Shown in pieces: positions 1 through 64,000 of a stretch of 64,000 bases of DNA. Under the pieces are notes generated by a model. That model was not told where the DNA came from. It did not search any database and saw only the letters and a list, made by a program, of their open reading frames with translations. Position 1 is the stretch's first letter; each line of letters opens with the position of its first letter. This DNA comes from Bacillota bacterium. GTDB taxonomy: Bacteria > Bacillota > DTU025. The translations under genes were made by a program, and so were the position numbers. Location: the NCBI GenBank assembly GCA_019136685.1, contig JAGVTS010000124.1, positions 17,460-81,459 of the forward strand. The letters are read 5' to 3'.

Positions 1-82
1 CCCAGATCCGACTGTCGGGCGATGGACGAATGCCGAGGCATGTCGTGCCGGACCGAGTGGGAACGGAGGTTGGCGGTAGGCA

Positions 83-544
83 ATGGAACACGGCTGCGCC
101 GCGTACTTGGCCCCTGTCATGCTGGGGGGCATGGATTACGACAAACACTCATGGGTTGCGCAGATACAAGGCTGGCTGGCATCCCTTCCCGGCGACTCTC
201 AGCTACCGGCAGGGGCATTCTGCGAGTTGATGCGCGAAGCTTTTGAGGCTGACAGAGCTGGGATGTACCTGAAAAGCCTCTCGATTCTCAGCAAGGCTGA
301 GCGACTCCTGGCCGATTGCGACGCGCTCGATTCCTTCGTCTACGCGATGGGGGGCACTCCGCGCAGGATTCCGACTGATCCCGGCGGCGGCCCGCGGAAC
401 ACGCAACCCGGCCCCACCGGGGGAGGCGGCACGAGCTCGGGTAACCCGTGCGACTCCATGAATGATGATACGTGTTCGCAGTGTATCGGCGGCTTGTGCC
501 TTTACGGCATTCTGAATGCAATATGCGGAGGCGGGTGCTCATAA
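83..544 (+). CDS. hypothetical small protein (153 aa) with Gly-rich linker and Cys-rich hydrophobic C-terminal tail
   Basis: Complete ORF with ATG at 83, in-frame stop at 77-79 and GGAGG about 14 nt upstream. C-terminus reads ...GGGPRNTQPGPTGGGGTSSGNPCDSMNDDTCSQCIGGLCLYGILNAICGGGCS, holding 7 of the protein's 11 Cys in the last ~35 aa. First gene of a co-directional coupled operon. No family recognised. Confidence 0.45.
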   Translation: MEHGCAAYLAPVMLGGMDYDKHSWVAQIQGWLASLPGDSQLPAGAFCELMREAFEADRAGMYLKSLSILSKAERLLADCDALDSFVYAMGGTPRRIPTDPGGGPRNTQPGPTGGGGTSSGNPCDSMNDDTCSQCIGGLCLYGILNAICGGGCS

Positions 545-571
545 GCCGGTCTGGCCCTGCCGCCAATTTCC

Positions 572-1225
572 ATGGGAAGGAGAATCGTTGTGGAGTTGCC
601 CGATCCGGTCCCGATCACGCAGGATTTCGATGAACCCATGCACGTGCCCGAGCCCGAATCCGACCCAGGCCAGGATGCCTGCAGCGCAGGCACTACCGCG
701 GACATTGGCGCCGTCCAAAGCAAACTGGACCAGCTCATCGCCATGTTCGCCGACAAGATCCAGTACGATGACCAGAAGGAAAAGGCCTTCGCCAGGCTGT
801 ATGATGAACTCGACTCTTTCAAGCGTGACTTTGTGGAGCGCCGGATGAAAGAGGCCTACACCGATCTGATTCTGCTTTACGACAACATTAAGAACTATAC
901 CGGCGACGACGACGTTATGAGGGAAGAAGGCGCTCTCGCGCGAAGGTACCTTGGCTATGTAATGGAAGAACTCACCGAGGTGCTGGCACGGCGTGGGATA
1001 GAACCCATTGTTGCGGGCCCAGGCGTGGGCCCGGCGCAGTGCGGTTTTGATCCGCAGCTTCAGCGAGCCATACGCACGGTGCCCGCCGAATGCCACGGCG
1101 AGGATGGATGCGTGGTCCGCGTGGTGAAGGACGGGTTTACAAAGGACGGTAAGGTGTTCCGCCCACAATCGGTGATCGTGGCACGCTGGACGGAGCCTCC
1201 GAGCCCTCGAGGAGGCGATGTGTAG
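572..1225 (+). CDS. GrpE-like nucleotide exchange factor
   Basis: C-terminal region matches GrpE architecture: dimerisation helix (YLGYVMEELTEVLARRGIEPI), FDPQLQRA (GrpE FDPxxHxA) and beta-domain VVRVVKDGFTKDGKVFRPQSVIVA (GrpE V..V.Q.GY....RPA.V.V). Stop TAG overlaps the GTG start of the next gene (taGTG). Alternative start GTG at 590 follows GGAAGGAG. Confidence 0.65.
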   Translation: MGRRIVVELPDPVPITQDFDEPMHVPEPESDPGQDACSAGTTADIGAVQSKLDQLIAMFADKIQYDDQKEKAFARLYDELDSFKRDFVERRMKEAYTDLILLYDNIKNYTGDDDVMREEGALARRYLGYVMEELTEVLARRGIEPIVAGPGVGPAQCGFDPQLQRAIRTVPAECHGEDGCVVRVVKDGFTKDGKVFRPQSVIVARWTEPPSPRGGDV

Positions 1226-2757
1226 TGTCTCGTGCAATTGGAATCGATCTTGGCACTACGTTTTCGGCTATCGCTGTGCTCAACGAGTTTGGGAAGGCCG
1301 AGATAATCCCGAACGCGGAAGGAGAGCGCGTCACTCCATCTGTTGCGTACTTCGGCGACGATGACTCTGTGGTGGTCGGTACAGTCGCCAAGAATTCTGC
1401 CGTGAGCGATCCGTACAATGTGGTAGAGTTCATCAAACGGCAGATGGGCAATGCCGACTACGTGTTCACCCACGGCGATGCCGAATACGGCCCGGAACAG
1501 ATTTCGGCGCTCATACTCAAGAAGCTCAAGCAAGACGCTGAAAGGCTGCTCGGCGAGGCGGTCAACGATGCGGTGATCACGGTGCCAGCCTACTTCGACG
1601 ATGCACGCAGGCGCGCCACGATAAACGCGGGCAAGATAGCCGGCCTTAACGTGCTCCGCATAATCAATGAGCCCACGGCGGCGGCTTTGGCCTACGGGCT
1701 TACCAATGCGTCAGAGCAGCGGATAATGGTATATGACCTGGGAGGCGGCACGTTCGACGTGACCGTCATGGACGTGGCCAGAGGCGAGATCACGGTCGTC
1801 GCCACTGACGGCGACCACATGCTGGGCGGCAATGACTTCGACGACCAGATAATGCTCTACGTGAACGATGCCTTCAAACGGGAACACGGAGTCGACCTAC
1901 TTCGGGAGGTGGAGGTCCAGCAAGATCTGCGTCAGCGCGCGGAGGCAGCCAAGAAGACGCTGTCTTCTCGTCCATCGGCCAAGATCAGCATGAGCGCCTC
2001 CGGTAGGCGGCTGACGGTCGAACTTACGCGGGAGCAATTCGAACAGATGACCGGTCACCTTCTCGAGCGCACCAAGATGCTTGTCGAGTCGGTGATGAGC
2101 GAGGCCAAAACGGGATGGGGCCAGGTTGACACCGTGCTCTTGGTGGGAGGATCCACGCGCATGCCCATGGTGCCCCAGATGATCGAGCGCATGTCGGGCA
2201 GGGCCCCGAGCCGGGCCATCAACCCCGACGAGGCCGTGGCCATGGGCGCAGCGGTGCAGGCCGGCATCCTCATGGCCCAGAAGGGCGACGCCGCGATACT
2301 TGCTACCGCTGAAGGGCGCAGGCTTGCCAATACTCGAGTGACTGATGTGACGAGCCACGCTTTTGGGATCGTGTTGATGGATGATCGTACGAAAACCGAA
2401 TACAACCAGGTGATGATCGCCAAGAACACGCCGATTCCCCACGAGGTGCATGACCATTTCTATACGATTTCCAACAACCAGGAGCGCGTCAGGTTCGTAG
2501 TGCTTCAGGGGCAGGACCGCGATCCGGCCAACTGCAATACCATCGGCGAGACTGAACTCGAGTTCGACAGGCCCAAACCCAGGGGCTATCCTGTGCGGGT
2601 GACGTACCAGTATGACGCCAACATGGTGATGCACTGCTATATGGAGGATGAAAAGACCGGTCGCATTGCCGAGTTACATATTTCGCAGTCCGGCAGGATG
2701 AGCGACCGCGAAGTTGAGGCCAAGAAGCGGCTCATGGACCGGGTAAAGGTAGACTGA
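1225..2757 (+). CDS. Hsp70-family ATPase, lid-less paralog A (nucleotide-binding domain plus beta substrate-binding domain only, 510 aa)
   Basis: Hsp70 signatures present: IDLGTTFSA, ITVPAYFDD, NEPTAAALAYG, DLGGGTFDV, LLVGGSTRMP, NPDEAVAMGAA, plus SBD-beta motifs IAKNTPIP and PRGYPVRVTYQYDAN. Ends where the alpha-helical lid would begin; no EEVD tail. Translationally coupled to upstream GrpE-like gene. Confidence 0.8.
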   Translation: MSRAIGIDLGTTFSAIAVLNEFGKAEIIPNAEGERVTPSVAYFGDDDSVVVGTVAKNSAVSDPYNVVEFIKRQMGNADYVFTHGDAEYGPEQISALILKKLKQDAERLLGEAVNDAVITVPAYFDDARRRATINAGKIAGLNVLRIINEPTAAALAYGLTNASEQRIMVYDLGGGTFDVTVMDVARGEITVVATDGDHMLGGNDFDDQIMLYVNDAFKREHGVDLLREVEVQQDLRQRAEAAKKTLSSRPSAKISMSASGRRLTVELTREQFEQMTGHLLERTKMLVESVMSEAKTGWGQVDTVLLVGGSTRMPMVPQMIERMSGRAPSRAINPDEAVAMGAAVQAGILMAQKGDAAILATAEGRRLANTRVTDVTSHAFGIVLMDDRTKTEYNQVMIAKNTPIPHEVHDHFYTISNNQERVRFVVLQGQDRDPANCNTIGETELEFDRPKPRGYPVRVTYQYDANMVMHCYMEDEKTGRIAELHISQSGRMSDREVEAKKRLMDRVKVD

Positions 2758-2780
2758 TCAGGGGAGCAGAGGAGCGGGAG

Positions 2781-3488
2781 ATGGCAAAGGGCGCTATACA
2801 CAGAGTCTGGGCCGACTACGACGTGACTTACGGCGGGCGTCGGGGCATCATGATTCACGCCTCAATGGCAGTTACCGAACGCAGAAGAGCTCAGTCGGAG
2901 CAGGTACTAGTGATCTACTGGTTCTACTACACCGACGGCAAGCCGGTGCCCGGCGTTTCCAGCGAATTCACCGATAGCGGCGGGAACGCCTGCGCCTATG
3001 AGAGTGTTGATACTCCATATCCATCTACAGGCTACGATGATTTCTCGGTGTTCGTTCCCTATGAGGCGCTGAGCCATCAAGGGTCCGGGTCGTTCAGCGC
3101 GTATGCCAACGCAGCCTTGTTCGAAGGCGACACCGTCATAGCCTGGGCGCCTAGGGTGCTGTCGTTCACGTTGACTATGCAGGACGTTCATGAGCACGAG
3201 AAGGGCGGGCAAACGGGGCCCCAACGCACAACCAGGACCACCACTACTACGACTAGCCCGGATACGGGCGGCTCACGCGGTTTCGGCGGCCAGTCGCCTG
3301 CACAAAGATACCGTCGGATGTTCGGCATACCGCCCGGCGCAAGCCCGGCTCAGATCAAGCAGATTTTGGACCGCGAGTATCAGAAGTACAGAGCGCGGGT
3401 GAATAGCCCTGACCTTTCGGCCAGGCAGGAGGCTGACCGAATGATTGTGGAGATAGGCAAGGCCCGGCAGGCGTTGCTGCCGCACTAG
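2781..3488 (+). CDS. hypothetical protein with C-terminal J-domain-like region (SPD in place of HPD)
   Basis: RBS GGAGCGGGAG lies before the ATG. C-terminal ~60 aa (RYRRMFGIPPGASPAQIKQILDREYQKYRARVNSPDLSARQEADRMIVEIGKARQALL) aligns by eye to the J-domain helix II - loop - helix III pattern, with SPD at the HPD position. N-terminal ~140 aa is an unrecognised domain, followed by a Thr-rich linker (RTTRTTTTTTSPD). Lies between two Hsp70 paralogs. Confidence 0.5.
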   Translation: MAKGAIHRVWADYDVTYGGRRGIMIHASMAVTERRRAQSEQVLVIYWFYYTDGKPVPGVSSEFTDSGGNACAYESVDTPYPSTGYDDFSVFVPYEALSHQGSGSFSAYANAALFEGDTVIAWAPRVLSFTLTMQDVHEHEKGGQTGPQRTTRTTTTTTSPDTGGSRGFGGQSPAQRYRRMFGIPPGASPAQIKQILDREYQKYRARVNSPDLSARQEADRMIVEIGKARQALLPH

Positions 3489-3505
3489 AAGGGGGAGGCG
3501 GACCC

Positions 3506-5038
3506 ATGAAGGCAGTTGGAATCGACCTTGGCACTACGTTTTCGGCTTTGGCTGTGCTGAACGATTATGGCAATCCCGAAATCGTGCCGAACAGGGAGGG
3601 CGAGCGCATCACGCCGTCGGTGGCGCTGTTCGATGCGGAGAACCAGGTCACTGTGGGGGCGATTGCCAAGAACACCGCGGTAAGCGATCCGGAGAACGTG
3701 GTCGAGTTCATCAAGAGGCAGATGGGCAACCCGGACTTCGTTTTCGTCCACAGCGGCAGGGAGTTCCGCCCGGAAGACATCTCTGCGATGATCATCAAAA
3801 AGCTGAAGGCCGATGCCGAGACGCTTCTCGGCGCCGAGCTTCCCAGCGCAGTAATAACAGTGCCGGCCTATTTCGACGACGCCCGCAGGCAGGCTACCAT
3901 GAATGCGGGAAGAATCGCTGGGTTCAACGTGCTCGGGATAGTGAACGAACCTACAGCGGCGGCGCTGGCCTACGGCATGAGCAACCCCGATGTTCGTCAG
4001 CGGATCCTCGTGTACGACTTGGGCGGCGGCACCTTCGACGTGACGCTTATGGAAGTGACGGAGGGCAAGATCCGCGTGCTTGCCACCGACGGCGACCATC
4101 AGCTGGGCGGCAAGGACTTTGACGACAAGATAATCATGTACTGCAACGACGAGTTCAAGCGCGAGCACGGCATCGACCTTCTTGACGACCTTGAGGCTCT
4201 GCAGGACTTGCGCCAGCGGGCCGAGTCGGCCAAGAAGACTCTCTCGTCCAGAGACTCAGCCAAGATCACCATAAGCGCCCAGGGAGCGAGGCTCACTGTA
4301 GAGATGGCCCGCAAGCAGTTCGAGGAGATGACCGCAGAGTTGCTTGTACGTTCGGAAATGCTCCTGGATGCGGTGATGGGGGCGGCGGAACTAGGGTGGG
4401 CCGATGTCGATCAGGTGCTCCTGGTCGGGGGCATGACTCGCATGCCGGCGGTTATGGAGATGATTCGCAGGGTGAGCGGTAAGGAGCCCACTCTATCAGT
4501 CAACCCAGACGAAGCAATCGCCCTGGGGGCAGCCATATATGCCGGCATCATACTGGCCGGTCGGGGCGATCCTGAGGTGGTATTGAGCGAAGCAGGGCGC
4601 CGGCTGCGCGATACCGTAATCGAGGACGTCACGAGCCACAGCTACGGTGTGCTGCTTGTCGACTCCAAAACAGGGAGCGACATCAATGAGATAATGATCG
4701 CCAAGAACTCCCCCATCCCGGCCGCGCGGACCGCCACGTACTACGTACATGAAGATGGGCAATCGTGCGTGGAACTCGTGGTGCTGCAGGGCGAAGATAG
4801 AAACCCGGCCAACTGCAATGAGATCGGCAGGGTGGTGTTGCCGCTCGGCGGCTCGAAACCCCGCAATTACCCCATAGAAGTAACCTACGAGTACGACGTC
4901 AACATGATAATGCATGCGACCATCAAGGATCCGCAGACGGGGGCCCAAAAGTCGCTCCAGATTACGCAGCAAGGACGGCTGACCAACGCAGAGGTTGAGG
5001 AAAAGCGGGAGACCATGCAAGAAGTCGAGGTAGTTTAA
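3506..5038 (+). CDS. Hsp70-family ATPase, lid-less paralog B (510 aa)
   Basis: Same length as and colinear with paralog A, roughly two-thirds identical by eye. Same Hsp70 motifs: IDLGTTFSA, DLGGGTFDV, LLVGGMTRMP, NPDEAIALGAA, IAKNSPIP, PRNYPIEVTYEYDVN. RBS GGGGGAGG upstream. Stop TAA overlaps the ATG of the next gene (TAATG). Confidence 0.8.
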   Translation: MKAVGIDLGTTFSALAVLNDYGNPEIVPNREGERITPSVALFDAENQVTVGAIAKNTAVSDPENVVEFIKRQMGNPDFVFVHSGREFRPEDISAMIIKKLKADAETLLGAELPSAVITVPAYFDDARRQATMNAGRIAGFNVLGIVNEPTAAALAYGMSNPDVRQRILVYDLGGGTFDVTLMEVTEGKIRVLATDGDHQLGGKDFDDKIIMYCNDEFKREHGIDLLDDLEALQDLRQRAESAKKTLSSRDSAKITISAQGARLTVEMARKQFEEMTAELLVRSEMLLDAVMGAAELGWADVDQVLLVGGMTRMPAVMEMIRRVSGKEPTLSVNPDEAIALGAAIYAGIILAGRGDPEVVLSEAGRRLRDTVIEDVTSHSYGVLLVDSKTGSDINEIMIAKNSPIPAARTATYYVHEDGQSCVELVVLQGEDRNPANCNEIGRVVLPLGGSKPRNYPIEVTYEYDVNMIMHATIKDPQTGAQKSLQITQQGRLTNAEVEEKRETMQEVEVV

Positions 5039-6183
5039 TGGAGGCAGGGGCAGGGACGGAGCGGGGCGCACGTACCCGGGCGCTTTACGAGCAACTGCTG
5101 GCGCCCGTGGCCCGGCAAGTCGACGCGGAACTGACGAATGAAGGGCACAACCTTCCGGCTGAACTGCGCGACATGTACGACTACGCTGTCGGCGGCGGTA
5201 TGAGATTCAGGCCGTGCCTGATGTACCTGGCGTACCTTGTGTGTAGTGCGGGCATGGGCGGGGAGTGCGGGCGTGATGGAGGCGATGGCTGCGGCAGCTG
5301 CATTGGCCTCGATAACCTGATTCAGCTTGCGTCAGCTGTGGAGTTGCTCCACAAAGCGTCGTTGGTTCACGACGACCTCATCGACGGCGACACTCTTCGC
5401 AGGGGGCGGCAGTCGTTTCACGAGGCATTCGGGAGCGAGCGCGCCGTAGTAATGGGTGACTTGCTAGTGGCAATGGCTCACGATGTGGTTGAGCGGATGC
5501 GTTCGGTCTTGCCGACCGGAGTGTACTCCCAAATCCGCTCCCGGTTCAACAAGGCCCATATCGACCTGTGCCGAGGTGAGTTGCTGGAGTTGGTCGCTTC
5601 GCTTTGCGAGCGCGCTCTGGCACGCGATTACGTGGATAGGGTGATCGAAGGAAAGACCGCGTCGCTGATGGAGCAGTCGATGGCCATGGGGGCGATCATC
5701 GCGGGCGCGCCCGCGGCTCGTGTGGATGCCTTGGCACGCTACGGACGGTGCATGGGGTTCGTGTTCCAGACTATCAATGATATAAACAACCTGACAGGGT
5801 TCGACCTAGGCGTCAAGGGGCAGGCCATGACAGACCTGGCGCTGGGCCGTGTGGGATACCCTGTTCTGGGCCTTGCGATGATCGCGGGCGCTGAAGAGAC
5901 TGGCCTCTTTGCACGGGCCCCGGGGATTAGGCGAGTTGAGGGCTCGGGCGACGCCCTGCGTGAGCTGGTTCAGGGGGGGCAGCTGTGCGTGTGGCTCGAG
6001 GGGATAATATGCGAATATGCGGGCCGAGCGCGACAGGCGCTGGAGGCCCTGCCGGAATGTGGCGCGCGCGACGCCCTGGACGCGATAGGACGCGAGATGT
6101 TCGAATCGTGGTTCTGGAATCCCGAAGCGCGCGTCGATAGCCTGGGAGGCGGATGCAGTGAAGAGTCTCCGCCCGCTAACTGA
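5038..6183 (+). CDS. polyprenyl synthetase (trans-isoprenyl diphosphate synthase) family protein with degenerate second Asp-rich motif
   Basis: GGGMRFRP (IPPS GGKRxRP), intact first Asp-rich motif LVHDDLIDGDTLRRGRQ, GKTASL. Second motif reads FQTINDINNL where FQxxDDxxD is expected. Cys/Gly-rich insertion (GGECGRDGGDGCGSCIG) before the first motif. Coupled to the upstream Hsp70 gene. Confidence 0.65.
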   Translation: MEAGAGTERGARTRALYEQLLAPVARQVDAELTNEGHNLPAELRDMYDYAVGGGMRFRPCLMYLAYLVCSAGMGGECGRDGGDGCGSCIGLDNLIQLASAVELLHKASLVHDDLIDGDTLRRGRQSFHEAFGSERAVVMGDLLVAMAHDVVERMRSVLPTGVYSQIRSRFNKAHIDLCRGELLELVASLCERALARDYVDRVIEGKTASLMEQSMAMGAIIAGAPAARVDALARYGRCMGFVFQTINDINNLTGFDLGVKGQAMTDLALGRVGYPVLGLAMIAGAEETGLFARAPGIRRVEGSGDALRELVQGGQLCVWLEGIICEYAGRARQALEALPECGARDALDAIGREMFESWFWNPEARVDSLGGGCSEESPPAN

Positions 6184-6760
6184 GTCGGCCCTTGCCGCGG
6201 CTGTGTGTGTAGTTGTGTGGGCGCTGTCACTGGGTATTCCGGGGCTGGGGGGCTATGTGAGATACATGACGCCGAGCTTTATCGCGATCGTGGGAGCGCG
6301 CCACGGAGCGAGATGGTCGCTGGCGGCGTGCGCAGTGGCGAGCGCCGGTGTAGCGATCACGCTGGGGCCGACCCAGTTCCTCATCTGCCTCCTTCTGGGC
6401 GCCCCCATGGCGGTGCTTCTTCCCATGATGAACCGGCGCGCCAAGCCTGCGCCCTGGTGGGCGCTGACGTCAGTCATCTACGCCGTGGCCGTTACAGTTC
6501 TGGGCTGCGGGTTGGCCGCGCTCTACGGTGCAGGACTTCGCGACTATGGGTCGGCGACTGCGTCAGCCAACTACGCTGCTTTGGGCGGCATGTGGGCTCG
6601 GCTAGGCGTGGAGCGGAGCGAGCTTGCCGCGTTCGCCGGCCGATCAGCGTGGGTCATCGTCCCGGGAGTCGGCGTCGTCAGCGGAGTCATGATGTACATG
6701 ATCAACGTAGTACCGTATAGAATCGGCCTCAGAACCCTCGACCGGACGCGCCGCCGGTAG
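6158..6760 (+). CDS. polytopic membrane protein, unknown function
   Basis: 200 aa, about 5 predicted hydrophobic helices, basic C-terminus. Overlaps the end of the preceding gene by 26 nt in another frame. Last gene of the co-directional block. Confidence 0.4.
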   Translation: MKSLRPLTESALAAAVCVVVWALSLGIPGLGGYVRYMTPSFIAIVGARHGARWSLAACAVASAGVAITLGPTQFLICLLLGAPMAVLLPMMNRRAKPAPWWALTSVIYAVAVTVLGCGLAALYGAGLRDYGSATASANYAALGGMWARLGVERSELAAFAGRSAWVIVPGVGVVSGVMMYMINVVPYRIGLRTLDRTRRR

Positions 6761-7238
6761 CGCCGGCCCTTGCGCCTCCGGCGGTCGCAGCCTGTGCAAA
6801 TGCCGATAGATCCACATCGGCAGATGATATCCGCACCATGGCTTGTCCAGGCTGAATAGTTATCCCCGCCATGTCCAGCGACCTTAGCGCCCCGCGGCTT
6901 GCCTGAACGAGATCGATCGTTATCACGCCGCGACCCAGGTAGCTTACGCCCTGGGGCAGGCGCGAGGAGATCCGGTTGATGAGCACATCCATAGGACCGG
7001 TTCCCAGCCCCATCGGACCGGATACACGCACTGTCAGGCTGGCGCCGCGCGCGGCGACCACCTCTACTCGGAAAGACGGATGAATGGGCACAGGCGCGCG
7101 GACGGTAGTGTCGACAACCACTACCCCTTGTTCGAATCTCAGACCCCTCACAACGAACTCGGGAGACGATGCAACGCTGGCCACGACCTGCTTCACTTCC
7201 CGATCGTCCACAGCAAGCACCAGCGACTCCATTAGCAT
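6729..7238 (-). CDS. hypothetical protein (possible PilZ-like beta-barrel protein)
   Basis: 169-aa ORF with reasonable protein-like composition. Weak resemblance to PilZ/YcgR-type domains (RxxxR ... D.S..G-like spacing). Not confidently assigned. Confidence 0.35.
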   Translation of the reverse strand: MLMESLVLAVDDREVKQVVASVASSPEFVVRGLRFEQGVVVVDTTVRAPVPIHPSFRVEVVAARGASLTVRVSGPMGLGTGPMDVLINRISSRLPQGVSYLGRGVITIDLVQASRGALRSLDMAGITIQPGQAMVRISSADVDLSAFAQAATAGGARAGATGGASGRGF

Positions 7239-7245
7239 CTCAAGC

Positions 7246-8250
7246 TCACTCCTTTCGGGTTCTCGCGCTCAGCAGGCGCCTTACCCGGGCGTCCAGCCCG
7301 AGCAGGATGATGTTCTCTACTATGGGGCGATAGCGGTGCAGCGTCAGCTGCGACAACGCGTTGCGCGCTTCCACATTGCATCGGGCGATCACGTACGACA
7401 GGGCATCTCCCGTGCCGCGCGAGAGCTCAGCGGAATCTTGTTCTGCCATCATGCAGGCGCGCAGGCCGTTAAAAGCCCCGCGTCTCACGTCGCGCGGTAA
7501 GTCCTCCAGGCAGTCGCCTAGATAGACCATGCGACCCACGGCTCGGCCCAGGCGCGCCAAGGATACACAACCCTCATCCAGGCCGGCCAGAATGCCTGTG
7601 TACGCCAACACGTGCGCAAGCCCGTCGGCCGTGGGCGCGGTGAGTTCGTCGAACGTGATACTTCCCGGCGCGGCGCTTGCCTCAGCTTCCAGCTCGGCCA
7701 GGCGATCGTCTGCCTGCAGCAGCGGGGCGATATCGAAAGAGCGCTCAGCGAGAACATGCCGGGCCTTGGCAAACTGTCGGCGGCCCATGGCTCTGGCCGG
7801 GCGGGCTAGGAGCGATCCGTCGCGCACCGAGTCCAGGCTCTTCAGTTCTGCCATGCACACTGTGAGCGCAGCGCCCAGCGACATGAAGTCCTCATGCTCA
7901 CTGATAATGGCGAACCTGCGGAATGCCGACACAGGGCAGAAAGTCCTCCGAAAAGACGGGTCGGGGTCTGCCTGAGCCGACATGAGCAGGACTAGCAAAG
8001 TAGACTCGAAATTGGTGAGCGCGCGGCAGAGTGTGCCGTACTCCCGTGCAAGCGCGAAACAAAGCCCACAGTAGTGGGCTGTGTAGTGATGGCTTTGCCT
8101 GAGTGTAAGGTCGAGCTTCTGAGGCCTTACATATCCAAACAACCGGGCACTCTCCCGCCGACGTGATCTGCTTCCCATCGAGAGTTTTCTCCCTGCCGAC
8201 CGCTTGTTCCTCCATAGTCGGCGGGATCCGGATGATAGAGCAAGAAGCAC
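7246..8250 (-). CDS. hypothetical protein with conserved Y-V-R-P ... HHYxxHYCGLC motif
   Basis: 334-aa ORF with N-terminal FGYVRPQKLDLTLRQSHHYTAHYCGLCFAL Cys/His motif, and a C-terminal region rich in regulatory-looking helices. Family not confidently recognised. Confidence 0.45.
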   Translation of the reverse strand: MLLALSSGSRRLWRNKRSAGRKLSMGSRSRRRESARLFGYVRPQKLDLTLRQSHHYTAHYCGLCFALAREYGTLCRALTNFESTLLVLLMSAQADPDPSFRRTFCPVSAFRRFAIISEHEDFMSLGAALTVCMAELKSLDSVRDGSLLARPARAMGRRQFAKARHVLAERSFDIAPLLQADDRLAELEAEASAAPGSITFDELTAPTADGLAHVLAYTGILAGLDEGCVSLARLGRAVGRMVYLGDCLEDLPRDVRRGAFNGLRACMMAEQDSAELSRGTGDALSYVIARCNVEARNALSQLTLHRYRPIVENIILLGLDARVRRLLSARTRKE

Positions 8251-8260
8251 CTGGGCATGA

Positions 8261-9409
8261 CTAGCCGTTCGGCCCGGTGGTCGAGGCGGGCGAGCCTGGA
8301 GGAGGCGCAGGGCACACCAGGATCGTGCCGGGGGCTATTGTCCTGGGATCCGTTATCCCGTTCATGGCGAGTATCTCGCGCATCCTTTCGTCAGTAGCCC
8401 TGCCGTAGAGGCGTTTGGCGATCACCGCCACCGACTCGCCCGGCGCCACTGTTACGGTTACAGTGCCGGGCGCGCCGGGCTCGGCAGTGGGCCGCGAGGC
8501 ATTGCCCTGGGCAGTGGCTTGCTGGGCCTGAGGGGTGCGCTGCGGCGTAGCCGGCAACTTAGCCTCAGGCGTAACCTTGGGCCGTGGTTCTGCCTGTGGC
8601 TCAGGCCCGGCCTGCAGCTGGGGATGAGCCTGCAACTCAGCTCGGGGCTCAGGCTGTGGTTGGGCTGCGAGCTGTTCTACCCGGCTGCGCGGCGTCCAAA
8701 TCTGTGCCGCCAGAGCGATTGCGGCGATGATCAGGGCGATGGAAGCGAGGCGCAGGGCCAGTGATGTGTCGTTGCTCGGGCGCTGGAGCAGCCAGCGCAA
8801 TCTGCGCAGCCAGGTCATGGGCGAGAGCTTGGCACACTGGCGCAGTCCGTCACCGGCTTGCCTGCGCGACGCCTGGGCCGCCGACCCAGACAGCGACTGC
8901 CCTGAGGATTCGCCGACGGGATCAAACATGTAGTACCCTGGGAATGGCAGCAGCGTTTCTCCGTCCATGTAGAAGAACGACGCCTGTTGCCTCACTGCAT
9001 CGACGATCAGCGCAACCCCTGCTCCCAAAGGTGAGAGCGACTTATGCACCATGGCGTCCTCTTCGGACGCCGACACGCCCGAGCCAGAGTGTGTGTGGAA
9101 CCATCCTATGATCTCTCTGCCTGCGTGTGAGGCCTTGGCCTCCCGGCGCAGGTTGTCAGACAGGGCAATTAGGAGTCCCGGAGGTTCTGCCCTGAGCGGG
9201 ACGTCCGGCAACTCCACTGTGTCGGACACCATGATGATGATTCCATCACTATCACTGGTCAGCCTGCCCACGAGAAGCCCGGCGCGGTCAGCCTGCTGTG
9301 AGCCTGCACTGCCCGTCTTGCCCAGTAGGCCTTCGATTACTGCACGACTCGCCATCACCCTGGACGGCATGCCCCGGGTCTGTACCCTCTCGATCAATGC
9401 GATCACCAT
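8261..9409 (-). CDS. JAB/MPN (JAMM) metalloprotease domain protein with TM segment and C-terminal LysM domain
   Basis: JAMM motif HTHSGSGVSASEED (H-x-H-x7-S-xx-D). Central hydrophobic helix (LASIALIIAAIALAAQIW). Pro/Gln/Ala-rich linker. C-terminal LysM-like GESVAVIAKRLYG...ILAMNGITDPRTIAPGTILVCP. Confidence 0.7.
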   Translation of the reverse strand: MVIALIERVQTRGMPSRVMASRAVIEGLLGKTGSAGSQQADRAGLLVGRLTSDSDGIIIMVSDTVELPDVPLRAEPPGLLIALSDNLRREAKASHAGREIIGWFHTHSGSGVSASEEDAMVHKSLSPLGAGVALIVDAVRQQASFFYMDGETLLPFPGYYMFDPVGESSGQSLSGSAAQASRRQAGDGLRQCAKLSPMTWLRRLRWLLQRPSNDTSLALRLASIALIIAAIALAAQIWTPRSRVEQLAAQPQPEPRAELQAHPQLQAGPEPQAEPRPKVTPEAKLPATPQRTPQAQQATAQGNASRPTAEPGAPGTVTVTVAPGESVAVIAKRLYGRATDERMREILAMNGITDPRTIAPGTILVCPAPPPGSPASTTGPNG

Positions 9410-9597
9410 CCAGACTTCCTATACCGATACACCGATAAGTTAATTCGCACTTGTTGTTGGATTTTCCTTGCGACGCGGCGATTGGTTGCACAGGCTGATA
9501 GTTCTCCTATTCACTAGTGAGTTGGAGGAAGGACAGGGAGGGCCTCGAAACGAATACGTCATGCAGCTGACAGAACCGCCGGGATGGCGAGTCGGCA

Positions 9598-10182
9598 ATG
9601 GGAGGATTGGAGGACCGCATGAACAGAGATGCAAGCAACACGCGCCCACTGCGGTGGGTCGCGCTTCTGATAGTAGGATTGGTCGCGGTTGCGCTGCTCC
9701 TATGGGCGTTATCGCCCGGCGGCGACCGCCTGGTCGCGGCCAGGAACGCCGAGCAACTGGTTGGAGCCGTTGCCCCGGATTTCCAGCTAAAGACCATCGA
9801 CGGCAAGCAGATTGCGCTTCGGGACCAACCTCGCTACGCGTATGTGCTTGACTTCTGGACCGTCAGCTGTCCACCGTGTCATTCGCTCGCTCCCGAGCTG
9901 CAGAGCATCCACAAGAAGTATGGCTTCCATGGAGTGCGCGTCGTGGGGGTCAACCTTGCGGATAGCGCGACCGCTATCAAGAAGTACATGGAGAAGAATG
10001 GCTACACCTACATCCAGACGACTGACAGAGGAGCCGTCGCCAATGCCTACGGGATTTTCGCTACGCCTACCGTGGTTGTAATCGATCGCAAGGGCATTGT
10101 GCGAGATGTCATGGTTGGCTTGGGTCCGGGATGGGAAGGTCGTCTCGAAAGCATTGTGAAGACGGTTGCGGGGGAGAAGTGA
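9598..10182 (+). CDS. TlpA/ResA-like membrane-anchored thiol:disulfide oxidoreductase (thioredoxin fold)
   Basis: N-terminal TM anchor, thioredoxin-like active site WTVSCPPCHSL (CxxC), and AhpC/TSA-like fold features. RBS GGAGGATTGGAGGA upstream. Confidence 0.75.
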   Translation: MGGLEDRMNRDASNTRPLRWVALLIVGLVAVALLLWALSPGGDRLVAARNAEQLVGAVAPDFQLKTIDGKQIALRDQPRYAYVLDFWTVSCPPCHSLAPELQSIHKKYGFHGVRVVGVNLADSATAIKKYMEKNGYTYIQTTDRGAVANAYGIFATPTVVVIDRKGIVRDVMVGLGPGWEGRLESIVKTVAGEK

Positions 10183-10186
10183 GAGC

Positions 10187-10352
10187 TGTGTCGCGGATCG
10201 CGCAGGCGCGTTCAAGATCAGGCCCGGAGCTATACGCAGTGCTCATCATCGCTGGAATCGCGCTAGTGGCGGTGGGTGTCGCCTCCGGCGATTTCTGGGC
10301 CATTCTGGCCAATGCTAGGATGATCTGCCTGTCATGTATAGGCATTCAGTAG
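10187..10352 (+). CDS. small hydrophobic peptide with C-terminal CxxC (about 55 aa)
   Basis: GTG start 5 nt after the TlpA stop. Sequence VSRIAQARSRSGPELYAVLIIAGIALVAVGVASGDFWAILANARMICLSCIGIQ has one TM helix plus CLSC. Could be spurious. Confidence 0.3.
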
Positions 10353-10461
10353 AGTCGACCTCCGTCCGCCGCCGCTGCCCAGGGCGCCCCGAGCCCCGCA
10401 CTGAGCAGCTACGTCCGGGCGAAAAGCGTCAAGTACAAGTACCGGATAACGAGTGTGAGGA

Positions 10462-11274
10462 ATGACGATACACGGCAAGAGATCGAGGCGACGCACCGCA
10501 ATCCAGATCATTGCCGCGGCTGCTGCCAACTCCGGCCTGCCGGCTCTGAAGTTCTGCCCGTATCCCGGGCTGAACTGCTATGCATGCCCGCTCGCGTCTT
10601 TTGCATGCCCAATGGGTTCGCTTCAGAACTTCCTGTCCCTTCGGAGGTTTCCCTTTGCCATAGCAGGTTTCTTCATCACTATTGGAGCCACGTTCGGCCG
10701 GGCTGTGTGCGGCTGGGCGTGTCCGTTCGGCTTGTTCCAGGATCTACTGGCAGGTCTTGGGCCTCGGCACAAGCTGGTGCGCAGCAACCGCTGGACGTGG
10801 ATGCGCTACGCTGTGCTGATTGGGCTGGTAGTGATCGGGGCATTCGCCACAGGGTCGCCCATCTTCTGCAAGCTATGCCCCGCGGGCACGCTGGGCGCCG
10901 GGATACCACAGGTGATACTGAGGCCGTCTCTCCGGCAGATGATCGGTCCGCTTTACTGGATCAAGATCGGGCTTCTGGCTGCACTGGTTCTGGCTGCATT
11001 CTTCGTAAAGAGGCCGTTCTGTCGCTTCCTCTGCCCGCTGGGCGCAGTGTACTCGCCGTTTAACAGGGTGAGCCTGATGCGCATGCGAGTAGACTCCTCC
11101 GCATGTACCAGGTGCAACGCGTGCAAGGGTGTATGCCCAGTTGACATTGCGATCTATGAAGACCCTGATTCGGACGCCTGCATACGGTGTCTTGAATGTA
11201 CCCGCTGCCCGGCCGTCTCCGTATCATACGGGCCGACGAAATCCGAATATCCCTTGCACACTGCGGGAAACTAA
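10462..11274 (+). CDS. membrane-bound polyferredoxin, NapH/MauN-like 4Fe-4S binding protein
   Basis: Multiple TM helices interleaved with Cys clusters (CYACP...CP, CGWACPFG, CKLCPAG, CRFLCPLG) and two C-terminal ferredoxin motifs CTRCNACKGVCP and CIRCLECTRCP. Confidence 0.7.
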   Translation: MTIHGKRSRRRTAIQIIAAAAANSGLPALKFCPYPGLNCYACPLASFACPMGSLQNFLSLRRFPFAIAGFFITIGATFGRAVCGWACPFGLFQDLLAGLGPRHKLVRSNRWTWMRYAVLIGLVVIGAFATGSPIFCKLCPAGTLGAGIPQVILRPSLRQMIGPLYWIKIGLLAALVLAAFFVKRPFCRFLCPLGAVYSPFNRVSLMRMRVDSSACTRCNACKGVCPVDIAIYEDPDSDACIRCLECTRCPAVSVSYGPTKSEYPLHTAGN

Positions 11275-11323
11275 TCTAGCGCAGTCGATCTAGGGCCGCT
11301 GGCCCAGCAATGGTCGCAAGGGA

Positions 11324-12427
11324 GTGGTTTTCGTGCCTAAGTTGAGGGTGGGCGTAATCGGGGCGGGCATGGCTTTCGAACGCTTGCACTACCCGGCTTA
11401 CATGAATCTTACCGACACGTATGAGATCGTGGCCGTGTGTGATCCGGACCGGGATAAGCTGAGCAAGTGGCAAGTCACCCTCGGCCTTTCGCCCGGGGAT
11501 CTCCATACTGATTGGGAGGCCATTGTCGCCCGCGACGATGTGGACGTGTACGACATAATGGTGCCCATAGAGCTGAACTACGCGGTCACGGAAGCCGTAG
11601 CCAAGCGGCTGTCGGGCAAGAGGAAAGCGATCATCTGCGAAAAACCCCTGGCCGGGTCGTTCAAGGAGGCCCTATCAGCGCGCGAGCTCGCGCAACGCTA
11701 CCAGATACCCATCCTGATAGCCGAGAACTACCGTTACAACGAAGAGACCAACATCATCAGGCAACTCGTCGCCGACAATCGGGTGGGCAACGTGGTGTAC
11801 TTCCTGTATAATCGCGTGATGGATTTTCCCCAGGAGATGTGGAAGGACGCCTTTCCGGCCAGAGACTGGCGGCAGTATCCTGAGTACCCGGGAGGGGCCA
11901 TCACCGACAGTGCTGTGCACGACCTCGCCGCAATTCGCCACATCTTCGGCGCCGTCGACAGGCTGCAGGCCTTTGGCCATCCGCAGGACGAGGAGTTCTC
12001 GCCCTACAGCGCCATTGTTGTCAACATGCTGTTCAGCAGCGGCGTCGTGGGCCAGTTCAGCTTCTTCTGCGCAGGCAAGGAGGCACAGCGCCCTGCGGTC
12101 GGTCTCCGGATCTTCGGAGATTCGGGGATGATCTACTTGGAGAGCAGGGACGCAGGAGTGATACACATCGCCATGAATGATGGGCGGATCGAGGGCATTC
12201 CTTTCGAACCGCAGAAAGGGTACTATAATGAGCTGCTCAACCTGGCCAACGCCATGGCCGGCAGGGAACCCATCAGCGTGCCTCCTGAGATGGAATACGG
12301 CGACCTGAAGACTGTGAGGGATATTCTCAGGTCCATTCAGGAGCAGAAGATAGTCACCGTCGACAAGACCCCCGACTACACTCCAGACTACAGCCAGACC
12401 GGTGTTCACGTGCCGTTCATGCATTGA
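11324..12427 (+). CDS. Gfo/Idh/MocA family NAD(P)-dependent oxidoreductase
   Basis: N-terminal Rossmann motif VGVIGAGMAFERLHYPAY, EKPLA motif (ICEKPLAGS), 367 aa. Confidence 0.8.
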   Translation: MVFVPKLRVGVIGAGMAFERLHYPAYMNLTDTYEIVAVCDPDRDKLSKWQVTLGLSPGDLHTDWEAIVARDDVDVYDIMVPIELNYAVTEAVAKRLSGKRKAIICEKPLAGSFKEALSARELAQRYQIPILIAENYRYNEETNIIRQLVADNRVGNVVYFLYNRVMDFPQEMWKDAFPARDWRQYPEYPGGAITDSAVHDLAAIRHIFGAVDRLQAFGHPQDEEFSPYSAIVVNMLFSSGVVGQFSFFCAGKEAQRPAVGLRIFGDSGMIYLESRDAGVIHIAMNDGRIEGIPFEPQKGYYNELLNLANAMAGREPISVPPEMEYGDLKTVRDILRSIQEQKIVTVDKTPDYTPDYSQTGVHVPFMH

Positions 12428-12512
12428 TCAGTGGATGCACCCACGAGGATTCGGTTGGCGAGGGCGGACCGCACCGGCAACCCCCATGGGTTTTACCAGC
12501 ATGCCCCATCAC

Positions 12513-12563
12513 CTGTGGGTTTTTCGTACGGCTTTCGGCGAGGCCGTACTGAAAACCCCACGG
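12513..12563 (+). terminator. long imperfect hairpin (about 20 bp stem with nested perfect GTACGGC/GCCGTAC stem) downstream of oxidoreductase gene
   Basis: CTGTGGGTTTTTCGTACGGC-TTTCGGCGAG-GCCGTACTGAAAACCCCACGG. No U-tract, so terminator function is uncertain; it could be an RNA structural element. Confidence 0.3.
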
Positions 12564-13512
12564 TTCTGAACATGCAGGCTTCGCCGAACGCAACCGGCGG
12601 TAGGGCCTCGCGACCCAGGCGGTCGGCGCTCGACAAACGCGCAGCTATAGCAGCTGGCATAGCATGGCGCTTCTAGTGCGGATCCTCGATCGTCGCCGCG
12701 GGGCCTCCAGAGTTCCCAAAGCGCCTTCCGATTTCGCCCGACCGCGCCGAACCGTCCCGAATAGCATGTGCGCCCACCTGGTGCGGAGGAATAGGGCTGG
12801 GCGCCACATGCCAGTACCGGAAGGGGGTCTTGATGCACTCTGGGGCATCCTGTTCGTTTTTGAGTAGGTTTTTCGAGCAACCTATACGGATTCTACGTGG
12901 CTTGGTGGGTGCAAGTTATCTGAATTCGCGCCGGCAACGGCGCATCCTTTTGCTGGAGCCAGGCCCGTGGCAAATCCGCAGGCAGAGACGGGTTACACAA
13001 TATGGTCACGCGCGCGTATCTCCCGAGCCTCCCCGCGAGGGCCCCGAGACGACCTCCGATTCCCCAGTAAGCCCCAAATTCGCCCGATTGCCTCCCTGGC
13101 CCGTCAAAACCTAGTACTTTCTGAATAGGCTCCGCGGAAAACCGTACTCTTTTCTCATAGGTTCGCTAACGCCCTGCTAAACACGGTTTTGCCCAAAGGC
13201 CTGCGTAAGGTCGCTTTCGCCGACAACTGACGCCTCCGAGCGTAGGCAGGCCCCCGCGCATCCTTTCCGGCGATGTGGGTAGTGCTGCAGAAGTCTTGGT
13301 ACCGGCTGGGTTAGCCATAGCAGTTCTAGGTGGGCCTGCAGATATCCGCAATCTCCGGAAACCGCTCCGATGTGTGCAAAGCCTGTAATTGGCAGCGACC
13401 TGCCGTGCCGTCGCCGTGATTCGGCCCACACCCATTTCATCCTGCGTGATGCCCAATTCGATCTCGCACGAAGGCCTCGCATCAGGTGAAGAAGGAATCT
13501 GTGCACCAGGGG

Positions 13513-13526
13513 CGAATATATGTTCG
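13513..13526 (+). promoter_or_regulatory. LexA (DinR) Cheo-box-like operator upstream of uvrB
   Basis: CGAATATATGTTCG matches the Gram-positive SOS box consensus CGAACRNRYGTTCG with one mismatch. It sits about 30 nt upstream of an extended -10 (TGCTATAAT, 13555-13563) and about 95 nt upstream of the uvrB start. Confidence 0.5.
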
Positions 13527-13619
13527 GCCGCGAGCGTTCGAGGCTCGCGGCTCGTGCTATAATTGTGGGGGTGCGGCGTTCTGTGCGCTGCTCGCCGATG
13601 GGTACGGGAGTGATGAGGG

Positions 13620-15650
13620 GTGCCTGATTTCCAGCTCAAGTCGGACTTCACTCCGACGGGAGATCAGCCTAGGGCCATAGATGAGCTCGTTCAGGGCGTG
13701 CTCTCCGGCATGCGGGGGCAGGTGCTTCTGGGCGTAACGGGCAGCGGCAAGACATTTACCATGGCCAACGTGATCATGCGTCTGGCCCGCCCTGCGCTGG
13801 TCATTGCGCACAACAAGACGCTCGCGGCGCAGCTGGCTGCGGAGTTTCGAGAGTTCTTCCCGAATAACGCAGTCCACTATTTCGTCAGCTACTACGACTA
13901 CTACCAGCCGGAGGCGTATATACCCCAGTCTGACACCTACATCGAGAAGGATGCGCAGATAAATGACGAGATTGATAGGATGAGGCACGCGGCCACAGCG
14001 GCACTGGTCGAGCGGCGCGATGTTGTCATCGTGGCCAGCGTGTCCTGCATATACGGGCTAGGCATGCCCGAGGAATATCTAAAGCAGGCGGTGGTTGTGA
14101 GGCGCGGCGAGGCGTCTGACCGCGACCGCCTTCTGCGCAAGTTGGTCGCCATTCAGTACAGCAGAAACGACATAGGAATTGCTCGCGGCACGTTCAGAGT
14201 GCGCGGCGATGTGGTGGAGATAGTCCCTGCGAGTGGAGAACAAGCGATCAGAATCGAGTTCTTTGGCGACGAAATCGACCGTATCACCGATGTTGACCTC
14301 ATAACCGGAGAAATGCTGGGCGAGAGGGAATCTGCTTTCATCTATCCAGCGTCTCACTGGGTGACCAACCAGGAGCGGATGCAGGCTGCGATCGCAACAA
14401 TTGAGGAAGAACTGGAGGCTAGGCTCGCGGAGTTGAAAGGCGCAGGCAAGCTCCTTGAAGCTCAGCGACTGGAGCAGCGCACTCGATTCGATCTGGAGAT
14501 GATGCAGGAGGTAGGGTACTGCTCGGGGATCGAGAACTACTCACGCCACCTGGCCGCGAGAGAGGCGGGCAGCGCTCCTGCGACTCTCATCGACTACTTC
14601 CCCGACGATTACCTCATGTTCATCGACGAGTCGCACGTGACGGTGCCTCAGATACGCGCGATGTACAATGGCGATCGGTCGCGCAAAGAGAGCCTTGTGG
14701 AATATGGTTTTAGGCTGCCCTCTGCCTACGATAATCGGCCCTTGCGTTTTGACGAGTTCACGCGGCGCGTCAACCAGGTGATCTTCGTATCCGCCACTCC
14801 GGCCGAATGGGAAAGATCCATGAGTGGTCAAGTAGTGGAGCAGGTCATACGCCCGACCGGCCTGGTAGATCCGGCGGTTGAGCTCAAGCCCGTGCGGGGG
14901 CAGGTCGACGACTTGATAGGCCAGATCCGTCAGACGGCGGACTGCGGATACCGGACGTTGGTGACAACGCTCACCAAGAAGATGGCCGAGGACCTCACGG
15001 ACTACCTCCGCGAGCTGGGGATCAGAGTGAGGTATCTGCACTCTGAAATTGACACGTTGGAACGGATCGAGATACTCAGGGGGCTACGCCTGGGCGAGTT
15101 CGATGTTCTGGTGGGCATAAACCTGCTCCGCGAGGGTCTGGATCTGCCTGAGGTTGGGCTCGTGGCTATCCTCGACGCCGATAAAGAAGGGTTCCTGCGG
15201 TCGTCAACGTCTCTCATACAGACTATTGGCAGGGCCGCCCGGAATGTGGATGGACGCGTCATCATGTATGCCGATGAGGTCACAAGATCCATGCGCGAAG
15301 CCATAGGTGAAACTGACCGGCGTCGTGCCATACAGATAGCGCACAACAAGACGTGGGGTATCACCCCCGAGTCTATCAAGAAGGCAGTCCGCGACCTATC
15401 CGAGATACAGCGTGCCGCAGGCGCCGAGGGCACGCGCGCGACCGCGGCCCGAGGCGCGGCAGGCGCAATGGGCGGGGCTGACATAGGGGCTCTGCAGGAA
15501 GTCGAGGGGATGGACGAGCGAGAGCTCGCCAGGCTCATCAAGAACCTAGAAGAGCAGATGAAGAAGGCAGCCGGCCTGCTTGAGTTCGAGCGGGCGGCGG
15601 AAATACGGGATCGCATCAGAGATCTTAGGCGGAGGTTCGTCCAGCTTTGA
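13620..15650 (+). CDS. uvrB: excinuclease ABC subunit B
   Basis: GVTGSGKTF Walker A, DESH helicase motifs, C-terminal UVR domain ([19 protein letters not shown]). 676 aa, GTG start. Confidence 0.95.
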
Positions 15651-16885
15651 GCAAAGACAAGATTGTCATCCGAGGTGCGCGCGAGCACAACCTCAAGAAT
15701 ATCGATGTGGAGATTCCCCGCGACAAGCTGGTGGTAGTGACCGGCCTGTCGGGTTCGGGCAAGTCGTCGCTTGCCTTCGATACGATATATGCGGAGGGGC
15801 AGCGGCGCTACGTGGAATCGCTGTCAGCCTATGCGCGTCAGTTTCTGGGCCAGATGAACAAGCCGGACGTGGATTACATAGAGGGCTTGTCTCCTGCGAT
15901 CTCCATAGACCAAAAAGCGGCCGGCAGAAACCCGCGGTCCACCGTGGCCACGGTCACTGAGGTTTACGACTACATGAGGCTGCTGTACGCCCGAATAGGG
16001 GTACCTCACTGCCCCGAGTGCGGTCGCGAGATCACCCAGCAATCGGTAGATCAAATCGTCGACAGGATCATGGACATGCCGGAGGCGACACGCATTCAGG
16101 TATTGGGCCCGGTTGTCCGTGGTAAGAAGGGCGAGCACAAGAAGGTTCTCGACGATCTCAGGCGCGATGGGTTCGCTCGTGTACGGGTCAACGGAGAGGC
16201 ACGCGAACTCACCGACCAGATTGACCTGGAGCGCTACAAGACCCACAGCATAGAGGCTATTGTGGATAGGCTGATCGTAAGGCCCGGCATACAGCGCAGG
16301 TTGGCTGATTCGCTGGAAACGGCCTTGAAACTCGGAGGCGGCCTGGTACTGGTAGACGTGGTTGGCAGCGGCGATATCGTCTTTTCGGAGACGCTGGCCT
16401 GCCCTGACTGCGGGCTCAGTTTCGGGGAGTTGCAGCCCAGGCTGTTCTCGTTCAACAGCCCGTACGGCGCGTGCCCGGCCTGCTCAGGCTTGGGCGTGAG
16501 CATTGAGTTCGACCCGGAGCTGATCTTCGATGCCGGCCGCTCCATTGACGACGGCGCTGTCTTGCCCTACAACCGAAACGGGGTCATAGCCGACTTCTAT
16601 GTCGGCCGGATACGTGAAGTGTCCCGGGTGAAGGGGATAGATACCACGGCCCCCTGGTCGTCGTTGCCTGAATGTGCCCGCGAGATGCTGAAACACGGGT
16701 GCGGAGAGGAACGGCGCGCGGCTAAAGCCGGAAGCGCTCGCCGTGACAGTTGGCGGGAAATCCATTGCCGAAGTCACCTCGATGTCCACGGCGGATGCTC
16801 TGGCCTACTTCGAGGGCTTCAGCCGGCAGCTTACAGAACGCGAAACGCTCATAGCCAAGCAAGTCTTGAAGGAAATTCGGGCTAG
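15647..16885 (+). CDS. uvrA: excinuclease ABC subunit A, N-terminal portion (gene disrupted by frameshift/deletion)
   Basis: [14 protein letters not shown] Walker A, Zn-finger CPECG...CPDCG...CPAC, LPYNRNG. UvrA identity is lost after ...LKHGCGEE around 16710 and the frame runs into non-UvrA sequence. Confidence 0.8.
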
Positions 16886-18359
16886 GTTAGGCTTTCTCAG
16901 TAACGTTGGGCTGGACTACCTCACCCTTGACCGTGAGGCGGGAACCTTGTCGGGCGGCGAGGCTCAGCGGATCAGGCTGGCCACCCAGATCGGGTCGAGC
17001 CTGGTAGGAGTGCTCTACATTCTGGACGAGCCGTCTATCGGGCTGCACCAGCGCGACAATGCACGATTGATCGCTACGCTGAAAGACCTGCGCGACTTGG
17101 GTAACACGCTCATTGTAGTGGAGCACGACGAGGAGACTATCAGATCGGCTGACTATGTAATCGATATAGGTCCGGGCGCCGGCGCCCATGGCGGCGAAGT
17201 GATCGCCGCCGGCACTGTCGGCGAAGTTGAGAGGAATCCGGCTTCCCTGACAGGGCAGTATCTTTCAGGCGCTCGAAGCATCCCTGTGCCGCCGGCGCGA
17301 AGAGAGCCCAACGGGAAGTCGCTGGTGATAGTGGGCGCTCGCGAGCATAACCTCAAGAACCTGGATGTGTCGATACCTCTGGGGTTGTTCGTGTGTGTGA
17401 CGGGCGTTTCCGGATCCGGGAAGAGCACTTTGATCAACGAGATACTCCACGCGCGGCTGGCGCGCGACCTGAACCGGGCGTATGCCAGGCCCGGCGCGCA
17501 CGACGACATACGGGGCACTGAGTACCTCGACAAGGTGATCGGCATCGACCAGTCGCCGATAGGGCGGACGCCAAGGTCCAACCCGGCCACCTACACCGGC
17601 GTGTTCGACTTCATCAGAGAGGTATTCGCGCGAACGACCGAGGCCAGGGCAAAAGGCTATAAGCCCGGCAGGTTCAGTTTCAACGTCAAGGGCGGCCGAT
17701 GTGAGGCGTGCCGAGGCGACGGCATTATCAAGATAGAGATGCATTTCCTACCCGACGTGTACGTTCCGTGCGAGGTGTGCAGGGGCGCACGGTACAACAG
17801 AGAGACCTTGGACGTGAAGTACAAGTCCAAGAGCATTGCAGACGTGCTTGCCATGAAGGTCGACGAGGCACTGGAATTCTTCTACAACATCCCGAGGATC
17901 CGGCGTAAGCTGCAGACTCTCTATGACGTCGGTCTCGGCTATATCCAGCTGGGCCAGCCGGCTACGACTCTCTCAGGGGGCGAAGCCCAGCGCGTGAAAC
18001 TCGCCACAGAGCTGTCGCGGCGCACCAATGGAAAGACACTGTATATACTGGATGAGCCCACTACTGGGCTGCACTTCGCGGACGTCGGTAAGCTCTTGGA
18101 GGTACTGCAGAAACTGGTAGACGGCGGCGATACCGTGCTGGTGATCGAGCACAATCTGGATGTCATCAAAACTGCTGACTACATCATAGACCTTGGCCCT
18201 GAAGGCGGCGACAAGGGCGGATGCTTGATCGCCGCGGGCACTCCGGAGCAAGTCGCAGCCACGCCCGGATCATACACCGGGCAATTCCTGACTAGGATTC
18301 TGCCGACTGAGGTGAAATCCGAGCACGGGCTGGAGGCGATGACCGGTGCCCTTGGATGA
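16743..18359 (+). CDS. uvrA: excinuclease ABC subunit A, C-terminal portion (continues in a different frame)
   Basis: [12 protein letters not shown]..., [17 protein letters not shown], second Walker [11 protein letters not shown], Zn-finger CEACRGDG...CEVCRGARY, second ABC signature [12 protein letters not shown]. Frame differs from the N-terminal part. Confidence 0.8.
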
Positions 18360-20196
18360 CACCCTTGCAGGCCTTCCCACATCTCCAGGCGTCTACTTGA
18401 TGAGGGATGACACAGGGCAGGTAATCTACGTAGGCAAGGCCATAAACCTCAGAAATCGAGTCCGGTCTTACTTTCAGTCATCTCGCGGCCATTCGCCTAA
18501 GGTTCAGCGAATGGTGGAGCGCATCGCCGACATAGACTACTTAGTCACCGGCTCTGAGCTAGAGGCTCTCATACTCGAGTGCAATCTGATCAAGAAGCAC
18601 AGGCCGCACTACAATGTCAGGCTGCGCGACGACAAGACCTACCCGTTCATCAGGGTGACTGTGAACGAGCCTTATCCTAGGATCTTCATGACGCGAACAG
18701 TGGTGAGGGATGGTTCACGTTACTTCGGTCCCTACACGGACGTCCCGGCCGTGCGTGAGACGCTCCGGATGCTCAAGACGCTCTTCCCGCTCAGGCAGTG
18801 CTCTCGGAAGTTCGACCCGGAGACCCCTGCGCGCCGTCCCTGCCTCAACTTCCACATCCGGCGTTGCCTCGGGCCGTGTGCCGGACAAGTGGAACCCCGC
18901 CTTTACCGAGAGATGGTCGACGAAGTAGTGCTCTTCCTAGAGGGAAGGCAGGTGGACCTGATCGAGAGCCTCCGCCGACGCATGGAGGCTGCAGCGGACG
19001 GCCTCGATTTTGAACAGGCAGCCCGGCTTCGCGACCAGATGCGCGCCGTGGAGAAGGTCGTCGAGAAGCAGAGGATCGTATCTGACACCGGCGTTGACCA
19101 GGATGTCATAGCGTTCGCTACTGATCCCTGGGGCGCATGCGTGCGGGTGATGTTCGTCCGCGATGGCAAGATCGTAGGCAGTGAGCACTTCATGTTGGGC
19201 GGCGCCGACGGGGCGGACGACGCCGAGATGCTGTCGGCATTTATCAAGGAATACTACTCAGAGGACTCTGTAGTTCCCCGGGAACTGCTCCTGCAGGCGG
19301 CGATAGACGATGCCGACATCTTGGAGAAGTGGTTGGCCGGCCGACGCGGGGGCGCCGTGTCGATCAAGACCCCGCAGCGGGGCGCCCGGCGCAGGCTGGT
19401 GGAACTGGCCGCCGAGAATGCCCGGGAGTACCTTGCAAGGGCGCGCGCGGCAGAGCAGAGCGAGATGCGGACGCGCATGGACGGCCTGGCTGAACTTGCG
19501 GCTTACCTGAAACTCGACGCGCCTCCCGCCAGGATAGAGTGTTATGATATATCCAATCTGCAGGGTACGGATGCTGTGGGGTCGATGGTGGTTTTCGAGG
19601 AGGGGCGTCCGGCGAAGTCACAGTACAGGCGTTACCGCATTCGCAGGGTGGAGGGGCAGGACGACTTTGCCATGATGGGAGAAGTCATCGATAGGCGACT
19701 TGCCCGCGCAACTGGGGAGAATCCAGATCCGAAGTTTGCGCGTCTGCCCGACCTCATAGTCATTGACGGCGGCAAGGGTCAGCTCAACTCGGCGGGCGCA
19801 GTCGTCGACGCCATGGCGCAATCGGCGGGATTGCCGCGAATCCCCGTAGTCAGTCTGGCGGAGCGCAATGAAGAGGTCTTCGTGAGAGGCGAGTCAGCGC
19901 CGCTGATTCTTCCTCGCGAGTCGAAGTCGCTCCGTCTTGTTCAGCACATGAGGGATGAGGCGCACAGGTTCGCCGTAGCATACCACCGGTCCCTAAGGGG
20001 CAAGAAGGGAATCACCTCGGAACTCGCCGAAGTGCCGGGAATCGGCAAGAAGAGGCTAGTGGCCCTGATGAGGAAGTTCGGGTCGCTCGGGGCGCTGGCG
20101 GAGGCTTCGGAGGATGAGATTGTTTCGGTTAAGGGCATGACCGCTCCGGCAGCCAGAGCAGTTTGGGAGCATCTTCATCCGGAGGAGGAACGATAG
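18346..20196 (+). CDS. uvrC: excinuclease ABC subunit C
   Basis: GIY-YIG domain ([26 protein letters not shown]), UVR domain, RNase H-like/HhH C-terminus. 616 aa. Confidence 0.95.
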
Positions 20197-20874
20197 ATGA
20201 GTGCGGGAATCAACGGCGGAGATAGCCGGTCTCGGGTCGTGACTGCGATCGTCGAGACTCGAATCGGTCCAGTGCGGGCTGAGGCCGGTCCGGGCGGCCT
20301 CAGGCGTGTATCGCTCCCGGAGGTGGACACCGCTCGGCTGCTGCGCCTGCCTCTGCCGACGCCGATCCGACGCACTCTGGCAGAGGGAACGCTTACACCT
20401 GCGACACTCCTGTCGAGCCTGGGGCTGAATCGGGTGGTCATTGGCTCGGAACAGCTTGCGGCAGGGCCGGACGGAACCCCGTCCCGTCGGGCCGGCGCGG
20501 ATCCCCAGGACGTCCTGTCATCTGTCCTGCACGACCTGAAGCTTCTCTTCGAAGGCGATCTGGATCCTCTGGGGTTACGTTTTGATTACCCCATCGATCT
20601 TACGTGGTGCGGCAACTTCACCCGTCTGATCATGACCGGCATGGCAAGTATTCCGCCGGGAGCGGTCACGACCTATGGCGCGCTGGCCGCGGCGGCTCGA
20701 AGCCCTCGCGCAGCCAGGGCCGCAGGATCTGTGGTCGGCGCCAATCCCCTAGGGGTAGTGGTGCCGTGCCATCGGGTGATCGGATCCAACGGGGCCCTGA
20801 CAGGCTTCGGAGGCGGATTGGCGCTCAAAGTGGCGCTGCTGGCTTTGGAAGAGGCGGCAGTTGTACAAAATTAA
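20197..20874 (+). CDS. ogt: methylated-DNA--protein-cysteine methyltransferase
   Basis: Active-site PCHRV motif (VVPCHRVIGSNGALTGFGGG). ATG immediately follows the uvrC stop (TAGATG). Confidence 0.8.
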   Translation: MSAGINGGDSRSRVVTAIVETRIGPVRAEAGPGGLRRVSLPEVDTARLLRLPLPTPIRRTLAEGTLTPATLLSSLGLNRVVIGSEQLAAGPDGTPSRRAGADPQDVLSSVLHDLKLLFEGDLDPLGLRFDYPIDLTWCGNFTRLIMTGMASIPPGAVTTYGALAAAARSPRAARAAGSVVGANPLGVVVPCHRVIGSNGALTGFGGGLALKVALLALEEAAVVQN

Positions 20875-20882
20875 TGTCGATG

Positions 20883-20911
20883 TTGACATTATCAATACTT
20901 GGCTTTATGAT
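20883..20911 (+). promoter_or_regulatory. near-consensus sigma-A-type promoter (TTGACA-17-TATGAT) for the DUF2089-DUF4097-PspC operon
   Basis: TTGACA at 20883-20888, 17-bp spacer, TATGAT at 20906-20911. Confidence 0.5.
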
Positions 20912-20951
20912 GTGAAGTAGGGTTATGCCGGACGAGGGAGGTGTGCCTTTG

Positions 20952-21338
20952 ATGAAGCGACGCGAGCTCTTGGGTAAGTGCCCGGTGTGCGGAGAGAGCC
21001 TGGACGTGACCAGGCTTGCGTGCAGAGGCTGCGGCACCGCCATAGAGGGGCGGTTCGATACGTGCAAGTTCTGCCAGCTCACGCCGGAACACCGCGCGTT
21101 CGTAGATGTGTTCATCAAGAACAGGGGCAATATCAAGGAGGTCGAGAAGGAGCTAGGAATATCGTACCCCACCGTCCGCAATAGGCTGGATGCGGTCATC
21201 GCCGCCCTGGGCTACCGGGTTGAGGAGCCTGCGGAGGAGAAGGGTGAGGCCGGGGTTCAACGCAAGGCGATTGTGGAAGCTCTGGCGCGCGGCGAGATCA
21301 GCGCCGACGATGCCGTGAAACAACTCCGGGCCAAGTGA
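20952..21338 (+). CDS. DUF2089-family protein (zinc ribbon + HTH; YvlA-like position) with C-terminal SHOCT-like motif
   Basis: CPVCGESLDVTRLACRGCG zinc ribbon, NRGNIKEVEKELGISYPTVRNRLD HTH. GGAGG lies 9 nt upstream of ATG 20952. The ORF-track start at 20925 is probably too early. Confidence 0.7.
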   Translation: MKRRELLGKCPVCGESLDVTRLACRGCGTAIEGRFDTCKFCQLTPEHRAFVDVFIKNRGNIKEVEKELGISYPTVRNRLDAVIAALGYRVEEPAEEKGEAGVQRKAIVEALARGEISADDAVKQLRAK

Positions 21339-21357
21339 TCAGGGGGAGGGTGGAGCC

Positions 21358-22464
21358 ATGAGCGAAGAGCGGAAGATCATACTGAACCTGCTGGCGGAGG
21401 GCAGAATCACCGCCGATGAAGCCGAGCAACTGCTGGAGGCGTTGGACGAATCCGATCTGTACGATCCGGGCGACTCAGGCCCGGTCGATCAGAGCGACTT
21501 GGGTGATCGACTGGAAGCTCGCCATGATGTGATCGCTGACGACCTTTCCGAGAGGCTTTCGAAAGCGGTATCGGAAATGGCCGAGGCCGGTCAGGAGCTG
21601 CCCGACAGGCTGGCGCGGATGTTGGGCTCCATGTTTGGTTCGCTCGGCTGGTCGTTCGGGCCCGTGGGTGTGCAAGCCGAGCGGACGTTTGAGTCGGAAA
21701 TCCCTGCAGACTGCATCATATCCGCCATCGACTTCGCAACCTCAAACGGCAGCGTCAAGCTGACGGGCTGGGATAGGCCAGGTTACAAGGTAGTGGCTAG
21801 AGCAACGGTGAGGGGTGTTGAGAGCCGATCCGAGGCGGAGCGGAGGTTGGCTTCGGGGCTCGCGCTTTCGTTCGAGGGCGGAGTGATGCGGCTTGAGTGC
21901 AGAGATGATGCTATCCGCAACTCGCTCTCGGTCGAAGCGTACCTGCCCCGGGCGAACACATATGATGTCAAGGTGAGCTCGCGCAACGGGTCCGCGACGC
22001 TGGAGTCGCTGACCGCGGGATCGATCGACGTGCACTCCGCCAACGGGCGCGTCGCGCTCGGCGACGTTACGGCGGCGAGCACCACTGCGTCTGCGCGCAA
22101 TGGATCTGTGACAGCATCTGGGGATTTGGGCGATGCCGACCTCGAGACGGCCAACGGCTCCGTGAGCGTGACCCTATCCTACCGGTCCGCCGGAAGGCTC
22201 CGAGTGAACACTGGGAACGGCAGCGTGCGACTGAACGTTCCGCGGGATGCTCGCGTGGCTTATGAGATCAACGCACACACGGTCAACGGCTCAGTCAGGA
22301 CTTCGTTGGAAGGCGCGGAGGTTAGGCGGGAACCAGGCGCCGGGAGAGGCGCACGTCGTAGCGTGTCGCTGGTTGCCCGTCCCGGCAGCGCCGTGTCATC
22401 GCCTTCAACCGTCGTCGTGGAAGCGAGGGCGGTCAACGGTTCCGTATCAATCCACAGCGTCTAG
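21358..22464 (+). CDS. DUF4097 (putative adhesin / YvlB-like) domain protein with N-terminal SHOCT-like motif
   Basis: N-terminal ILNLLAEGRITADEAEQLLEAL. C-terminal repeated beta-strand units with recurrent NGSV/NGSA motifs, typical of DUF4097 LiaF/YvlB-like proteins. Confidence 0.7.
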   Translation: MSEERKIILNLLAEGRITADEAEQLLEALDESDLYDPGDSGPVDQSDLGDRLEARHDVIADDLSERLSKAVSEMAEAGQELPDRLARMLGSMFGSLGWSFGPVGVQAERTFESEIPADCIISAIDFATSNGSVKLTGWDRPGYKVVARATVRGVESRSEAERRLASGLALSFEGGVMRLECRDDAIRNSLSVEAYLPRANTYDVKVSSRNGSATLESLTAGSIDVHSANGRVALGDVTAASTTASARNGSVTASGDLGDADLETANGSVSVTLSYRSAGRLRVNTGNGSVRLNVPRDARVAYEINAHTVNGSVRTSLEGAEVRREPGAGRGARRSVSLVARPGSAVSSPSTVVVEARAVNGSVSIHSV

Positions 22465-22491
22465 GATGAAGCTTCTGGGGAGGGATGAACA

Positions 22492-22860
22492 GTGGAAGCC
22501 GAAAAGAGACAAATTCTTGAGATGGTGCGCGACGGCAAGCTGACTGTGGAGGAAGCGCAGAAGGTAATGGAGGCCATGGATCAGGGAGACGAAGGCGGGC
22601 GTTCGCCGGCTGCGTCTAGGCCTCCCAGGTTCCTGCGTGTGCGGGTGAAGGACGAAGATGGCTCCAGGGTCAACATCAGCCTTCCAATATCGCTTGTGCG
22701 TACGCTATGGAGGTTCATCCCCCGGGACGCCATGCGCGAGCTGGAAGCGCAGAACATCAACGTGGATTCTATTCTCACGGCGATCAACGAGGGTGCGCAG
22801 GGAAGCCTGGTCGACGTGGAAGACGAAGACGGCTCTAGAGTCGAGATAGTCATTGAGTAG
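22492..22860 (+). CDS. hypothetical protein with N-terminal SHOCT-like motif
   Basis: ILEMVRDGKLTVEEAQKVMEAM, followed by a duplicated EDEDGSRV... segment. 122 aa. Confidence 0.5.
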   Translation: MEAEKRQILEMVRDGKLTVEEAQKVMEAMDQGDEGGRSPAASRPPRFLRVRVKDEDGSRVNISLPISLVRTLWRFIPRDAMRELEAQNINVDSILTAINEGAQGSLVDVEDEDGSRVEIVIE

Positions 22861-22939
22861 GGCGCTGTATCGCAGGTCATGGAGGATTCCTGGCGGAATG
22901 CTAGAATAATATCAAGATGAATGCAAGCTGACTGGGGGT

Positions 22940-23143
22940 GTGGGCAGTATGCAGAGGCGTCTTTACAGATCAGTGCGCGAGCGCATGCTTGGAGGCGTTT
23001 GCGGAGGACTTGCCAACTACTTGGGAACCGATCCAACACTCATACGTCTAGTATGGGTAGCACTCTCCCTGTTCACCAGAGGGTTTCCCGGCATCATACT
23101 CTACATTGTCGGATGGATCGTGATACCGGAGGAACCCGCTTGA
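22940..23143 (+). CDS. PspC domain-containing protein
   Basis: RLYRSVRERMLGGVCGGLANYLGTDPTLIRLVWVALSLF...ILYIVGWIVIP is the PspC signature. GTG at 22940 or ATG at 22949. TAGAATAAT -10-like element upstream. Confidence 0.7.
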   Translation: MGSMQRRLYRSVRERMLGGVCGGLANYLGTDPTLIRLVWVALSLFTRGFPGIILYIVGWIVIPEEPA

Positions 23144-23170
23144 TTACTCTTGGGGAGGCTTTGCATTCAG

Positions 23171-23572
23171 ATGACGGGCAGCTACGATAATCGCCCGCAC
23201 GGCGCGATGCCGGGTTGGCTGGTGAAATGGCTCATTAATGCGCTCGCGCTGCTGATAGTGTCGTACGTGCCCTATGGCCGCGGCCAGCTTATACAGATCG
23301 ACGGCGCGGGAGCCGCTCTTATCGCCGCGATGGTGTTGGGTATCGTCAACACGTTCATCAGGCCGGTGTTCATGTTGTTCAGTCTGCCGATGCAGTTCGC
23401 CACGTTCGGCCTGTTCACTCTGGTCATCAATGCGCTGATGCTCATGTTGGGCGATTGGTTGATGGGCTCCTCGTTTGACCTGCCCGGAGGGCTTTTTGCC
23501 GCGATCGTTGCCTCCGTCCTGTTGAGCCTGACCGGCGCGGCGCTCAATTCCATTATCCGAGGAGACAGGTAG
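23171..23572 (+). CDS. DUF360 / phage-holin-4-like membrane protein (YvlD-like)
   Basis: Hydrophobic protein WLVKWLINALALLIVSYV...GIVNTFIRPVFMLFSLP. ATG 23171 is preceded by GGGGAGG. The ORF track starts at TTG 23150. Confidence 0.65.
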   Translation: MTGSYDNRPHGAMPGWLVKWLINALALLIVSYVPYGRGQLIQIDGAGAALIAAMVLGIVNTFIRPVFMLFSLPMQFATFGLFTLVINALMLMLGDWLMGSSFDLPGGLFAAIVASVLLSLTGAALNSIIRGDR

Positions 23573-23575
23573 CCA

Positions 23576-24370
23576 TTGATACGTCTCGTAGCCATTGATC
23601 TGGATAACACGTTGCTTCGCTCGGATTTGTCGATTTCTTCCGCGAACCGGAATGCTCTGAAGCGAGCCCGCAGGGCCGGGGCCGTGGTAGCAATCGCAAC
23701 AGGCAGGATGTTTCAGACCGCTCGTCTGATCGTGTCTGACCTGGGGCCCGAGATGCCCATAGCTGCGTACAACGGCGCACTGATCAGGATGCGTGACAGC
23801 GGCGAAACCCTATGCAGCATGCCGATAGATCCCGAAGACGGTGAACGGGTCGTCAGGTTCCTGTGGGATTGGGGTATTGTGTTCCAGGCATACTTCGACG
23901 ACGAGCTCTACGTGCCGCGGCCGACATCGGCCTCGGCTGACTACGGGTCCAGGTACGGCGCGGCGGTGCATGTCCTGGACGATATCGAGGAGTTCGCGAG
24001 GCGCCCGTCGCTGAAATACTTGATCATCGAGGATCCTGGGAGGATCGATTCGGTGCGGCGGGCGCTTGAAGGCGTCATTGGACCCAACTTGCGTACTATG
24101 CGATCCCAGCCTGAGTTGCTCGAAGTAGTTGACTCGCGCGTGTCAAAAGGGCAGGCCCTCCGTCATCTTGCTCGTCATTTTCGAATAGATATCGCTCACA
24201 CGATGGCCATCGGCGATTCGGAGAATGATATCGACATGTTGCGCGATGCAGCGGTCGGAATCGCCGTGTCGGGCGCCGCCCACGACGTGCAGGCAGTTGC
24301 CGACTATGTCGTAGCTTCGAATGACGATGATGGTGTGGCGGAGGCCCTGTCCAGGTTCGTGTCGTGCTGA
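23576..24370 (+). CDS. Cof-type HAD-IIB family hydrolase
   Basis: IDLDNTLL (motif I), ATGRM, IAIGDSENDIDML (motif IV). Confidence 0.8.
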   Translation: MIRLVAIDLDNTLLRSDLSISSANRNALKRARRAGAVVAIATGRMFQTARLIVSDLGPEMPIAAYNGALIRMRDSGETLCSMPIDPEDGERVVRFLWDWGIVFQAYFDDELYVPRPTSASADYGSRYGAAVHVLDDIEEFARRPSLKYLIIEDPGRIDSVRRALEGVIGPNLRTMRSQPELLEVVDSRVSKGQALRHLARHFRIDIAHTMAIGDSENDIDMLRDAAVGIAVSGAAHDVQAVADYVVASNDDDGVAEALSRFVSC

Positions 24371-24397
24371 GTCTGCCTGACTTGTTTTCGGTGGGGA

Positions 24398-25234
24398 GTG
24401 ACTGCTGGATTGACCGTGCTGAGCTTTCCCGATGTGACCCCGATACAGATTTTGACCACTATTGCCGACGTGGCGATAGTGGCTTTCCTCGTCTATCAAG
24501 TCATGACCCTTTTCAAGGGCACTCAAGCAGTGTCGTTAATCAAAGGGTTAGCCATTCTGTTCGCCGCCAACGCCCTTGCTGGGTTGCTTAGGCTGGACGC
24601 TCTCCACTGGTTGCTCAGGCAGGTTACCACCATGACGTTTGTGGGCATTCCCATTGTCTTTCAGCCGGAAATACGTAGAGGCCTCGACCAGCTGGGGCGC
24701 GGTCGTTTGTTCGGCACGCCCATGAGCGCCATCGGCCCTGAGGAAACGCGCAGGGTGCTGGCTGAACTGTGCCGAGCTGCCGAGATGATGTCGCGGGAGT
24801 ACACCGGGTCTCTCATCGTTCTGGAGAGAGAGACCGGCGTGGGCGATGTGGCGGAGTCAGGAGTGAAGCTCGACGCGCGTGTGTCAGGGGAGCTCTTGCT
24901 GAACATCTTCACACCCCATACGCCGCTCCACGACGGGGCAGTTGTGATTCGGGGAAACCGGATAGTAGCTGCGGCCTGTATCCTGCCGCTCACGGAGAGG
25001 CGTGCCGGCGGGCGGAAGGTCGGCACTAGGCACCGTGCGGCGCTGGGCATCAGTGAGCGCAGCGACGCGGCGGTTGTGGTGGTGTCAGAAGAAACAGGAG
25101 CAATCTCCCTGGCCAGCGGCGGCGAGCTCGTTCGCGATCTTTCGCCTACCGAGCTTCGACGGCGGCTGGATACGCTGTTCGACCTAGACGCGAAAGAGAG
25201 CAAGTTCTGGCGGATAAGGGGCGCTGGGCGATGA
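24398..25234 (+). CDS. cdaA: diadenylate cyclase (c-di-AMP synthase)
   Basis: N-terminal TM helices, DAC domain motifs LHDGAVVIRGNRIVAA, GTRHRAALGISE, VVVSEETGAIS. Confidence 0.9.
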   Translation: MTAGLTVLSFPDVTPIQILTTIADVAIVAFLVYQVMTLFKGTQAVSLIKGLAILFAANALAGLLRLDALHWLLRQVTTMTFVGIPIVFQPEIRRGLDQLGRGRLFGTPMSAIGPEETRRVLAELCRAAEMMSREYTGSLIVLERETGVGDVAESGVKLDARVSGELLLNIFTPHTPLHDGAVVIRGNRIVAAACILPLTERRAGGRKVGTRHRAALGISERSDAAVVVVSEETGAISLASGGELVRDLSPTELRRRLDTLFDLDAKESKFWRIRGAGR

Positions 25235-25941
25235 CACCGACTGCAAGTGGCTGGAAAGAGATATCTATGAGGGCTCTCGCACTTTGTCTGGCGGGAGTGA
25301 TATGGGTAGTTGCAGGCAGCGAGAAGAGCCGCACAACGCCTGCGCTTACATTTGACGCAATTCGGGACGCCACAGTCGTTGTCAAGAACGTTCCCCAGGG
25401 TATGGTGGTGACCCAGGTCCCGTCTTCCGTGACTGTCCGGCTCAGAGGAGCCAGGGGGCTTGAGACGGCCAGTACCGCTGAGATCGTCGCCGTGGTCGAC
25501 CTGGCGGGTATGACCCCCGGGCAGCATCTGCTGACCGCCGAGCCATTGCCTCCGTCCGGGCTGGAAGTGGTGAAGTCTGGAGCCATCATGGTGGGAGTGA
25601 CGGTGGAGGAGCTTGTGTCCGCCGAGTTCGACGTGGAAGTGGCCATTGGTCCGGATCTGGCGCCCGAGGGCATGGTCAGGGTGAACCCGGCGCCCTGCAG
25701 GGTTCGGGTAGAAGGCCCTGCAGCTGCCGTTGGCAGTGTATCGCATGTAGTGGCGCTTGCTCTAGGGAGTGTAGAGGAAGCGCCGGCCGAGGACGAGGAC
25801 GAAGGGGCGACTCCGGGTCAGATGGCTGAGCAATCGCAGGGAGTAGTGGCTACACTGCTGGCGCTGAGCGACAGTGGCGAGGTTGTACGGAGCGTGGAGG
25901 TGTATCCCGGCGAGGTGCTGGTGCGCTGGGAATCTCATTGA
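25231..25941 (+). CDS. cdaR: CdaA regulatory protein CdaR (YbbR-like)
   Basis: Position immediately downstream of and overlapping cdaA. N-terminal TM anchor. YbbR-like repeat region. Classic cdaA-cdaR-glmM order. Confidence 0.65.
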   Translation: MTPTASGWKEISMRALALCLAGVIWVVAGSEKSRTTPALTFDAIRDATVVVKNVPQGMVVTQVPSSVTVRLRGARGLETASTAEIVAVVDLAGMTPGQHLLTAEPLPPSGLEVVKSGAIMVGVTVEELVSAEFDVEVAIGPDLAPEGMVRVNPAPCRVRVEGPAAAVGSVSHVVALALGSVEEAPAEDEDEGATPGQMAEQSQGVVATLLALSDSGEVVRSVEVYPGEVLVRWESH

Positions 25942-25950
25942 GCGTCCTGC

Positions 25951-27354
25951 ATGAAGTGGAGGTCGAATTGTGCCGTGGGCGTACTTTTCGGGACTGATGG
26001 AGTAAGGGATGTTGCCAACACCCGATTAACTCCTGAGCTTGCGTTCAGATTGGGCAGGGCGGGGGCCGTCATTGCTCTGCGTCGCACGGAAGGCAGGCCG
26101 CTGATGGTGGTGGGCGGGGATACGCGCAGATCCACCGGCATGCTGGAGGCAGCCGTGGTGGCCGGTATCACCTCAGCGGGGGTCGATGTGACCCGGGTGG
26201 GAGTGGTTCCCACGCCGGCGGTGGCGTACTTGACTCGTGCACTGGGCGCAGATGCGGGTGTGGTGATTTCCGCCTCTCATAACCCCGCGGAGTACAACGG
26301 GATCAAGTTCTTCGGGCCGGATGGGTTCAAGCTCGCCGACGAATTGGAGGACGAAATCGAGGCCGGGGCTTTGGCAGCAGGAGGCGGCGACATGGGCGCG
26401 GCAGCGTGGCAGGAGGCCGACGGCCTTCCGCGCCCACACGGGCGCGGCGTTGGGGTCGTTCGTGACATCGTTGACGCTGCCGACAGATACGTGCAGTCTG
26501 TGATGGGTGTAGCCCGGCGCAGGCTGGACGGGCTACATGTCGTGATCGATTGTGCCAACGGCGCTTCCTATCGCACTTCACCTGCGGCCTTTCGGGCGCT
26601 TGGCGCCACGACGACGGTGATCAACGACTCCCCGAACGGCGACAACATCAACGTCCATTGCGGATCGACGCATCCCGAATCGCTTCAGAGTGCGGTGTGC
26701 GAGCTCGGGGCGGACCTTGGATTCGCGCACGACGGCGATGCAGACCGTGTCATGGCCGTTGATGCTCGTGGGAGTGTTGTGGACGGCGATCAGATGATGG
26801 CTGTGTGCGCGGTTTTCCGCGCGGCCAACGGGGGCCTGCCGGGTGGGGCAATTGTGGCTACGCAGTACAGTAATCTCGGCCTGGTTCAGGCATTGAACGC
26901 CATCGGGTGTCAGGTGGTAATGGCCGACGCAGGCGACAAGTATGTCCTTCAGGAGATGAGGCGTCGCGGGCTGGTGCTCGGAGGCGAGCAATCCGGACAC
27001 ATCATAATGCTGGAGAAGACTACTACAGGCGATGGTTTGGTCACAGCCATCGAGGTTGCGTCCATTGTGGCAGCTACAGGCAAACCCCTGGAGGAACTGG
27101 CCTGCGCCATGGTGAAATTTCCACAGATCATGGTGAACGTGAACGTGTCGCGCAAGGAAGAGTATGGCGCTTCCCGGAGGATACAGGCGGCTGTGGAGGA
27201 GGCCCAGGCCGCGCTGGGCGACGCGGCCAGGCTTGTGGTTAGGCCCTCAGGCACTGAACCGGTGGTCCGCGTCATGGGCGAAGGGGCTGATGAGTCCTTG
27301 GTGAGGAAGGTTGTTGAGAGTGTCGCAGTTGTCATTCGGGCGGAACTTGCCTGA
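25951..27354 (+). CDS. glmM: phosphoglucosamine mutase
   Basis: FGTDGVRD, active-site SASHNPAEYNGIKF, phosphohexomutase domains. 467 aa. Confidence 0.9.
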   Translation: MKWRSNCAVGVLFGTDGVRDVANTRLTPELAFRLGRAGAVIALRRTEGRPLMVVGGDTRRSTGMLEAAVVAGITSAGVDVTRVGVVPTPAVAYLTRALGADAGVVISASHNPAEYNGIKFFGPDGFKLADELEDEIEAGALAAGGGDMGAAAWQEADGLPRPHGRGVGVVRDIVDAADRYVQSVMGVARRRLDGLHVVIDCANGASYRTSPAAFRALGATTTVINDSPNGDNINVHCGSTHPESLQSAVCELGADLGFAHDGDADRVMAVDARGSVVDGDQMMAVCAVFRAANGGLPGGAIVATQYSNLGLVQALNAIGCQVVMADAGDKYVLQEMRRRGLVLGGEQSGHIIMLEKTTTGDGLVTAIEVASIVAATGKPLEELACAMVKFPQIMVNVNVSRKEEYGASRRIQAAVEEAQAALGDAARLVVRPSGTEPVVRVMGEGADESLVRKVVESVAVVIRAELA

Positions 27355-27766
27355 GAGCGTCATCGGCGTGGGCGTCGACATCATACGTACTGCGAGATTC
27401 GAGGACATAGCGCTACGCGCGCCGGGCGGGGTGGCTGCGCGCCTGTTTACCGCCAATGAGTTAGCCGACCGCAGGGCCAATGACTGTGAGTACCTAGCCT
27501 CCAGGTTCGCGGCCAAGGAGGCGGTGATGAAGAGCCTGGGCTGCGGTATGGGCGACATGTCCTTTGAAGATATTGAGGTCTACCATCTGGAGAGCGGCGC
27601 GCCCGCAGTCAGGCTCTCGGGCGTTGCTTCTCGTCGGGCGCGCCAGGCCGGTGCTGTGCGTGTGCTGGTGTCGGTGTCGCACGATCGTGACTATGTGTGC
27701 GCGTTCGCCGTCGCATTGGGCAGCGCCGGGGGCGGGGGTGCCGATGATGAGACTTGCGACTCCTGA
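27311..27766 (+). CDS. acpS: holo-[acyl-carrier-protein] synthase
   Basis: IGVGVDIIRTARFE, ...KEAVMKSLG, 4'-phosphopantetheinyl transferase family. True start probably a few codons inside the ORF. Confidence 0.8.
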   Translation: MLRVSQLSFGRNLPESVIGVGVDIIRTARFEDIALRAPGGVAARLFTANELADRRANDCEYLASRFAAKEAVMKSLGCGMGDMSFEDIEVYHLESGAPAVRLSGVASRRARQAGAVRVLVSVSHDRDYVCAFAVALGSAGGGGADDETCDS

Positions 27767-29369
27767 CGAGATTCGGCTGATGGATCGGGCCGCCGCCGAG
27801 CGCTACGGCGTATCGGGGTTGGCTCTGATGGAGAACGCGGGCGCGGCGGTGGCCCGGGTTGCGTTTCGCGTGGCCGCTCGGATGGCTCGAGCTGGTCCGC
27901 GCTGCCGGGGTGAACTGGGGCGTCCTGTGTGTGTATGCATACTTGCGGGTCGCGGCAACAACGGCGGGGATGGTTTCGTAGCCGCGCGTCACTTGGTGGG
28001 GTTCGGCGCGCGAGTCGCTGTCTACATGGTCGGCGACCCTTCCACAACTGCGGGGGATGCCCGCACCAACCTGGACGCGATGGTGAAGTCGGGTATTGGC
28101 GTCGTTCCCCTGTTGGACGAGGGCGCATGGAACGCCGCCCGGGCGGATCTGGCCGCATCCGACGTGACCATCGATGCTATCTTAGGCACCGGAGCGCGCG
28201 GGGCGCCGTCGCCAGAGGCGGCGCGCGCCATATCATCGATGAACGAGTCGCCTGCGCCTGTTGTGGCTGTGGATGTTCCCAGCGGCGTGGACGCCCTGAC
28301 CGGCGCAGTGCCCGGGGAATGCGTGATCGCTCACGCCACAGTCACGTTGGCGTTGGCCAAGACCGGTTTGCTGACGTATCCCGGGGCGTCTTATGTGGGT
28401 CGTCTAGTTCTGGACGGGATCGGCATGCCGCCGATGCTCATTGACTCGAGCGAGATTAGGACGCGTCTGACCACGCCGGACGGTGTACGTGCAGCTCTGC
28501 CCGGGCGACGCCCTGACGCGCATAAGGGCGATTTTGGGCGTGTTCTGATCATCGCCGGCTCGCCCGGAATGTCCGGGGCTCCGTCGCTGGCTGCGATGGG
28601 GGCCTTAAGGTCCGGGGCGGGGCTGGTTCACCTATCGGTTCCTGCCTGCATAGCAGGTGAAGTGAGCGCCCGGCATGCGGAGGTCATGACGCACCCGGCG
28701 CCCGAGGGCGACTTGTCTGCCATACTTGAGATGGCCGCTACTTGTCAGGCAGTAGTCGTTGGCCCGGGAATGTCGTGTTGTGAGCGCACGTCGGCGATTG
28801 TGGATGCGGTGATCTCCGAGGTTCGCACGCCGCTGGTGCTGGATGCCGACGCAGTCAACGTCATGGCAGGTAGGGCTCAGGCGCTCAGGGAGGCAAAGGC
28901 GCCGGTTGTTCTCACTCCTCACCCGGGCGAGCTGGGCAGGCTGCTGGGAGTCGGAGCGGACGAGATTAACCGGGATCGCCTGGGGTGGGCCCGGCGGGCG
29001 GCGATGGAGACAGGCGCCACAGTGGTACTTAAGGGCGCAAGGACGGTTATTGCCGACAAAACCGGGGAGGCGTATGTGAACCCCACCGGGAATTCCGGAA
29101 TGGCCAGCGCCGGAATGGGCGATGTCCTGGCGGGTGTAACAGGGAGTTTGTGTGCCGCGGGTTTGGACAGCCTTGCGGCCGGGTATTGCGCGGCGTACCT
29201 CCACGGCTTAGCAGGGGATTTCGCAGCGCGCGAGCGCGGCGTGGACGGGATGGTCGCCGGCGATGTGCTGGCACAAGTTCCCGAAGCATTTAGGGCGGTG
29301 CGCACGAAGACGGCTATGCTCTGGCGTATGATGCCGATTGCGTATGCGCACACGCTAGAAGGATGGTGA
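27744..29369 (+). CDS. nnr: bifunctional NAD(P)H-hydrate epimerase / ADP-dependent dehydratase
   Basis: YjeF-N (LAGRGNNGGDGFVAARHL) and YjeF-C/carbohydrate kinase (GPG..., GDVLAG) domains. Real start MMRLATPDEIR at 27744; the upstream ORF extension is non-protein-like. Confidence 0.85.
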   Translation: MMRLATPDEIRLMDRAAAERYGVSGLALMENAGAAVARVAFRVAARMARAGPRCRGELGRPVCVCILAGRGNNGGDGFVAARHLVGFGARVAVYMVGDPSTTAGDARTNLDAMVKSGIGVVPLLDEGAWNAARADLAASDVTIDAILGTGARGAPSPEAARAISSMNESPAPVVAVDVPSGVDALTGAVPGECVIAHATVTLALAKTGLLTYPGASYVGRLVLDGIGMPPMLIDSSEIRTRLTTPDGVRAALPGRRPDAHKGDFGRVLIIAGSPGMSGAPSLAAMGALRSGAGLVHLSVPACIAGEVSARHAEVMTHPAPEGDLSAILEMAATCQAVVVGPGMSCCERTSAIVDAVISEVRTPLVLDADAVNVMAGRAQALREAKAPVVLTPHPGELGRLLGVGADEINRDRLGWARRAAMETGATVVLKGARTVIADKTGEAYVNPTGNSGMASAGMGDVLAGVTGSLCAAGLDSLAAGYCAAYLHGLAGDFAARERGVDGMVAGDVLAQVPEAFRAVRTKTAMLWRMMPIAYAHTLEGW

Positions 29370-29399
29370 CCCTAGCTGAAAGAGACCTATCTGCCCGGT

Positions 29400-30512
29400 A
29401 TGCGACCCACTTGGGTCGAGGTAGACACCGGGAGTATTGCAAGGAATATTGAGCGCGTAAGGGCAGCCATCCCCGGCAGGACGCAGATCATGGCGGTGGT
29501 GAAGGCCGACGGATATGGCCACGGAGCTGTTCCGGTGGCGATCGCGGCTCTGAAGTCGGGCGCTACTTTTCTAGGAGTGGCTTTGGTGGAGGAGGGCATC
29601 GCGCTGAGGAGGGCCGGCATCGTTGCGCCCATACTATTCATGGAGGCCCTCTTTCCGTGGCAGGCGCCCGATCTGGTCAGGTATGGCCTAACTGCCACCG
29701 TGGCGTCGTATGAGTCTGCAGACGTGTTGTCAGAATCAGCCGCCTTGCTGGGGCGGAAGGCCAAGGTGCACATTAAGGTGGACACCGGCATGGGCAGGCT
29801 GGGCCTGCCCCCTGAAGCCATTCCCGGGCTGATCAGGTATGTATCAGGGCTGCCGCGACTCGAGATCGAGGGCGTATTCACCCACCTAGCGTGCGCTGAG
29901 AGCGACCCATCCATGACGCGCAGGCAGCTGGGAGTGTTCCGCGACGTCATAGGCAGTCTGGCCGCGGCGGGATATGAGATACCCATCAAGCACGTGGCAA
30001 ACAGCGCAGCAGCGCTGTGCGTTCCGGAAGCCGCCATGGACATGGTCAGGATCGGCGGCGCGATGTACGGGATATCCCCGCTGGGAGCATCTCCGCTGGG
30101 CCAGGGATGGCAACCGGCGCTATCATTCAAGACCAGAGTATCGTATGTCAAACCTGTGCAGGCCGGCGCCACAGTCAGCTATGGAGCGACCTACACTGCT
30201 CCCGCGCCTCAGCTCATTGCCACATTACCGGTGGGTTACGCAGATGGGTACTCCCGCCAGCTATCCGGGCGAGGAGAGGTACTTATCGGGGGTGTACGTT
30301 GCCCCGTGGCAGGGCGGGTCTGCATGGATCAGGTAATGGCGGCGCTGCCTCCCGACGCGGATGTGGAGGTCGGAGACGAGGCGGTGCTTATCGGAGCGCA
30401 AGGCAACGAGGCGATATACGCGGAGGACATTGCGCGAATCATGGGCACCATAGGCTATGAAGTCGTGTGCGCCATCAGCAAGCGGGTACCGCGCGTGTAC
30501 GTGTCGTCGTAG
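29400..30512 (+). CDS. alr: alanine racemase
   Basis: PLP-site AVVKADGYGHGAV, C-terminal beta domain. 370 aa. Bacillus-like acpS-(nnr)-alr order. Confidence 0.9.
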   Translation: MRPTWVEVDTGSIARNIERVRAAIPGRTQIMAVVKADGYGHGAVPVAIAALKSGATFLGVALVEEGIALRRAGIVAPILFMEALFPWQAPDLVRYGLTATVASYESADVLSESAALLGRKAKVHIKVDTGMGRLGLPPEAIPGLIRYVSGLPRLEIEGVFTHLACAESDPSMTRRQLGVFRDVIGSLAAAGYEIPIKHVANSAAALCVPEAAMDMVRIGGAMYGISPLGASPLGQGWQPALSFKTRVSYVKPVQAGATVSYGATYTAPAPQLIATLPVGYADGYSRQLSGRGEVLIGGVRCPVAGRVCMDQVMAALPPDADVEVGDEAVLIGAQGNEAIYAEDIARIMGTIGYEVVCAISKRVPRVYVSS

Positions 30513-30607
30513 CCGTGACGATACACGCCGGGTCACGGGCGAAATACCCACTATCGGGCAGTATCGCCGCAGGTTGACATCACTTTAGGCATACATGTAT
30601 AATTGGC

Positions 30608-30934
30608 ATGCATACGAATATGCGGGGGCACGGACCAGCGCTTCGGGGGTGTATTGCTTTGGCAGAACTCAAGCGCATCATGGTGTCTGTTCCATCTTCT
30701 CTTTTGAGCGAAGTGGACGTTTTTAGCAGGACAATCGGGCTTAATCGAAGCGAGGTCGTGCGCGAAGCTGTAAGGATGTTCATGGCGGAGCACGCCCGAT
30801 CGGAACTGGGCAAGAAGCTGAAAGAGGGCTATGGCGAGATGGCCTCCATTAACTCGCAGATGGCCGATGAATGTGCCGCGGCCGAGGAAGAGGCCTTTGT
30901 CAGGTACGAGCGGTTTCTTGCAGGCGGTGACTGA
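30608..30934 (+). CDS. mazE: ribbon-helix-helix antitoxin (EndoAI/MazE-like)
   Basis: RHH region MVSVPSSLLSEVDVFSRTIGLNRSEVVREAVRMFM. Followed by a MazF-family toxin. Same position as ndoAI in B. subtilis. The true start is probably internal to the ORF. Confidence 0.65.
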   Translation: MHTNMRGHGPALRGCIALAELKRIMVSVPSSLLSEVDVFSRTIGLNRSEVVREAVRMFMAEHARSELGKKLKEGYGEMASINSQMADECAAAEEEAFVRYERFLAGGD

Positions 30935-31286
30935 CTTGGACATCAAGCGCGGGGATGTTTTCTATGCCGATCTCAATCCGGTGGTCGGCTCAGAGCAGGG
31001 CGGGGTCCGCCCTGTGCTGGTGGTTCAAAACGACATCGGCAACCGGTATAGCCCCACTACCATAGTGGCCGCCGTCACCTCCCGAATCAAGCGGGCCAAA
31101 CTGCCGACTCACGTTGAGCTTCCGGCCTCCCAGGGGAACCTTGCTTTTGATTCCGTGGTGCTCATGGAGCAGCTGCGGACGATCGACAGGGCCCGCCTGC
31201 TCCAGCATGTTTGCACTCTCGATGGCGATACCATGAGAAAGGTGAATCGTGCGGCTGAGATCAGCCTAGGGCTGATCGATATCTGA
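30927..31286 (+). CDS. mazF: MazF/EndoA (PemK family) endoribonuclease toxin
   Basis: KRGDVFYADLNPVVGSEQGGVRPVLVVQNDIGNRYSPTTIVAAVTS is near-identical in pattern to EndoA. GTG 30927 or TTG 30936 start overlaps the antitoxin stop. Confidence 0.85.
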   Translation: MTDLDIKRGDVFYADLNPVVGSEQGGVRPVLVVQNDIGNRYSPTTIVAAVTSRIKRAKLPTHVELPASQGNLAFDSVVLMEQLRTIDRARLLQHVCTLDGDTMRKVNRAAEISLGLIDI

Positions 31287-31321
31287 TACTGCCCGGCAGT
31301 GCAAGCCCTGCCGGGATAGGT

Positions 31322-32068
31322 GTGTTGTGGGGTGGTTTTTCGGTGCGTCCGCTCGTTATTGTCTCTGCCGACTGCGATAATGAGTCGAGCGATTCGATTA
31401 AGCTCCAGGCAGACTACGCGCGAGCCGTCTACGCGGCCGGCGGGCTCCCTCTAGTTGCGGTTCCTTCTATGGAGTGCGGCGACACGACTGAGGCAGTTGC
31501 TGAGCTGTGCTCTCTGGCGCGGGGGCTGGTGCTCACCGGCGGGCCCGACATCCTTCCCGGTCTGTTCGGCGAAGAACCCCACCCGAAGCTGGGCTCAGTC
31601 AACCCTGTGAGGGACCAGTTCGAACTGGCCTTAGCTCGGGCAGCCATGCAGGCTGATCTGCCTACGCTCGCGATCTGCAGGGGCATGCAGATACTGAACG
31701 TGGCGGCAGGGGGCGGGCTGATCCAAGATATCGAGTCGTGCGTTCCAGGCGCTCACGCGCACAGGATGGCAGCCCCGCGATGGCTTCCAACGCATTCGAT
31801 ATCAGTAGTCCCTGGCTCGATTCTGTGCAGAGTGTTCGGGCGCGATTCGGCCATGGTGAACAGCTTCCACCACCAGGCCGTGCACCCCGTGGCGCCCGGT
31901 TTCGAAGTCGCAGCCCGGGCCGGCGACGGTGTTGTCGAGGCCATAGAAAAGGCTGAAAGTCGGTTCATGGTGGGCGTCCAATGGCATCCCGAGGCTCTGG
32001 CCGGCAGGAGCCCGGAAGCCCTCAACCTATTCAGGGAATTCGTAATCGCTGCGCAAGGAGTGTGCTGA
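31322..32068 (+). CDS. class I glutamine amidotransferase-like protein (gamma-glutamyl-GABA hydrolase / peptidase C26 family)
   Basis: Catalytic-triad context LAICRGMQILNVAAGG ... FHHQAV ... QWHPE. Confidence 0.7.
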   Translation: MLWGGFSVRPLVIVSADCDNESSDSIKLQADYARAVYAAGGLPLVAVPSMECGDTTEAVAELCSLARGLVLTGGPDILPGLFGEEPHPKLGSVNPVRDQFELALARAAMQADLPTLAICRGMQILNVAAGGGLIQDIESCVPGAHAHRMAAPRWLPTHSISVVPGSILCRVFGRDSAMVNSFHHQAVHPVAPGFEVAARAGDGVVEAIEKAESRFMVGVQWHPEALAGRSPEALNLFREFVIAAQGVC

Positions 32069-32069
32069 A

Positions 32070-33128
32070 TTGCATTCGATGTCGCAAGCGCTGGTCTCGC
32101 TCCACAGGGGCGAGCTGGTTGAGAGTGTGCACAGAGGGCACGTCGCTGTGGCGGATGTCAGTGGAAAGCTGCTCCGGTGGGCCGGAGATCCGCAGGTTGT
32201 GACTTACTTTCGATCCTCTGCAAAGCCCATTCAGGTACTTCCGATAATCGCGTCGGGCGCGGTGGACCGGTACGGGATCACCCAGGCTGAGCTGGCGGTG
32301 ATGGCTGCGTCCCATCGCGGAGAAGATATCCATGTGGAGGCCGTCGCGAGCATACTGGGCAAGATAGGGCTGACTGAATCTGCGCTGATGTGCGGAACCC
32401 ATGCACCATCATGCGTGTGGCCTCCGGAACGCGCCTCGGCGAGGTCGGGCCAGGCGGCCCACCGGATCCGGTCCGGTATTCCATTTAGCCCGATTTTCAA
32501 CAACTGTTCCGGAAAGCATGCCGGGATGCTCATGTATGCGATGGATAGGGGCTACTCCAGTGATGATTACATGTCCCCGGACAGCCGGGTGCAGCAGGAT
32601 ATGTGGCAGGCCGTATCGGACGTGGCGGGTCTACCCCGCGAAGAGGTTGTACGCGGGATAGACGGGTGCGGGGTGGTTGTGTTTGGAATGCCGCTGTCGG
32701 GCATGGCCCGTGCATATGCCAGGATGTCGTCGCCGGAATCACTTCCGGCGGAGTTCACGGAACCGGCTAGGCGGATTGTGCGCGCCATGACGGATCATCC
32801 TGAGATGGTGGGCGGATCGGGCGACTTCGGAACCAACCTTATGCTGGCAGCGCGGGGCGCCCTATTCTGCAAGGGAGGGGCCGAGGGGCTCTTCTGCCTG
32901 GGTATCCCCGGGAAGGGCTTGGGCGTGGCTATCAAAATCGAGGACGGTGGAGCGAGGGCTATTCCATCAACTGTCATGGAGATTCTGCGCGTGTTGGGGG
33001 CTATTACCCCCGAAATGGCAGGCGTGCGCGAACTCGCCATTGAACGGCCTGTGCGCAACTGTAGGGGCGAAGTGGTTGGCTACATGCGCCCATGCTTCGA
33101 ACTGGAAGAGCCTCTGATAGCCATTTGA
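32070..33128 (+). CDS. asparaginase (L-asparaginase II family, Pfam Asparaginase_II-like)
   Basis: N-terminal LHRGELVESVHRGHVAVAD...FRSSAKPIQ pattern typical of the Rhizobium-type asparaginase II family. 352 aa. Confidence 0.65.
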   Translation: MHSMSQALVSLHRGELVESVHRGHVAVADVSGKLLRWAGDPQVVTYFRSSAKPIQVLPIIASGAVDRYGITQAELAVMAASHRGEDIHVEAVASILGKIGLTESALMCGTHAPSCVWPPERASARSGQAAHRIRSGIPFSPIFNNCSGKHAGMLMYAMDRGYSSDDYMSPDSRVQQDMWQAVSDVAGLPREEVVRGIDGCGVVVFGMPLSGMARAYARMSSPESLPAEFTEPARRIVRAMTDHPEMVGGSGDFGTNLMLAARGALFCKGGAEGLFCLGIPGKGLGVAIKIEDGGARAIPSTVMEILRVLGAITPEMAGVRELAIERPVRNCRGEVVGYMRPCFELEEPLIAI

Positions 33129-33171
33129 CCGGGCGCGAGCCGGTCAAGTATAATCATAAAGGTAAAGATAT

Positions 33172-33643
33172 CATGACTGAAACCGTTAGAATCATGTCGC
33201 ACTCGCCTGCCGAGACCATCGCCATAGGCTGTGGCCTCGGCAAACTGCTTCAGCCCGGCGATATTCTGTGCCTCGCAGGGGGGCTGGGTGCAGGGAAGAC
33301 TTGCCTTGCCAGGGGTGTAGCCATGGGGTTGGGCGCGGATGAAGCGCGTGTGTCGAGCCCTACGTTCGTGCTCGCCCAGGAGTACCGCGGGAGAATCCCC
33401 ATGTACCACCTGGACTTGTACAGGCTGAGGTCTGCCGAGGAGGTTGAGGACGCGGGGCTCGACGAGTATATCGGCCTCGACGGGGTGGCAGTCATCGAAT
33501 GGCCGGACGTCTACGGTCCACTGCTGAATATGGATCGGCTCACCGTGGACATCGCGACGACTGCTGCCTTCGAGCGTGAGTTGATCCTGGCTGCGCGAGG
33601 CGACAGATACATACGCATCCTGGAGGAGATGAGGCCGTGTTGA
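33172..33643 (+). CDS. tsaE: tRNA threonylcarbamoyladenosine biosynthesis protein TsaE
   Basis: P-loop LAGGLGAGKTCLARG, SPTFVL, YHLDLYRL. ATG 33172 is internal to the longer ORF. Confidence 0.85.
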
Positions 33644-34392
33644 TCCTGGCGATGGATACGTCGACCATGGTCGGAGGCGTCGCCCTGCTCAAGGATGGGG
33701 TTATCGTTGGCGAGCACATTCTGAACGTTCGGGCGACCCACTCTGAGCGACTGATGTCATCAGTGGAAGCACTGATGACAGCGGCGGGCGTCAACCCGGG
33801 CGACCTCGGAGCGATAGCATGCGGCGTTGGACCAGGGTCATTCACCGGTGTCCGTATCGGTGTGTCTGCGTGTAAGGCAATGGCATACGCTCTCTCAATA
33901 CCCATAGTATCAGTGCCGTCCCTCGATGCGCTGGCGTACGGGCGCGGCAGAGGGGCGTGCGAGGTGTGGTGCCTTGTCGACGCCCGGCACGGCAGGTGCT
34001 ATTCGGCTTCGTTCGTGCCGCCCGCGTCGGGCCACACCTGGGCCCCCGAAAGAGGGTCGGCCTGCGCTATCAGGCATGTTAGCGAAGTCGCGGCCCTTTC
34101 TCGTGAAACGGCGTGGGCGTCGCCGTCATCAGCATCGAGCGAGAGTGACCGCCGGGCTCGGGTGCTTTTCCTCGGAGACGGTGCCCTGAAGTACGCCGAG
34201 TCGATCCGCGCAGGACTACCTGACGCGGCAGAGATTCCGCCCGCGCCCATGGCCATATTGCGGCCGTCGCAAGTTGGCCTACTGGGAATGGATCTGCTCC
34301 GCGCGGGGGCAGCAGATGACCCTGCCGGCGTAGTTCCCATGTACCTGAGGCCCTCGGAGGCAGAAGTGAGGCTCGCTGAGGGGGAGCGGTGA
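33637..34392 (+). CDS. tsaB: tRNA threonylcarbamoyladenosine biosynthesis protein TsaB
   Basis: MLILAMDTSTMVGGVALL (YeaZ N-terminus), inactive Kae1-like fold. Overlaps tsaE end. Confidence 0.85.
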   Translation: MLILAMDTSTMVGGVALLKDGVIVGEHILNVRATHSERLMSSVEALMTAAGVNPGDLGAIACGVGPGSFTGVRIGVSACKAMAYALSIPIVSVPSLDALAYGRGRGACEVWCLVDARHGRCYSASFVPPASGHTWAPERGSACAIRHVSEVAALSRETAWASPSSASSESDRRARVLFLGDGALKYAESIRAGLPDAAEIPPAPMAILRPSQVGLLGMDLLRAGAADDPAGVVPMYLRPSEAEVRLAEGER

Positions 34393-34396
34393 TAGG

Positions 34397-34894
34397 ATGG
34401 AATACACGGTATCGCTCATGACCCTCGCCGATGTAGATGATGTGGCCGAGATTGAGAGGCAGTCTTTTCCGATCCCGTGGAGCCGGGCTGCGTTTGTTGA
34501 CGAGCTCACCCGAAATGAGCGGGCTCTTTATATCGTAATCCGGGACGAATCGGGAACGATGGCGGGTTACGGCGGCATGTGGTTGGTGTGCGAGGAAGCT
34601 CACGTGACCAACATAGCAGTCCGCTCCGACCGCCGCCGCCAGGGGGCAGGCATGGCAATAATGGTTGGACTGATAGGGCTGGCTCAATCGAAGGGAGCAA
34701 GCAGGATGACCTTGGAGGTGCGCGTCTCAAACCGGCCGGCGCAGGAACTCTATCGAAAGCTAGGGTTTGTTCCGGCTGGAGTGAGGCGTCGTTACTATAT
34801 GGACAACCGGGAAGACGCGCTCATTATGTGGCTTGACGACATGTCCGGCGCCTTGCGCGCGCTTGATGGGAGGCAGGACGCGGATGCAGAATGA
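34397..34894 (+). CDS. rimI: ribosomal-protein-alanine N-acetyltransferase
   Basis: GNAT motifs (RRQGAGMAI, ...LEVRVSN...A..LY.K.GF). tsaB-rimI-tsaD context. Confidence 0.8.
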   Translation: MEYTVSLMTLADVDDVAEIERQSFPIPWSRAAFVDELTRNERALYIVIRDESGTMAGYGGMWLVCEEAHVTNIAVRSDRRRQGAGMAIMVGLIGLAQSKGASRMTLEVRVSNRPAQELYRKLGFVPAGVRRRYYMDNREDALIMWLDDMSGALRALDGRQDADAE

Positions 34895-35936
34895 GCGAGG
34901 CATCGTTCTCGGGATCGAGACCAGCTGCGACGAGACGGCCGCGGCCTGTGTCGCACGGGGGCGCAACATGCTGTCATCGGTGGTGTCGTCGCAGATAGAA
35001 GTGCACCGCAAGTTTGGAGGGGTCGTGCCCGAGATCGCCTCGCGTCGCCACGTGGAAGCGATCATCCCAGTAATCGACCAGGCTCTGAACGAAGCTGAAG
35101 TCACGCTGGCCGGGATTGATGCCGTGGCGGTTACCTACGGGCCTGGCCTGGTAGGCGCTTTGCTTGTGGGGCTTGCGGCGGCAAAGGGGCTGGCATTCGC
35201 AGCCGACATCCCCTTGGTGTGCGTCAACCACATTGAGGGGCACATCTACGCGAACTTTCTGGCTCATGCAGAGCTGGATCCGCCTGTGTTGTGCCTGACT
35301 GTGTCGGGGGGCCATACTGAACTTGTGGCGATGCACGGGCACGGACGATACGAGGTGCTTGGCCGCACGCGCGACGATGCGGCTGGAGAGGCTTTCGACA
35401 AGGTTGCCAGGGTGATGGGGCTTCCGTATCCGGGCGGTCCGGCGCTGGAGAATCTAGCGCGATCAGGCGACCCTAACGCAATCGAGTTTCCCCGTGCCCG
35501 GGTGGAGGGAAGGCCGCTCGACTTCAGTTTCAGCGGGCTCAAGACAGCCGTCATAAACTACCTACATACGTCGGAGCAGAAAGGCGCCCGGATCGACTAT
35601 CCGGACGTCGCTGCAGGGTTTCAGAGGGCAGCCGTGGACGAGCTAGTGTCGAGGATCGGACCATGCGTGCGCGCCACGGGTATCCGTAAGCTTGCAGTGT
35701 CGGGCGGAGTAGCGGCCAACGGGGCACTAAGGGCAGCCTTAGGCGGCCTTGTGGCCGAGCTGGGAATCGAAGTATTCTGCCCTCCGCTGCCGCTATGCAC
35801 TGACAATGCAGCCATGATAGCTTCGGCCGGTTACTATGGGCTGGCCGGCGGGCGGATGTCCGGGCTTGATGCTAACGCAGTGCCGGGAGCAAGGCTCGAG
35901 GACGTTTCGTCGGAAGGATACGGCAGCCTATCGTAG
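34884..35936 (+). CDS. tsaD: tRNA N6-adenosine threonylcarbamoyltransferase
   Basis: GIETSCDETAAA, HIEGH metal site, GGVAAN. ATG 34884 overlaps rimI end. Confidence 0.9.
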   Translation: MQNERGIVLGIETSCDETAAACVARGRNMLSSVVSSQIEVHRKFGGVVPEIASRRHVEAIIPVIDQALNEAEVTLAGIDAVAVTYGPGLVGALLVGLAAAKGLAFAADIPLVCVNHIEGHIYANFLAHAELDPPVLCLTVSGGHTELVAMHGHGRYEVLGRTRDDAAGEAFDKVARVMGLPYPGGPALENLARSGDPNAIEFPRARVEGRPLDFSFSGLKTAVINYLHTSEQKGARIDYPDVAAGFQRAAVDELVSRIGPCVRATGIRKLAVSGGVAANGALRAALGGLVAELGIEVFCPPLPLCTDNAAMIASAGYYGLAGGRMSGLDANAVPGARLEDVSSEGYGSLS

Positions 35937-35982
35937 AATTACACTGAGTGTGGGCGCTTGGAGTGCCTGAGGAGTATGGATT

Positions 35983-36867
35983 ATGTCGCACGTTTCCGAT
36001 GAATCAGGCAATGCTCGAAACCCGCGTCGTTGGCGTGGGCTCGTAGCTGCAATAGTGATACTTGTCGTTGTCGCCGGAGCGCTGCTCGGCGCGGCGCTGT
36101 GGTATGTCCGCTTTCCGGGCGAGGGATCGTACTTCAGCGTATTGCTAGTGGGCGAAGATCGCGACTACGCAAGGAACGGGGAGGCCATCGCCTCCGCGGG
36201 CAGGATGGATGCCATCATGCTGCTCATTGTGCCGCGACGTGACAAGGCGGCGCTTCTCGTGTCGATTCCCCGCGACAGCCTCGTCAGGTTCCCCGGCGGT
36301 GGTCGACGCAGGATCAATTCCGCCACGGCCACAGGCGGGATGGATCTGGCGCGCCAGGTCGTGTCCGAGCTTGTGGGGCTGGACGTGCACAGGCATGCGT
36401 CAGTCAACTTCGCCGGATTCATCGAGATCGTGGATGCCGTGGGCGGGGTTGACATAACCGTTGATCGGCGGATGAAATACACCGACCACGCCGGAGGGTA
36501 CTCTATCGACCTAGAGCCCGGCGCGTACCATATGGATGGCGAAATGGCCCTGAGTTACGTGAGATACCGCTACGATGCCCTGGGCGACATTTCGCGCACC
36601 GCCCGTCAGCAGGAGTTCTTCCGGGCGCTCCTGGATGAGCTGGCAAGCTGGCGGGGGATTCGATCCATTGAGAAGATCGTGAAAATCGCCCAGGATAACA
36701 CCAACACCGACCTGTCTGTGCGCGAGATGGCCGCCGTGGGATGGCGCTTGCGCAGGCTCGACTCAAGCGCTCTTCAGTCAACCACGCTTCCCGGCCACTT
36801 CAAGGGTGCGTACTGGGAACCCGATTATGAGGCTATACATGCGCTGGTAGAGCCGCTGGGCCGGTGA
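35983..36867 (+). CDS. LCP family (LytR-CpsA-Psr) cell-envelope phosphotransferase
   Basis: N-terminal TM anchor. LCP motifs DAIMLLIVP...LVSIPRDS, INSA, VNFAGF..VDAVGGV. Confidence 0.8.
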   Translation: MSHVSDESGNARNPRRWRGLVAAIVILVVVAGALLGAALWYVRFPGEGSYFSVLLVGEDRDYARNGEAIASAGRMDAIMLLIVPRRDKAALLVSIPRDSLVRFPGGGRRRINSATATGGMDLARQVVSELVGLDVHRHASVNFAGFIEIVDAVGGVDITVDRRMKYTDHAGGYSIDLEPGAYHMDGEMALSYVRYRYDALGDISRTARQQEFFRALLDELASWRGIRSIEKIVKIAQDNTNTDLSVREMAAVGWRLRRLDSSALQSTTLPGHFKGAYWEPDYEAIHALVEPLGR

Positions 36868-36911
36868 TTTGTCCTAGTTCATAGCTCAGACTAGCTGAAA
36901 GGGGAGTCGCA

Positions 36912-37655
36912 ATGCGAGTCGACGTATCCCTGATTCCAGGTGAAGTTGCTGCGAAAGATGTATCAAATGCTGCGGTAGTCGTAATCGATGTCCTACGGGC
37001 CAGCAGTACAGTTACTACAGCGTTGGCGAATTCGTGCGAGGAAGTCATTCCGGCGGAGAGCATAGAAGAGGCCATAACCCTTGCCAGCGGTTATTCCAGA
37101 CCCGACTACGTGTTGGGGGGAGAGCGGCGTGGGCTTGCGGTCGATGGGTTCGACCTCGGCAATTCGCCCGGCGAGTACTCCGAGGCGAGAGTGGCCGGTA
37201 AGAAGGTGATCCTGGCAACTACCAACGGCACTCGCGCTGTGAAACAGTACGGGGGCGCCCGAGAGATAGTCGTGGCCTGCTTCCTCAACGCCGGCGCTGT
37301 GCTTCACATGCTTGCGACTGCGGAGGACCGTGACGTACTGCTGCTGTGCGCAGGCCAGGACGGACGTTTCAGCATTGAAGACGCCCTGTGCGCAGGCTTG
37401 TACGCATCCGAGTTGGCTCAGTTGTCAGGGGCGGCGCTTTCTGACTCGGCCCGCGCCGCGGCGGCAATCTACGAGCATCGCAGAGGCTCCATTGAGGATG
37501 CGCTGACAGAGTCGGAGCATGGCACGTATCTTGCCAGTATCGGGTTTCTGGATGATGTCAGGTACTGCGCTCGTCAGTCAGTGCTGGACGTGATCCCGAA
37601 GGTCTATGACCGGAGGGTCATCAGAAGGGCTCGTTTGGGGCCCGGGGAGTCATGA
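36912..37655 (+). CDS. comB: 2-phosphosulfolactate phosphatase family protein
   Basis: VVVIDVLRASSTVTTAL, full-length ComB-like. Confidence 0.75.
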   Translation: MRVDVSLIPGEVAAKDVSNAAVVVIDVLRASSTVTTALANSCEEVIPAESIEEAITLASGYSRPDYVLGGERRGLAVDGFDLGNSPGEYSEARVAGKKVILATTNGTRAVKQYGGAREIVVACFLNAGAVLHMLATAEDRDVLLLCAGQDGRFSIEDALCAGLYASELAQLSGAALSDSARAAAAIYEHRRGSIEDALTESEHGTYLASIGFLDDVRYCARQSVLDVIPKVYDRRVIRRARLGPGES

Positions 37656-37685
37656 ACCTCGCGCCTTGGGCCGGGGGTTGGAGGA

Positions 37686-38195
37686 GTGGTTGATTTGCTG
37701 AGGGACATCGAGAAGAACGGGATCGTCAAGTGGGAAGACGTCCAGGCCTCCCGGGGATGCCCCGGTGAAGGCCGGGCGAAGAAGGGTCCTGTGGCGGTCA
37801 TCGAGTGCCTGCAGGAGATTCCATGCAACCCGTGTGAAACCGGCTGTCGGTTCGGGGCCATCACCGTTGGCGACCCGATAACGAACTTGCCAGTTCTGGA
37901 CGAAGAGAAATGCACAGGATGCGGTACGTGCGTCGCGGTCTGCCCCGGGCTCGCCATCTTTATCGAGGACGAATCGAAAGACGGCCCCGAGGCCATGGTA
38001 TCTGTTCCATACGAGTACATGCCGGTGCCCGAGCGCGGAGCCGAGGTGCGCGCAACCGACAGGTCGGGGCAGGTTATATGTGACGCGAAGGTCGTCAACG
38101 TCAGGAAGCCCAAGGGTTTCAACAAGACCGCGGTGGTCACGCTCGCCGTACCACGCGAGTACGTACACGTGGCAAGAGGAATCGCTATTCAGTAG
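37686..38195 (+). CDS. 4Fe-4S dicluster ferredoxin-domain protein
   Basis: CNPCETGC and CTGCGTCVAVCP motifs. 169 aa. Confidence 0.6.
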   Translation: MVDLLRDIEKNGIVKWEDVQASRGCPGEGRAKKGPVAVIECLQEIPCNPCETGCRFGAITVGDPITNLPVLDEEKCTGCGTCVAVCPGLAIFIEDESKDGPEAMVSVPYEYMPVPERGAEVRATDRSGQVICDAKVVNVRKPKGFNKTAVVTLAVPREYVHVARGIAIQ

Positions 38196-38286
38196 AATCA
38201 TTCATCCTACATTCCGGGCGCCTTCACGGGCCGGCCCATTCCGATTCGCAGGGCCGGCCCATAGGTTTGATAGGGGGCATCGTGCT

Positions 38287-38868
38287 GTGTCTGAACGGCT
38301 GCCTGAGCGCATAGAGGACGACATCAAGGAGATACTGCTTTCCGCTGAACAAATCGAATCAAAGGTCGCACAGCTAGGCGAGGAGATATCCCGTGACTAC
38401 CAGGGCAAGGATCTGCTTCTCGTGTGTATACTCAAGGGCGCCCTTGTGTTCATGGCCGACCTAATGCGCCGCATCACCATCCCCATGTGCATCGACACGA
38501 TGGCGGTGACAAGCTACGGAGCTTCTACCGTATCATCTGGCGTTGTGAGGATAGTCAAAGACCTAGATGCGGCAGTAGAGGGCAAACACGTGCTCATAGT
38601 GGAAGACATAGTCGACTCGGGGCTCACCCTGAGCTACTTGGTCTCCTATCTCAAGAACCGCAAGCCTGCATCTGTGAGAGTATGTACGCTGCTCGACAAG
38701 CCCGACAGGCGGCAGGCGCCGGTCGTTCCCGATTACAACGGGTTCGTCATACCCGACAAGTTCGTTGTCGGGTATGGCCTGGACTACCGTGAGAAATACC
38801 GCAACCTGCCCTTCGTGGGCGTTCCAATGGATCGCGTGTGGAACGGGGATGGCGAGGGGCCGGCATGA
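38287..38868 (+). CDS. hpt: hypoxanthine phosphoribosyltransferase
   Basis: PRPP-binding [14 protein letters not shown], ...VGYGLDY. GTG start 38287; the upstream ORF extension is Arg/Pro-rich non-protein-like. Confidence 0.85.
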
Positions 38869-39905
38869 AGAGGTATGCTGGGATGGATGTGAATGACAGC
38901 TTGCTCCGGGAGGAACAGGCGCGTGCCCGCGTGGCCTGCATGACGCCTGATGAGTTTGTGGAGTACTCGATAGGCGCGATTGCGCGGCAGGTGGGATCAG
39001 AGCGCGCCGTGTGCGGGCTGTCGGGAGGAGTGGACTCGTCAGTGGCGGCGGTGCTCACTCACCGCGCCATAGGCGATGCGCTGACATGCATCTTTGTGGA
39101 TCACGGTCTGCTGCGCAAAGGCGAGGCCCAAGAGGTCCAGAGGTTGTTCCTGGGCCACTTCCACATGAATTTGGTGGTTGTGGATGCGCGAGACCGCTTC
39201 CTAGCCAGGCTGGCTGGAGTGGCGGACCCCGAGGCCAAGCGGAAGATAATAGGCGAGGAGTTCATCCGGGTTTTCGAGGAAGAAGCGTCTCGGCTGGGCG
39301 AAGTGCGCTACCTCGTGCAGGGGACGATCTACCCCGACGTGCTCGAGAGCCGGTCGGACGGGCGCGGTGGAACCGGGGTGAAGAGTCACCACAATGTGGG
39401 CGGGCTCCCCGAGAATCTTCGCTTCGAACTAGTGGAGCCACTGAGATATCTCTTCAAGGAGGAAGTTCGCCGGGCGGGAACCGCGCTTGGCCTTCCTGGG
39501 TCGGTAGTAGGTAGGCAGCCGTTCCCCGGTCCCGGGCTTGCAGTTAGGATCGTGGGAGAGGTGACGCGCGAGAGGCTGGAAGTCTTGCGCGAAGCCGACG
39601 CCATAGTACGCGAGGAGATCGAGAGGCTCCCGGCGGCGGGCGGCGCGTGGCAGTATTTCGCGGTTCTTCCCGCGATACGAAGTGTGGGCGTGGCGGTGGA
39701 GGAGGGTTCGCGTGCGAGATCCTACTCTCACCTGATCGCGGTACGCGCTGCTGCAAGTGAGGATGCAATGACAGCAGATTGGGTGCGCCTTCCCCACGAT
39801 GTGCTGGATGCGATTTCAAGAAGAGTTGCTCTGGAGGTTCCCGGCGTTAACAGGGTGGTGTACGACATTACGTCCAAGCCCCCGGCTACTATTGAATGGG
39901 AGTAG
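38865..39905 (+). CDS. guaA: GMP synthase (glutamine-hydrolysing) ATP-pyrophosphatase subunit (GuaA C-terminal domains as a stand-alone protein)
   Basis: PP-loop [57 protein letters not shown] and C-terminal dimerisation domain. No N-terminal class-I GATase domain. ATG 38865 overlaps the hpt stop. Confidence 0.7.
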
Positions 39906-39914
39906 GGCACGAAA

Positions 39915-40805
39915 TTGCGTACGCGGCTATCGACATCGTCCAGATCACTCCTTGCCGACCTTAGCCTGGTCGGCATATGCGTGGTGTGGGGTACTAGCTT
40001 CGCAATTGTCAAGAGCGTGGTCGGCGACATCAACCCCGCCACGTTCATTGCAGTTCGATTCGGAATTGCATCGATCATCCTGGGGTTGATCGCCAGCCCG
40101 CGTATGAAGGGGCTTGACAGGCGTACGTGGGCGGCCGGCCTGTTTTTGGCGGTTCCGCTGATGGCTGGATTCCTTACGCAGACTCATGGCCTGAAGGTCA
40201 CGACTGCCTCCAAAGCGGGTTTCATCACAGGGATGCACGTTGTGTTCACTCCGCTTCTGGAGTATGTCCTCCGGCGCAGGAGGGTACTAGCGCATCAGGC
40301 GGCCGGAGTGGCGGTGGCCCTAGTTGGACTGGGTCTGCTCACACTTGAGGGTTTTGGGCGTCCCTCCGTTGGCGACTTGCTCGTTCTGGCATGCGCGTTT
40401 GCGTTTGGGCTTCACATTGTCATGTTGGGCCGCTACTCGCCGGAGCACGACGGTTTCCTGCTTTCGTTCACTCAGATGGTATGGTCGGCAGTTCTCGCCA
40501 CCCTGATCGCCGGACGCGACATGGTCCAGGCGCTATCGTTCGATCCCGGCGTGGTGTGGTCGGTGATATACCTTGGCGCCACAGGCACGGCCTTAGCGTA
40601 CCTTGTTCAGACAATTGCGCAGAAATACACTCCGCCGACGAGGGCGGCTCTAATAATGCAGTCGGAACCGGTGTTTGCCGCGCTATTCGCGTGGCTCTTG
40701 ATCGGAGAGCGCATGGCCGCGAAGCAGTTCGTCGGCGCAGCGCTGATACTTCTTGGCATACTCGTGTGCCAGATAGGCGATACTGCACGACCGCGGGAGG
40801 TGTGA
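39915..40805 (+). CDS. EamA/DMT-family transporter
   Basis: 10 hydrophobic segments, duplicated EamA halves. Confidence 0.75.
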   Translation: MRTRLSTSSRSLLADLSLVGICVVWGTSFAIVKSVVGDINPATFIAVRFGIASIILGLIASPRMKGLDRRTWAAGLFLAVPLMAGFLTQTHGLKVTTASKAGFITGMHVVFTPLLEYVLRRRRVLAHQAAGVAVALVGLGLLTLEGFGRPSVGDLLVLACAFAFGLHIVMLGRYSPEHDGFLLSFTQMVWSAVLATLIAGRDMVQALSFDPGVVWSVIYLGATGTALAYLVQTIAQKYTPPTRAALIMQSEPVFAALFAWLLIGERMAAKQFVGAALILLGILVCQIGDTARPREV

Positions 40806-42256
40806 TGGTGTTGAGACCACTCGAAACGGCCCTTGACCGGGCGCGTGCGGCCGGGGCATCCTATGCCGATGCCCGGTCGTTGCAGCAGGCCGATGAGGGC
40901 CTGACCGTGCGAAACGGCCAGGTGGAGCAGGCGCGTAGCGGCATGTCGTGCGGGCTAGGCGTGAGGGTGCTGGTGGATGGCCAATGGGGCTACGCTGCAG
41001 GCAGCGTGGTATCGGAGGCCGAAGCGGCCCGTCTTGCTGGCCTTGCCACGGAGATCGCCAGAGCCAGCGGCGCGGCTCGCAAACGTGAGGTCAGGCTGGC
41101 GCCCGCGACCCCGGCGGTCGACACTTGGGAATCACCCTGCCGGATCGACCCCTGGTCGGTGCCGACCGCGCGCAAGGTAGACTTGCTGCGAGAGGCCTGC
41201 AGAGCTGCGAAGGCCGGAGGGAAAGACGTGCGGGTCGCCACGGCGTACATGGGGGCTATCCGTGAGACGAAAACCTATGCCAGCACGGAGGGGGCTCGGA
41301 TCGTGCAGACGTCGACTGTTACGTCGGCAGGCGTGCGGGCAGTGGCGGTGGGGGCAGGAGAGATGCAAATAAGGTCGTATCCCGGAACCTTTGATGGCAA
41401 CGTGCGCCAAGCCGGCTACGAGTTCGTCGAGGAGATGGACCTGGCCGCAAATGCTGAGCGGGCTGGAGCGGAGGCGCAGGCCCTGCTGAGAGCGGAGCAA
41501 TGCCCTTCCGGTACGATGACGCTGATTCTCGGTACGAACCAGCTGGCCTTGCAGATCCACGAATCGTGTGGGCACCCCACAGAGCTTGACCGCGTCTACG
41601 GAACCGAGGCGTCTTTCGCTGGAACGAGTTTTCTCACCACCGAGAAACTGGGTAACTGCAGGTATGGCTCGGACCTAGTGAACTTATACGCTGACTCGCG
41701 AATCCCGGGCGGGCTCGGCACTTTCGCATACGACGACGAGGGAACGCCCGCCTGCCGCAGTCATCTTGTCAAGGACGGCATGTTCGTGGGCTACTTGATG
41801 TCGCGGGAGACTGCGCATGACCTCGGCATGGTTAGCAACGGGGCTATGCGTGCGAGCGGATGGGACAGGATGCCCATAATCCGCATGACCAACATCTGTC
41901 TTGAGCCAGGCAACGACACACTGGAATCGCTGATTGCCGGAACTGAGGACGGCGTCTTCATGGACGGGATCAAGAGCTGGAGCATAGACGACAAGCGACT
42001 CAATTTCCAGTTCGGGTCGGAGATAGGCTACCGAATTCACAACGGCGAGCTCGCTGAGATGGTCAAGAACCCTACCTATACTGGGATAACGCCCGAGTTC
42101 TGGGGCTCATGCGATGGGATAGCCGGCCCCGAGGAATGGGTGCTCTGGGGAGTGCCCAATTGCGGCAAGGGCGAACCCCTCCAGATCATGCGGGTGGGCC
42201 ATGGCACATCGCCTGCCAGGTTCAGAAACGTGAAGGTGGGTGTGGGAAGGTGGTAG
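40804..42256 (+). CDS. tldD: TldD-family metalloprotease
   Basis: PmbA_TldD fold. HExxxH-like IHESCGHPTELDR. GxC ... conserved C-terminal region. True start MVLRPLE at 40804; the ORF extension upstream overlaps the EamA gene. Confidence 0.85.
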
Positions 42257-43602
42257 GCAAGGAGCGAGCGCTCGAAACTTGCGAGGCCGCGATTTCCGCC
42301 TCGGGCGCCGACGCGGCAGAAGCGGTACTCATATCAGAGTCCGACAGCTTGACCAGGTTCGCCAACTCCGAAATCCATCAGAACACAACCGTCGACGATG
42401 TTACGTTGTTCGTCCGCGCGGTGCTCGGCACGCGGGAGGGATGGGCTTCCACCAATCAGATCACCCGCGATGCCGTACAGGGGGCTGCCAGAAGAGCTGT
42501 CCAGGCAGCCGACGTCCAACCGGAGACTCCCGATGCGCCGGGGCTTGCGGACCCGGCAGAATACGAGGAGGCCGACGGGTACGACGAGCTTACTGCAGCT
42601 TTCACTCCGGCCGAGCGAGCGCAGGGTGTGAGCCGCATAATACAACAGGCTGACGCGCATAGGCTTAACGCCTCCGGATCGCTCAGGACGCGCGCAACGG
42701 AGGTGGCGGTTGCGAACTCCAGGGGCGTCAGGGCATGGACCCGCGGGACAGACGCTTCACTGATCACTGTGGTGATGACGGGTTTCGAATCCGACGCCGG
42801 ATCAGGGTACGCCGGGGCAGCCTCAAGGCGCGTGGGCGACCTCGACTTCGGGGCCATAGGCATATCGGCTGTTCGCAAGTGCCTTGCCATGCGACATCCC
42901 GGCGATGTGGAACCGGGGGAGTACGTGGTGGTTATGGAGCCCTCGGCCGTAGCCACAGCCCTGCAGATGCTTGCGTACATGGGTATGAACGGGATATCTT
43001 TTGTAGAGGGAAGAAGTTACGCGAGCGGGCGACTCGGGACGAAGGTCACGTCCGAGATGGTCACGATTGCCGACGATTGGCGCGACCCCGATACTTCGCC
43101 GCTTCCGTTCGACTTCGAAGGCGTGCCCAGGCAGAGGGTGACCCTGATCGACCGGGGGATAGCCTCCGGGATGATCTACGACAGGGCGGCGGCGGCCAGG
43201 GCTAACGCGAGGTCTACGGGGCATGCTGTTCTCGGGGGAGGCATGCCGGGCGGCTATCCTTTGCATCTTGCGATGAACGCCGGCGATTCCAGCATTGAGG
43301 ACATGGTAGCCGGAACGGATCATGGGATCTACATCACGCGGTTCAACTACGCCAACCCAGTCCATCCCGTGAAGACCATCTTCACAGGAATGACCAAGGA
43401 CGGCACGTTTCTTATTGAGGATGGCAAGATCGGGCGCCCTCTGAGAAACCTGAGGTTCACCGACTCCATCTTGGACGGGCTGTTCGCGAGCATAACGGCG
43501 ATATCGCGTGACACAGGGCTGCTGCCCGCGATAAACGGCATGTCCATATACCGCGCGCCGGCCATCCGGGCGCGGCTACAAATCACAGGATCAACGGTCT
43601 AG
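42250..43602 (+). CDS. pmbA: PmbA/TldE-family protein (TldD partner)
   Basis: Same superfamily as tldD but lacks the HExxxH. GTG start overlaps the tldD stop. Typical tldD-pmbA adjacent pair. Confidence 0.8.
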   Translation: MVGKERALETCEAAISASGADAAEAVLISESDSLTRFANSEIHQNTTVDDVTLFVRAVLGTREGWASTNQITRDAVQGAARRAVQAADVQPETPDAPGLADPAEYEEADGYDELTAAFTPAERAQGVSRIIQQADAHRLNASGSLRTRATEVAVANSRGVRAWTRGTDASLITVVMTGFESDAGSGYAGAASRRVGDLDFGAIGISAVRKCLAMRHPGDVEPGEYVVVMEPSAVATALQMLAYMGMNGISFVEGRSYASGRLGTKVTSEMVTIADDWRDPDTSPLPFDFEGVPRQRVTLIDRGIASGMIYDRAAAARANARSTGHAVLGGGMPGGYPLHLAMNAGDSSIEDMVAGTDHGIYITRFNYANPVHPVKTIFTGMTKDGTFLIEDGKIGRPLRNLRFTDSILDGLFASITAISRDTGLLPAINGMSIYRAPAIRARLQITGSTV

Positions 43603-43626
43603 GCAAAGAGGAGCTGACACTGGATC

Positions 43627-45093
43627 ATGAATGCGGAATGCGGTTCGACGATTAGGGTTCGCATAGCGCCTTCACCCACAGGCAATTGTCACGTGGGCAC
43701 CGCGCGCACTGCGCTCTATAACATGCTCTACGCCAGAAAATTCGGCGGCAAATTCATCCTCAGAATAGACGACACAGACCAGAGCCGCAGTACCAGGGAG
43801 TCGGAGGAGGGCGTGCTCGAAGGGCTGAGATGGCTTGGCATCCAATGGGATGAAGGCCCCGATATCGGCGGGCCGTACGGGCCGTACCGTCAGATGGAGC
43901 GCGCCCATACATATGGCGACGCTGCTGCTAGGCTAATGGCGGAGGGCAAGGCTTACCGGTGCTACTGCACGCCCGAGGAACTGGAGGCTGAGCGCAGGGA
44001 GGCCCTGGCGGCGGGCAAGCCTCCGCGCTACTACGGCAAGTGCAGGAATCTTGCGGCTGAAGAGCGCGCGGAACTCGAGGCGGAGGGCAGGAAGCACGTT
44101 ATCAGGATGCGAGTCCCCGACAAGATCCTGACCTTCGTCGACCTGCTCCGTGGGCATCAGCAGAAGGACATGGGCGAGCGCGGCGACTTCGTGATAGTCA
44201 AGTCCGACGGCAGCCCGGTATACAATTTCGCCACAGTCGTCGATGAGCACTACATGGACATGACTCATGTATTCCGCGCTGTGGAGCACCTTACTAACAC
44301 CTTCGACCAGCTAGCTGTGTACGAAGCAATGGGATGGGATCCGCCCCAGTTCGGGCACTTGACGCTTATGCTCAACCCCGATCGCACCAAGATCTCGAAG
44401 CGCGCAGGAGCCGTGTACATCGGCGAGTTTCGCGACATGGGGTACCTTCCGGAGGCGCTGGTAAACTTTCTCGCGCTTTTAGGCTGGAACCCCGGCACTG
44501 ATCAGGAGATTTTCAGCATGGACGAGCTGGTCGGGGCTTTCTCTGTGGACACGCTGTCGCGTTCGGATGCAGTGTTCGACATCAAGAAACTCGACTGGTT
44601 CAACGGGGTGTACATCCGGAGCTTGACGCCGGAGAACCTAGCTGCTAGGGTGCGCCCGTTCATGGAGAAGGCTGGGTACGTCATCGGTGATCAAGAATTC
44701 CTGGAGCGAGCCGTCGCGCTGGTCACCGACAGGCTGGGCAAGCTGACCGAGGCGCCCGACATGCTGGGGTTCCTCTTCGTGGACCAGGTTGATCTCGCCA
44801 GAGAGTCATTTGGAGGAAAGGCCAAGTTCACATCGGCCGACATCGTGCGGGCGCTCACGGCTTGCGAAGGCGCACTCAGCGGACTCGCTCAATGGACACA
44901 CGAGGAGATTGAGGCAGCCCTGCGCGGGTTGTCGAAGTCGCTCGGATGGAAGGTGGGTGATTTGCTCATGCAGGTACGCGTGGCTATCACCGGCAGGCGA
45001 GTCACGCCGCCTCTGTTCGAAAGCCTTGTTCTGCTGGGACGGGCCAAGTCGCTCGCCCGCATAGCCCGAGCCATAGCGGCTTTGGAGGAGTAG
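43627..45093 (+). CDS. gltX: glutamate--tRNA ligase
   Basis: HIGH-like PSPTGNCHVGTARTALYN and KISKR (KMSKS) motifs. 488 aa. Confidence 0.9.
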   Translation: MNAECGSTIRVRIAPSPTGNCHVGTARTALYNMLYARKFGGKFILRIDDTDQSRSTRESEEGVLEGLRWLGIQWDEGPDIGGPYGPYRQMERAHTYGDAAARLMAEGKAYRCYCTPEELEAERREALAAGKPPRYYGKCRNLAAEERAELEAEGRKHVIRMRVPDKILTFVDLLRGHQQKDMGERGDFVIVKSDGSPVYNFATVVDEHYMDMTHVFRAVEHLTNTFDQLAVYEAMGWDPPQFGHLTLMLNPDRTKISKRAGAVYIGEFRDMGYLPEALVNFLALLGWNPGTDQEIFSMDELVGAFSVDTLSRSDAVFDIKKLDWFNGVYIRSLTPENLAARVRPFMEKAGYVIGDQEFLERAVALVTDRLGKLTEAPDMLGFLFVDQVDLARESFGGKAKFTSADIVRALTACEGALSGLAQWTHEEIEAALRGLSKSLGWKVGDLLMQVRVAITGRRVTPPLFESLVLLGRAKSLARIARAIAALEE

Positions 45094-45097
45094 GCGC

Positions 45098-47410
45098 ATG
45101 GGCGCTGAGCTTCTTGACGGGCTGAACCCACCGCAGAGAGAGGCCGTCGTTTGCACCGACGGCCCCCTTCTCATACTTGCAGGCGCCGGGAGCGGCAAGA
45201 CGAGAGTGCTTACGCACCGCGTCGCTTACCTGATCTCCCACGCCAACGTGCCGCCGTACAGGATCCTGGCGGTGACATTCACCAACAAAGCCGCGGCCGA
45301 GATGAAGAGCCGAGTGGCCTCGCTTGCTGGGTCGGCGGCGCGGTGGGTGAGGGTTTCGACATTCCACTCGCTTTGCGCGCGCATACTGCGCGAAGACATC
45401 GAGGCCCTGGGTTACAAGAGGAGTTTCACGATTCTGGACGAGTCGGACCAGTTGACAGTAGTCAAGCGCTGCTTGAAGCAGCTGAATGTGTCCGGCGACA
45501 TGTTCAGGCCGCAATCGGTGTTGGCCGCGATAAGCGCAGCCAAGAACGAGCTTGTGGATGTGGAGCGCTTTCAGGAGAACGCGCGCGATATAAGGCAAAG
45601 GACTATCGCCCAGATCTACGAAGCCTACCAGCGTGTGCTGGTACGCGATAATGCGCTGGACTTCGACGATTTGATAATGGCGACAGTGCGTCTATTCAGG
45701 GAACGGCCTGAGGTGCTGGAAAAGTATCGTAACCGGTTCACGCATATCATGGTCGATGAGTATCAAGACACCAACCATGCCCAGTACATGCTGGTCAAGT
45801 TGCTGGCGGCCAGAACTCGGAACCTGTGCGTGGTGGGCGATGATGACCAGTCTATCTATGAGTGGCGGGGAGCGGATATCCGCAACATCCTGGAGTTCGA
45901 ACGGGATTACCCGGAGGCGCGCGTAGTCAAACTGGAGCAGAACTACCGTTCAACCCAGACGATTCTGGATGCTGCCAATAGCGTCATCGCTAACAACCGC
46001 GACAGAAAGAGCAAGTCGCTGTGGACAGCCCGGGAGCCGGGCGCAAAGATCGCCCTATACAATGCCGACACGGAGAAAGACGAGGCTCGATTCATCGCCG
46101 AGGAGCTCGACCGCCTGATTACGGCCGAGGGGCGATGCTACGGGGACTTCGCCGTGCTGTACAGGATGAACGCGCAATCGCGCGCCATAGAGGAACTGCT
46201 TGTCAACAGGGGAATACCCTACAGGATTGTGGGCGGGCTCAAGTTCTATGAACGGCGCGAGATTAAGGATGTACTAGCGTACCTGCGAGTGATTGAGAAC
46301 CCGGAGGACTCTGTTAGCCTGGAGCGAATTATCAACGTGCCCAGACGCGGAATAGGCGATTCCACGTTGGCCGCAGCCCGTGCGCTGGCTCAGGAGAAAG
46401 GGATGCCGCTTCTCGCAGGCGTACAGATGGCAGCCGAGTCGACGGAGCTCGCGCCGCGGGCACGGGCTGCGTTGGCCGGCTTCATTGCGACCATGGCGCG
46501 TCTTTGGCCACTCAGGGGCGAGAAAACGGTGTCGCAGATCGTCAGAGCAGTGCTTGACGACACCGGCTACTTGGCAGAGCTTGAGCGTGAACAGACTATC
46601 GAGGCCGAGGGCAGGATCGAGAACCTGAAGGAGCTGATCACTGTCACGCAGGAATTCGAGTCGAGGCATTCGGGGGACGGCGCAGCGACGGAAGACGATG
46701 CTCATCCTGAAGGCGCGCAGCTCGAGGTGGACGCGTCAGGCCCCACCGATCTTGCTGCCTTCCTGGAGGAGGTCTCGCTCCTTACCGATCTGGACCGAGC
46801 CGACCTTTCAACCGATCTGGTGACGTTGATGACTCTGCATTCGGCCAAGGGCCTCGAGTTCCCGGTGGTCTTCATGGTGGGCATGGAGGAGAACGTGTTC
46901 CCATTGGCGCGCTCAGCATACGATCCGGCGGCCCTCGAGGAGGAGCGCAGGCTGTGCTATGTGGGGATCACGCGCGCCAAAGACAGGCTGTACCTGGTTC
47001 ACGCCTTCACCCGCACCATATTCGGCTCCTCCACGGCCAACCCCGTATCGCGGTTTGTGGAGGAAATCCCCGGGCATCTTCTGGCAGACGCGTTCGCGGA
47101 GCGGTACAGAGCTTACCATGGCTGGCAAGGCAGCACGTCGGGTCGCGCCGGGTTCGGCGATCGCGCGCGGTCGGGGGCAGGAAGGACCGTGAAGGTCGTC
47201 TCTTCAGTTGAAGAAGCCCGGGCAGCCCGCCAGGAGTCCGGCAAGCCCGAGCTTAATGCGGGCGATAAGGTCCGGCACGCCAAGTTCGGAGAAGGCACTG
47301 TGGTTTCCGTGCAGCAGACGGCGGGCGAGTGGCTCGCCACTATTGCGTTTCCCGGCGGAGGGGTCAGGCAGTTTCTGTTGAGCCTGGCGCCGATCGAGAA
47401 GGTTCGCTGA
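45098..47410 (+). CDS. pcrA: ATP-dependent DNA helicase PcrA/UvrD
   Basis: AGAGSGKTRVLTHR Walker A, DEYQDTN, UvrD helicase motifs, C-terminal Tudor-like domain. 770 aa. Confidence 0.9.
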   Translation: MGAELLDGLNPPQREAVVCTDGPLLILAGAGSGKTRVLTHRVAYLISHANVPPYRILAVTFTNKAAAEMKSRVASLAGSAARWVRVSTFHSLCARILREDIEALGYKRSFTILDESDQLTVVKRCLKQLNVSGDMFRPQSVLAAISAAKNELVDVERFQENARDIRQRTIAQIYEAYQRVLVRDNALDFDDLIMATVRLFRERPEVLEKYRNRFTHIMVDEYQDTNHAQYMLVKLLAARTRNLCVVGDDDQSIYEWRGADIRNILEFERDYPEARVVKLEQNYRSTQTILDAANSVIANNRDRKSKSLWTAREPGAKIALYNADTEKDEARFIAEELDRLITAEGRCYGDFAVLYRMNAQSRAIEELLVNRGIPYRIVGGLKFYERREIKDVLAYLRVIENPEDSVSLERIINVPRRGIGDSTLAAARALAQEKGMPLLAGVQMAAESTELAPRARAALAGFIATMARLWPLRGEKTVSQIVRAVLDDTGYLAELEREQTIEAEGRIENLKELITVTQEFESRHSGDGAATEDDAHPEGAQLEVDASGPTDLAAFLEEVSLLTDLDRADLSTDLVTLMTLHSAKGLEFPVVFMVGMEENVFPLARSAYDPAALEEERRLCYVGITRAKDRLYLVHAFTRTIFGSSTANPVSRFVEEIPGHLLADAFAERYRAYHGWQGSTSGRAGFGDRARSGAGRTVKVVSSVEEARAARQESGKPELNAGDKVRHAKFGEGTVVSVQQTAGEWLATIAFPGGGVRQFLLSLAPIEKVR

Positions 47411-47431
47411 ATCAGAATGGGGGTGGAGTAG

Positions 47432-49763
<2,332 letters not shown>

Positions 49764-49767
<4 letters not shown>

Positions 49768-51278
49768 GCGACAACATCAACGCAAGGCTGTGTCATATGA
49801 CTCTGCACGAACTCCACGACATGCTGGCTCAGGGTCAAGTGTCATCAAGGGAGATTACAAGCGACGTCCTTGCCCGGATAGATGAGGTAGAGGCATCCGT
49901 CGGAGCGTATGTAACAGTCGACCGCGAAGGAGCGCTGAGCGGCGCCGACGCTGCTGACGCCGCGATTGCCCGCGCCAGGCGCGTCGGCGATGCCGCGGAG
50001 ATTGGAGCGGTGGTCGGGATACCCGTGGTCCTCAAAGACAACGTGTGCACCCGCGGGATGCGCACCACATGTTGCTCGAAAATGCTCGAGGACTTCGTTC
50101 CGACCTACGATGCCGCCGTAACGGCGCGTCTGCGGGCGGCAGGCGCGGTCATCGTGGGCAAGGCCAACATGGATGAGTTCGCCATGGGGTCTACCACCCA
50201 GACCTCGATCTTCCATGTGACGCGGAATCCATGGGACCCAGAGCGGGTTCCGGGCGGGTCCAGCGGCGGGTGTGCTGCGGCCGTGGCGGCAGGTGAGGCT
50301 GTGGCGGCAGTAGGTTCCGACACAGGCGGGTCGGTGAGGCAACCGGCGTCGTTTTGCGGAGTAGTGGGGCTGAAGCCCACGTACGGACGGGTGAGCAGGT
50401 ACGGCGTGGCTGCGTTCGCATCGTCACTGGACACAGTGGGGCCGGTCACGCAGGATGTACGCGATTGTGCGATCATGCTGAATGTCATGGCCGGGCATGA
50501 TGAGCGAGATTCCACGTCCGCGCCTAATGCAGTGCCCGACTACACAGAGTATGTGGAAAGAGGAGTAGAGGGGCTCAAGATCGGGATTCCGAAGGAGTTC
50601 TTCGGGCCGGGAATGGACGAAGGTGTGCGGACGGCGGTGGAACGGGCTGTGCATGCGCTCGAGGGCGCCGGCGCCAAGATAGTGGACGTATCGATTCCCC
50701 TCGTCGAGCATGCGCTGGGAGTGTACTACCTAGTAGCCACGGCCGAGGCCAGCTCCAACATGGCACGGCTTGATGGGATTCGGTATGGACACAGGCCCGA
50801 GGGGCGCAGCGGCATGGACGTGGCCGACCTGATGAGCGCAAGCCGCGGACAGGGTTTCGGCATGGAAGTGAAACGCCGAATCATGCTGGGAACGTTCGTC
50901 TTGAGTGCTGGAAATATCGATGCGTTCTACGGGCGCGCACTCAGGTCGCGGCGTCTCCTGAAAGAGGATGTTGAGCGCGCTCTGGCTCAGTGCGATTGTC
51001 TGGCGTCTCCCACTGCTCCCACTGTTGCGTTCAGGTTCGATGAGGAGCCGGACGACCCGCTTGCCATGTACCTACAGGATATCTACACTACTCTGGCAAA
51101 CCTGGCGGGCGTGCCGGCGATATCAGTGCCGTGCGGATTCGCTGACGGATTGCCGGTGGGGTTGCAGATCATGGGCAGGATGTTCGATGAGGGCACGCTC
51201 ATGCAGGTCGCACGAGCAGTTGAGTTGACGTCGGGTTTTGACCGAGCTAGGCCTGAGGTCGGGGGGTGCGTAAAGTGA
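49764..51278 (+). CDS. gatA: Asp-tRNA(Asn)/Glu-tRNA(Gln) amidotransferase subunit A
   Basis: Amidase signature GGSSGGCAAAVAAG...GSDTGGSVRQPA. Confidence 0.95.
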
Positions 51279-52768
51279 CGGAGCGAGATGACTACGAGGT
51301 TGTTGTCGGAATCGAGGTCCATGCGGAGCTGGCGACCGAGTCCAAGGTGTTCTGTGGGTGCAAGACGGATTTCGGAGCTAGGCCCAACTCACAGACGTGT
51401 CCGGTTTGCCTGGGCATGCCGGGCGCCCTGCCGGTGCTGAACAGACGCGCACTGGAGTACACGATCCGGGCTGGGCTCGCGCTTAACTGTAGCATCGCCG
51501 TCCGGACCAAGTTCGACAGGAAGAACTACTTCTATCCCGACCTCGCCAAGGGCTACCAGGTGTCGCAGTATGACATCCCCGTCGCGCACGACGGGTACAT
51601 TGATATAGAGGTGGACGGGCAGCCCAAACGGATACGAGTCAGGCGTGTGCATCTTGAGGAGGAGACCGCCAAGCTAGTGCATGCCGGGGACGACATAATC
51701 TCCGCCAACCAGTCCCTCCTCGATTTCAACCGCTCCGGGATCGGACTGATCGAGATTGTGTCAGACGCCGACATGCGTTCGGCCGACGAGGCCCGGGCGT
51801 ATCTGACTAAGCTTCGGTCTATCTTGGTGGCCATCGGCGTGTCCGACTGCAAGATGGAGGAAGGCTCCATGAGGTGCGAAGCCAACGTCTCCGTGAGGCT
51901 CCGGGGCTCGAAGGAGTACGGCACCCTGGTGGAGCTGAAGAACATAGCGTCGTTCAGGGCAGTGCACAGGGCCATTCAGTATGAGTCGGCGCGCCAGATC
52001 GACCTGGTGCGCTCCGGCGGACGGGTCACCCGCGAGACGCGACACTGGGATGACGCCCGCGGCGAAACGGCGTTCATGCGCAGCAAGGAGCAGGCGGCCG
52101 ACTACCGCTACTTCCCCGAGCCGGACCTGATGCCGCTTGAGATCTCCCGTGAATGGGTGGATGAGATCAAGAGCGGTCTGCCGGAACTGCCCGATGCCAG
52201 GGCCGCAAGGTACGCGCGCGAGTTCGGCCTCCCGGCAAGCGACGCGGCCCTGATAGCCGAGTCTCGGGAGCTGGCCTCCTTCTTCGATGGCGTGTGCGAT
52301 GCTCTCGCGAAGGCAGGCGCCGAGGCCGTCGACCGCACTGACGGGCCCAGGGAAGCGGCGAAGTGGCTTGTCGGTGATGTGTCGGCAGCGCTCAATGCCA
52401 GTGGAATTGAACTTTCGCAGTCGAAGCTCGCGCCGGAGCTTCTGGCGGAGCTGATCGGGCTCGTGGCCTCGGGCAAGATCTCCGGCAAGATTGCGAAATC
52501 CGTGTTCGAGGAGGTTTTCGCCTCAGGCAAGCGCCCCGGCGACGTGGTGCGGGAGCGTGGGCTAGTTCAGATAAGCGATGCGGGTCAGCTTGCTGCGATT
52601 GTGCAGCGTGTGATCGAGGCCAACCCCGGTCCGGTGTCCGACTACTTCGCGGGCAAAGAGAAGGCCATCACCTTCCTGGTGGGTCAGATCATGAAAGAGA
52701 CCAGAGGACGGGCCAACCCGCAGGAGACCAACAGGATCCTCAGGGAGGAGCTGGCCAAGAGGGCGTAG
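51266..52768 (+). CDS. gatB: Asp-tRNA(Asn)/Glu-tRNA(Gln) amidotransferase subunit B
   Basis: GatB N-terminal cradle domain (EVVVGIEVHAEL, CPVCLGMPGALP) and C-terminal YqeY-like domain. Confidence 0.95.
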   Translation: MRKVTERDDYEVVVGIEVHAELATESKVFCGCKTDFGARPNSQTCPVCLGMPGALPVLNRRALEYTIRAGLALNCSIAVRTKFDRKNYFYPDLAKGYQVSQYDIPVAHDGYIDIEVDGQPKRIRVRRVHLEEETAKLVHAGDDIISANQSLLDFNRSGIGLIEIVSDADMRSADEARAYLTKLRSILVAIGVSDCKMEEGSMRCEANVSVRLRGSKEYGTLVELKNIASFRAVHRAIQYESARQIDLVRSGGRVTRETRHWDDARGETAFMRSKEQAADYRYFPEPDLMPLEISREWVDEIKSGLPELPDARAARYAREFGLPASDAALIAESRELASFFDGVCDALAKAGAEAVDRTDGPREAAKWLVGDVSAALNASGIELSQSKLAPELLAELIGLVASGKISGKIAKSVFEEVFASGKRPGDVVRERGLVQISDAGQLAAIVQRVIEANPGPVSDYFAGKEKAITFLVGQIMKETRGRANPQETNRILREELAKRA

Positions 52769-52813
52769 GCCGTCATCGAATCACGGCGAGCCCACACGTC
52801 TACGTGATTGTGC

Positions 52814-52859
52814 GTCGGCGCGGCGACGAGTTCGAGTTGCCGCGCCGACGATTCTTCAT
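52814..52859 (+). terminator. hairpin terminator after gatCAB (perfect 11-bp GC-rich stem GTCGGCGCGGC/GCCGCGCCGAC)
   Basis: Stem 52814-52824 and 52839-52849, 14-nt loop, followed by ATTCTTCAT. Lies between convergent genes. Confidence 0.45.
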
Positions 52860-52953
52860 AGGCCATTGGCGGTTTCGATAGCAGGCGGAGCCAAGCCTGG
52901 CAGCGGGAGCGGCATAGCGGCGGACCGCAAGCCCGATGGGACAGTGTGTGTGT

Positions 52954-53502
52954 TCATTTTGCGGACGCATCACAAAAGGCCATGTAAACGGGGCATTGCC
53001 CGTCTGGGCCCTGCGGAAGGCCGCTCTCGCTGCCCGCCGAGGCTACGCCCGAGACTAGCAAGACTTGATCATCGTCATCATACCCGTACGCCACCCCGAA
53101 CTCCCCGGTGTCCACTCCCCATAGTATCGCTCCGATCCCCCGGTCGACTGACTCCCGGATCCGCTGAATCGTGTGCCGACGGGCCGCGTCGCAGATAGGC
53201 GTGCGGGGTTCGGCCATGTTGACCTCGGCGAAGATTCCGATCCTGGCCATGGCTTGCTGATGCTCCGACGTCCAGTCATACACCGTTACCGACGACGGGC
53301 AGCATTCCTCGTGCACGATGAAGTGAAATCCTATACCTGTCATCCCCATCATCTGGCTGAGGCTGAAGTCGGTCATGTTGGCTGCCGTCAGCACGCCGTG
53401 GGCAGCGCCCACATAGGAAGTCCATGATGGAGTGAGACGGGCTCGTATCGAGTTCTTCATCTCTGCAGCACCTCCGCGAAGCGATTCTGACATGTGCGAC
53501 AT
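52954..53502 (-). CDS. hypothetical protein (possible BtrH_N / peptidase-C39-like fold)
   Basis: 182-aa ORF convergent with gatB. Weak resemblance only (GIGFHFIVHEECCPSS). Start uncertain. Confidence 0.3.
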   Translation of the reverse strand: MSHMSESLRGGAAEMKNSIRARLTPSWTSYVGAAHGVLTAANMTDFSLSQMMGMTGIGFHFIVHEECCPSSVTVYDWTSEHQQAMARIGIFAEVNMAEPRTPICDAARRHTIQRIRESVDRGIGAILWGVDTGEFGVAYGYDDDDQVLLVSGVASAGSESGLPQGPDGQCPVYMAFCDASAK

Positions 53503-53939
53503 GTGATGTCATATTGTGCTGAGCCGGCTTCGGCGACGAGTTCGACTTCCGGTGCCGGCAATCCTGCATAGGCTGCTCGTGGAATGGGAGTGGAGATCAT
53601 CCTCGCCCGGCGGCTCCTCGAATTGCTGCGTCGGATCGCCAACTCACAGCTCACCGCGCCTAGAGCTCCCCAAGCGCAATGCAGCATTGCGGAGCAGGCG
53701 TATCTACGTGGAGTGTCGAGCCTGACGGAGGCGTCACTCCGTGCGCAGGCCTCAGAGCGCCACAGTTCGTGGTCGGCAACGTACGACAGGCACAGCTGGC
53801 CGACATCGTTGGTGATTCAGTAGCCGGTCCCGCTACCCAGAGGGTATTGGGAGCGGATTTCATGTGCAGTGAGGAGGCCTGGTTCTCTGGAGAGACGCAG
53901 AAACCTTTGTTGCCGCGGCGGCGGAGGCGCCATAGGTGG

Positions 53940-54305
53940 TCAGCTATCTGGCATGAAGCCGCTGCACTTGCGTATTACCTGGCAGATCTGGGTATCAAGC
54001 GCCGGGAGCTCGTCCTGGACCACTGCCCACACGAGCTGAGGATCAACATGCCCGTAATCGTGTATCAACTTGTTCCTCATGTCCTTTATGTCGCGCCAGG
54101 GGATTTCTGGGTACCGAGCCTTTAGTGACTCAGGAAGTCTGCCGACTGCTTCCCCCACGATCTCTATTCGCCTTATGACTGCATCCTGCAACACGTCATC
54201 ATACAGGAATTCGTCCATACCGAGACCATCAGTGTACCGCCTAATGCGCGCAATGCTATCCGCAATGTCCTCCAGGTAGGGGCGAACATCACGTGAGCGA
54301 GTCAT
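53940..54305 (-). CDS. hepT: HepT-like HEPN toxin (DUF86)
   Basis: Rx4HxY motif in RNKLIHDYGHVD. 121 aa. Overlaps the stop of the upstream MNT gene. Confidence 0.7.
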   Translation of the reverse strand: MTRSRDVRPYLEDIADSIARIRRYTDGLGMDEFLYDDVLQDAVIRRIEIVGEAVGRLPESLKARYPEIPWRDIKDMRNKLIHDYGHVDPQLVWAVVQDELPALDTQICQVIRKCSGFMPDS

Positions 54306-54586
54306 AGTAGCGGCACCCTTTCTTCCATCACTCGCTCGCGGATGATGGGGTGCAGGCTATTCGGGGTCACTACATCAACATCAACACCAAGCGCATCCCT
54401 GAGTTCTCGTTCTAGGCGAACCAGATCAAAGAGCGATCTCCCATGCTCAAACTCAACAAGAACATCGAGGTCGCTTTCGCGATCTGCGTCACCACGCGCG
54501 TACGAACCGAAGATGCAGACACTGACTACTCCGTGCTTCTGGGCAATGCGGATGAGTTCCTGAGTACTCTCATTTGAGAGGCGCAC
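54302..54586 (-). CDS. mntA: minimal nucleotidyltransferase antitoxin (MntA-like)
   Basis: GSYARGDADRESDLDVLVEF (GS-x9-DxD) nucleotidyltransferase motif. 94 aa. Classic MNT-HepT pair. Confidence 0.7.
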   Translation of the reverse strand: MRLSNESTQELIRIAQKHGVVSVCIFGSYARGDADRESDLDVLVEFEHGRSLFDLVRLERELRDALGVDVDVVTPNSLHPIIRERVMEERVPLL

Positions 54587-54811
54587 TTCGACCTACCTCC
54601 GCAACCTGCCGGATTGTGTCCTCCGCTCGCTACTATTCTACCATACGTCCGACTCGGCCCGCATCACTTCGCAGGGGACCTTCCCAGGACCCAGTCCCGT
54701 GAGGACATGCGGTCGGGCACAGAAGGAATGGGCGCGCGTCGCGTTGAACAAGACGACTGGAGGAAGCTTGGCCAGAGCTGGGATGGCTGGGCGATTATGT
54801 ACGAGGAGGAG

Positions 54812-55738
54812 ATGCCTGTGACCAAGAGAAGGGCGAGATTCGCGTGGACCATCGTGGCGCTGTTTGTGGCTATGTCCGTTTGCGCATGGAGGCCTATTGC
54901 GGCGACGGCGGCGAGCCCTGCGGAGCGCGACACCTGCGGCATTATCGCATTCCTCACAGACTGGGGCACCCGCGACTTCTACGTGGGGGCCGCCAAGGGC
55001 GTGGCCTATTCAGTGTTCCCGGAGGCGCGGCTCGTCGATATCACGCACGAGATCGAGCCGTACAACATCATGGAGGGCGCGGTAACCCTGCTTCTTGCGG
55101 CCAGGGAGTTCCCGTCCGGCACAGTATTCGTGGCTGTTGTGGATCCCGGGGTGGGCACCGAGAGGCGCCCCATAGCGGTCAGGACCGCAGACGGCAGGTT
55201 CTTCATCGGCCCGGACAACGGGATATTCACTATGGTGATGCAGGAGTTCGGCGTCGATGAGGTTCGAACCATAACTAACCGGGCGTTCATGCGCCCCGGG
55301 CCCACATCGTTCTCGTTCCACGGACGCGACATATTTACTCCTACCGCCTCCAATCTGGCTGCGGGCCGCAAGTTTGCGGAAGTTGGACCCGCGGCGGACG
55401 AGGTCGTTCTGCTCGACATCAAGGCGGCGCGAGTTGAGGACGGAAAGGCATACGGAGAGATCGTGCTGATTGACCAGTACGGGAACCTCCAGGCCAACAT
55501 CGGTCGTGACCTCCTGGCTGAGCTGGGGCTGACACTTGGAGACACAGCCTTGGTGACGGTGGGCGGCAAGACGATTCCCAGCAAGCTTGTGAATACATAC
55601 GGCGATGTTCCCGAAGGCGAGCACCTGATTTTCGTCGCCAGTACAGACTGGGTGGAGATCTCTATCAATATGGATGATGCCAAAGCCGCCTTCGGCGCGC
55701 AGATCGGGTCTCCTGTCGTGATTGAGAAGGCCAGGTAA
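54812..55738 (+). CDS. SAM hydroxide adenosyltransferase family protein (DUF62) with N-terminal signal peptide
   Basis: IAFLTDWGTRDFYVGAAKGV...VVDPGVGTERRPIA motifs of DUF62 fluorinase/chlorinase-like proteins. ATG 54812 follows GAGGAGGAG. The upstream part of the ORF track extension is not protein-like. Confidence 0.7.
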   Translation: MPVTKRRARFAWTIVALFVAMSVCAWRPIAATAASPAERDTCGIIAFLTDWGTRDFYVGAAKGVAYSVFPEARLVDITHEIEPYNIMEGAVTLLLAAREFPSGTVFVAVVDPGVGTERRPIAVRTADGRFFIGPDNGIFTMVMQEFGVDEVRTITNRAFMRPGPTSFSFHGRDIFTPTASNLAAGRKFAEVGPAADEVVLLDIKAARVEDGKAYGEIVLIDQYGNLQANIGRDLLAELGLTLGDTALVTVGGKTIPSKLVNTYGDVPEGEHLIFVASTDWVEISINMDDAKAAFGAQIGSPVVIEKAR

Positions 55739-55783
55739 ACGTCTGCGCAATGCGGGCCGGGCAAGGCCTCGGGGAGTGGCTAC

Positions 55784-56749
55784 ATGCTAGTTGCTGATTT
55801 GCAGCAGTGTCATCTGGAAGAAGCCTGTGAACTCTTTGCTGCTACTTACCGCCGCCAACGTGAGGCGGCGCCCATACTGGACGAAAGCAATGCAGATGCA
55901 GCACGAGTACTGCCTATGCTGAAATGGTGTTTGGAAAAGCACCCGGGCACGGCAGTGATTGAGAGCGGCAAGATGATTGCCTACATGACAGGGTTTTACA
56001 TCGACGAACTCCTGGGCGTACATAGAGGAGCCTTGTGTCCTGAATGGGCCCATGCGTCTACGAATGAGGAATCCTTCGAAACTCACCGTCTCATGTATCA
56101 GGCTTTAGGACAGAAATGGGTCGACGACGGATGCCTCACTCATGCCATCTACTTCATGAACTATGCCCGAGAGGCACAGGGCGCTTTCGTCTGGAATGGC
56201 TTCGGGAGCATATGTGTCGATGCCGTTCGTCCTGTCGAGCCTATAAGCGTGAAGGCGCCGGAGGGGGTTCGGATTGCCGCGATACGCGAAGAAGACATGC
56301 CGGTCTGGTTGCCATTGGTAGACGGACACAATCGGCATGTGGCCAAATCGCCCGCGTTCAAGCCATATCTGGAGCCCGAAAGCGCGGCTGAGCTTGGCGA
56401 TACGTTGAGGCAGCCTGGGAATCTTGCATGGATGGCATGGCATGGCAATGAAGCCGTGGGGTACATGAAGGTAGCGCCTGTTGAGGATGGAACCGCCTGG
56501 ATAGTCAATGGAGAAAGGAAATTCGCCGTGAACGGCGCCTACGTGAAGCCTGAATACAGGAGCATGGGTATTGCTAAGTCGTTGCTCTCAGCCGTCATGG
56601 AATGGGCACTGAGAGAAGGGTTTGTACGGTGTTCAGTGGAGTTTGAGGCAACGAATGTGGAGGCATGCCGGTTCTGGCTGAAGCATTTCGAGCCTGTATG
56701 CAGGTCCATGGTGCGGCGGTTGGACGAGAGGATATTGAGCACCATCTGA
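55784..56749 (+). CDS. GNAT-family N-acetyltransferase (tandem GNAT-like domains)
   Basis: C-terminal GNAT motif VNGAYVKPEYRSMGIAKSLLSAVMEWA. 321 aa. Confidence 0.55.
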   Translation: MLVADLQQCHLEEACELFAATYRRQREAAPILDESNADAARVLPMLKWCLEKHPGTAVIESGKMIAYMTGFYIDELLGVHRGALCPEWAHASTNEESFETHRLMYQALGQKWVDDGCLTHAIYFMNYAREAQGAFVWNGFGSICVDAVRPVEPISVKAPEGVRIAAIREEDMPVWLPLVDGHNRHVAKSPAFKPYLEPESAAELGDTLRQPGNLAWMAWHGNEAVGYMKVAPVEDGTAWIVNGERKFAVNGAYVKPEYRSMGIAKSLLSAVMEWALREGFVRCSVEFEATNVEACRFWLKHFEPVCRSMVRRLDERILSTI

Positions 56750-56769
56750 GTAGAGGCCGCGCAGAAGAC

Positions 56770-56794
56770 AAGGGGCGGGATAAACCCGCCCCTT
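56770..56794. terminator. bidirectional GC-rich hairpin between convergent genes
   Basis: AAGGGGCGGG-ATAAA-CCCGCCCCTT, a perfect 10-bp stem. No U-tract. Confidence 0.5.
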
Positions 56795-56835
56795 CGCTGG
56801 TCTTGAAGATGAACGAGACAGCTTGGCGAAGCCGG

Positions 56836-57765
56836 TCACTTGGGCCACACGATAATGGAGCCCAATCGCCGAGAATCGATTCTCTGCATTCCGGCAGAAC
56901 CTCCGCTTACTAGGAGGTCCAGACCATCGGCGCCGACCAGGATTCCATCGATGATGGAACCATCCAGCATCATCAGGCGGACGGGAATGCCCTGTGCCGC
57001 GTCGGCGCCTAACGAGACTACTGACTCCGGAATCGATGATGCTACCTCGCTGGCTGTCAGTGCTCGGCTGTAGATACGAACCTCGCGTACGGCCCCGGAT
57101 AGGTTATGGCGCTCGTCGTCATCCGCATACGCGCCTATGGCGAGCACGCCCTGGTCAGGGTAGCAAATCAAGCCGTGCTGGTCATTGGACTCTGCCGCCA
57201 GCCGACCATCCACATAGAGCCTCATCACTGTTCCGTCGTACACCCCTACCACGTGGTACCACTTGCCTGTCTCGAAAGGGCCGTCAGCCTTCATATACGT
57301 CAGGTATGAAGGATAGGGGTCTGTTACTTTGCGGTCCCCGAGCGAGGCCAGGCCGAACATGAATCTGCCGTCCAGGCAGCCTAGTATCCAGCCACGCTCG
57401 TAGCTTCCGTTGTCCTGTATGAAGTTCGCGAAGCTGGCCCAGTTCGTTGACTCTGCGACCATTACCCACGCTTCGACGGTGATGGCGGCCGATGGCAAAG
57501 CAAGACCGCTTGTCGCCCCTGAGTAGATAACGAAGTGGTTTGAAGAACCGTCCATGAGGTACCACTTGCCGTCAGGCCCGTCGATCCAGGCCGCAGGGCC
57601 GGCGGTCTTGCCGGGCGGCCCGTGAAGTGCGATCAGTGTGTCGGCGGATACGTGAGCCGGGTCAAGAACCCATTGCATCCAGAGCCCCGGCGGAGCGGCA
57701 CTGCAGATGCCACTGGCACCCATTACTAGGAGTACGACTGCTAGCGCGACTAGTCTTCGAGCCAT
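56836..57765 (-). CDS. secreted LamG-like (concanavalin A-like lectin/glucanase) domain protein
   Basis: Signal peptide MARRLVALAVVLLVMGASGICSAA. Laminin_G_3-like core (WYHVVGVYDGTVMRLYVDG...SRAL). 309 aa. Confidence 0.6.
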   Translation of the reverse strand: MARRLVALAVVLLVMGASGICSAAPPGLWMQWVLDPAHVSADTLIALHGPPGKTAGPAAWIDGPDGKWYLMDGSSNHFVIYSGATSGLALPSAAITVEAWVMVAESTNWASFANFIQDNGSYERGWILGCLDGRFMFGLASLGDRKVTDPYPSYLTYMKADGPFETGKWYHVVGVYDGTVMRLYVDGRLAAESNDQHGLICYPDQGVLAIGAYADDDERHNLSGAVREVRIYSRALTASEVASSIPESVVSLGADAAQGIPVRLMMLDGSIIDGILVGADGLDLLVSGGSAGMQRIDSRRLGSIIVWPK

Positions 57766-57814
57766 GTGTCTGCGCCTCCAATCACGGTTCTGATGAGTGG
57801 CGTCGGTGGATAGC

Positions 57815-58633
57815 TCATCTGCCCACCTGGATCTGATCGATAGCCATTGCGGAAGGCCCGCCTTCCGCGCGAGGGTGCGAGAAGATTTGCAGATACACCG
57901 GCGTCCCTTCGCCGATCCAGCCCATGTCTACGACCGCTGGACTATCCATGCCCGATACCTGGAGCGCCACCTTGCCCGGATATACCTTGAGCCCGACCCA
58001 CTCGGGCGCCTTTGTCGGCTCGATCGGAAGATAGCCCTCACTTCCGTACTTCTCGGGACCGTGCGTGTTGATGAATACGACGAAACCCTCACCTTCATCA
58101 GTCGCGCAGGCGATGTGCACCCACACAGTCTGCAGAACCCACACGTCGTTGTGCCATGCAGAGGCGAGTGTCACCACAAACCCGGTCGTAAGTTTCGGGT
58201 CGGTCTTGATGAGTATCAAGCCCGGTTGCGCTGCAAACGATCGGTCAACAGTGAATATGGGCTGCCCGGACTGGATGCCGGTCTTCCCCCATGAGTTGCC
58301 GCTGGGCACGTTGACAACGAGTTTCCCCTGTTCAAACCTGGCAAACCTTCCGAAGTCGCCTCCTACCACGGCGACGGGATCCCACCGATCGCCCAGACCG
58401 TTGTCAAAGTCCTCTATCATCGCCGGTTTAGCGATAGCGAACGGTGGCCCGGAAGGCGATGCTGCCGGTATCGCGGGTGCGCCGGAGAACGTGATCGACT
58501 CGATCTCGTCTGTATCGTACGTGACAGTAGTGCCGTTGCGGAAGACTATGGTCATTGGGGCGCCGCAGACAATGGAGAGAGGAAAGGACGCCAGTGTAAA
58601 CGCGAGAATGCACAGAGCAAGAATCCGCTTCAT
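57815..58633 (-). CDS. secreted hypothetical protein
   Basis: Signal peptide MKRILALCILAFTLASFPLSIV. 272 aa. Beta-rich composition. No family recognised. Confidence 0.45.
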   Translation of the reverse strand: MKRILALCILAFTLASFPLSIVCGAPMTIVFRNGTTVTYDTDEIESITFSGAPAIPAASPSGPPFAIAKPAMIEDFDNGLGDRWDPVAVVGGDFGRFARFEQGKLVVNVPSGNSWGKTGIQSGQPIFTVDRSFAAQPGLILIKTDPKLTTGFVVTLASAWHNDVWVLQTVWVHIACATDEGEGFVVFINTHGPEKYGSEGYLPIEPTKAPEWVGLKVYPGKVALQVSGMDSPAVVDMGWIGEGTPVYLQIFSHPRAEGGPSAMAIDQIQVGR

Positions 58634-58770
58634 GAAATCGCCTCCTCAAGTGGGCACACGCCTAGAGAGACTGATGAGCGATGATTCTGCAAATCTGCGT
58701 CCTTTCCTTCGATCCCAATGACCAGGGCGTCAGAAAATCTCGGACTACCGCTGATCAGGCAGTATTCTCT

Positions 58771-60119
58771 CTACTGCTTCCCAGTGACCGAGCACCCGTC
58801 GAACTGGACATATGGAAGCCTCATGTCGGCTATCTCTACCGACTCGCGCGATACTCCGGTCACCTGTCGGAGCAGATCGTAGACATTGCCGGCGATCATC
58901 GCTTCCCTGACGGGGCAGATGATCCTGCCGGCCTCGATGTAGTAACCGCCCTTGACCACGCCGGAAAAATCCCCGCTCACCTCGTCCAGGTTTCCGGAGA
59001 ACCTGTTCACGATCAGCCCCTTCGAGCATGCGGCTACCATCTCGTCGAGCGAGCGTTCGCCGGGGGCGATCACAAAATTGGTCGGACCGATAGACGGCGT
59101 ATTCTGATCGCTTCCGGCGGCGCGCCCGTTCGAGGCAACTCCGTCCTTTCGGGCGGTGTAGCAGTTGTACAGGTAGTGATTGAGCACGCCGTCCTTCACA
59201 AGCTCGAGCCGGCGCGCCGGCACGCCCTCCCTGTCGAACGCGGTTGAGCCGGCGGCTCCGGGAATCGATGGATCATCGACGATCGACAGCAGGGGCGACA
59301 GAACCTGTGTCCCAAGCATTCCTTTCCACTTGGACCGGCCGGTCTGAACATTCTCCGCATCGGACGAGAAAGCGATAGGGGGGGAAATCAGATCTATCCC
59401 TGCGTATGGAGCGACGATCACTGCGCCTCTGAAACTGGGTATAGTAGTCGCCCCTAAGGTGGCGACGACCTTTTCGCCCAGCTTGCGTCCTAGAGCGGCC
59501 GGATCCATCCCGGACATCCGGCTCGATGCGCCGACTTCCATGTCGAAGGAGGACACGGTCTCGCCGTCGCGGGCGAACGCCATGGCCTGACATACGAATA
59601 AGCTGCGCTTCTCGGAAAGACGAATCCCCCGGGAGTTGGCGATGGCTTTCTCCGAAACCTCTATGGTGTACATAGCTGAGTCCAGAGTCACCCTCGGGTC
59701 GGCGCCGCGTGCCGCCTCCAGCATGAGACGGCCTTGATCGATCGCGTCTCGGAGGGTACGCTCTTCAGCTGACTGATTATAGATATCGGTCACTGGCTCG
59801 GTTGGCGCGGGCTCGGGGAGGGAGTAGTTGGGGTCTTCCGGCGAGGCATGGGCTATCGCTATGGCGGCGGAAAGCGCGTTTTCGAGCGACTCGGAGGTGA
59901 GAAGGTTTGTGGCTGCGAAACCCAGCCTGGCGCCATTCGATCCGCCAAGGAGCACCCGTATGCCCACGCCTTCATAGGTATCGCCTTTGGGAACCTGGAG
60001 GTCGTTCTTTTCGAACATGGCCTCGAGTTTCCTGACCTTTCTGTAGAACACTTCCGCATCGGCCGCGCCCAACGCCAGAGCGCGCCGGACCAGATCGTCG
60101 CAGAGATCGAGATGCATCG
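58771..60119 (-). CDS. PmbA/TldE-family protein (second copy)
   Basis: PmbA_TldD superfamily without HExxxH. Real start MHLDL... is preceded by GGAGGG. The upstream ORF extension overlaps the next gene. Confidence 0.75.
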
Positions 60120-60133
60120 AACCATTCCCTCCT

Positions 60134-61513
60134 CTACTCATGGCGCCCTCCAACAGTGACCCGGCAGCGCAGGTAAGGGCCTCCGGCATCTACCTTGGCC
60201 GGCTGCCACTTGCCGCAATGGCCGGCGCCAAGGCTGCAGACGAAGTCTGACGATACTGCGTCTACGCTCTGCAGTACTTCGAAGGCCTGCCCTGAGATGG
60301 TTATGCCTTTGACCAGCTCTCCGAGCTTGCCGTGGTTGATGACGTAGCCTTCGGCCACTCCGAACATGAACTCCGCCGTGGAGTCGGCTTGCCCGCCGCC
60401 GGCGCCCATCTCGCGGAGAAGCAGGCCATCGTCGATGCCCGCAATCATCTGGTCCAGATCGTCGTTCCCGGGGAGTATGCATGTGTTTGTCATACGGATA
60501 AGAGGCTCATCACGGTACGTGAAAGCGCGAGCATTGCCGCGTGGTTCGGCCTTGAGGACTTCAGCCGACTCGCGGCTATGCAGGTAGTCGCGGAGAATTC
60601 CGCGGTCTATGATGACGGTGCGCTGGCCCAGAACGCCCTCGTCGTCCGCGAGGACCATGCCCGCGGCCCCTGTCATCGCGCCATCGTCTACCATCGTGAC
60701 TAGATCAGACGCGACCTTCTGGCCGATCTTGCCCTGCACCACAGACCCGGCCTGGACGAAGTCGGCTTCCACTGTGTGTCCGATGGCCTCGTGAGCCAGC
60801 ACCCCAACGAGCATGGGGTCGAGGATCACGGTATACTGCCCGCCGCGGACGTAGCCTGCGTCGAGCTTGCGTACGGCCAAGTCCGCGGCGTCATCGGCCG
60901 CTCTGTCCAGACTGACCTTGCCCAGCAGATCCTTCCATGAGCCTGTGACCCCCCAGCTCTTGATTGCCATCTCGAGTTGGTCGCCTCGGCCCGCAGTGGC
61001 TGTCACGTGGAAGCTGGGCTTGTTGTCGAGGATGTGGACAGCCGCCCCGTCGCTGGTGACTATGTACTTCTCGTCTTCATACTGTAGATATCTCACTGTG
61101 CTCGCCACAATCAGAGACGAGCGCTCGCGAACACGCCTCTCGGCGGCCATGATCAACTGGATCTTCTCTGCAATGCTGGGCTCGCCCGCTGAGTCATAGT
61201 AGACGAACTCGCCTTGGGCGAGCTTGGCCGGGGCTAGCGCAACCTTTTCGCGGCGCAGCTCGGCGCCTATGCGCGCTGCCGCCGCCGCCTCGGAAATGGC
61301 TTTTCGCAAGCCGCCCGGGGTTACGTCCGTGGTGGAGACAAATCCCCAACAGCCGTCCACAAGGCACCTGACTCCGGCGCCTGCGAGGGTGCGCCGCTCC
61401 ACTCGGGCCAGTCTGCCGTTTTTGGCCTCAATGGACGTCTGTTCACGCTTGTGGTACCGGATCTCGCCGTATCCGGCGGCTCCCGAGATCGCCGCCTTCA
61501 GTAGATCGAGCAT
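60134..61513 (-). CDS. TldD-family metalloprotease (second copy)
   Basis: HEAIGHTVEAD HExxxH motif. 460 aa. Real start MLDLLKAAI is preceded by GGAAGGTGA. Adjacent to its PmbA-like partner. Confidence 0.8.
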   Translation of the reverse strand: MLDLLKAAISGAAGYGEIRYHKREQTSIEAKNGRLARVERRTLAGAGVRCLVDGCWGFVSTTDVTPGGLRKAISEAAAAARIGAELRREKVALAPAKLAQGEFVYYDSAGEPSIAEKIQLIMAAERRVRERSSLIVASTVRYLQYEDEKYIVTSDGAAVHILDNKPSFHVTATAGRGDQLEMAIKSWGVTGSWKDLLGKVSLDRAADDAADLAVRKLDAGYVRGGQYTVILDPMLVGVLAHEAIGHTVEADFVQAGSVVQGKIGQKVASDLVTMVDDGAMTGAAGMVLADDEGVLGQRTVIIDRGILRDYLHSRESAEVLKAEPRGNARAFTYRDEPLIRMTNTCILPGNDDLDQMIAGIDDGLLLREMGAGGGQADSTAEFMFGVAEGYVINHGKLGELVKGITISGQAFEVLQSVDAVSSDFVCSLGAGHCGKWQPAKVDAGGPYLRCRVTVGGRHE

Positions 61514-62201
61514 TCCATCACCTTCCCTGCTAGACTCTGCCATACCGTTGCATGCCGTTTGTGGTCCGATATTCGCGTTTGGTATGCGTTCACCTTCCAG
61601 GTGCGCCTCCTGGCGGCCTACAATCACGGAGTCAGCACCCGCAAGTTGGATGACCTAGTGAGAGCATCGGGTCTGGACCGTGAGGAGAATCACAACGGCA
61701 AGTCACATCACCTGACAAGACTTGACCCGGGGAACAGTCCACAATCTCGCGACCGTCCCAGAAAGGGCACGGTTTTTCGCGAAACCGTCTCAGGAAGGGT
61801 ACGGTGTGACTGGCGGTGGGCCGGAAATCGGCCCAAGTTGGGGCTTCCTGGAGAATGCACGGCCGTTTGAAGGCCTCCCCGAGGGAAGTTGGTAGATAGG
61901 CGCGAGCGGCCGGATTATGGAAATGGCCTCTGCTTGCGGGTTTGGCGGCGATGCGTTTCCTGAAAAAGGAGGCGCCTCGAGCGGCGGGAATTCGGACAAC
62001 TCTCACCTGTCCAACCGTGCTAGATCTGAGAAGGTTGCTCGAAGAACCTTTTCAGAAATGAGAAGGATGCCTCAGAACCCCATTAGGGCCTGCCACAGTC
62101 GAACACCGCGCCCAGGAATAGCATGGATACGGGTAATGCATAGGCGGCAGTAGGTATTCGCCTCGACATGGAGAATGAATGTAGCCGGGGAGGCGAAGAC
62201 G

Positions 62202-62630
62202 ATGTCGGAGCCGGTCTGTTTTGACTGGGATGCGTATCGGCGCTGGATGGCTCAGGCCGCCAACACGCTTGCGTCGGCTAGGGTCGACGCCGACCACGGC
62301 TTTCACAACTGGTGTTGCTTCAAGGCGCAGCAGGCCGGGGAGTGTGCAGTGAAGGCGATACTTTACGGCCTGGGCGCTCCCGCGATCGGGCACTCTATTG
62401 TTGTCCTCGCAGAGAAGCTGAGGGAGCTTGGAGTGGCGGCGTATGAAGGCTTCATGACAGATGCCCGGCTGCTGGACCGGCATTTCATTCCTCCGCGTAA
62501 TCCCGATGCATATCCGTCCGGGAACCCGCATGATTACTATGACAGCGCCGCTTCCGGCGAGGCGCTCCGGGCTTGTGAACGCGTCCTTGAGTTGGCTCGC
62601 GAAATAGGCGGACAGGCTGGAGAAGGGTGA
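62202..62630 (+). CDS. HEPN domain protein (toxin-like component of HEPN/MNT pair)
   Basis: AQQAGECAVKAILYGLG matches the HEPN-family AQQAaEKalKA helix. ATG 62202 follows GGGGAGG. Stop overlaps the start of the downstream MNT gene. Confidence 0.6.
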   Translation: MSEPVCFDWDAYRRWMAQAANTLASARVDADHGFHNWCCFKAQQAGECAVKAILYGLGAPAIGHSIVVLAEKLRELGVAAYEGFMTDARLLDRHFIPPRNPDAYPSGNPHDYYDSAASGEALRACERVLELAREIGGQAGEG

Positions 62631-63022
62631 GGGCACTGAAGAAGGCACTGGAAGAGCGGCAAGCCCAGCGACTCAGGTTAATCGACCTGGCTCGGGACTA
62701 TGTCAATCGAGTGGCCTCCCGCGACGATGAGCCGATCCGAGTAGTGGCAGCCGCAGTGATCGGGTCGGTTGCGAGGGGAGACTTCAACCCCGCCAGCGAC
62801 ATCGATGTGATCATTGTGTCCGAGGGGTTGCCCGGCAGCCCTCTTGCCCGGGCGGACTCGATGTACCGCGATGTTGGTGCTAGAATCGAGCCCAAAGCAT
62901 TCACGCGCGACGAATTCGAACGCATGGCGGCGAACAGGAACCCCTTGGCTGTGGCGGCGCTCACCGAAGGGGTCGTCCTGCTCGATCCATATGGAGTGTT
63001 TCGGAGCCCCCCATCCCACTAG
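62627..63022 (+). CDS. nucleotidyltransferase domain protein (MNT-type antitoxin-like)
   Basis: GSVARGDFNPASDIDVIIV (GS-x9-DxD). 131 aa. Confidence 0.7.
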   Translation: MRALKKALEERQAQRLRLIDLARDYVNRVASRDDEPIRVVAAAVIGSVARGDFNPASDIDVIIVSEGLPGSPLARADSMYRDVGARIEPKAFTRDEFERMAANRNPLAVAALTEGVVLLDPYGVFRSPPSH

Positions 63023-63070
63023 ACTTGAGCACTGTGCCACTGCAATCAGGGGAAGGATATAGGTATCGCT

Positions 63071-63748
63071 ATGACAGGAACGTTAATAAACGCAGCTACA
63101 GTGGTCGCGGGCACTGCGGTCGGCCTGGCGGTCGGGAAGCGCATGCCCGAGAGGATGTCGCAAGCTCTCATTCAGGGGCTCGGCATCTTCACGGTGTTCA
63201 TTGGCTTCAAGATGGCCGCCGAAACCCGCAACGTGCTGGTAGCGCTATTTGCCATAGTGATCGGAACAGCCATAGGAACGGCGCTGGATATCGAGGGCTG
63301 GCTAGAGAGAATCGCTGTCGGAATCGAGAGACGATTTGCGAAAGGCGGCTCGGGATTGGCTGGCGGTTTCTTGGCGGCGAGTTTGCTCTATTGTGTAGGG
63401 CCCATGAGCATCATAGGCTCCATAGAGGACGGGCTGTCCGGCGATTACCGGATCCTGATGACCAAGGCCCTGATGGACGGATTCTGCTCCATCGCGTTTG
63501 GCGCCACTATGGGCGTAGGAGTTGCCCTTTCCGCCCTGACGATTCTAGTGTACCAGGGCGGGCTTACACTCGCTGCTGCAGCTGTAAAGGGTTTTCTGAG
63601 CGATGCCGTCATGACCGAGATGGGCGCAGTGGGCGGGCTCCTGATCGTAGGGATCGGCCTGAATACACTGGAAGTGAAGAAGGTTCACGTTGGCAATATG
63701 CTGCCGGCGATATTCGTCGCGGCGGCGCTGGCGCGGATACTGTCGTAG
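63071..63748 (+). CDS. DUF554-family membrane protein
   Basis: MTGTLINAATVVAGTAVGLAVG... glycine-rich polytopic membrane protein typical of DUF554/YqgA-like proteins. Confidence 0.7.
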   Translation: MTGTLINAATVVAGTAVGLAVGKRMPERMSQALIQGLGIFTVFIGFKMAAETRNVLVALFAIVIGTAIGTALDIEGWLERIAVGIERRFAKGGSGLAGGFLAASLLYCVGPMSIIGSIEDGLSGDYRILMTKALMDGFCSIAFGATMGVGVALSALTILVYQGGLTLAAAAVKGFLSDAVMTEMGAVGGLLIVGIGLNTLEVKKVHVGNMLPAIFVAAALARILS

Positions 63749-63796
63749 TCGTTGCGATAGTCTCTATGGGGTCGGACCCCAGACGCGCTTGCTTAT

Positions 63797-64000
63797 CAAG
63801 CATCCTGCTGTTCGTGGCGTTTTATTAATGCCTCGACGAATGCCTCTAGTCGGTGTAGCTCCTTATCCAGCGTTGGGCGCATCTCCAGGGTTTGGATGAC
63901 TAAATCCTTCACTCGCTCGCGATTAAGCTCTGCGCCGTAGGCATGTCGGAAGAGATGGCGAAAACGGCGCAGTTCATCTAGCCACGCGAAAGCGCTTTCA
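63797..64000 (-). CDS. partial HEPN/HepT-like protein (C-terminal part; 5' end beyond window)
   Basis: Minus-strand translation ...ESAFAWLDELRRFRHLFRHAYGAELNRERVKDLVIQTLEMRPTLDKELHRLEAFVEALIKRHEQQDA* contains an Rx4HxY motif (RHLFRHAY). Truncated by the window edge. Confidence 0.45.

What the first reader, a model, noticed from the sequence alone, without database searches (positions are those of the whole stretch)
83..6760. Seven-gene translationally coupled operon: Cys-tail protein, GrpE-like, two lid-less Hsp70 paralogs flanking a J-like protein, degenerate polyprenyl synthase, membrane protein
The genes are co-directional with overlapping or near-abutting stops and starts (taGTG, TAATG, 26-nt overlap), so this is one transcription unit. 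It combines a complete but divergent Hsp70 cycle with three further genes. The chaperone cycle comprises two 510-aa Hsp70s lacking the alpha-helical lid, a J-like domain with SPD instead of HPD, and a GrpE homolog. The remaining genes encode a small protein with a Cys/Gly-rich hydrophobic C-terminal tail, an isoprenyl-diphosphate-synthase homolog whose second Asp-rich motif reads ND..N, and a polytopic membrane protein. The housekeeping dnaK/dnaJ/grpE genes are not in this window and would be expected elsewhere in the genome. I do not recognise this gene combination as any described system. Plausible readings are a dedicated chaperone machine for a Cys-rich client (analogous in logic to HscA/HscB/IscU), or a peptide-modification cassette in which a ComQ-like prenyltransferase homolog modifies a leader-containing Cys-rich precursor. 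A third possibility is a stress or defense module built on Hsp70-like ATPases.
Basis: partly seen in the sequence, partly recalled or inferred. Interest (0 to 1): 0.85.

Follow-up and report, generated by a model that had tools for sequence, protein, structure and literature searches.

The report
Private Hsp70 machine with prenyl-synthase-like enzymes
A conserved nine-gene locus in uncultured Clostridia joins a private, lid-less Hsp70/J/GrpE chaperone set to two prenyl-synthase-like proteins, a membrane protein and a small cysteine-tailed protein, and it looks like an expanded form of a widespread module that nobody has studied.

Summary
The unit is larger than reported. Two convergent genes (6729-8178, minus strand) travel with it in every related locus.

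The window's locus is therefore a split, expanded version of that module, with two lid-less Hsp70s and a GrpE added. The IPPS-like gene keeps the first Asp-rich motif but has an invariant NDxNN in place of the second, the pattern seen in ComQ-type peptide prenyltransferases.

My best mechanism, mostly inferred, is chaperone-escorted prenylation of the Cys tail at the membrane (confidence about 0.35). The rivals are a metal-binding tail, lipid synthesis and defence. I found no literature on this system.

The parts
83..544 (+). Small protein, 153 aa. It has a helical N-terminal part, a conserved AMGGxPRxxP motif (nt 344-382), a Pro/Gly linker, an acidic patch and a hydrophobic Cys-rich C-terminal tail (aa 123-153, nt 449-541).
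   Evidence: ORF. No Pfam or NCBIfam hit. Orthologues are present in every related locus, and four Cys are invariant (C131, C134, C139, C152) at 32-84% identity. The tail does not reach a Kyte-Doolittle transmembrane threshold.
572..1225 (+). Divergent GrpE-like nucleotide exchange factor, 217 aa.
   Evidence: PF01025 at 1.2e-9, 38.5 bits against a cut-off of 25.8. The best NCBIfam GrpE equivalog scores 42.9 against 176. Conserved in all related loci.
1225..2757 (+). Hsp70a, 510 aa, lid-less. It keeps Arg at the position of DnaK R167 (aa 145, nt 1657-1659).
   Evidence: PF00012 at 6e-143 over profile positions 1-509 of 599. The DnaK alignment shows the catalytic residues kept, a 23-aa deletion, a 14-aa insert before the linker, and an end about 15 aa into helix A. 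R or K occupies the R167 position in every locus.
2781..3488 (+). Co-chaperone, 235 aa. It has an N-terminal beta-sandwich (aa 1-133), a disordered linker, and a C-terminal J domain (aa about 175-233, nt 3303-3479) with SPD (nt 3405-3413) in place of HPD.
3506..5038 (+). Hsp70b, 510 aa, lid-less paralogue. It has Gly at the position of DnaK R167 (aa 144, nt 3935-3937).
   Evidence: PF00012 at 7e-141. It is about 60% identical to Hsp70a and 75-97% identical to the Hsp70b of other loci. G or A occupies the R167 position in every locus.
5038..6183 (+). trans-Isoprenyl-diphosphate-synthase homologue, 381 aa. The first Asp-rich motif DDLID is intact (nt 5371-5385). The second is NDINN (nt 5776-5790). 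Region I reads GGGMRFRP rather than GGKRxRP (nt 5191-5214).
   Evidence: PF00348 at 2e-42. The best PDB relatives are long-chain synthases at E 5e-26, with FQxxDDxxD aligned to FQTINDINN. ND[ILM]NN is invariant in five orthologues down to 37% identity. A 30%-identical relative beside a DUF5685 gene reads NDMND.
6158..6760 (+). Polytopic membrane protein, 200 aa, DUF2232, with about 4-5 hydrophobic segments.
   Evidence: PF09991 at 5.4e-9, 36.1 bits against 27.8. Hydrophobic segments. Conserved in all related loci.
6729..7238 (-). Conserved 169-aa soluble protein of unknown fold, convergent with the operon. It is present only in the two-Hsp70 (type A) loci.
   Evidence: ORF. No Pfam, NCBIfam or PDB-profile hit. 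Orthologues at 32-93% identity sit in the same position in loci L007, L010-L012, L015, L016, L029, L031 and L037.
7246..8178 (-). DUF5685 protein, 310 aa counted from the Met at 8178 (the ORF runs on to 8250). Predicted isoprenoid-synthase fold. Motifs: C37xxC40 (nt 8059-8076), C81 (within nt 7933-7941), D116xxxD120 (nt 7819-7836), D222xxxD226xxxD230 (nt 7489-7515) and N237.

Best explanation
The locus is a nine-gene, lineage-specific expansion of a widespread but uncharacterised module built around DUF5685.

Shown here:
- DUF5685 models as an isoprenoid-synthase fold and keeps two Asp-rich motifs.
- Across bacteria, DUF5685 comes with a cysteine-rich C-terminal tail. The tail is usually fused to it. 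In Oscillospiraceae it sits on a neighbouring J-domain/TPR protein. Here it sits on the small ORF1 protein.
- DUF5685 repeatedly comes with a J domain. One relative (L046) is followed by an IPPS-like protein with an altered second Asp-rich motif, and several are followed by a small polytopic membrane protein.
- This lineage has added its own lid-less Hsp70 pair and a GrpE.

Inferred mechanism:
1. The beta-sandwich/J protein brings the Cys-tail protein to Hsp70a, the paralogue that keeps the J-contact arginine. Hsp70b has lost that arginine and acts as a partner rather than a J-driven chaperone. GrpE resets the cycle.
2. The chaperone keeps the short hydrophobic Cys tail soluble. It presents the tail to ORF6 and DUF5685, which may work as a heterodimer.
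3. These enzymes ionise a prenyl diphosphate at their Asp-rich sites and transfer the prenyl group to tail cysteines.
4. The lipidated protein then sits at the membrane next to the DUF2232 protein.

In close relatives the operon follows a conserved SigH-type promoter. That suggests expression at the transition to stationary phase.
For: Gene order:
- The order is conserved down to 29-47% identity in two architectures.

DUF5685:
- D116, D120, D222, D226, D230, N237, C37, C40 and C81 are invariant or nearly so in 148 representatives.
- Of the best 150 representatives, 98 have a C-terminal extension and 87 of those carry at least 4 Cys. Cys makes up 18% of their last 40 residues, against 2.5% in the domain.
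- 49 of the 98 have a Cys within the last three residues, and 19 end in -CC or -CxC.
- P0247 is a DUF5685-DnaJ fusion (PF00226, 2.5e-10).

Simpler relatives:
- DUF5685 is directly followed by a J/TPR protein ending in a Cys tail in L045, Pusillibacter faecalis, Subdoligranulum variabile and L053.
- In L046, DUF5685 with a fused poly-Cys tail is followed by an IPPS-like gene reading NDMND and then a membrane protein.

ORF6:
- It keeps the first Asp-rich motif but has an invariant NDxNN and has lost the region-I lysine.
- A 2026 review states that trans-IDS-like peptide prenyltransferases (ComQ, PalQ, ChrPC) have repurposed the second motif for acceptor recognition (PMC13290415).

Chaperone parts:
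- Hsp70a has R or K, and Hsp70b has G or A, at the DnaK R167 position in every locus.
- In type B loci the J protein has an N-terminal glycine-zipper membrane segment.

Promoter:
- A conserved AGGA-N17-GAAT element lies upstream in all type A relatives.
Against: - No enzyme activity, lipid or modified protein has been observed. Every mechanistic step is inference.
- All characterised trans-IDS-like peptide prenyltransferases act on tryptophan, not cysteine (PMC13290415).
- Some DUF5685 tails are classic CPxCG...CxxCG zinc ribbons, and others are 20-40-Cys strings that look like metal-thiolate sequences. A shared metal-binding role fits those tails at least as well.
- An enzyme fused to its own substrate would turn over only once, which is unusual.
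- The J motif is SPD here and SAD or NPD elsewhere, so J-stimulated ATPase activity may be weak.
- The Cys tail is preceded by an acidic patch, which canonical DnaK disfavours (my own knowledge).
- The tail similarity between ORF1 and the Oscillospiraceae J proteins is not statistically significant (hhalign E 0.014, probability 3%).
- The DUF5685 model has only moderate confidence, and its N-terminal 37 residues are unreliable.
Confidence: 0.35

Rival explanations
1. Metal-centre handling, following the HscA/HscB/IscU logic. The Cys tail (CxxC...Cx2-3C) binds Zn or an iron-sulfur or other metal-thiolate centre. The dedicated Hsp70/J/GrpE cycle remodels the tail protein to load or release that metal. 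The recipient could be DUF5685, whose three invariant cysteines (CxxC...C) would form the acceptor site.
For: - Four Cys in the ORF1 tail are invariant and spaced like two metal knuckles.
- Ten of the 98 extended DUF5685 members carry zinc-ribbon-type tails. Sixty-five carry poly-Cys tails, and these tails are also rich in Gly, Ser and Asp.
- C37, C40 and C81 are invariant in DUF5685.
- Other lid-less Hsp70 loci carry DnaJ proteins fused to double zinc ribbons.
- The precedent of HscA/HscB acting on IscU is my own knowledge.
Against: - The residues between the cysteines are strongly hydrophobic (IGGLCLYGILNAI), which is odd for an exposed 25-residue metal knuckle.
- This reading gives no role to two diphosphate-binding, isoprenoid-synthase-fold proteins with conserved Asp-rich motifs, or to the membrane protein.
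- No Fe-S assembly genes lie nearby.
Confidence: 0.25
2. Isoprenoid lipid or terpenoid synthesis. ORF6 and DUF5685 form a heteromeric prenyl-diphosphate synthase or terpene-synthase-like enzyme, as in HepS/HepT or the large/small-subunit synthases. It makes a membrane lipid that is handed to the DUF2232 protein. The chaperone set and the Cys-tail protein only assemble or regulate the enzyme.
For: - ORF6 has small residues (Ala, Ser) at positions -5 and -4 before the first Asp-rich motif, as long-chain synthases do (sequence; the rule is my own knowledge). Its best PDB relatives are long-chain synthases.
- In L046 the DUF5685 and IPPS-like genes are adjacent and co-directional.
Against: - ORF6 lacks the canonical second Asp-rich motif and the region-I lysine used for IPP binding.
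- The Oscillospiraceae loci examined have no IPPS-like neighbour but keep the J/Cys-tail partner.
- This reading does not explain why Cys-rich tails are fused to DUF5685 in most of the family.
Confidence: 0.2
3. A conflict or defence module in which the lid-less Hsp70/GrpE pair is the NTP-driven switch, and the isoprenoid-type proteins or the hydrophobic Cys peptide are the effectors.
For: - Related lid-less Hsp70 plus GrpE pairs sit with CHAT protease/TPR, FGE-sulfatase, DUF87/HerA-like ATPases, and Band_7 with several DnaJ-zinc-ribbon proteins.
- Hsp70 plus GrpE occur in GTPase-centred conflict systems (PMC7159879).
- Some DUF5685 genes lie next to TPR-CHAT (L043), vWA (L044), or MoxR and FGE (Chondrinema) genes.
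Against: - None of the ten proteins hits PADLOC.
- The locus is found across the related species retrieved and sits among housekeeping genes (uvrABC, cdaA-cdaR-glmM). Its simpler relatives occupy the same kind of neighbourhood.
- No nuclease, protease or other toxin-type domain is present.
- DUF5685 is absent from the other lid-less Hsp70 contexts.
Confidence: 0.07
4. An ordinary housekeeping grpE-dnaK-dnaJ heat-shock operon that merely looks unusual.
For: The order GrpE, Hsp70, J protein resembles the Firmicutes hrcA-grpE-dnaK-dnaJ operon (my own knowledge).
Against: - The scores fall well below the DnaK, HscA and GrpE equivalog cut-offs.
- There is no lid and no HPD in the window.
- No CIRCE operator occurs anywhere in the loci.
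- Canonical 611-aa DnaKs appear only at 43-44% identity.
- The pair is embedded with non-chaperone genes in every relative.
Confidence: 0.02

Closest known systems
The uncharacterised DUF5685 / J-TPR-Cys-tail gene pair of Oscillospiraceae (e.g. Pusillibacter faecalis WP_213543935.1 and WP_187028544.1). It is annotated but has never been studied.
   Same: - It has a DUF5685 protein with the same invariant Asp and Cys residues.
- A J domain and a hydrophobic Cys-rich C-terminal tail (DMCGSNLCLPLCCLYSLCPGGYCFFC against DDTCSQCIGGLCLYGILNAICGGGCS) are encoded next to it.
- A polytopic membrane protein of about 180 aa often follows.
- The neighbourhood is housekeeping, near cdaA or uvrA.
   Different: - In the window, the J domain and the Cys tail are on two separate proteins (ORF4 and ORF1).
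- The J protein has a beta-sandwich in place of TPR repeats.
- The locus adds two lid-less Hsp70s, a GrpE, an IPPS-like enzyme and a 169-aa protein.
- DUF5685 is convergent with the operon rather than co-directional.
- Homology of the tails and of the membrane proteins is suggestive only (hhalign E 0.014 and 0.0028).
trans-IDS-like peptide prenyltransferases (ComQ/ComX, PalQ, ChrPC P domain, Ord1)
   Same: - They share the isoprenoid-synthase fold.
- The first Asp-rich motif is kept and the second is changed.
- They are encoded beside a small protein whose C-terminal segment could be the acceptor (PMC13290415).
   Different: - All characterised members modify tryptophan. The tail here has no Trp and 6 Cys.
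- ORF6's best NCBIfam matches are ordinary synthase-type models, and no ComQ-type model appeared.
- No known member works with an Hsp70 system.
HscA/HscB/IscU, a dedicated bacterial Hsp70/J pair for one Cys-containing client
   Same: A specialised Hsp70 paralogue and a specialised J protein are encoded in one operon with a small Cys-bearing client.
   Different: - The Hsp70s score 371 and 352 bits against the HscA model (NF003520), whose cut-off is 620.
- They lack the lid entirely.
- HscA works without GrpE (my own knowledge), whereas a GrpE is present here.
- There are no isc genes, and two isoprenoid-synthase-fold proteins are present instead.
Eukaryotic lipid-anchored J proteins: cysteine-string protein DNAJC5 (palmitoylated Cys string) and Ydj1/DNAJA1 (farnesylated CaaX). 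This comparison rests on my own knowledge.
   Same: A J domain is combined with a C-terminal Cys-rich segment. In this bacterial case a lipid-transfer-type enzyme is encoded alongside.
   Different: - This is analogy only, with no homology beyond the J domain.
- Lipidation is unproven here.
- The enzyme fold differs from both DHHC palmitoyltransferases and alpha/alpha-barrel protein prenyltransferases.
Bacterial 'DnaK derivates' with shortened or missing lids (FEBS J 2026 review, PMC13580251), and the Hsp70+GrpE components of GTPase-centred conflict systems (eLife 2020, PMC7159879)
   Same: These are also lid-less Hsp70 paralogues paired with their own GrpE and J or TPR partners.
   Different: - Their partner genes are entirely different, and DUF5685 is absent from those contexts.
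- A duplicated pair in which only one paralogue keeps the R167 position is not among the passages of those papers that I read.

Membership tests
Hsp70 (PF00012) | Actin-like nucleotide-binding domain with catalytic residues, plus a beta-sandwich substrate-binding domain | tested here: met
   E 6e-143 and 7e-141. The motifs carrying the equivalents of D8, K70, E171, D194 and T199 are conserved in the DnaK alignment.
Canonical DnaK (NCBIfam NF001413 / TIGR02350) | Score above the equivalog cut-off, alpha-helical lid, and VLLLD interdomain linker | tested here: not met
   490 and 477 bits against a cut-off of 648. The proteins end about 15 aa into helix A. The linker region has a 14-aa insert and reads RVTDVTSH or VIEDVTSH.
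HscA (NF003520 / TIGR01991) | Score above the family cut-off | tested here: not met
   371 and 352 bits against a cut-off of 620.
GrpE | Pfam GrpE domain above the gathering score | tested here: met
   38.5 bits against 25.8. It falls far below every NCBIfam GrpE equivalog cut-off (best 42.9 against 176), so it is a divergent paralogue.
J-domain proteins | J-domain helical fold | tested here: met
J-domain proteins | Pfam DnaJ (PF00226) match | tested here: not met
   No hit for the window protein or for the L007, L008 and L017 orthologues, even at E up to 1.
J-domain proteins | Invariant HPD tripeptide between helices II and III | tested here: not met
   The window clade has SPD and L008 has SAD. 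Only the L007 clade has HPD.
trans-Isoprenyl diphosphate synthases (PF00348) | Family HMM match and first Asp-rich motif DDxxD followed by RRG | tested here: met
   2e-42. HDDLIDGDTLRRG is conserved.
trans-Isoprenyl diphosphate synthases (PF00348) | Second Asp-rich motif DDxxD and the region-I lysine (GGKRxRP) used for chain elongation with IPP | tested here: not met
   NDINN and GGGMRFRP are invariant across orthologues. Every NCBIfam synthase equivalog is far below its cut-off (best 153 against 450).
ComQ-type trans-IDS-like peptide prenyltransferases | Isoprenoid-synthase fold with the first motif kept and the second repurposed | tested here: met
   ORF6 motifs. The criterion is taken from PMC13290415.
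ComQ-type trans-IDS-like peptide prenyltransferases | Tryptophan acceptor in the cognate peptide | tested here: not met
   The ORF1 tail (aa 123-153) has no Trp and 6 Cys.
ComQ-type trans-IDS-like peptide prenyltransferases | Demonstrated prenyl transfer to a peptide | not testable with these tools
   This needs an enzyme assay and mass spectrometry.
DUF5685 (PF18937) | Family HMM match above the gathering score | tested here: met
   142.6 bits against 26.7. The family's invariant residues are all present.
Isoprenoid synthase superfamily (for DUF5685) | All-alpha class I fold with two Asp-rich metal-binding motifs on opposite helices | tested here: inconclusive
DUF2232 (PF09991) | Family HMM match above the gathering score | tested here: met
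   36.1 bits against 27.8, covering profile positions 2-178 of 290.
Known anti-phage defence systems (PADLOC-DB 2.0) | Any component matching a defence-system model | tested here: not met
   No hit for any of the 10 proteins at E up to 0.01.
Heteromeric prenyl diphosphate synthases (HepS/HepT type) | One subunit with both DDxxD motifs, paired with a non-catalytic partner lacking them | tested here: not met
   ORF6 lacks the second motif, and DUF5685 has its own Asp-rich motifs. Physical pairing could not be tested.

The most novel reading that the evidence does not exclude
Bacteria may have a native system for protein cysteine prenylation. In this reading, DUF5685-family proteins (with the NDxNN IPPS-like partner here) attach isoprenoid chains to cysteine-rich C-terminal tails. 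This would create lipid-anchored J-domain and accessory proteins, a prokaryotic counterpart of farnesylated Ydj1 and the palmitoylated cysteine-string protein. An Hsp70 cycle would escort the hydrophobic tail. It would be the first cysteine-directed member of the trans-IDS-like prenyltransferases. It would also assign a function to a family of about 4,000 sequence clusters.
Probability: 0.3. Interest if true: 0.9.

Novelty: new variant of a known kind. Interest (0 to 1): 0.72.

Why it matters
Dedicated Hsp70 systems with a known client are rare in bacteria; HscA/HscB is the textbook case. The many lid-less "DnaK derivates" have no assigned function. This locus offers a defined candidate client and candidate enzymes for one of them.

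It also links three things by fusion and by neighbourhood: an unstudied family of about 4,000 clusters (DUF5685), cysteine-rich C-terminal tails, and J domains. DUF5685 is present in cultured gut Clostridia. The link yields a concrete, cheap test: co-express the proteins and look for prenyl adducts or bound metal.

If the tail is prenylated, this would be the first native bacterial protein S-prenylation system and a new activity for the isoprenoid-synthase fold. If the tail binds metal, it would be a second HscA-like paradigm.

Tried and rejected
- Pfam, NCBIfam and PDB-profile searches gave nothing for ORF1, the 169-aa protein or the N-terminal domain of ORF4.
- The DUF5685 sequence profile found no PDB chain. 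Only the structure model gave the fold.
- PADLOC gave no hits.
- Word-indexed homologue searches with ORF4 and DUF5685 returned only close relatives.
- The metagenome scan used narrow patterns and again returned mostly the same clades.
- hhalign of the ORF1 family against the Oscillospiraceae J/TPR/Cys-tail proteins aligned only the tail (E 0.014, probability 3%). Homology of the helical part is therefore not shown.
- hhalign of ORF7 against the roughly 180-aa membrane proteins next to DUF5685 elsewhere was weak (E 0.0028, probability 11%).
- A Foldseek search of the AlphaFold database was not available.
- No CIRCE heat-shock operator was found in any locus.
- Consensus sigma-70 promoter and terminator scans of 1-9600 were no better than shuffled sequence.
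- The JAB/LysM gene at 8261-9409 was rejected as part of the unit. In relatives a phosphatase gene intervenes, and the flanks differ between clades.
- The 'Bacteriophage sp.' records that carry DUF5685 are unverified gut contigs with bacterial neighbours such as glmS. I did not take them as evidence of a phage origin.
- Literature searches for DUF5685, PF18937, DUF2232 plus polyprenyl, lid-less bacterial Hsp70 and bacterial cysteine-string J proteins found no description of this system.

Full report
**Observation.** The seven ORFs are present exactly as described.
- ORF2/ORF3 share one base (TAGTG).
- ORF5/ORF6 share one base (TAATG).
- ORF6/ORF7 overlap by 26 nt.
- The remaining gaps are 17-27 nt, each with a GGAGG-type ribosome-binding site.

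No terminator-like site lies inside the unit. Pfam assigns GrpE to ORF2, HSP70 to ORF3 and ORF5, polyprenyl_synt to ORF6 and DUF2232 to ORF7. ORF1 and ORF4 have no hit. The rest of the 64-kb window is ordinary Bacillota chromosome: uvrB, uvrA, uvrC, ogt, cdaA-cdaR-glmM, alr, tsaB/D, gltX, pcrA, ligA and gatAB. It holds no other Hsp70.

**The chaperone parts.**
- Both Hsp70s match the Pfam profile only up to about position 510-516 of 599. Aligned to E. coli DnaK, they stop about 15 residues into lid helix A. The catalytic residues are kept.
- They have a 23-residue deletion in the nucleotide-binding domain and a 14-residue insert ahead of the linker. The canonical VLLLDVTPL reads RVTDVTSH or VIEDVTSH.
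- They score 490 and 477 bits against NCBIfam's DnaK model (NF001413; cut-off 648), and 371 and 352 bits against the HscA model (NF003520; cut-off 620). The GrpE scores 43 against 176. These are diverged paralogues, not the housekeeping set.
- A profile of ORF4 orthologues finds nine PDB chains, all J domains, with SPD aligned on HPD (best E 0.0026). The tripeptide varies among orthologues: HPD, SPD or SAD.
- One new point concerns the position of DnaK R167, which contacts the J domain's HPD aspartate (my own knowledge). Hsp70a has Arg or Lys there in every locus. Hsp70b has Gly or Ala in every locus. Only Hsp70a therefore looks J-responsive.

**Conservation.** ORF4 relatives were found in 12 loci of the one-genome-per-species collection. 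Eight of these carry the cluster, and all eight are uncultured Bacillota or Clostridia MAGs. Mapping the window proteins onto all fetched loci shows two architectures:
- Type A: small protein, GrpE, Hsp70a, J protein, Hsp70b, IPPS-like, DUF2232, then a convergent 169-aa gene and DUF5685.
- Type B: GrpE, a single Hsp70, small protein, a J protein with an N-terminal glycine-zipper membrane segment, IPPS-like, DUF2232, with DUF5685 a further 1.4-5.3 kb downstream.

Identities fall to 29-47%, so the order is under selection. The unit has nine genes, not seven.

**The isoprenoid-type parts.**
- ORF6 keeps HDDLIDGD...RRG. Where canonical enzymes read FQxxDDxxD it reads FQT[IV]ND[ILM]NNL, and this is invariant in all orthologues. 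Region I reads GGGMRFRP instead of GGKRxRP. This is a fixed feature, not an error.
- In 148 diverse family members, D116, D222, D226, D230, N237, C40 and C81 are invariant. D120 is always D or E, and C37 is present in 146 of the 148.
- The locus therefore carries two isoprenoid-synthase-fold proteins.

**What DUF5685 travels with elsewhere.** An exhaustive profile search finds 3,961 representatives at E up to 1e-3.
- Of the best 150, 98 carry a C-terminal extension, and 87 of those have at least four cysteines. Cys makes up 9.4% of the extensions and 18% of the last 40 residues, against 2.5% in the domain. Sixty-five have at least 8 Cys, and ten look like zinc ribbons.
- The Cys run usually reaches the very end of the protein. 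Forty-nine of the 98 have a Cys in the last three residues, and 19 end in -CC or -CxC.
- One member is fused to a bona fide DnaJ domain.
- In Oscillospiraceae, DUF5685 is followed, often with overlapping stop and start codons, by a roughly 200-aa protein. That protein has a canonical J domain, TPR repeats and a hydrophobic Cys-rich tail such as DMCGSNLCLPLCCLYSLCPGGYCFFC. A polytopic membrane protein of about 180 aa often comes next. The examples are L045, Pusillibacter faecalis, Subdoligranulum variabile and L053.
- These pairs sit beside uvrA or cdaA-cdaR, the same kind of neighbourhood as in the window.
- In L046, a DUF5685 with a fused poly-Cys tail is followed by an IPPS-like gene reading NDMND and then a membrane protein.

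The window's ORF1 tail has four invariant Cys and ends in ...CGGGCS. It is the same kind of element, but here it sits on a separate small protein. Formal homology of the tails is not significant.

**The lid-less Hsp70/GrpE pair is a separate mobile module.** Relatives at 42-49% identity sit with quite different partners:
- a DnaJ-TPR-RDD protein and DUF87;
- Band_7, VTT and several DnaJ-zinc-ribbon proteins;
- an FGE-sulfatase-domain protein;
- TPR and CHAT in Streptomyces.

None of these contexts carries DUF5685. Reviews recognise such "DnaK derivates" and Hsp70+GrpE in conflict systems, but neither review describes this combination in the passages I read.

**Interpretation.** The following is shown:
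- The locus is conserved.
- It joins the DUF5685 module to a private lid-less Hsp70/GrpE set. The module comprises an isoprenoid-synthase-fold protein, a Cys-rich tail, a J domain, sometimes an IPPS-like gene, and a membrane protein.

The following is inferred: the Cys-tail protein is the client, and the two Asp-rich-motif proteins transfer a prenyl group to its cysteines at the membrane, with the Hsp70 cycle keeping the hydrophobic tail soluble. Three things support this:
- The ORF6 motif pattern is the one reported for ComQ-type peptide prenyltransferases (PMC13290415).
- Tails are repeatedly fused to DUF5685.
- The Cys residues sit at the extreme C-terminus.

Three things count against it:
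- All known enzymes of this type act on tryptophan.
- Some tails are plain zinc ribbons or metallothionein-like strings.
- Nothing biochemical is known.

I put this mechanism at about 0.35. A metal-handling, HscA-like role gets 0.25, lipid synthesis 0.20, defence 0.07 and an ordinary heat-shock operon 0.02.

**Regulation lead.** No CIRCE operator occurs in any locus. Every type A relative has one copy of TGAAGGAWTCY-N10-16-RGAAWYC, 85-155 nt upstream of the small gene. The element appears nowhere else in 733 kb of fetched sequence. Its AGGA-N17-GAAT core fits the SigH promoter type described for Firmicutes (PMC12456013). In the window this site would lie about 70 nt before position 1, so it cannot be seen here.

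**Novelty.** Full-text searches found no description of DUF5685, of this gene combination, or of bacterial cysteine-string J proteins. The parts belong to known kinds: a dedicated Hsp70/J/NEF set and trans-IDS-like enzymes. I therefore file it as a new variant of a known kind, with a roughly 0.3 chance that it represents a new kind of protein lipidation system.

Noticed in passing
window 15647-18359 (+): uvrA is split into two overlapping ORFs (15647-16885 and 16743-18359). Between them they carry the UvrA interaction, DNA-binding and ABC domains. This is probably a frameshift or an assembly error.
   Followed up: no
L010 5042-5082, L007 7887-7927 and the same position in 15 other type A loci; about 70 nt before window position 1: The element TGAAGGA[AT]TC[CT]-N10-16-[AG]GAA[AT][CT]C occurs once per locus, 85-155 nt upstream of the small Cys-tail gene. 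It occurs nowhere else in 733 kb of fetched DNA. Its AGGA-N17-GAAT core fits a SigH-type promoter, and it contains the inverted repeat GGATTC...GAATCC.
   Followed up: partly
window 5242-5307 (ORF6 aa 69-90): The window clade's IPPS-like protein has an inserted Cys/Gly-rich loop, CSAGMGGECGRDGGDGCGSCIG, that is absent from the L007 and L008 orthologues. Its GCGSCIGL resembles the ORF1 tail's CSQCIGGL.
   Followed up: no
L018 7674-8798; L020 7278-8381: The beta-sandwich domain of ORF4 also occurs outside this system. It appears as two tandem copies in a secreted Pyrinomonadaceae protein, and at the C-terminus of a Prevotella membrane protein. It has no Pfam model.
   Followed up: partly
L043 2562-3725; L044 162-2141; L050 6947-8203: Some distant DUF5685 genes sit next to conflict-type genes: a TPR-CHAT protein in L043, a vWA protein in L044, and MoxR plus a formylglycine-generating-enzyme protein in Chondrinema litorale (L050). 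The family may therefore be used in more than one setting.
   Followed up: partly
L051 6935-7570 (Subdoligranulum variabile): The J/TPR/Cys-tail protein next to DUF5685 has NPD instead of HPD. Relaxed HPD motifs therefore recur in J proteins linked to DUF5685.
   Followed up: no
window 40391-43602 (+) and 58771-61627 (-): There are two separate TldD/PmbA metallopeptidase gene pairs within 20 kb of each other.
   Followed up: no
window 8261-9409 (-): A 382-aa protein has weak N-terminal JAB/MPN matches (below Pfam's gathering scores), a Pro/Gln-rich linker with a hydrophobic segment, and a C-terminal LysM domain. It is not conserved as part of the unit, because a phosphatase gene intervenes in relatives.
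   Followed up: partly
L004 7213-7509 versus L010 5174-5656: In some assemblies (L004-L006, L011) the small gene is called as a 98-aa product lacking the Cys tail. In L011 (the same NCBI contig as L006) the tail is encoded just downstream in another reading frame, so these calls look like assembly frameshifts rather than real truncations.
   Followed up: partly

Follow-up and report, generated by a model that had tools for sequence, protein, structure and literature searches.

A cysteine-tailed protein encoded with an Hsp70 set and a ComQ-like enzyme in uncultured anaerobic-digester Bacillota, a possible lipidated membrane anchor

The stretch of 64,000 nucleotides analysed here, referred to as the window, opens with a gene on the forward strand (83..544) that starts with ATG and comprises 153 codons for a protein of 153 amino acids with a cysteine-rich C-terminal tail, the subject of this study. 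A TAG triplet in frame at 77-79 lies directly 5' of the open reading frame, and a possible Shine-Dalgarno sequence on the same strand (GGAGG, 65..69), 13 nt 5' of the ATG, is situated within the segment GAATGGAGGTTGGCGGTA conserved in clade A. Equally, a non-coding block of 45 nt 5' of the gene is invariant even where the gene further upstream changes; neither a sigma-70 promoter nor a terminator nor any known RNA element was found in this upstream region, and no further open reading frame for a cysteine-tailed protein was found across the window.

Four segments can be distinguished along the protein, all encoded on the forward strand. Residues 1-45 (83..217) constitute an N-terminus in which no signal-peptide features were seen upon inspection by eye. 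They are followed by a conserved helical core of residues 46-90 (218..352) with the motif A-D-x-[AE]-G-M-Y-L-x-S ... L ... SF..AM, by residues 91-121 (353..445), where an RRIPTDP motif leads into a low-complexity linker rich in glycine and proline, and by residues 122-153 (446..541), in which an acidic patch, DSMNDDT, precedes the hydrophobic cysteine tail CSQCIGGLCLYGILNAICGGGCS. A previous interpretation of this DNA made without database searches (the sequence-only reading in the following) had described a Pro/Gly-rich linker of about 30 amino acids, and residues 90-121 indeed hold 11 glycines and 6 prolines in 32 positions. The tail of about 35 residues with seven cysteines that it had described is present as well, but its count has to be amended to six cysteines (C123, 131, 134, 139, 148 and 152) in the 33 residues NPCDSMNDDTCSQCIGGLCLYGILNAICGGGCS. 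With a cysteine content of 1.39% in 18 confident proteins of the window, the probability of at least six cysteines in 33 residues is 5.9e-6. The core of the tail follows the pattern C-x4-C-x8-C-x3-C (nt 482-538); the string CxxCxGG, which occurs once in the protein, is not conserved in clade C, and the Cys-rich (CxxCxGxG) zinc finger of DnaJ gave no Pfam match at E<=10.

Structure prediction with AF2 yields a helical bundle for residues 9-90 (pLDDT 70-83), with the remainder including the tail at pLDDT <50. A Foldseek comparison of this model with the PDB retrieved no match at E<=0.001, and as no match to an Hsp70 lid was among the results, the idea that the small protein supplies such a lid in trans was dropped. 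A profile search of the PDB with the small protein retrieved only a designed TPR protein at a non-significant E of 0.1, and with the Pfam TPR models unmatched, the protein is not assigned to the TPR co-chaperones. The tail is the most hydrophobic segment in every member of the family, with Kyte-Doolittle values of 1.3-2.4 over 15 residues, and the best hydropathy window of 19 residues reaches 1.55 in the 153-amino-acid protein and 0.9-1.9 across the family. Tail-anchored membrane proteins, by comparison, lack a signal peptide and carry one hydrophobic segment of about 18-20 residues or more at the very C-terminus, a layout to which the tail in locus L038 comes closer.

Four diverged copies of the gene were compared for selective constraint. 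The pN/pS ratio amounts to 0.15-0.26 overall and is distributed unevenly, with 0.4-0.6 in the weakly constrained residues 1-45, 0.05-0.12 in residues 46-90, 0-0.21 in the linker and 0-0.14 in the tail, accompanied by many synonymous changes. As pN/pS is low where synonymous changes are many, 83-544 is a real protein-coding gene under purifying selection, and the cysteine tail of its product is functional.

Downstream on the forward strand, a gene for a GrpE-like nucleotide-exchange factor (572..1225) begins 27 nt past the stop of the small gene, with no terminator present in between. It is followed by an Hsp70 paralogue of 510 amino acids (1225..2757) that covers positions 1-507 of the 625 of the DnaK model and thus is devoid of the C-terminal lid, a J-like co-chaperone of 235 amino acids (2781..3488), a second lidless Hsp70 paralogue, again of 510 amino acids and with about 60% identity to the first (3506..5038), a trans-isoprenyl-diphosphate-synthase (IPPS)-like protein with a DDLID FARM and an NDINNLTGFD pseudo-SARM (5038..6183) and a multi-pass membrane protein of the DUF2232 family (6158..6760), which closes the forward-strand unit. 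The reverse strand encodes a conserved protein of 169 amino acids without a known family (6729..7238), found in clades A, A' and B, a DUF5685 protein (7246..8250) with a likely true start near 8142 (MFGY...), and a JAB/MPN metalloprotease with a LysM domain (8261..9409), in which a transmembrane segment and a Pro-rich spacer can putatively be read between the domains. The J-like protein begins with a beta-sandwich, which a disordered Thr/Gly linker connects to a divergent J domain; the latter is indicated by a profile match to DnaJ J domains (E=0.003) and by three helices in AF2. Its HPD tripeptide is retained in clade B only and reads SPD in the window, NPD in clade C, SAD in locus L054 and SPP in locus L035. 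DUF5685 is characterised by five invariant cysteines and the motif D-C-L-x-D-L-x-x-D and accompanies the cluster in most lineages, including the outlier locus L038, but not in L054, where the flanks covered, about 5 kb on the downstream and 2.8 kb on the upstream side, do not encode one. A hidden homology of DUF5685 to isoprenoid synthases did not emerge from hhalign against the IPPS-like alignment (probability 0.3%) or from a PDB profile search, which came back empty, and a literature search on the function of DUF5685 found nothing. The GTPase/Hsp70 conflict systems (Kaur et al., PMC7159879) were considered as a related arrangement and set aside as a different system, as the cluster of the cysteine-tailed protein has no GTPase.

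Clades A, A' and B retain the gene order of the window. The small gene had been called operon-leading, which is valid for these three clades because the order is kept and the upstream block is invariant; in other clades the gene is internal, and in clade C, L054 and L035 it is located between a single Hsp70 gene and the gene for the J-like protein. The presence of Hsp70, GrpE and J genes around the cysteine-tail gene is the usual situation (five to seven lineages), with L038 as the one locus where they are absent. Co-occurrence of this kind upholds the tie between the small gene and its downstream genes that had been presumed from the window. On the other hand, an Rce1-like CPBP protease is encoded near a number of clade C loci but missing from L031 and clade A, and hence does not belong to the core.

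The family is tiny and originates from uncultured anaerobic-digester Bacillota. A word-indexed search detected eight relatives of the small protein with 64-93% identity, and only ten family members emerged among 1.84 billion representative proteins in an exhaustive profile search with HMMER. Six loci were found in GTDB genomes, all of them metagenome-assembled genomes named 'Bacillota bacterium' or 'uncultured Clostridia', and the loci stem from biogas, anaerobic-digester and fermentation metagenomes. For the small protein and 12 relatives, Pfam and NCBIfam (E<=10) and PADLOC gave no match, and a literature search yielded no account of the protein family or of its gene cluster.

Protein length varies from 126 to 256 amino acids across the family, and four elements are common to the members, namely a helical N-domain, a short linear motif, a low-complexity linker, and an acidic patch with a Cys-rich hydrophobic C-terminus. 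The linear motif RRIPTDP of clade A reads RPADPGD in other clades. The linker sequence is invariant within clade A, with only its composition kept between clades, where it can be G/P-rich, P-rich, built of GGNY repeats or S/N-rich. Conservation of the cysteine pattern in homologues, which had been recommended as a check and whose lack would have counted against the sequence-only reading, is observed: C-x4-C-x8-C-x3-C is kept in the tails CIGGLCLYGILNAICGGGC (window), CLKGACLGLLLQAICEGGC (clade C) and CYQGVCLGLLLQAICRGGC (L054) at an overall identity of 31-39%, and between clade C and L054 no other part of the protein is conserved as well as the tail. Clade B displays the shortened form C-x4-C-x4-C-x2-C, and Cys-dense hydrophobic tails with different spacing, including CCC/CC runs, occur in three further lineages. 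In every member the last cysteine is found within the final one to four residues, at a distance that varies. Tryptophan is absent from the last 35 residues in 10 of the 11 members tallied, and the only tails with a tryptophan are those of P0026 and L038.

A tail with four to seven conserved cysteines in a short segment, in a lineage of strict anaerobes and with a dedicated Hsp70 and J protein encoded alongside, brings to mind a metal or Fe-S ligand, and a specialised Hsp70/J pair for which the protein would be scaffold or client, comparable to IscU-HscA-HscB, where a small Cys-bearing protein likewise has a dedicated Hsp70 and J protein; conserved cysteines in DUF5685 and in the N-domain of the J-like protein as well are in line with this idea. 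The system of the window has, however, no NifU/IscU fold, no LPPVK-type motif and no cysteine desulfurase in its flanks, and it includes a GrpE, which HscA does not use. The Hsp70s of the window are nearer to DnaK than to HscA (490 versus 371 bits), no match to IscU, NifU or another metal-site family was obtained at E<=10, and the hydrophobic Gly-rich tail is unlike known cluster-binding loops. Moreover, the cysteine spacing is clade-dependent. The Fe-S scaffold raised by the sequence-only reading is thus not sustained, with neither an IscU/NifU signature nor a common spacing, and a metal-binding tail is considered quite improbable.

The IPPS-like protein provides a different perspective on the tail. 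In all clades the first Asp-rich motif (FARM), DDL[IV]D, is kept, and the position of the second (SARM) is occupied by ND[ILM]NN[L/F]T-x-x-[DE] instead of DDxxD. Judged by its residues, this second motif is a ComQ-type pseudo-SARM. An NDxxx pseudo-SARM sets ComQ, which prenylates the ComX peptide, apart from true chain-elongating synthases, and ComQ needs NDxxx or GDxxx at this position, as an N-to-D change abolishes prenyl transfer (PMC5331326). The small residues (A, S) at positions -5/-4 before the FARM and the best PDB matches, which are long-chain synthases, would fit a roomy prenyl pocket. A ComQ-specific model is nevertheless unmatched by the enzyme, which is recognised by the general polyprenyl_synt family only.

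Metagenomes were scanned for DNA encoding F-Q-x-[IV]-N-D-x-N-N-[LF]-T. Among the 19 loci recovered, all 11 with enough flanking sequence also encode a cysteine-tailed protein, and conversely, a gene for the pseudo-SARM IPPS-like protein is present in every sufficiently long locus that was found via the small or the J-like protein. The pseudo-SARM enzyme and the cysteine-tailed protein are the only invariant pair, because L038 is without Hsp70, GrpE and J genes and L054 is without a nearby DUF5685. The distance between the two genes ranges from overlapping in L038 to one intervening gene in clade C and four in the window.

The ComQ/ComX and PalQ/PalX systems of Bacillota share with this pair a trans-IDS fold with an intact first Asp-rich motif and ND-x-x-x as the second, and the ComQ/ComX system equally combines the enzyme gene with a nearby gene for a small substrate with a modification close to the C-terminal end, which for the cysteine-tailed protein is a proposal. 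Also, the cysteine-tail gene of L038 follows and overlaps the enzyme gene, just as comX follows comQ. On the other hand, the tryptophan acceptor of ComX is absent from the cysteine-tailed protein, where cysteines are conserved instead, and the ComX precursor measures 53-58 amino acids as compared to 126-256 amino acids with a folded N-domain. The cluster is furthermore without ComP/ComA and contains Hsp70/GrpE/J, DUF2232 and DUF5685 genes.

In the outlier L038, the start of the gene for a cysteine-tailed protein of 256 amino acids overlaps the stop of the pseudo-SARM gene, and DUF5685 comes next. According to hhalign (probability 89%, E 2e-6), the N-domain of this protein is homologous to that of the small protein, with residues 46-90 as the sole segment that is still recognisable. 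Behind it come a Prok-RING finger and a zinc ribbon, and a Pro-rich linker then leads to the tail GCCGWIGVGLVGLFCCGVIESGGC; in this tail of L038, CCGWIGVGLVGLFCCGVI looks like a true transmembrane segment. Upstream, genes for a ubiquitin-like protein, E1, E2, two JAB proteins, one of them the homologue of the JAB-LysM protein encoded at 8261-9409 of the window, and proteases are located. The literature searched contains nothing that connects RING fingers with polyprenyl enzymes.

Folded domains in front of a tail are of immediate relevance for the suggestion of the sequence-only reading that the protein resembles a ribosomally synthesised and post-translationally modified peptide (RiPP) precursor, in which the N-domain would be a long leader and the Cys-rich part a core that is modified, for example by prenylation or cross-linking, cleaved and exported. 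Several observations speak in its favour: the N-terminal part is conserved while tails diversify in some lineages; lineage D has, ahead of GrpE, two paralogues in tandem with a DUF4236 gene in between, which are nearly identical in the N-domain but not in the tail; and the cluster includes a ComQ-like enzyme and the DUF2232 membrane protein, with a CPBP or JAB protease near some loci. The internal GG of VYAMGG is present as described, but it does not represent a conserved cleavage site, as AMGG is confined to clades A and B and the position reads AMAG in L007, AMAEW in P0026 and EMARSA or ELARGA in clade C. The leader profiles recommended for a check (NHLP, Nif11, SCIFF and others) gave no match for 13 members at E<=10, and a Pfam-based search of the window genes and of the 10-kb flanks of relatives detected no maturase and no C39 peptidase-ABC exporter, nor was an RRE, radical-SAM, YcaO or Lan component found. 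A likeness to SCIFF/ranthipeptides and NHLP/Nif11 precursors exists in the six C-terminal cysteines after a Gly-Gly in a Clostridia-type organism; yet the cysteine-tailed protein has neither a match to these models, among them the SCIFF precursor model TIGR03973, nor a radical-SAM maturase, and is much longer, with a structured N-domain. The proteases nearby differ from clade to clade. Constraint on the linker and tail equals that on the N-domain, and the RING finger and zinc ribbon before the tail in L038 favour a protein anchor over a peptide core. With the GG unconserved, leader, maturase and transporter missing, the tail constrained and folded domains in L038, a classical RiPP precursor is unlikely, and the architecture of leader, GG and Cys-rich core that had been proposed is scarcely to be expected. 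The product is more likely a lipid-anchored protein than a precursor of an antibiotic-type peptide.

An anchor can also be conceived without lipid. The tail would then be an unmodified membrane anchor or make the protein an aggregation-prone, degron-like client of Hsp70, handled by the Hsp70/GrpE/J machine, and the IPPS-like protein, DUF2232 and DUF5685 would make or handle a membrane isoprenoid to some other end. Such an explanation would agree with the tail as the most hydrophobic segment, with the transmembrane-like tail of L038 and with the location of the gene among Hsp70, GrpE and J genes in five to seven lineages. Equally, the IPPS-like protein keeps the basic residues typical of chain-elongating synthases (GGxRxR, RRG, GKT), and as these residues bind IPP, the enzyme could make a lipid for another purpose. 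For an unmodified anchor the hydrophobic stretch is, however, short (15-19 residues), Gly-rich and bordered by acidic, not basic, flanks, and both the conservation of cysteine in particular and the invariant non-canonical second motif of the synthase-like enzyme are left unexplained. Nor is it explained why the pairing of enzyme and tail persists in L038, where Hsp70 is absent. Overall, an unmodified tail seems rather unlikely.

Prenylation of the tail, which the sequence-only reading had proposed for testing upon co-expression with the downstream genes, looks like the most promising lead. We tentatively favour the explanation, as a possibility still short of an even chance, that the ComQ-like enzyme prenylates the tail, which thereby serves as a membrane anchor, while the N-domain is a platform for docking. 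The 153-amino-acid protein would be cytoplasmic, with the helical N-domain and the RRIPTDP/RPADPGD motif as the platform and a C-terminal tail that is hydrophobic and resembles a cysteine string. The co-inherited trans-IDS-like enzyme, perhaps assisted by DUF5685, would lipidate the tail, most likely by S-prenylation, and the lipidated tail would anchor the protein in or on the membrane. GrpE, the lidless Hsp70(s) and the J-like protein, whose Ig-like beta-sandwich shares its general fold class with RhoGDI-type prenyl-binding chaperones, might hold the tail in solution or present it, or else be recruited through the N-domain. In the distant lineage L038, the same scaffold of N-domain and tail bears a RING within a ubiquitin-like conjugation cluster, and the N-domain might thus dock differing protein-handling machines, usually Hsp70/GrpE/J and once RING/E1/E2.

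A lipidated anchor is supported by the strong constraint on linker and tail, by the shared tail pattern with its terminal cysteine, acidic patch and hydrophobicity, and by the invariant pseudo-SARM with its two-way co-occurrence with the cysteine-tail gene. From these features we infer that the tail may be the substrate of the enzyme, with cysteine as the acceptor and a membrane-anchored product, and that the Hsp70 set may take part; for the latter, gene neighbourhood constitutes the whole of the link to the cysteine-tailed protein. Against prenylation speaks that the tail has no conserved tryptophan, whereas tryptophan is the acceptor for all characterised trans-IDS-like peptide prenyltransferases (PMC13290415). 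Equally, no CaaX consensus can be recognised and the distance of the last cysteine from the C-terminus varies. The divergent cysteine spacing of three lineages, the low pLDDT of the tail and the IPP-binding basic residues kept by the enzyme count against it as well. Substrates of CaaX and Rab prenylation likewise carry cysteine in the last one to four residues of an otherwise soluble protein, but genes for alpha/beta protein prenyltransferases were not found.

A parallel with respect to Hsp70 is provided by eukaryotic DnaJC5 in its complex with Hsc70 and SGT and by farnesylated Ydj1, where a partner of Hsp70 is membrane-anchored via a lipidated, Cys-dense hydrophobic segment, as proposed here. 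The DnaJC5/Hsc70/SGT complex unites a J protein with an Hsp70 and a helical adaptor of small size, and the cluster of the window encodes a comparable trio. DnaJC5 and the cysteine-tailed protein are not homologous in sequence, and the cysteine string resides on the J protein in the former and on the helical adaptor in the latter. Palmitate is attached to DnaJC5 by a DHHC enzyme in a eukaryote; a prenyl group attached by a synthase-like enzyme in a bacterium is what would correspond to it.

If the lipid sits on cysteine, the modification would be unprecedented in bacteria, and in comparison with prenylation of the ComQ/ComX type, the proposed cysteine-string acceptor, the protein-sized substrate and the dedicated Hsp70 set would be new. 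The chemistry of the synthase-like prenyltransferase class would be extended, a new protein-lipidation tool taking long prenyl donors might be gained, and a bacterial counterpart to lipid-anchored Hsp70 co-chaperones would have been recognised. The link to RING, E1, E2 and JAB proteins hints that membrane tethering by a cysteine-tail module might have been reused in different protein-handling machines. Taken in its full extent, as a first bacterial prenylation of protein cysteines with a ComQ-like enzyme, a cysteine-string adaptor, an escort of Hsp70, GrpE and J proteins and an anchor reused in a RING/E1/E2/JAB system, the proposal is doubtful as it stands, even if conceivable. The general reach is limited by the rarity of the family and its confinement to uncultured digester Bacillota.

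A similarity between the CGSCIG string of the IPPS-like protein and the tail, which the sequence-only reading had pointed out as faint, is present as far as the string in the insertion is concerned, but does not extend to a meaningful likeness. The insertion with these residues is confined to the clade of the window, the insertion of L007, the nearest of the other clades, is free of cysteine and the remaining clades have no insertion, so that the resemblance is ascribed to chance.

The two Hsp70 paralogues of the cluster (window 1225-2757 and 3506-5038), about 60% identical to each other, both end at residue 510 and are therefore without the helical lid and the C-terminal tail of DnaK; in clade C, another lineage of the Cys-tail family, one Hsp70 copy only is present. 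The J-like co-chaperone (window 2781-3488), with homologues in the related loci L019, L028, L029, L035 and L054, is in most lineages devoid of the canonical HPD motif. In its place stand SPD (the window), NPD (clade C), SAD (L054) and SPP (L035), and clade B, a further lineage of the family, is the only one to possess HPD. The N-terminal half of the co-chaperone is an Ig-like beta-sandwich, for which the Wzt carbohydrate-binding domain has been identified as the best PDB match, with RhoGDI and NPC2 among the lower-ranked matches.

In the ComQ-like IPPS-like protein (window 5038-6183), a Gly/Cys-rich insertion, SAGMGGECGRDGGDGCGSCIG, occupies residues 70-92 ahead of the first Asp-rich motif and is restricted to clade A, the window's own clade. 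DUF5685 (window 7246-8250, minus strand) harbours five invariant Cys, including a Y-C-G-x-C motif, as well as the motif D-C-L-x-D-L-x-x-D. Ahead of the latter, a PTA..GL..V...TA segment can be aligned, non-significantly, to the GKTA...FQ..DD region of prenyl synthases; DUF5685 could be a second isoprenoid-fold enzyme. Its coding sequence has probably been annotated from too early a position and likely begins near 8142 (MFGY). In the outlier locus L038, the IPPS-like (pseudo-SARM) enzyme and DUF5685 are directly adjoined by a bacterial ubiquitin-like set (L038:962-10946, minus strand) comprising a YukD-like Ubl, a ThiF E1, a UQ_con E2, two JAB proteins, trypsin-like proteases, a TM+FHA protein and a RING finger fused to the Cys-tail scaffold.

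Two tandem Cys-tail paralogues occur in L036:1303-2761 and L023:27-1334, with near-identical N-domains, unlike tails and a small DUF4236 zinc-ribbon gene between them. Upstream of the small Cys-tail gene by approximately 130-170 nt, just beyond the 5' end of the window, lies a 45-nt non-coding block, CTTGAAGGAATCCCCGTATGGTTGGAGAATCCGAAAATGTACG (L002:9358-9402), which is invariant in clade A and nearly unchanged in L007, even in loci with a different gene upstream. The block, which contains the direct repeat GGAATCC / GAGAATCC and matched neither Rfam nor sigma-70, could serve as an operator or as a promoter for an alternative sigma factor.

In clade A only, the cluster is followed by genes for a membrane-anchored thioredoxin/AhpC-type redoxin and a Fer4_5 polyferredoxin-like membrane protein (window 9598-11274). 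Furthermore, between intact uvrB (13620-15650) and uvrC (18346-20196), uvrA is apparently in two pieces (window 15647-18359), overlapping open reading frames in different frames that encode the UvrA interaction and DNA-binding domains (15647-16885) and the ABC domain (16743-18359), a split that stems from a frameshift or else from an error in the assembly.

Follow-up and report, generated by a model that had tools for sequence, protein, structure and literature searches.

Two Hsp70 genes of identical length, both ending before the lid and set on either side of a J-like gene, raise the question of whether a bacterium keeps spare copies of one chaperone or operates two chaperones with different tasks. 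We examined such a locus in the window, a 64,000-nucleotide stretch of contig JAGVTS010000124.1 from Bacillota bacterium (GCA_019136685.1). A preliminary description had reported a colinear, highly similar pair of 510-aa Hsp70s that bracket the J-like gene, retain all motifs of the nucleotide-binding domain (NBD), and stop after the beta-sandwich domain that binds substrate (SBD-beta), and had proposed that they form a heteromeric or specialized unit rather than redundant copies. The bracketing, the retained motifs, and the truncation all hold up. The unit, however, is larger than the pair and the J-like gene (Table 1): a Cys-tail protein, GrpE, Hsp70A, the J-like protein, Hsp70B, a polyprenyl-synthase-like protein, and DUF2232 are encoded in that order on the plus strand, and DUF5685 is encoded on the opposite strand, which also carries the gene for a 169-aa protein.

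Table 1. Genes of the two-Hsp70 cluster, with positions in the window
Feature	Position	Strand	Remarks
Cys-tail protein	83..544	+	ORF; ~137-153 aa
Dedicated GrpE-like nucleotide exchange factor	572..1225	+	Pfam GrpE, 38.5 bits vs cut-off 25.8
Hsp70A	1225..2757	+	Lid-less Hsp70: NBD, modified linker, SBD-beta, helix A; ancestral-like copy
Putative J-like targeting protein, 235 aa	2781..3488	+	Alignments, AlphaFold2 model; between Hsp70A and Hsp70B
Hsp70B	3506..5038	+	Lid-less paralog, probably derived; ATPase residues intact
Polyprenyl-synthase-family protein	5038..6183	+	Pfam polyprenyl_synt, 2e-42; start overlaps Hsp70B stop
DUF2232 (YybS-like) polytopic membrane protein	6158..6760	+	Pfam DUF2232, 36.1 bits vs cut-off 27.8
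Conserved protein, 157-173 aa, no detectable family	6729..7238	-	3' of DUF5685
DUF5685 protein	7246..8250	-	Pfam DUF5685, 142.6 bits; conserved in clusters

Hsp70A and Hsp70B (510 aa each, with start codons GTG and ATG, respectively) align pairwise with a single gap, 307 of 508 positions being identical (60%) and 78% positive. The Pfam HSP70 profile (599 positions) is covered from position 1 to 509 by Hsp70A and up to 516 by Hsp70B, both copies cover positions 1 to 507/508 of the NCBIfam DnaK models (625 positions), and their scores fall under the cut-offs of these models (490 vs 648 and 481 vs 823). In an alignment with E. coli DnaK, the two proteins end at about its residue 526; the NBD, linker, SBD-beta, and helix A are kept, and helices B to E and the C-terminal tail are absent. 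No lid-like sequence occurs in the three frames 3' of either stop codon, and 118 of the 120 closest database homologs of the pair are 495 to 530 aa long, which excludes the frameshift artifact that the preliminary description had itself dismissed in view of the coupled downstream genes. The identical protein is present on 7 independent contigs (NCBI, ENA, and Logan assemblies). An artifact of sequencing or annotation, be it a frameshifted full-length dnaK or an assembly duplication, has next to no probability and is already refuted by these contigs, the missing downstream lid, hundreds of homologs of the same length, and the 40% of positions at which the two copies are unlike; nothing in its favor turned up. 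By alignment, length, and flanking frames, both genes encode intact, naturally lid-less Hsp70s.

Such proteins make up a large clade of ~500 to 530 aa members from several phyla. The nearest 120 homologs come from Bacillota, cyanobacteria, and Cloacimonas, related loci also occur in Planctomycetota, cyanobacteria, and Chloroflexi, and 79 of the best 150 representatives at 50% identity are 480 to 560 aa long. In neighbor-joining trees of a biased sample, the distinct lid-less clade envisaged earlier was recovered in 150 of 200 bootstraps with HscC excluded, the DnaK clade in 187/200, and HscC as the sister group in 110/200; on these trees the lid-less proteins stand apart from DnaK, HscA, and HscC, with HscC as their nearest named outgroup. 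The loop GIDLGTTFSA is common to Hsp70A and Hsp70B, and the unusual TTFSA had been pointed out as a shared trait of the two. It is shared, but it is not special to them: TT[F/Y] occurs in 210 of the 256 clade members examined, and the TT[F/Y]S loop is, judging from these sequences, a signature of the whole lid-less clade. Eukaryotic cytosolic Hsp70s normally carry Tyr here.

HscC (E. coli YbeW) is likewise a specialized, non-housekeeping bacterial Hsp70, and it shares with the pair an NBD deletion matching DnaK residues 76 to 101 and an insertion of 4 to 8 residues in loop L1,2 of SBD-beta (Mayer 2021, PMC8215388); it works with dedicated J-proteins (DjlB/DjlC) encoded nearby, a setting resembled here by the J-like gene. 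However, HscC is 550 to 580 aa long, keeps a shortened lid, has TTNS instead of TTFS, lacks an extra insertion of ~14 residues that adjoins the linker in both of our Hsp70s, and is thought not to use GrpE (Mayer 2021, PMC8215388), whereas the pair adjoins a GrpE gene of its own. The canonical DnaK-DnaJ-GrpE system shares with the pair the fold of NBD and SBD-beta, the catalytic residues, and partners of GrpE and J type, and among solved structures Geobacillus DnaK (2V7Y; E, 3e-109) matches best. DnaK differs in its lid and tail, in its VLLL linker, which is not conserved but altered and lengthened in both Hsp70s, and in D481, which is N across the cluster clade, where D326 is variable. Given these altered clamp residues and the ambiguous alignment position of the linker relative to DnaK, allosteric coupling may differ from that of DnaK. 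The J partner of DnaK is a class A/B DnaJ, which the J-like protein is not, and the window contains no CIRCE element, so that the cluster is not the usual Firmicute-type heat-shock operon.

The GrpE and Hsp70A genes overlap as TAGTG and the Hsp70B gene overlaps the next one as TAATG, Shine-Dalgarno-like GGAGG sequences lie ahead of cluster gene starts, and the same gene set recurs in ~30 loci (L009, L014 to L023, L097 to L121, and L143). Judged by gene order and overlaps, the cluster is conserved and translationally coupled in one uncultured Bacillota/Clostridia lineage. It is surrounded by housekeeping genes (uvrABC, glmM, alr, tsaBDE, and pcrA-ligA-gatAB). Sister clusters with the same partner genes carry one Hsp70 (L020, L022, L110, L112, L113, and L120), which places the origin of the pair within this lineage and, by comparison of gene content, makes Hsp70B a lineage-specific duplicate. 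Hsp70A, Hsp70B, and the group uniting both with the single-copy genes were each recovered in 200/200 bootstraps; the branching among the three is divided (A with B, 64/200; A with single-copy genes, 72/200), so that the derived status of Hsp70B is based on character states and not on the tree. Each paralog has its own orthologs at 72 to 96% identity, and dN/dS values of 0.075 (Hsp70A) and 0.061 (Hsp70B) demonstrate strong purifying selection on both coding sequences. The 26 fixed differences between A and B, some of which lie within the substrate cleft, mostly find the A state in the single-copy genes. In these respects, the claim that the copies are not redundant is borne out.

Both copies keep the residues of catalysis and of the phosphate loops (D8, G10, T11, T12, K70, E171, D194, G197, G198, T199, and D201), and the two part ways where a J-domain would dock. 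The R167 position is R/K in Hsp70A and the single-copy genes and G/A in 8/8 Hsp70B orthologs; the Q378 position is Q in the former and Y in 8/8 of the latter. R167 and Q378, whose roles in J-domain docking we take, along with that of HPD, from Mayer (2021; PMC8215388), hydrogen-bond the J-domain Asp. As aligned, the pair is asymmetric, the residues docking this Asp being replaced in Hsp70B and kept in Hsp70A. The position of the arch residue A429 is I/V/S in Hsp70A and H in 7/8 Hsp70B orthologs (D in L023), the M404 position is G in 7/8 Hsp70B orthologs (R in L023), and the F426 position is Y in Hsp70B; by residue content, Hsp70B has a distinct, conserved substrate arch and pocket.

The GrpE gene is kept in every cluster. 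Its product scores far under the cut-offs of all NCBIfam GrpE equivalog models, and given its variable N-terminus, the real start may be further downstream. The J-like protein has no Pfam match at E<=0.01, and NCBI labels one homolog "J domain-containing protein." An N-terminal beta-sandwich domain (residues ~1 to 133) and a Thr/Gly-rich linker precede a C-terminal J-like domain (~173 to 232), which is minimal, with three helices and SPD replacing HPD; AlphaFold2 pLDDT is 75 to 91 for the J helices and 45 to 72 for the beta-domain. SPD is found throughout the window's subclade, HPD in the sister subclade, NPD in L020, and SAD in L022; with SPD in place of HPD, the J-driven step may not work canonically in the source organism. 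The beta-sandwich domain also occurs in TIR, kinase, BACON, and Tectonin proteins, and a Foldseek search with it returned only generic Ig/CBM-like sandwiches.

The Cys-tail gene, also kept in every cluster, lies 5' of GrpE where a cluster has two Hsp70 genes and between the Hsp70 and J-like genes where it has one. In its product, which has no match in Pfam or NCBIfam, the N-domain is helical, the motif R-P-[AT]-D-P-G is conserved, the linker is rich in Pro and Gly, and the C-terminus is hydrophobic and rich in Cys (CSQCIGGLCLYGILNAICGGGCS); C134, C139, and C148 are invariant, and dN/dS is 0.23. The polyprenyl-synthase-like protein has an intact first Asp-rich motif (HDDLIDGD) and NDxNN in place of DDxxD in the second, which is kept in 10/10 aligned cluster members, and all NCBIfam models were below their cut-offs for it. 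The DUF2232 gene is conserved across clusters, and YybS has been proposed to be an ECF-transporter S-subunit tied to cell-wall homeostasis (bioRxiv 10.64898/2026.05.13.724699). The 169-aa protein, with no match in Pfam or NCBIfam, is present in all two-Hsp70 clusters reaching its position and was not detected in single-Hsp70 clusters.

DUF5685 homologs begin with MFGY, which puts the likely true start near 8142, and the alignment contains an invariant CxxC...C and Asp-rich motifs. Its AlphaFold2 model (pLDDT 92.5) matched trans-prenyl diphosphate synthases and MoeN5 in Foldseek (E ~1e-4; TM 0.5 to 0.64), and DUF5685 models as an all-helical, isoprenoid-synthase-like fold, that of prenyl diphosphate synthases as opposed to the protein prenyltransferases of eukaryotes. 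Outside the cluster, at each of five independent loci (L094, L096, L138/139, L141, and L142), the gene after DUF5685 overlaps its stop and encodes a J-domain/TPR protein whose C-terminal tail is rich in Cys. These tails end in CGG-x-C and resemble that of the window's Cys-tail protein, although homology is statistically unsupported (hhalign probability, 5.7%). Lipid-anchored J-proteins are known from eukaryotes, namely, cysteine-string protein (DNAJC5) and farnesylated Ydj1/DNAJA. By architectural analogy only, the DUF5685-linked proteins of other Firmicutes may be likened to them, as they join a J-domain to a C-terminal Cys-rich hydrophobic string and are encoded beside a prenyl-diphosphate-binding fold, whereas in the window's cluster the Cys tail is on a separate protein.

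We lean toward reading the cluster as a client-dedicated two-chaperone module of asymmetric lid-less Hsp70s with their own cofactors. Hsp70A would be the motor, on which the J-like protein docks and which GrpE resets. The J-like protein would be a targeting factor that binds a client or ligand through its beta-sandwich and docks on Hsp70A through its J-like domain. Hsp70B would be a J-independent partner and might serve either as a further binding module of distinct specificity or as a co-chaperone to Hsp70A.

In a sharper form of the heteromeric idea raised earlier, A and B would make an obligate heterodimer like those of the Hsp70/Hsp110 or RAC (Ssz1-zuotin-Ssb) type; Hsp70B would no longer cycle clients and would be a regulatory or exchange-factor-like subunit bound to the NBD of Hsp70A or to the J-like protein. 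We regard this reading as unlikely though worth weighing. It would suit an Hsp70B that has lost the J-docking residues and yet kept those for nucleotide binding, as well as the fixed, coupled order of A, J-like, and B. Truncated DnaK paralogs may be DnaK co-chaperones by analogy with Hsp110, and Ssz1/HSPA14 (ribosome-associated complex), HSPA12, and Hsp110, which have lost the lid or the J-domain interaction, act as partners to another Hsp70 and to a J-protein (PMC13580251), for which Hsp70B could be an analog. These eukaryotic proteins have no evolutionary relationship with the pair beyond the superfamily, however, and have degenerate linkers or SBDs, whereas Hsp70B keeps its catalytic residues and an SBD-beta that is complete, strongly conserved, and equipped with fixed pocket residues of its own; such an SBD-beta speaks for client binding and against regulation as the sole role. 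With a dedicated GrpE present, it is not obvious why another exchange factor would be required. Fused two-Hsp70 relatives (e.g., P0137 and P0191, an NBD-like unit plus a lid-less Hsp70) also favor the heterodimer, but they represent another type, NBD-only, and gene-calling artifacts may account for some of them.

That Hsp70B is a recent tandem duplicate of a general Hsp70, serving bulk folding or stress backup beside a housekeeping DnaK, is very improbable and, on comparative grounds, already largely refuted. Intact ATPase motifs in both copies, adjoining GrpE and J-like genes as in dnaK operons, and housekeeping neighbors would fit, but the paralogs are only 60% identical, each with orthologs across the lineage and with conserved differences at functional sites; there is no lid, CIRCE element, or class-A DnaJ, and the operon is fixed to a non-chaperone gene set across ~30 loci.

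The truncated DnaK paralogs of complex bacteria (FEBS J 2026 review, PMC13580251) and the Hsp70+GrpE themes of Kaur et al. 2020 (PMC7159879) fall in the same general class as the pair, that of NBD-containing DnaK derivatives without C-terminal parts, often beside GrpE and J-proteins. The described cases are from Myxococcota, Actinobacteria, and cyanobacteria, with GTPases, tubulin, or FNIII-DnaJ as partners, and neither source describes the present gene set. Because those themes include GTPase-centered conflict systems (Kaur et al. 2020, PMC7159879), the Hsp70, GrpE, and J module might be the NTP-driven switch of an anti-invader system, which we consider more improbable still, if by a hair. 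The Microcystis locus L007 has GrpE, Hsp70, Hsp70, and DnaJ-TPR beside nSTAND/NACHT-TPR and EAD4-WD40 proteins, and elsewhere the J-like protein's beta-sandwich domain occurs in fusion with TIR and kinase domains. However, the Microcystis Hsp70s are not orthologous to A and B (sister to each other in 0/200 bootstraps), the Bacillota cluster has no effector, STAND, GTPase, or EAD gene and has housekeeping neighbors, and PADLOC found nothing for the six proteins tested.

Returning to the client-dedicated module, both lid-less copies should bind and release clients fast, and such turnover fits a small dedicated client set better than bulk refolding. The likeliest clients or partners would be the co-conserved DUF5685 and polyprenyl-synthase-like enzyme, both with isoprenoid-synthase folds, and the hydrophobic Cys-tail protein, gene neighborhood by itself not separating client from functional partner. 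The DUF2232 membrane protein suggests that the module functions at or near the membrane. With its own GrpE and J-like protein and the loss of docking residues in Hsp70B, the lid-less pair looks like a specialized two-chaperone machine rather than a set of spare copies.

Both open reading frames (ORFs) of the tandem pair, Hsp70A (A) and Hsp70B (B), were recovered, and their end-to-end alignment gave 307 identities over 508 positions (60%) with one gap, in agreement with the preliminary description of two colinear and closely similar 510-residue proteins. Both match the Pfam HSP70 family (PF00012) far above its gathering score (E values of 6e-143 for A and 7e-141 for B), and the closest solved structure is that of Geobacillus DnaK (2V7Y; E = 3e-109). 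The Pfam match is limited to profile positions 1 to ~509-516 of 599, and the NCBIfam DnaK models are matched only from position 1 to ~507 of 625. In a multiple alignment with Escherichia coli DnaK, HscA, and HscC, the A and B sequences run out near DnaK residue 526, so that they contain the nucleotide-binding domain (NBD), the linker, the beta-sandwich domain for substrate binding (SBD-beta), and helix A, and lack helices B to E and the tail. The earlier claim that the NBD motifs and SBD-beta are kept while the lid is absent is borne out, with the catalytic residues intact and helix A included in what is kept.

The gene junctions are tight, with the GrpE stop overlapping the start of A (TAGTG), the stop of B overlapping the next start (TAATG), and GGAGG-type ribosome-binding sites upstream of the starts. 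A frameshift concealing a downstream lid, the one artifact considered in the preliminary description, is refuted by the lack of lid-like sequence in any frame downstream of the A and B stops. As the A protein was also found identical on seven independent public contigs and homologs are equally short, a missing-lid artifact is ruled out.

Features of the locus and of the homologous loci compared (unprefixed positions are those of the window; an L-number names a homologous locus)
Feature	Position	Strand	Description
Cys-tail protein	83-544	+	
GrpE	572-1225	+	217 aa
Hsp70A	1225-2757	+	510-aa ORF, GTG start
J-like protein	2781-3488	+	235 aa; beta-sandwich N-domain, Thr/Gly-rich linker, three-helix J-like domain
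Hsp70B	3506-5038	+	510-aa ORF, ATG start
Polyprenyl-synthase-like protein	5038-6183	+	
DUF2232 protein	6158-6760	+	YybS family membrane protein
~169-aa protein	6729-7238	-	
DUF5685 protein	7246-8250	-	Pfam family of unknown function
LysM protein	8261-9409	-	382 aa; weak JAB/MPN-like N-domain, transmembrane segment, Pro/Gln-rich repeats, C-terminal LysM
uvrA-like gene, first ORF	15647-16885	+	412 aa
uvrA-like gene, second ORF	16743-18359	+	538 aa
DUF5685/J-protein pair	L094:7403-8995		
DUF5685/J-protein pair	L096:3153-4678		
DUF5685/J-protein pair	L138:5200-6715		L138/139
DUF5685/J-protein pair	L141:1945-3455		
DUF5685/J-protein pair	L142:1863-3345		
J-like beta-domain elsewhere	L124:2394-3620		
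J-like beta-domain elsewhere	L126:1321-2766		
J-like beta-domain elsewhere	L128:9479-10372		
J-like beta-domain elsewhere	L130:9809-11509		
Microcystis tandem Hsp70 locus	L007:1301-17527		

A standard review recognizes three bacterial Hsp70 types, DnaK, HscA, and HscC (PMC8215388), and A and B belong to a distinct, lid-less clade. Both miss the DnaK cutoffs of PRK00290 and TIGR02350 (490.4 versus 648 and 481.5 versus 822.55 for A; 476.9 and 474.6 for B) and the NCBIfam HscA cutoffs (371 versus 620; 367 versus 708.55), and Pfam annotation of the window ORFs revealed no isc genes near them. The canonical VLLLD linker is not conserved, reading DAAIL...NTRVTD in A and DPEVV...DTVIED in B with an insertion of ~14 residues, and the D481/R167 clamp (DnaK numbering, as throughout) is altered, D481 being Asn in all sequences and R167 being lost in B. 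Aligned with HscC and DnaK of E. coli, A and B resemble HscC in an insertion in loop L1,2 of SBD-beta and in the deletion of DnaK residues 76 to 101; however, HscC has 550 to 580 residues with a shortened lid (PMC8215388), whereas A and B have 510 and no lid. The neighbor-joining (NJ) tree recovered the separate lid-less clade whose existence had been raised as a question, with the single HscC sequence included, that of E. coli, falling outside it in 150 of 200 bootstraps and the canonical DnaKs forming their own clade in 187 of 200. HscC is the nearest named outgroup, although its grouping with the lid-less clade (110/200) is weakly supported.

This clade is broad. Among the 120 closest homologs (45 to 95% identity), which come from Bacillota (Thermoactinomyces, Staphylospora, Lihuaxuella, and a Bacillus species), Microcystis, and Cloacimonas, 118 are 495 to 530 residues long, and, when one genome per species was scanned, relatives at 41 to 48% identity came from phyla including Planctomycetota, cyanobacteria, and Chloroflexi. 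An exhaustive profile search returned 12,491 Hsp70 representatives at E <= 1e-30; 79 of the best 150 of these are 480 to 560 residues long, and the remainder of the 150 mostly carry other C-terminal domains (e.g., vWA) or are double-Hsp70 fusions. The homologs P0137 and P0191 (both ~865 residues), P0138, P0140, P0150, P0269, and P0273 each join two Hsp70-type units in a single chain (e.g., an NBD-like unit ahead of a lid-less Hsp70); they may be Rosetta-stone fusions or gene-calling artifacts. The deletion of DnaK residues 76 to 101, a five-residue L1,2 insertion as in HscC, and the ~14-residue insertion beside the interdomain linker are clade-wide features. So is the phosphate-1 loop TT[F/Y]S in place of TTNS (210 of 256 members); the TTFSA sequence pointed out earlier is indeed present in both copies, but it is a signature of the clade and not a trait of the pair. 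Tyr at this position is normal in eukaryotic cytosolic Hsp70s.

ORFs were called in all fetched loci and searched with the proteins of the window. The gene set recurs in ~30 loci, found in MAGs of uncultured Bacillota/Clostridia and on contigs of metagenomic origin (two of these contigs bear the title fermentation metagenome), with the plus-strand order Cys-tail, GrpE, Hsp70A, J-like, Hsp70B, polyprenyl-synthase-like, and DUF2232 and with a ~160-residue protein and DUF5685 on the opposite strand. Six more distant loci (L020, L022, L110, L112, L113, and L120; 60 to 64% identity) have one Hsp70 only, in the order GrpE, Hsp70, Cys-tail, J-like, polyprenyl-synthase-like, and DUF2232, mostly with DUF5685. 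The core of this conserved operon is therefore one Hsp70 system with its partners, to which a second Hsp70 was added by duplication within the lineage. The A clade, the B clade, and the group comprising A, B, and the single-copy genes were each recovered in 200 of 200 NJ bootstraps; by these trees, the single-copy genes may either join A or lie outside A and B. The tandem pair in Microcystis (L007: GrpE, a 525-residue Hsp70, a 508-residue Hsp70, and a DnaJ-TPR protein) is not orthologous to A and B, and its two Hsp70s were sisters in none of 200 bootstraps; Hsp70 pairs therefore arose more than once. The Microcystis pair adjoins an nSTAND/NACHT-TPR gene pair, a TraG/VirD4-like ATPase gene, and a gene for a giant EAD4-WD40 protein, a context that is conflict-system-like and unlike that of the window.

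Purifying selection acts on both copies (dN/dS between the window and L015 of 0.075 for A and 0.061 for B), and their identities to orthologs are similar (72.0% for A and 76.1% for B between the window and L009). All ATPase and phosphate-loop residues, including D8, K70, E171, D194, T199, and D201, are intact in every A, B, and single-copy sequence. At 26 positions, A and B each have one fixed residue and these residues differ; the single-copy genes carry the A state at most of them, so B looks derived. In DnaK, R167 and Q378 are hydrogen-bonded by DnaJ D35, while H33 of DnaJ touches the L391 backbone and P34 touches P419 (Mayer 2021, PMC8215388). Position 167 is Arg or Lys in A and the single-copy proteins and Gly or Ala in all eight B orthologs, and position 378 is Gln in the former and Tyr in all eight of the latter. 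The cleft differs as well: seven of the eight B orthologs have Gly at M404, Tyr at F426, and His at the arch residue A429 (L023 has Arg, Cys, and Asp, respectively), whereas in A position 404 is variable, 426 is Phe, and 429 is Ile, Val, or Ser. T437 is Glu in 8/8 B orthologs. The conserved differences in the substrate cleft that had been proposed as a check are thus present, accompanied by an unexpected difference in the J-docking site, and, together with the low dN/dS of both genes and the 26 fixed differences, they uphold the earlier view that the copies are not redundant. The main rival to a reading of B as a J-independent partner of A would be an Hsp110- or RAC-type heterocomplex of A with B. 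The loss of R167 and Q378 from B is compatible with it and is the indirect evidence for it, but the well-conserved substrate-binding domain of B makes it the poorer fit.

The protein encoded upstream of A, which is conserved in all clusters, scores 38.5 bits against Pfam GrpE (PF01025; gathering score, 25.8) but falls far under the cutoff of every NCBIfam GrpE equivalog model and is thus a divergent GrpE. The J-like protein between A and B has no match to the DnaJ profile (PF00226) at E <= 0.01 in Pfam; its J-like domain is modeled as three helices (pLDDT, 75 to 91), and one homolog is labeled "J domain-containing protein" by NCBI. The tripeptide equivalent to HPD is SPD in the window, L014, L015, and L021, NPD in L020, and SAD in L022, while it is intact in the sister subclade (L009, L016 to L019, and L023). 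The substitution makes the canonical J mechanism doubtful in the organism of the window, even though its J-like domain keeps the Pro and Asp of the tripeptide and the basic helix II residues R22 and K26. The residue equivalent to D477, the salt-bridge partner of J-domain K48, covaries with the J motif (window, L009, L016, L018, and L023), being Gln in A and Glu in B of the SPD subclade and Glu in A and Lys in B of the HPD subclade, except in L023.

The N-terminal beta-sandwich of the J-like protein was modeled at low confidence (pLDDT, 45 to 72) and gave only generic Ig-like or carbohydrate-binding-like sandwiches in Foldseek, and no specific fold was assigned to it. This domain has no Pfam family and also occurs at the C termini of TIR, Ser/Thr-kinase, BACON, and Tectonin proteins (L122 to L137), a pattern typical of ligand- or target-binding domains, suggesting a mobile binding or sensor module.

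Turning to the nonchaperone partners, the polyprenyl-synthase-like protein matches PF00348 (2e-42) and has the first Asp-rich motif (HDDLIDGD), and its second motif is NDxNN rather than DDxxD in all 10 cluster members aligned. A Gly/Cys-rich insertion (residues ~71 to 90) and a GGGCSEE-type C-terminal extension of this protein are found in the subclade of the window only. The structure model of DUF5685 (pLDDT, 92.5) matched only trans-prenyl diphosphate synthases and the prenyltransferase MoeN5 in Foldseek (E ~1e-4; TM, 0.5 to 0.64), and the protein thus models as an all-helical, trans-isoprenyl diphosphate synthase/MoeN5-like fold. DUF5685 has invariant CxxC...C and Asp-rich motifs, and a Nocardia member (P0305) has a fused CGCDGC-rich repeat tail.

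Outside the cluster, DUF5685 is followed by a J-protein gene in five of five independent Firmicute-type loci, most with overlapping stop and start codons. The word-index search found only 24 DUF5685 relatives, so the pairing rests on these five loci. The linked J-protein combines a canonical HPD J-domain with a Gly/Tyr-rich linker, a TPR-like stretch of helices, and a C-terminal Cys-rich hydrophobic string, ending, for example, in ...LCGGGCR or ...CCGGRICFC. The Cys-tail protein of the window, with a helical domain, a Pro/Gly linker, and the C terminus ...ICGGGCS, has the same layout without the J-domain; its comparison with the C-terminal half of the linked J-proteins (hhalign probability, 5.7%; pairwise E = 0.0066) does not establish homology. 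From this layout and the five loci, DUF5685, a J-protein, and a Cys-rich tail form a recurring trio, which the lineage of the window seems to have supplemented with an Hsp70/GrpE set of its own.

YybS, the family of the DUF2232 protein, has recently been put forward as an S-subunit of ECF transporters, with connections to cell wall homeostasis and to lipid II and cell wall phenotypes, and Bacillus subtilis yybS shares an operon with gdpP, described as a phosphodiesterase gene (bioRxiv 10.64898/2026.05.13.724699). In two loci, the DUF5685/J-protein pair lies just downstream of cdaA-cdaR. With yybS beside gdpP, whose product is a c-di-AMP phosphodiesterase, and DUF5685 elsewhere beside cdaA, a link of the DUF2232 cluster to the cell envelope or to c-di-AMP is possible.

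The genes around the cluster are housekeeping genes. Two overlapping ORFs make up the uvrA-like gene that lies between uvrB and uvrC, a split reflecting either a frameshift or an assembly error, and only in L014, L021, and L100, the closest relatives, does the LysM protein adjoin the cluster. No CIRCE element occurs within three mismatches anywhere in the window, and promoter and terminator sites were no more numerous than in shuffled sequence; we therefore reject the usual heat shock regulation. A defense system is likewise rejected, as PADLOC-DB 2.0 gave no match for any of the six proteins encoded between 83 and 6180 and the Bacillota clusters contain no effector genes. The lack of CIRCE, the lack of defense genes, and the housekeeping neighbors together argue against general heat shock and defense roles.

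We favor a division of labor in which A would be the motor, with the J-like protein targeting it and GrpE resetting it, and B would be a J-independent partner; the system would serve a dedicated set of clients from among the co-conserved genes, probably close to the membrane. A bolder and, in our judgment, improbable extension is that the cluster would be an elaborated form of a widespread, undescribed Firmicute module in which DUF5685, as an enzyme of isoprenoid-synthase fold, would act on the hydrophobic, Cys-rich tail of its J-partner by modification or loading, for example by S-prenylation with a donor from the adjacent polyprenyl-synthase-like enzyme; the lid-less pair and GrpE would have been acquired in this lineage, A being J-driven and B a J-independent holder of the greasy Cys tail or of the enzyme. 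If true, such a tail-modification module would give bacteria an equivalent of the lipid-anchored J-proteins, among them cysteine-string protein and farnesylated Ydj1.

Lid-less bacterial Hsp70s are already in databases under the name "Hsp70 family protein"; truncated DnaK paralogs are acknowledged, with their function untested, in a 2026 review (PMC13580251), and an mSystems 2024 study of DnaK paralogs treated full-length DnaKs only. No description of the system, be it the cluster, the A/B asymmetry, or the pairing of DUF5685 with a J-protein, came up in the literature searched on bacterial Hsp70s without a lid, on DUF5685, and on prenylated or Cys-string J-proteins of bacteria. The locus is a natural experiment on the purpose of the lid and on the division of labor between two Hsp70s, one of them without a J-docking site, and it bears on whether a J-like domain can still work when it lacks the catalytic His. 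The two isoprenoid-fold proteins, the YybS-like membrane protein, and the Cys-string-like tail provide concrete candidate clients, which are rare for orphan chaperone paralogs, and the tight DUF5685/J-protein pair offers a first functional lead for an uncharacterized Pfam family.
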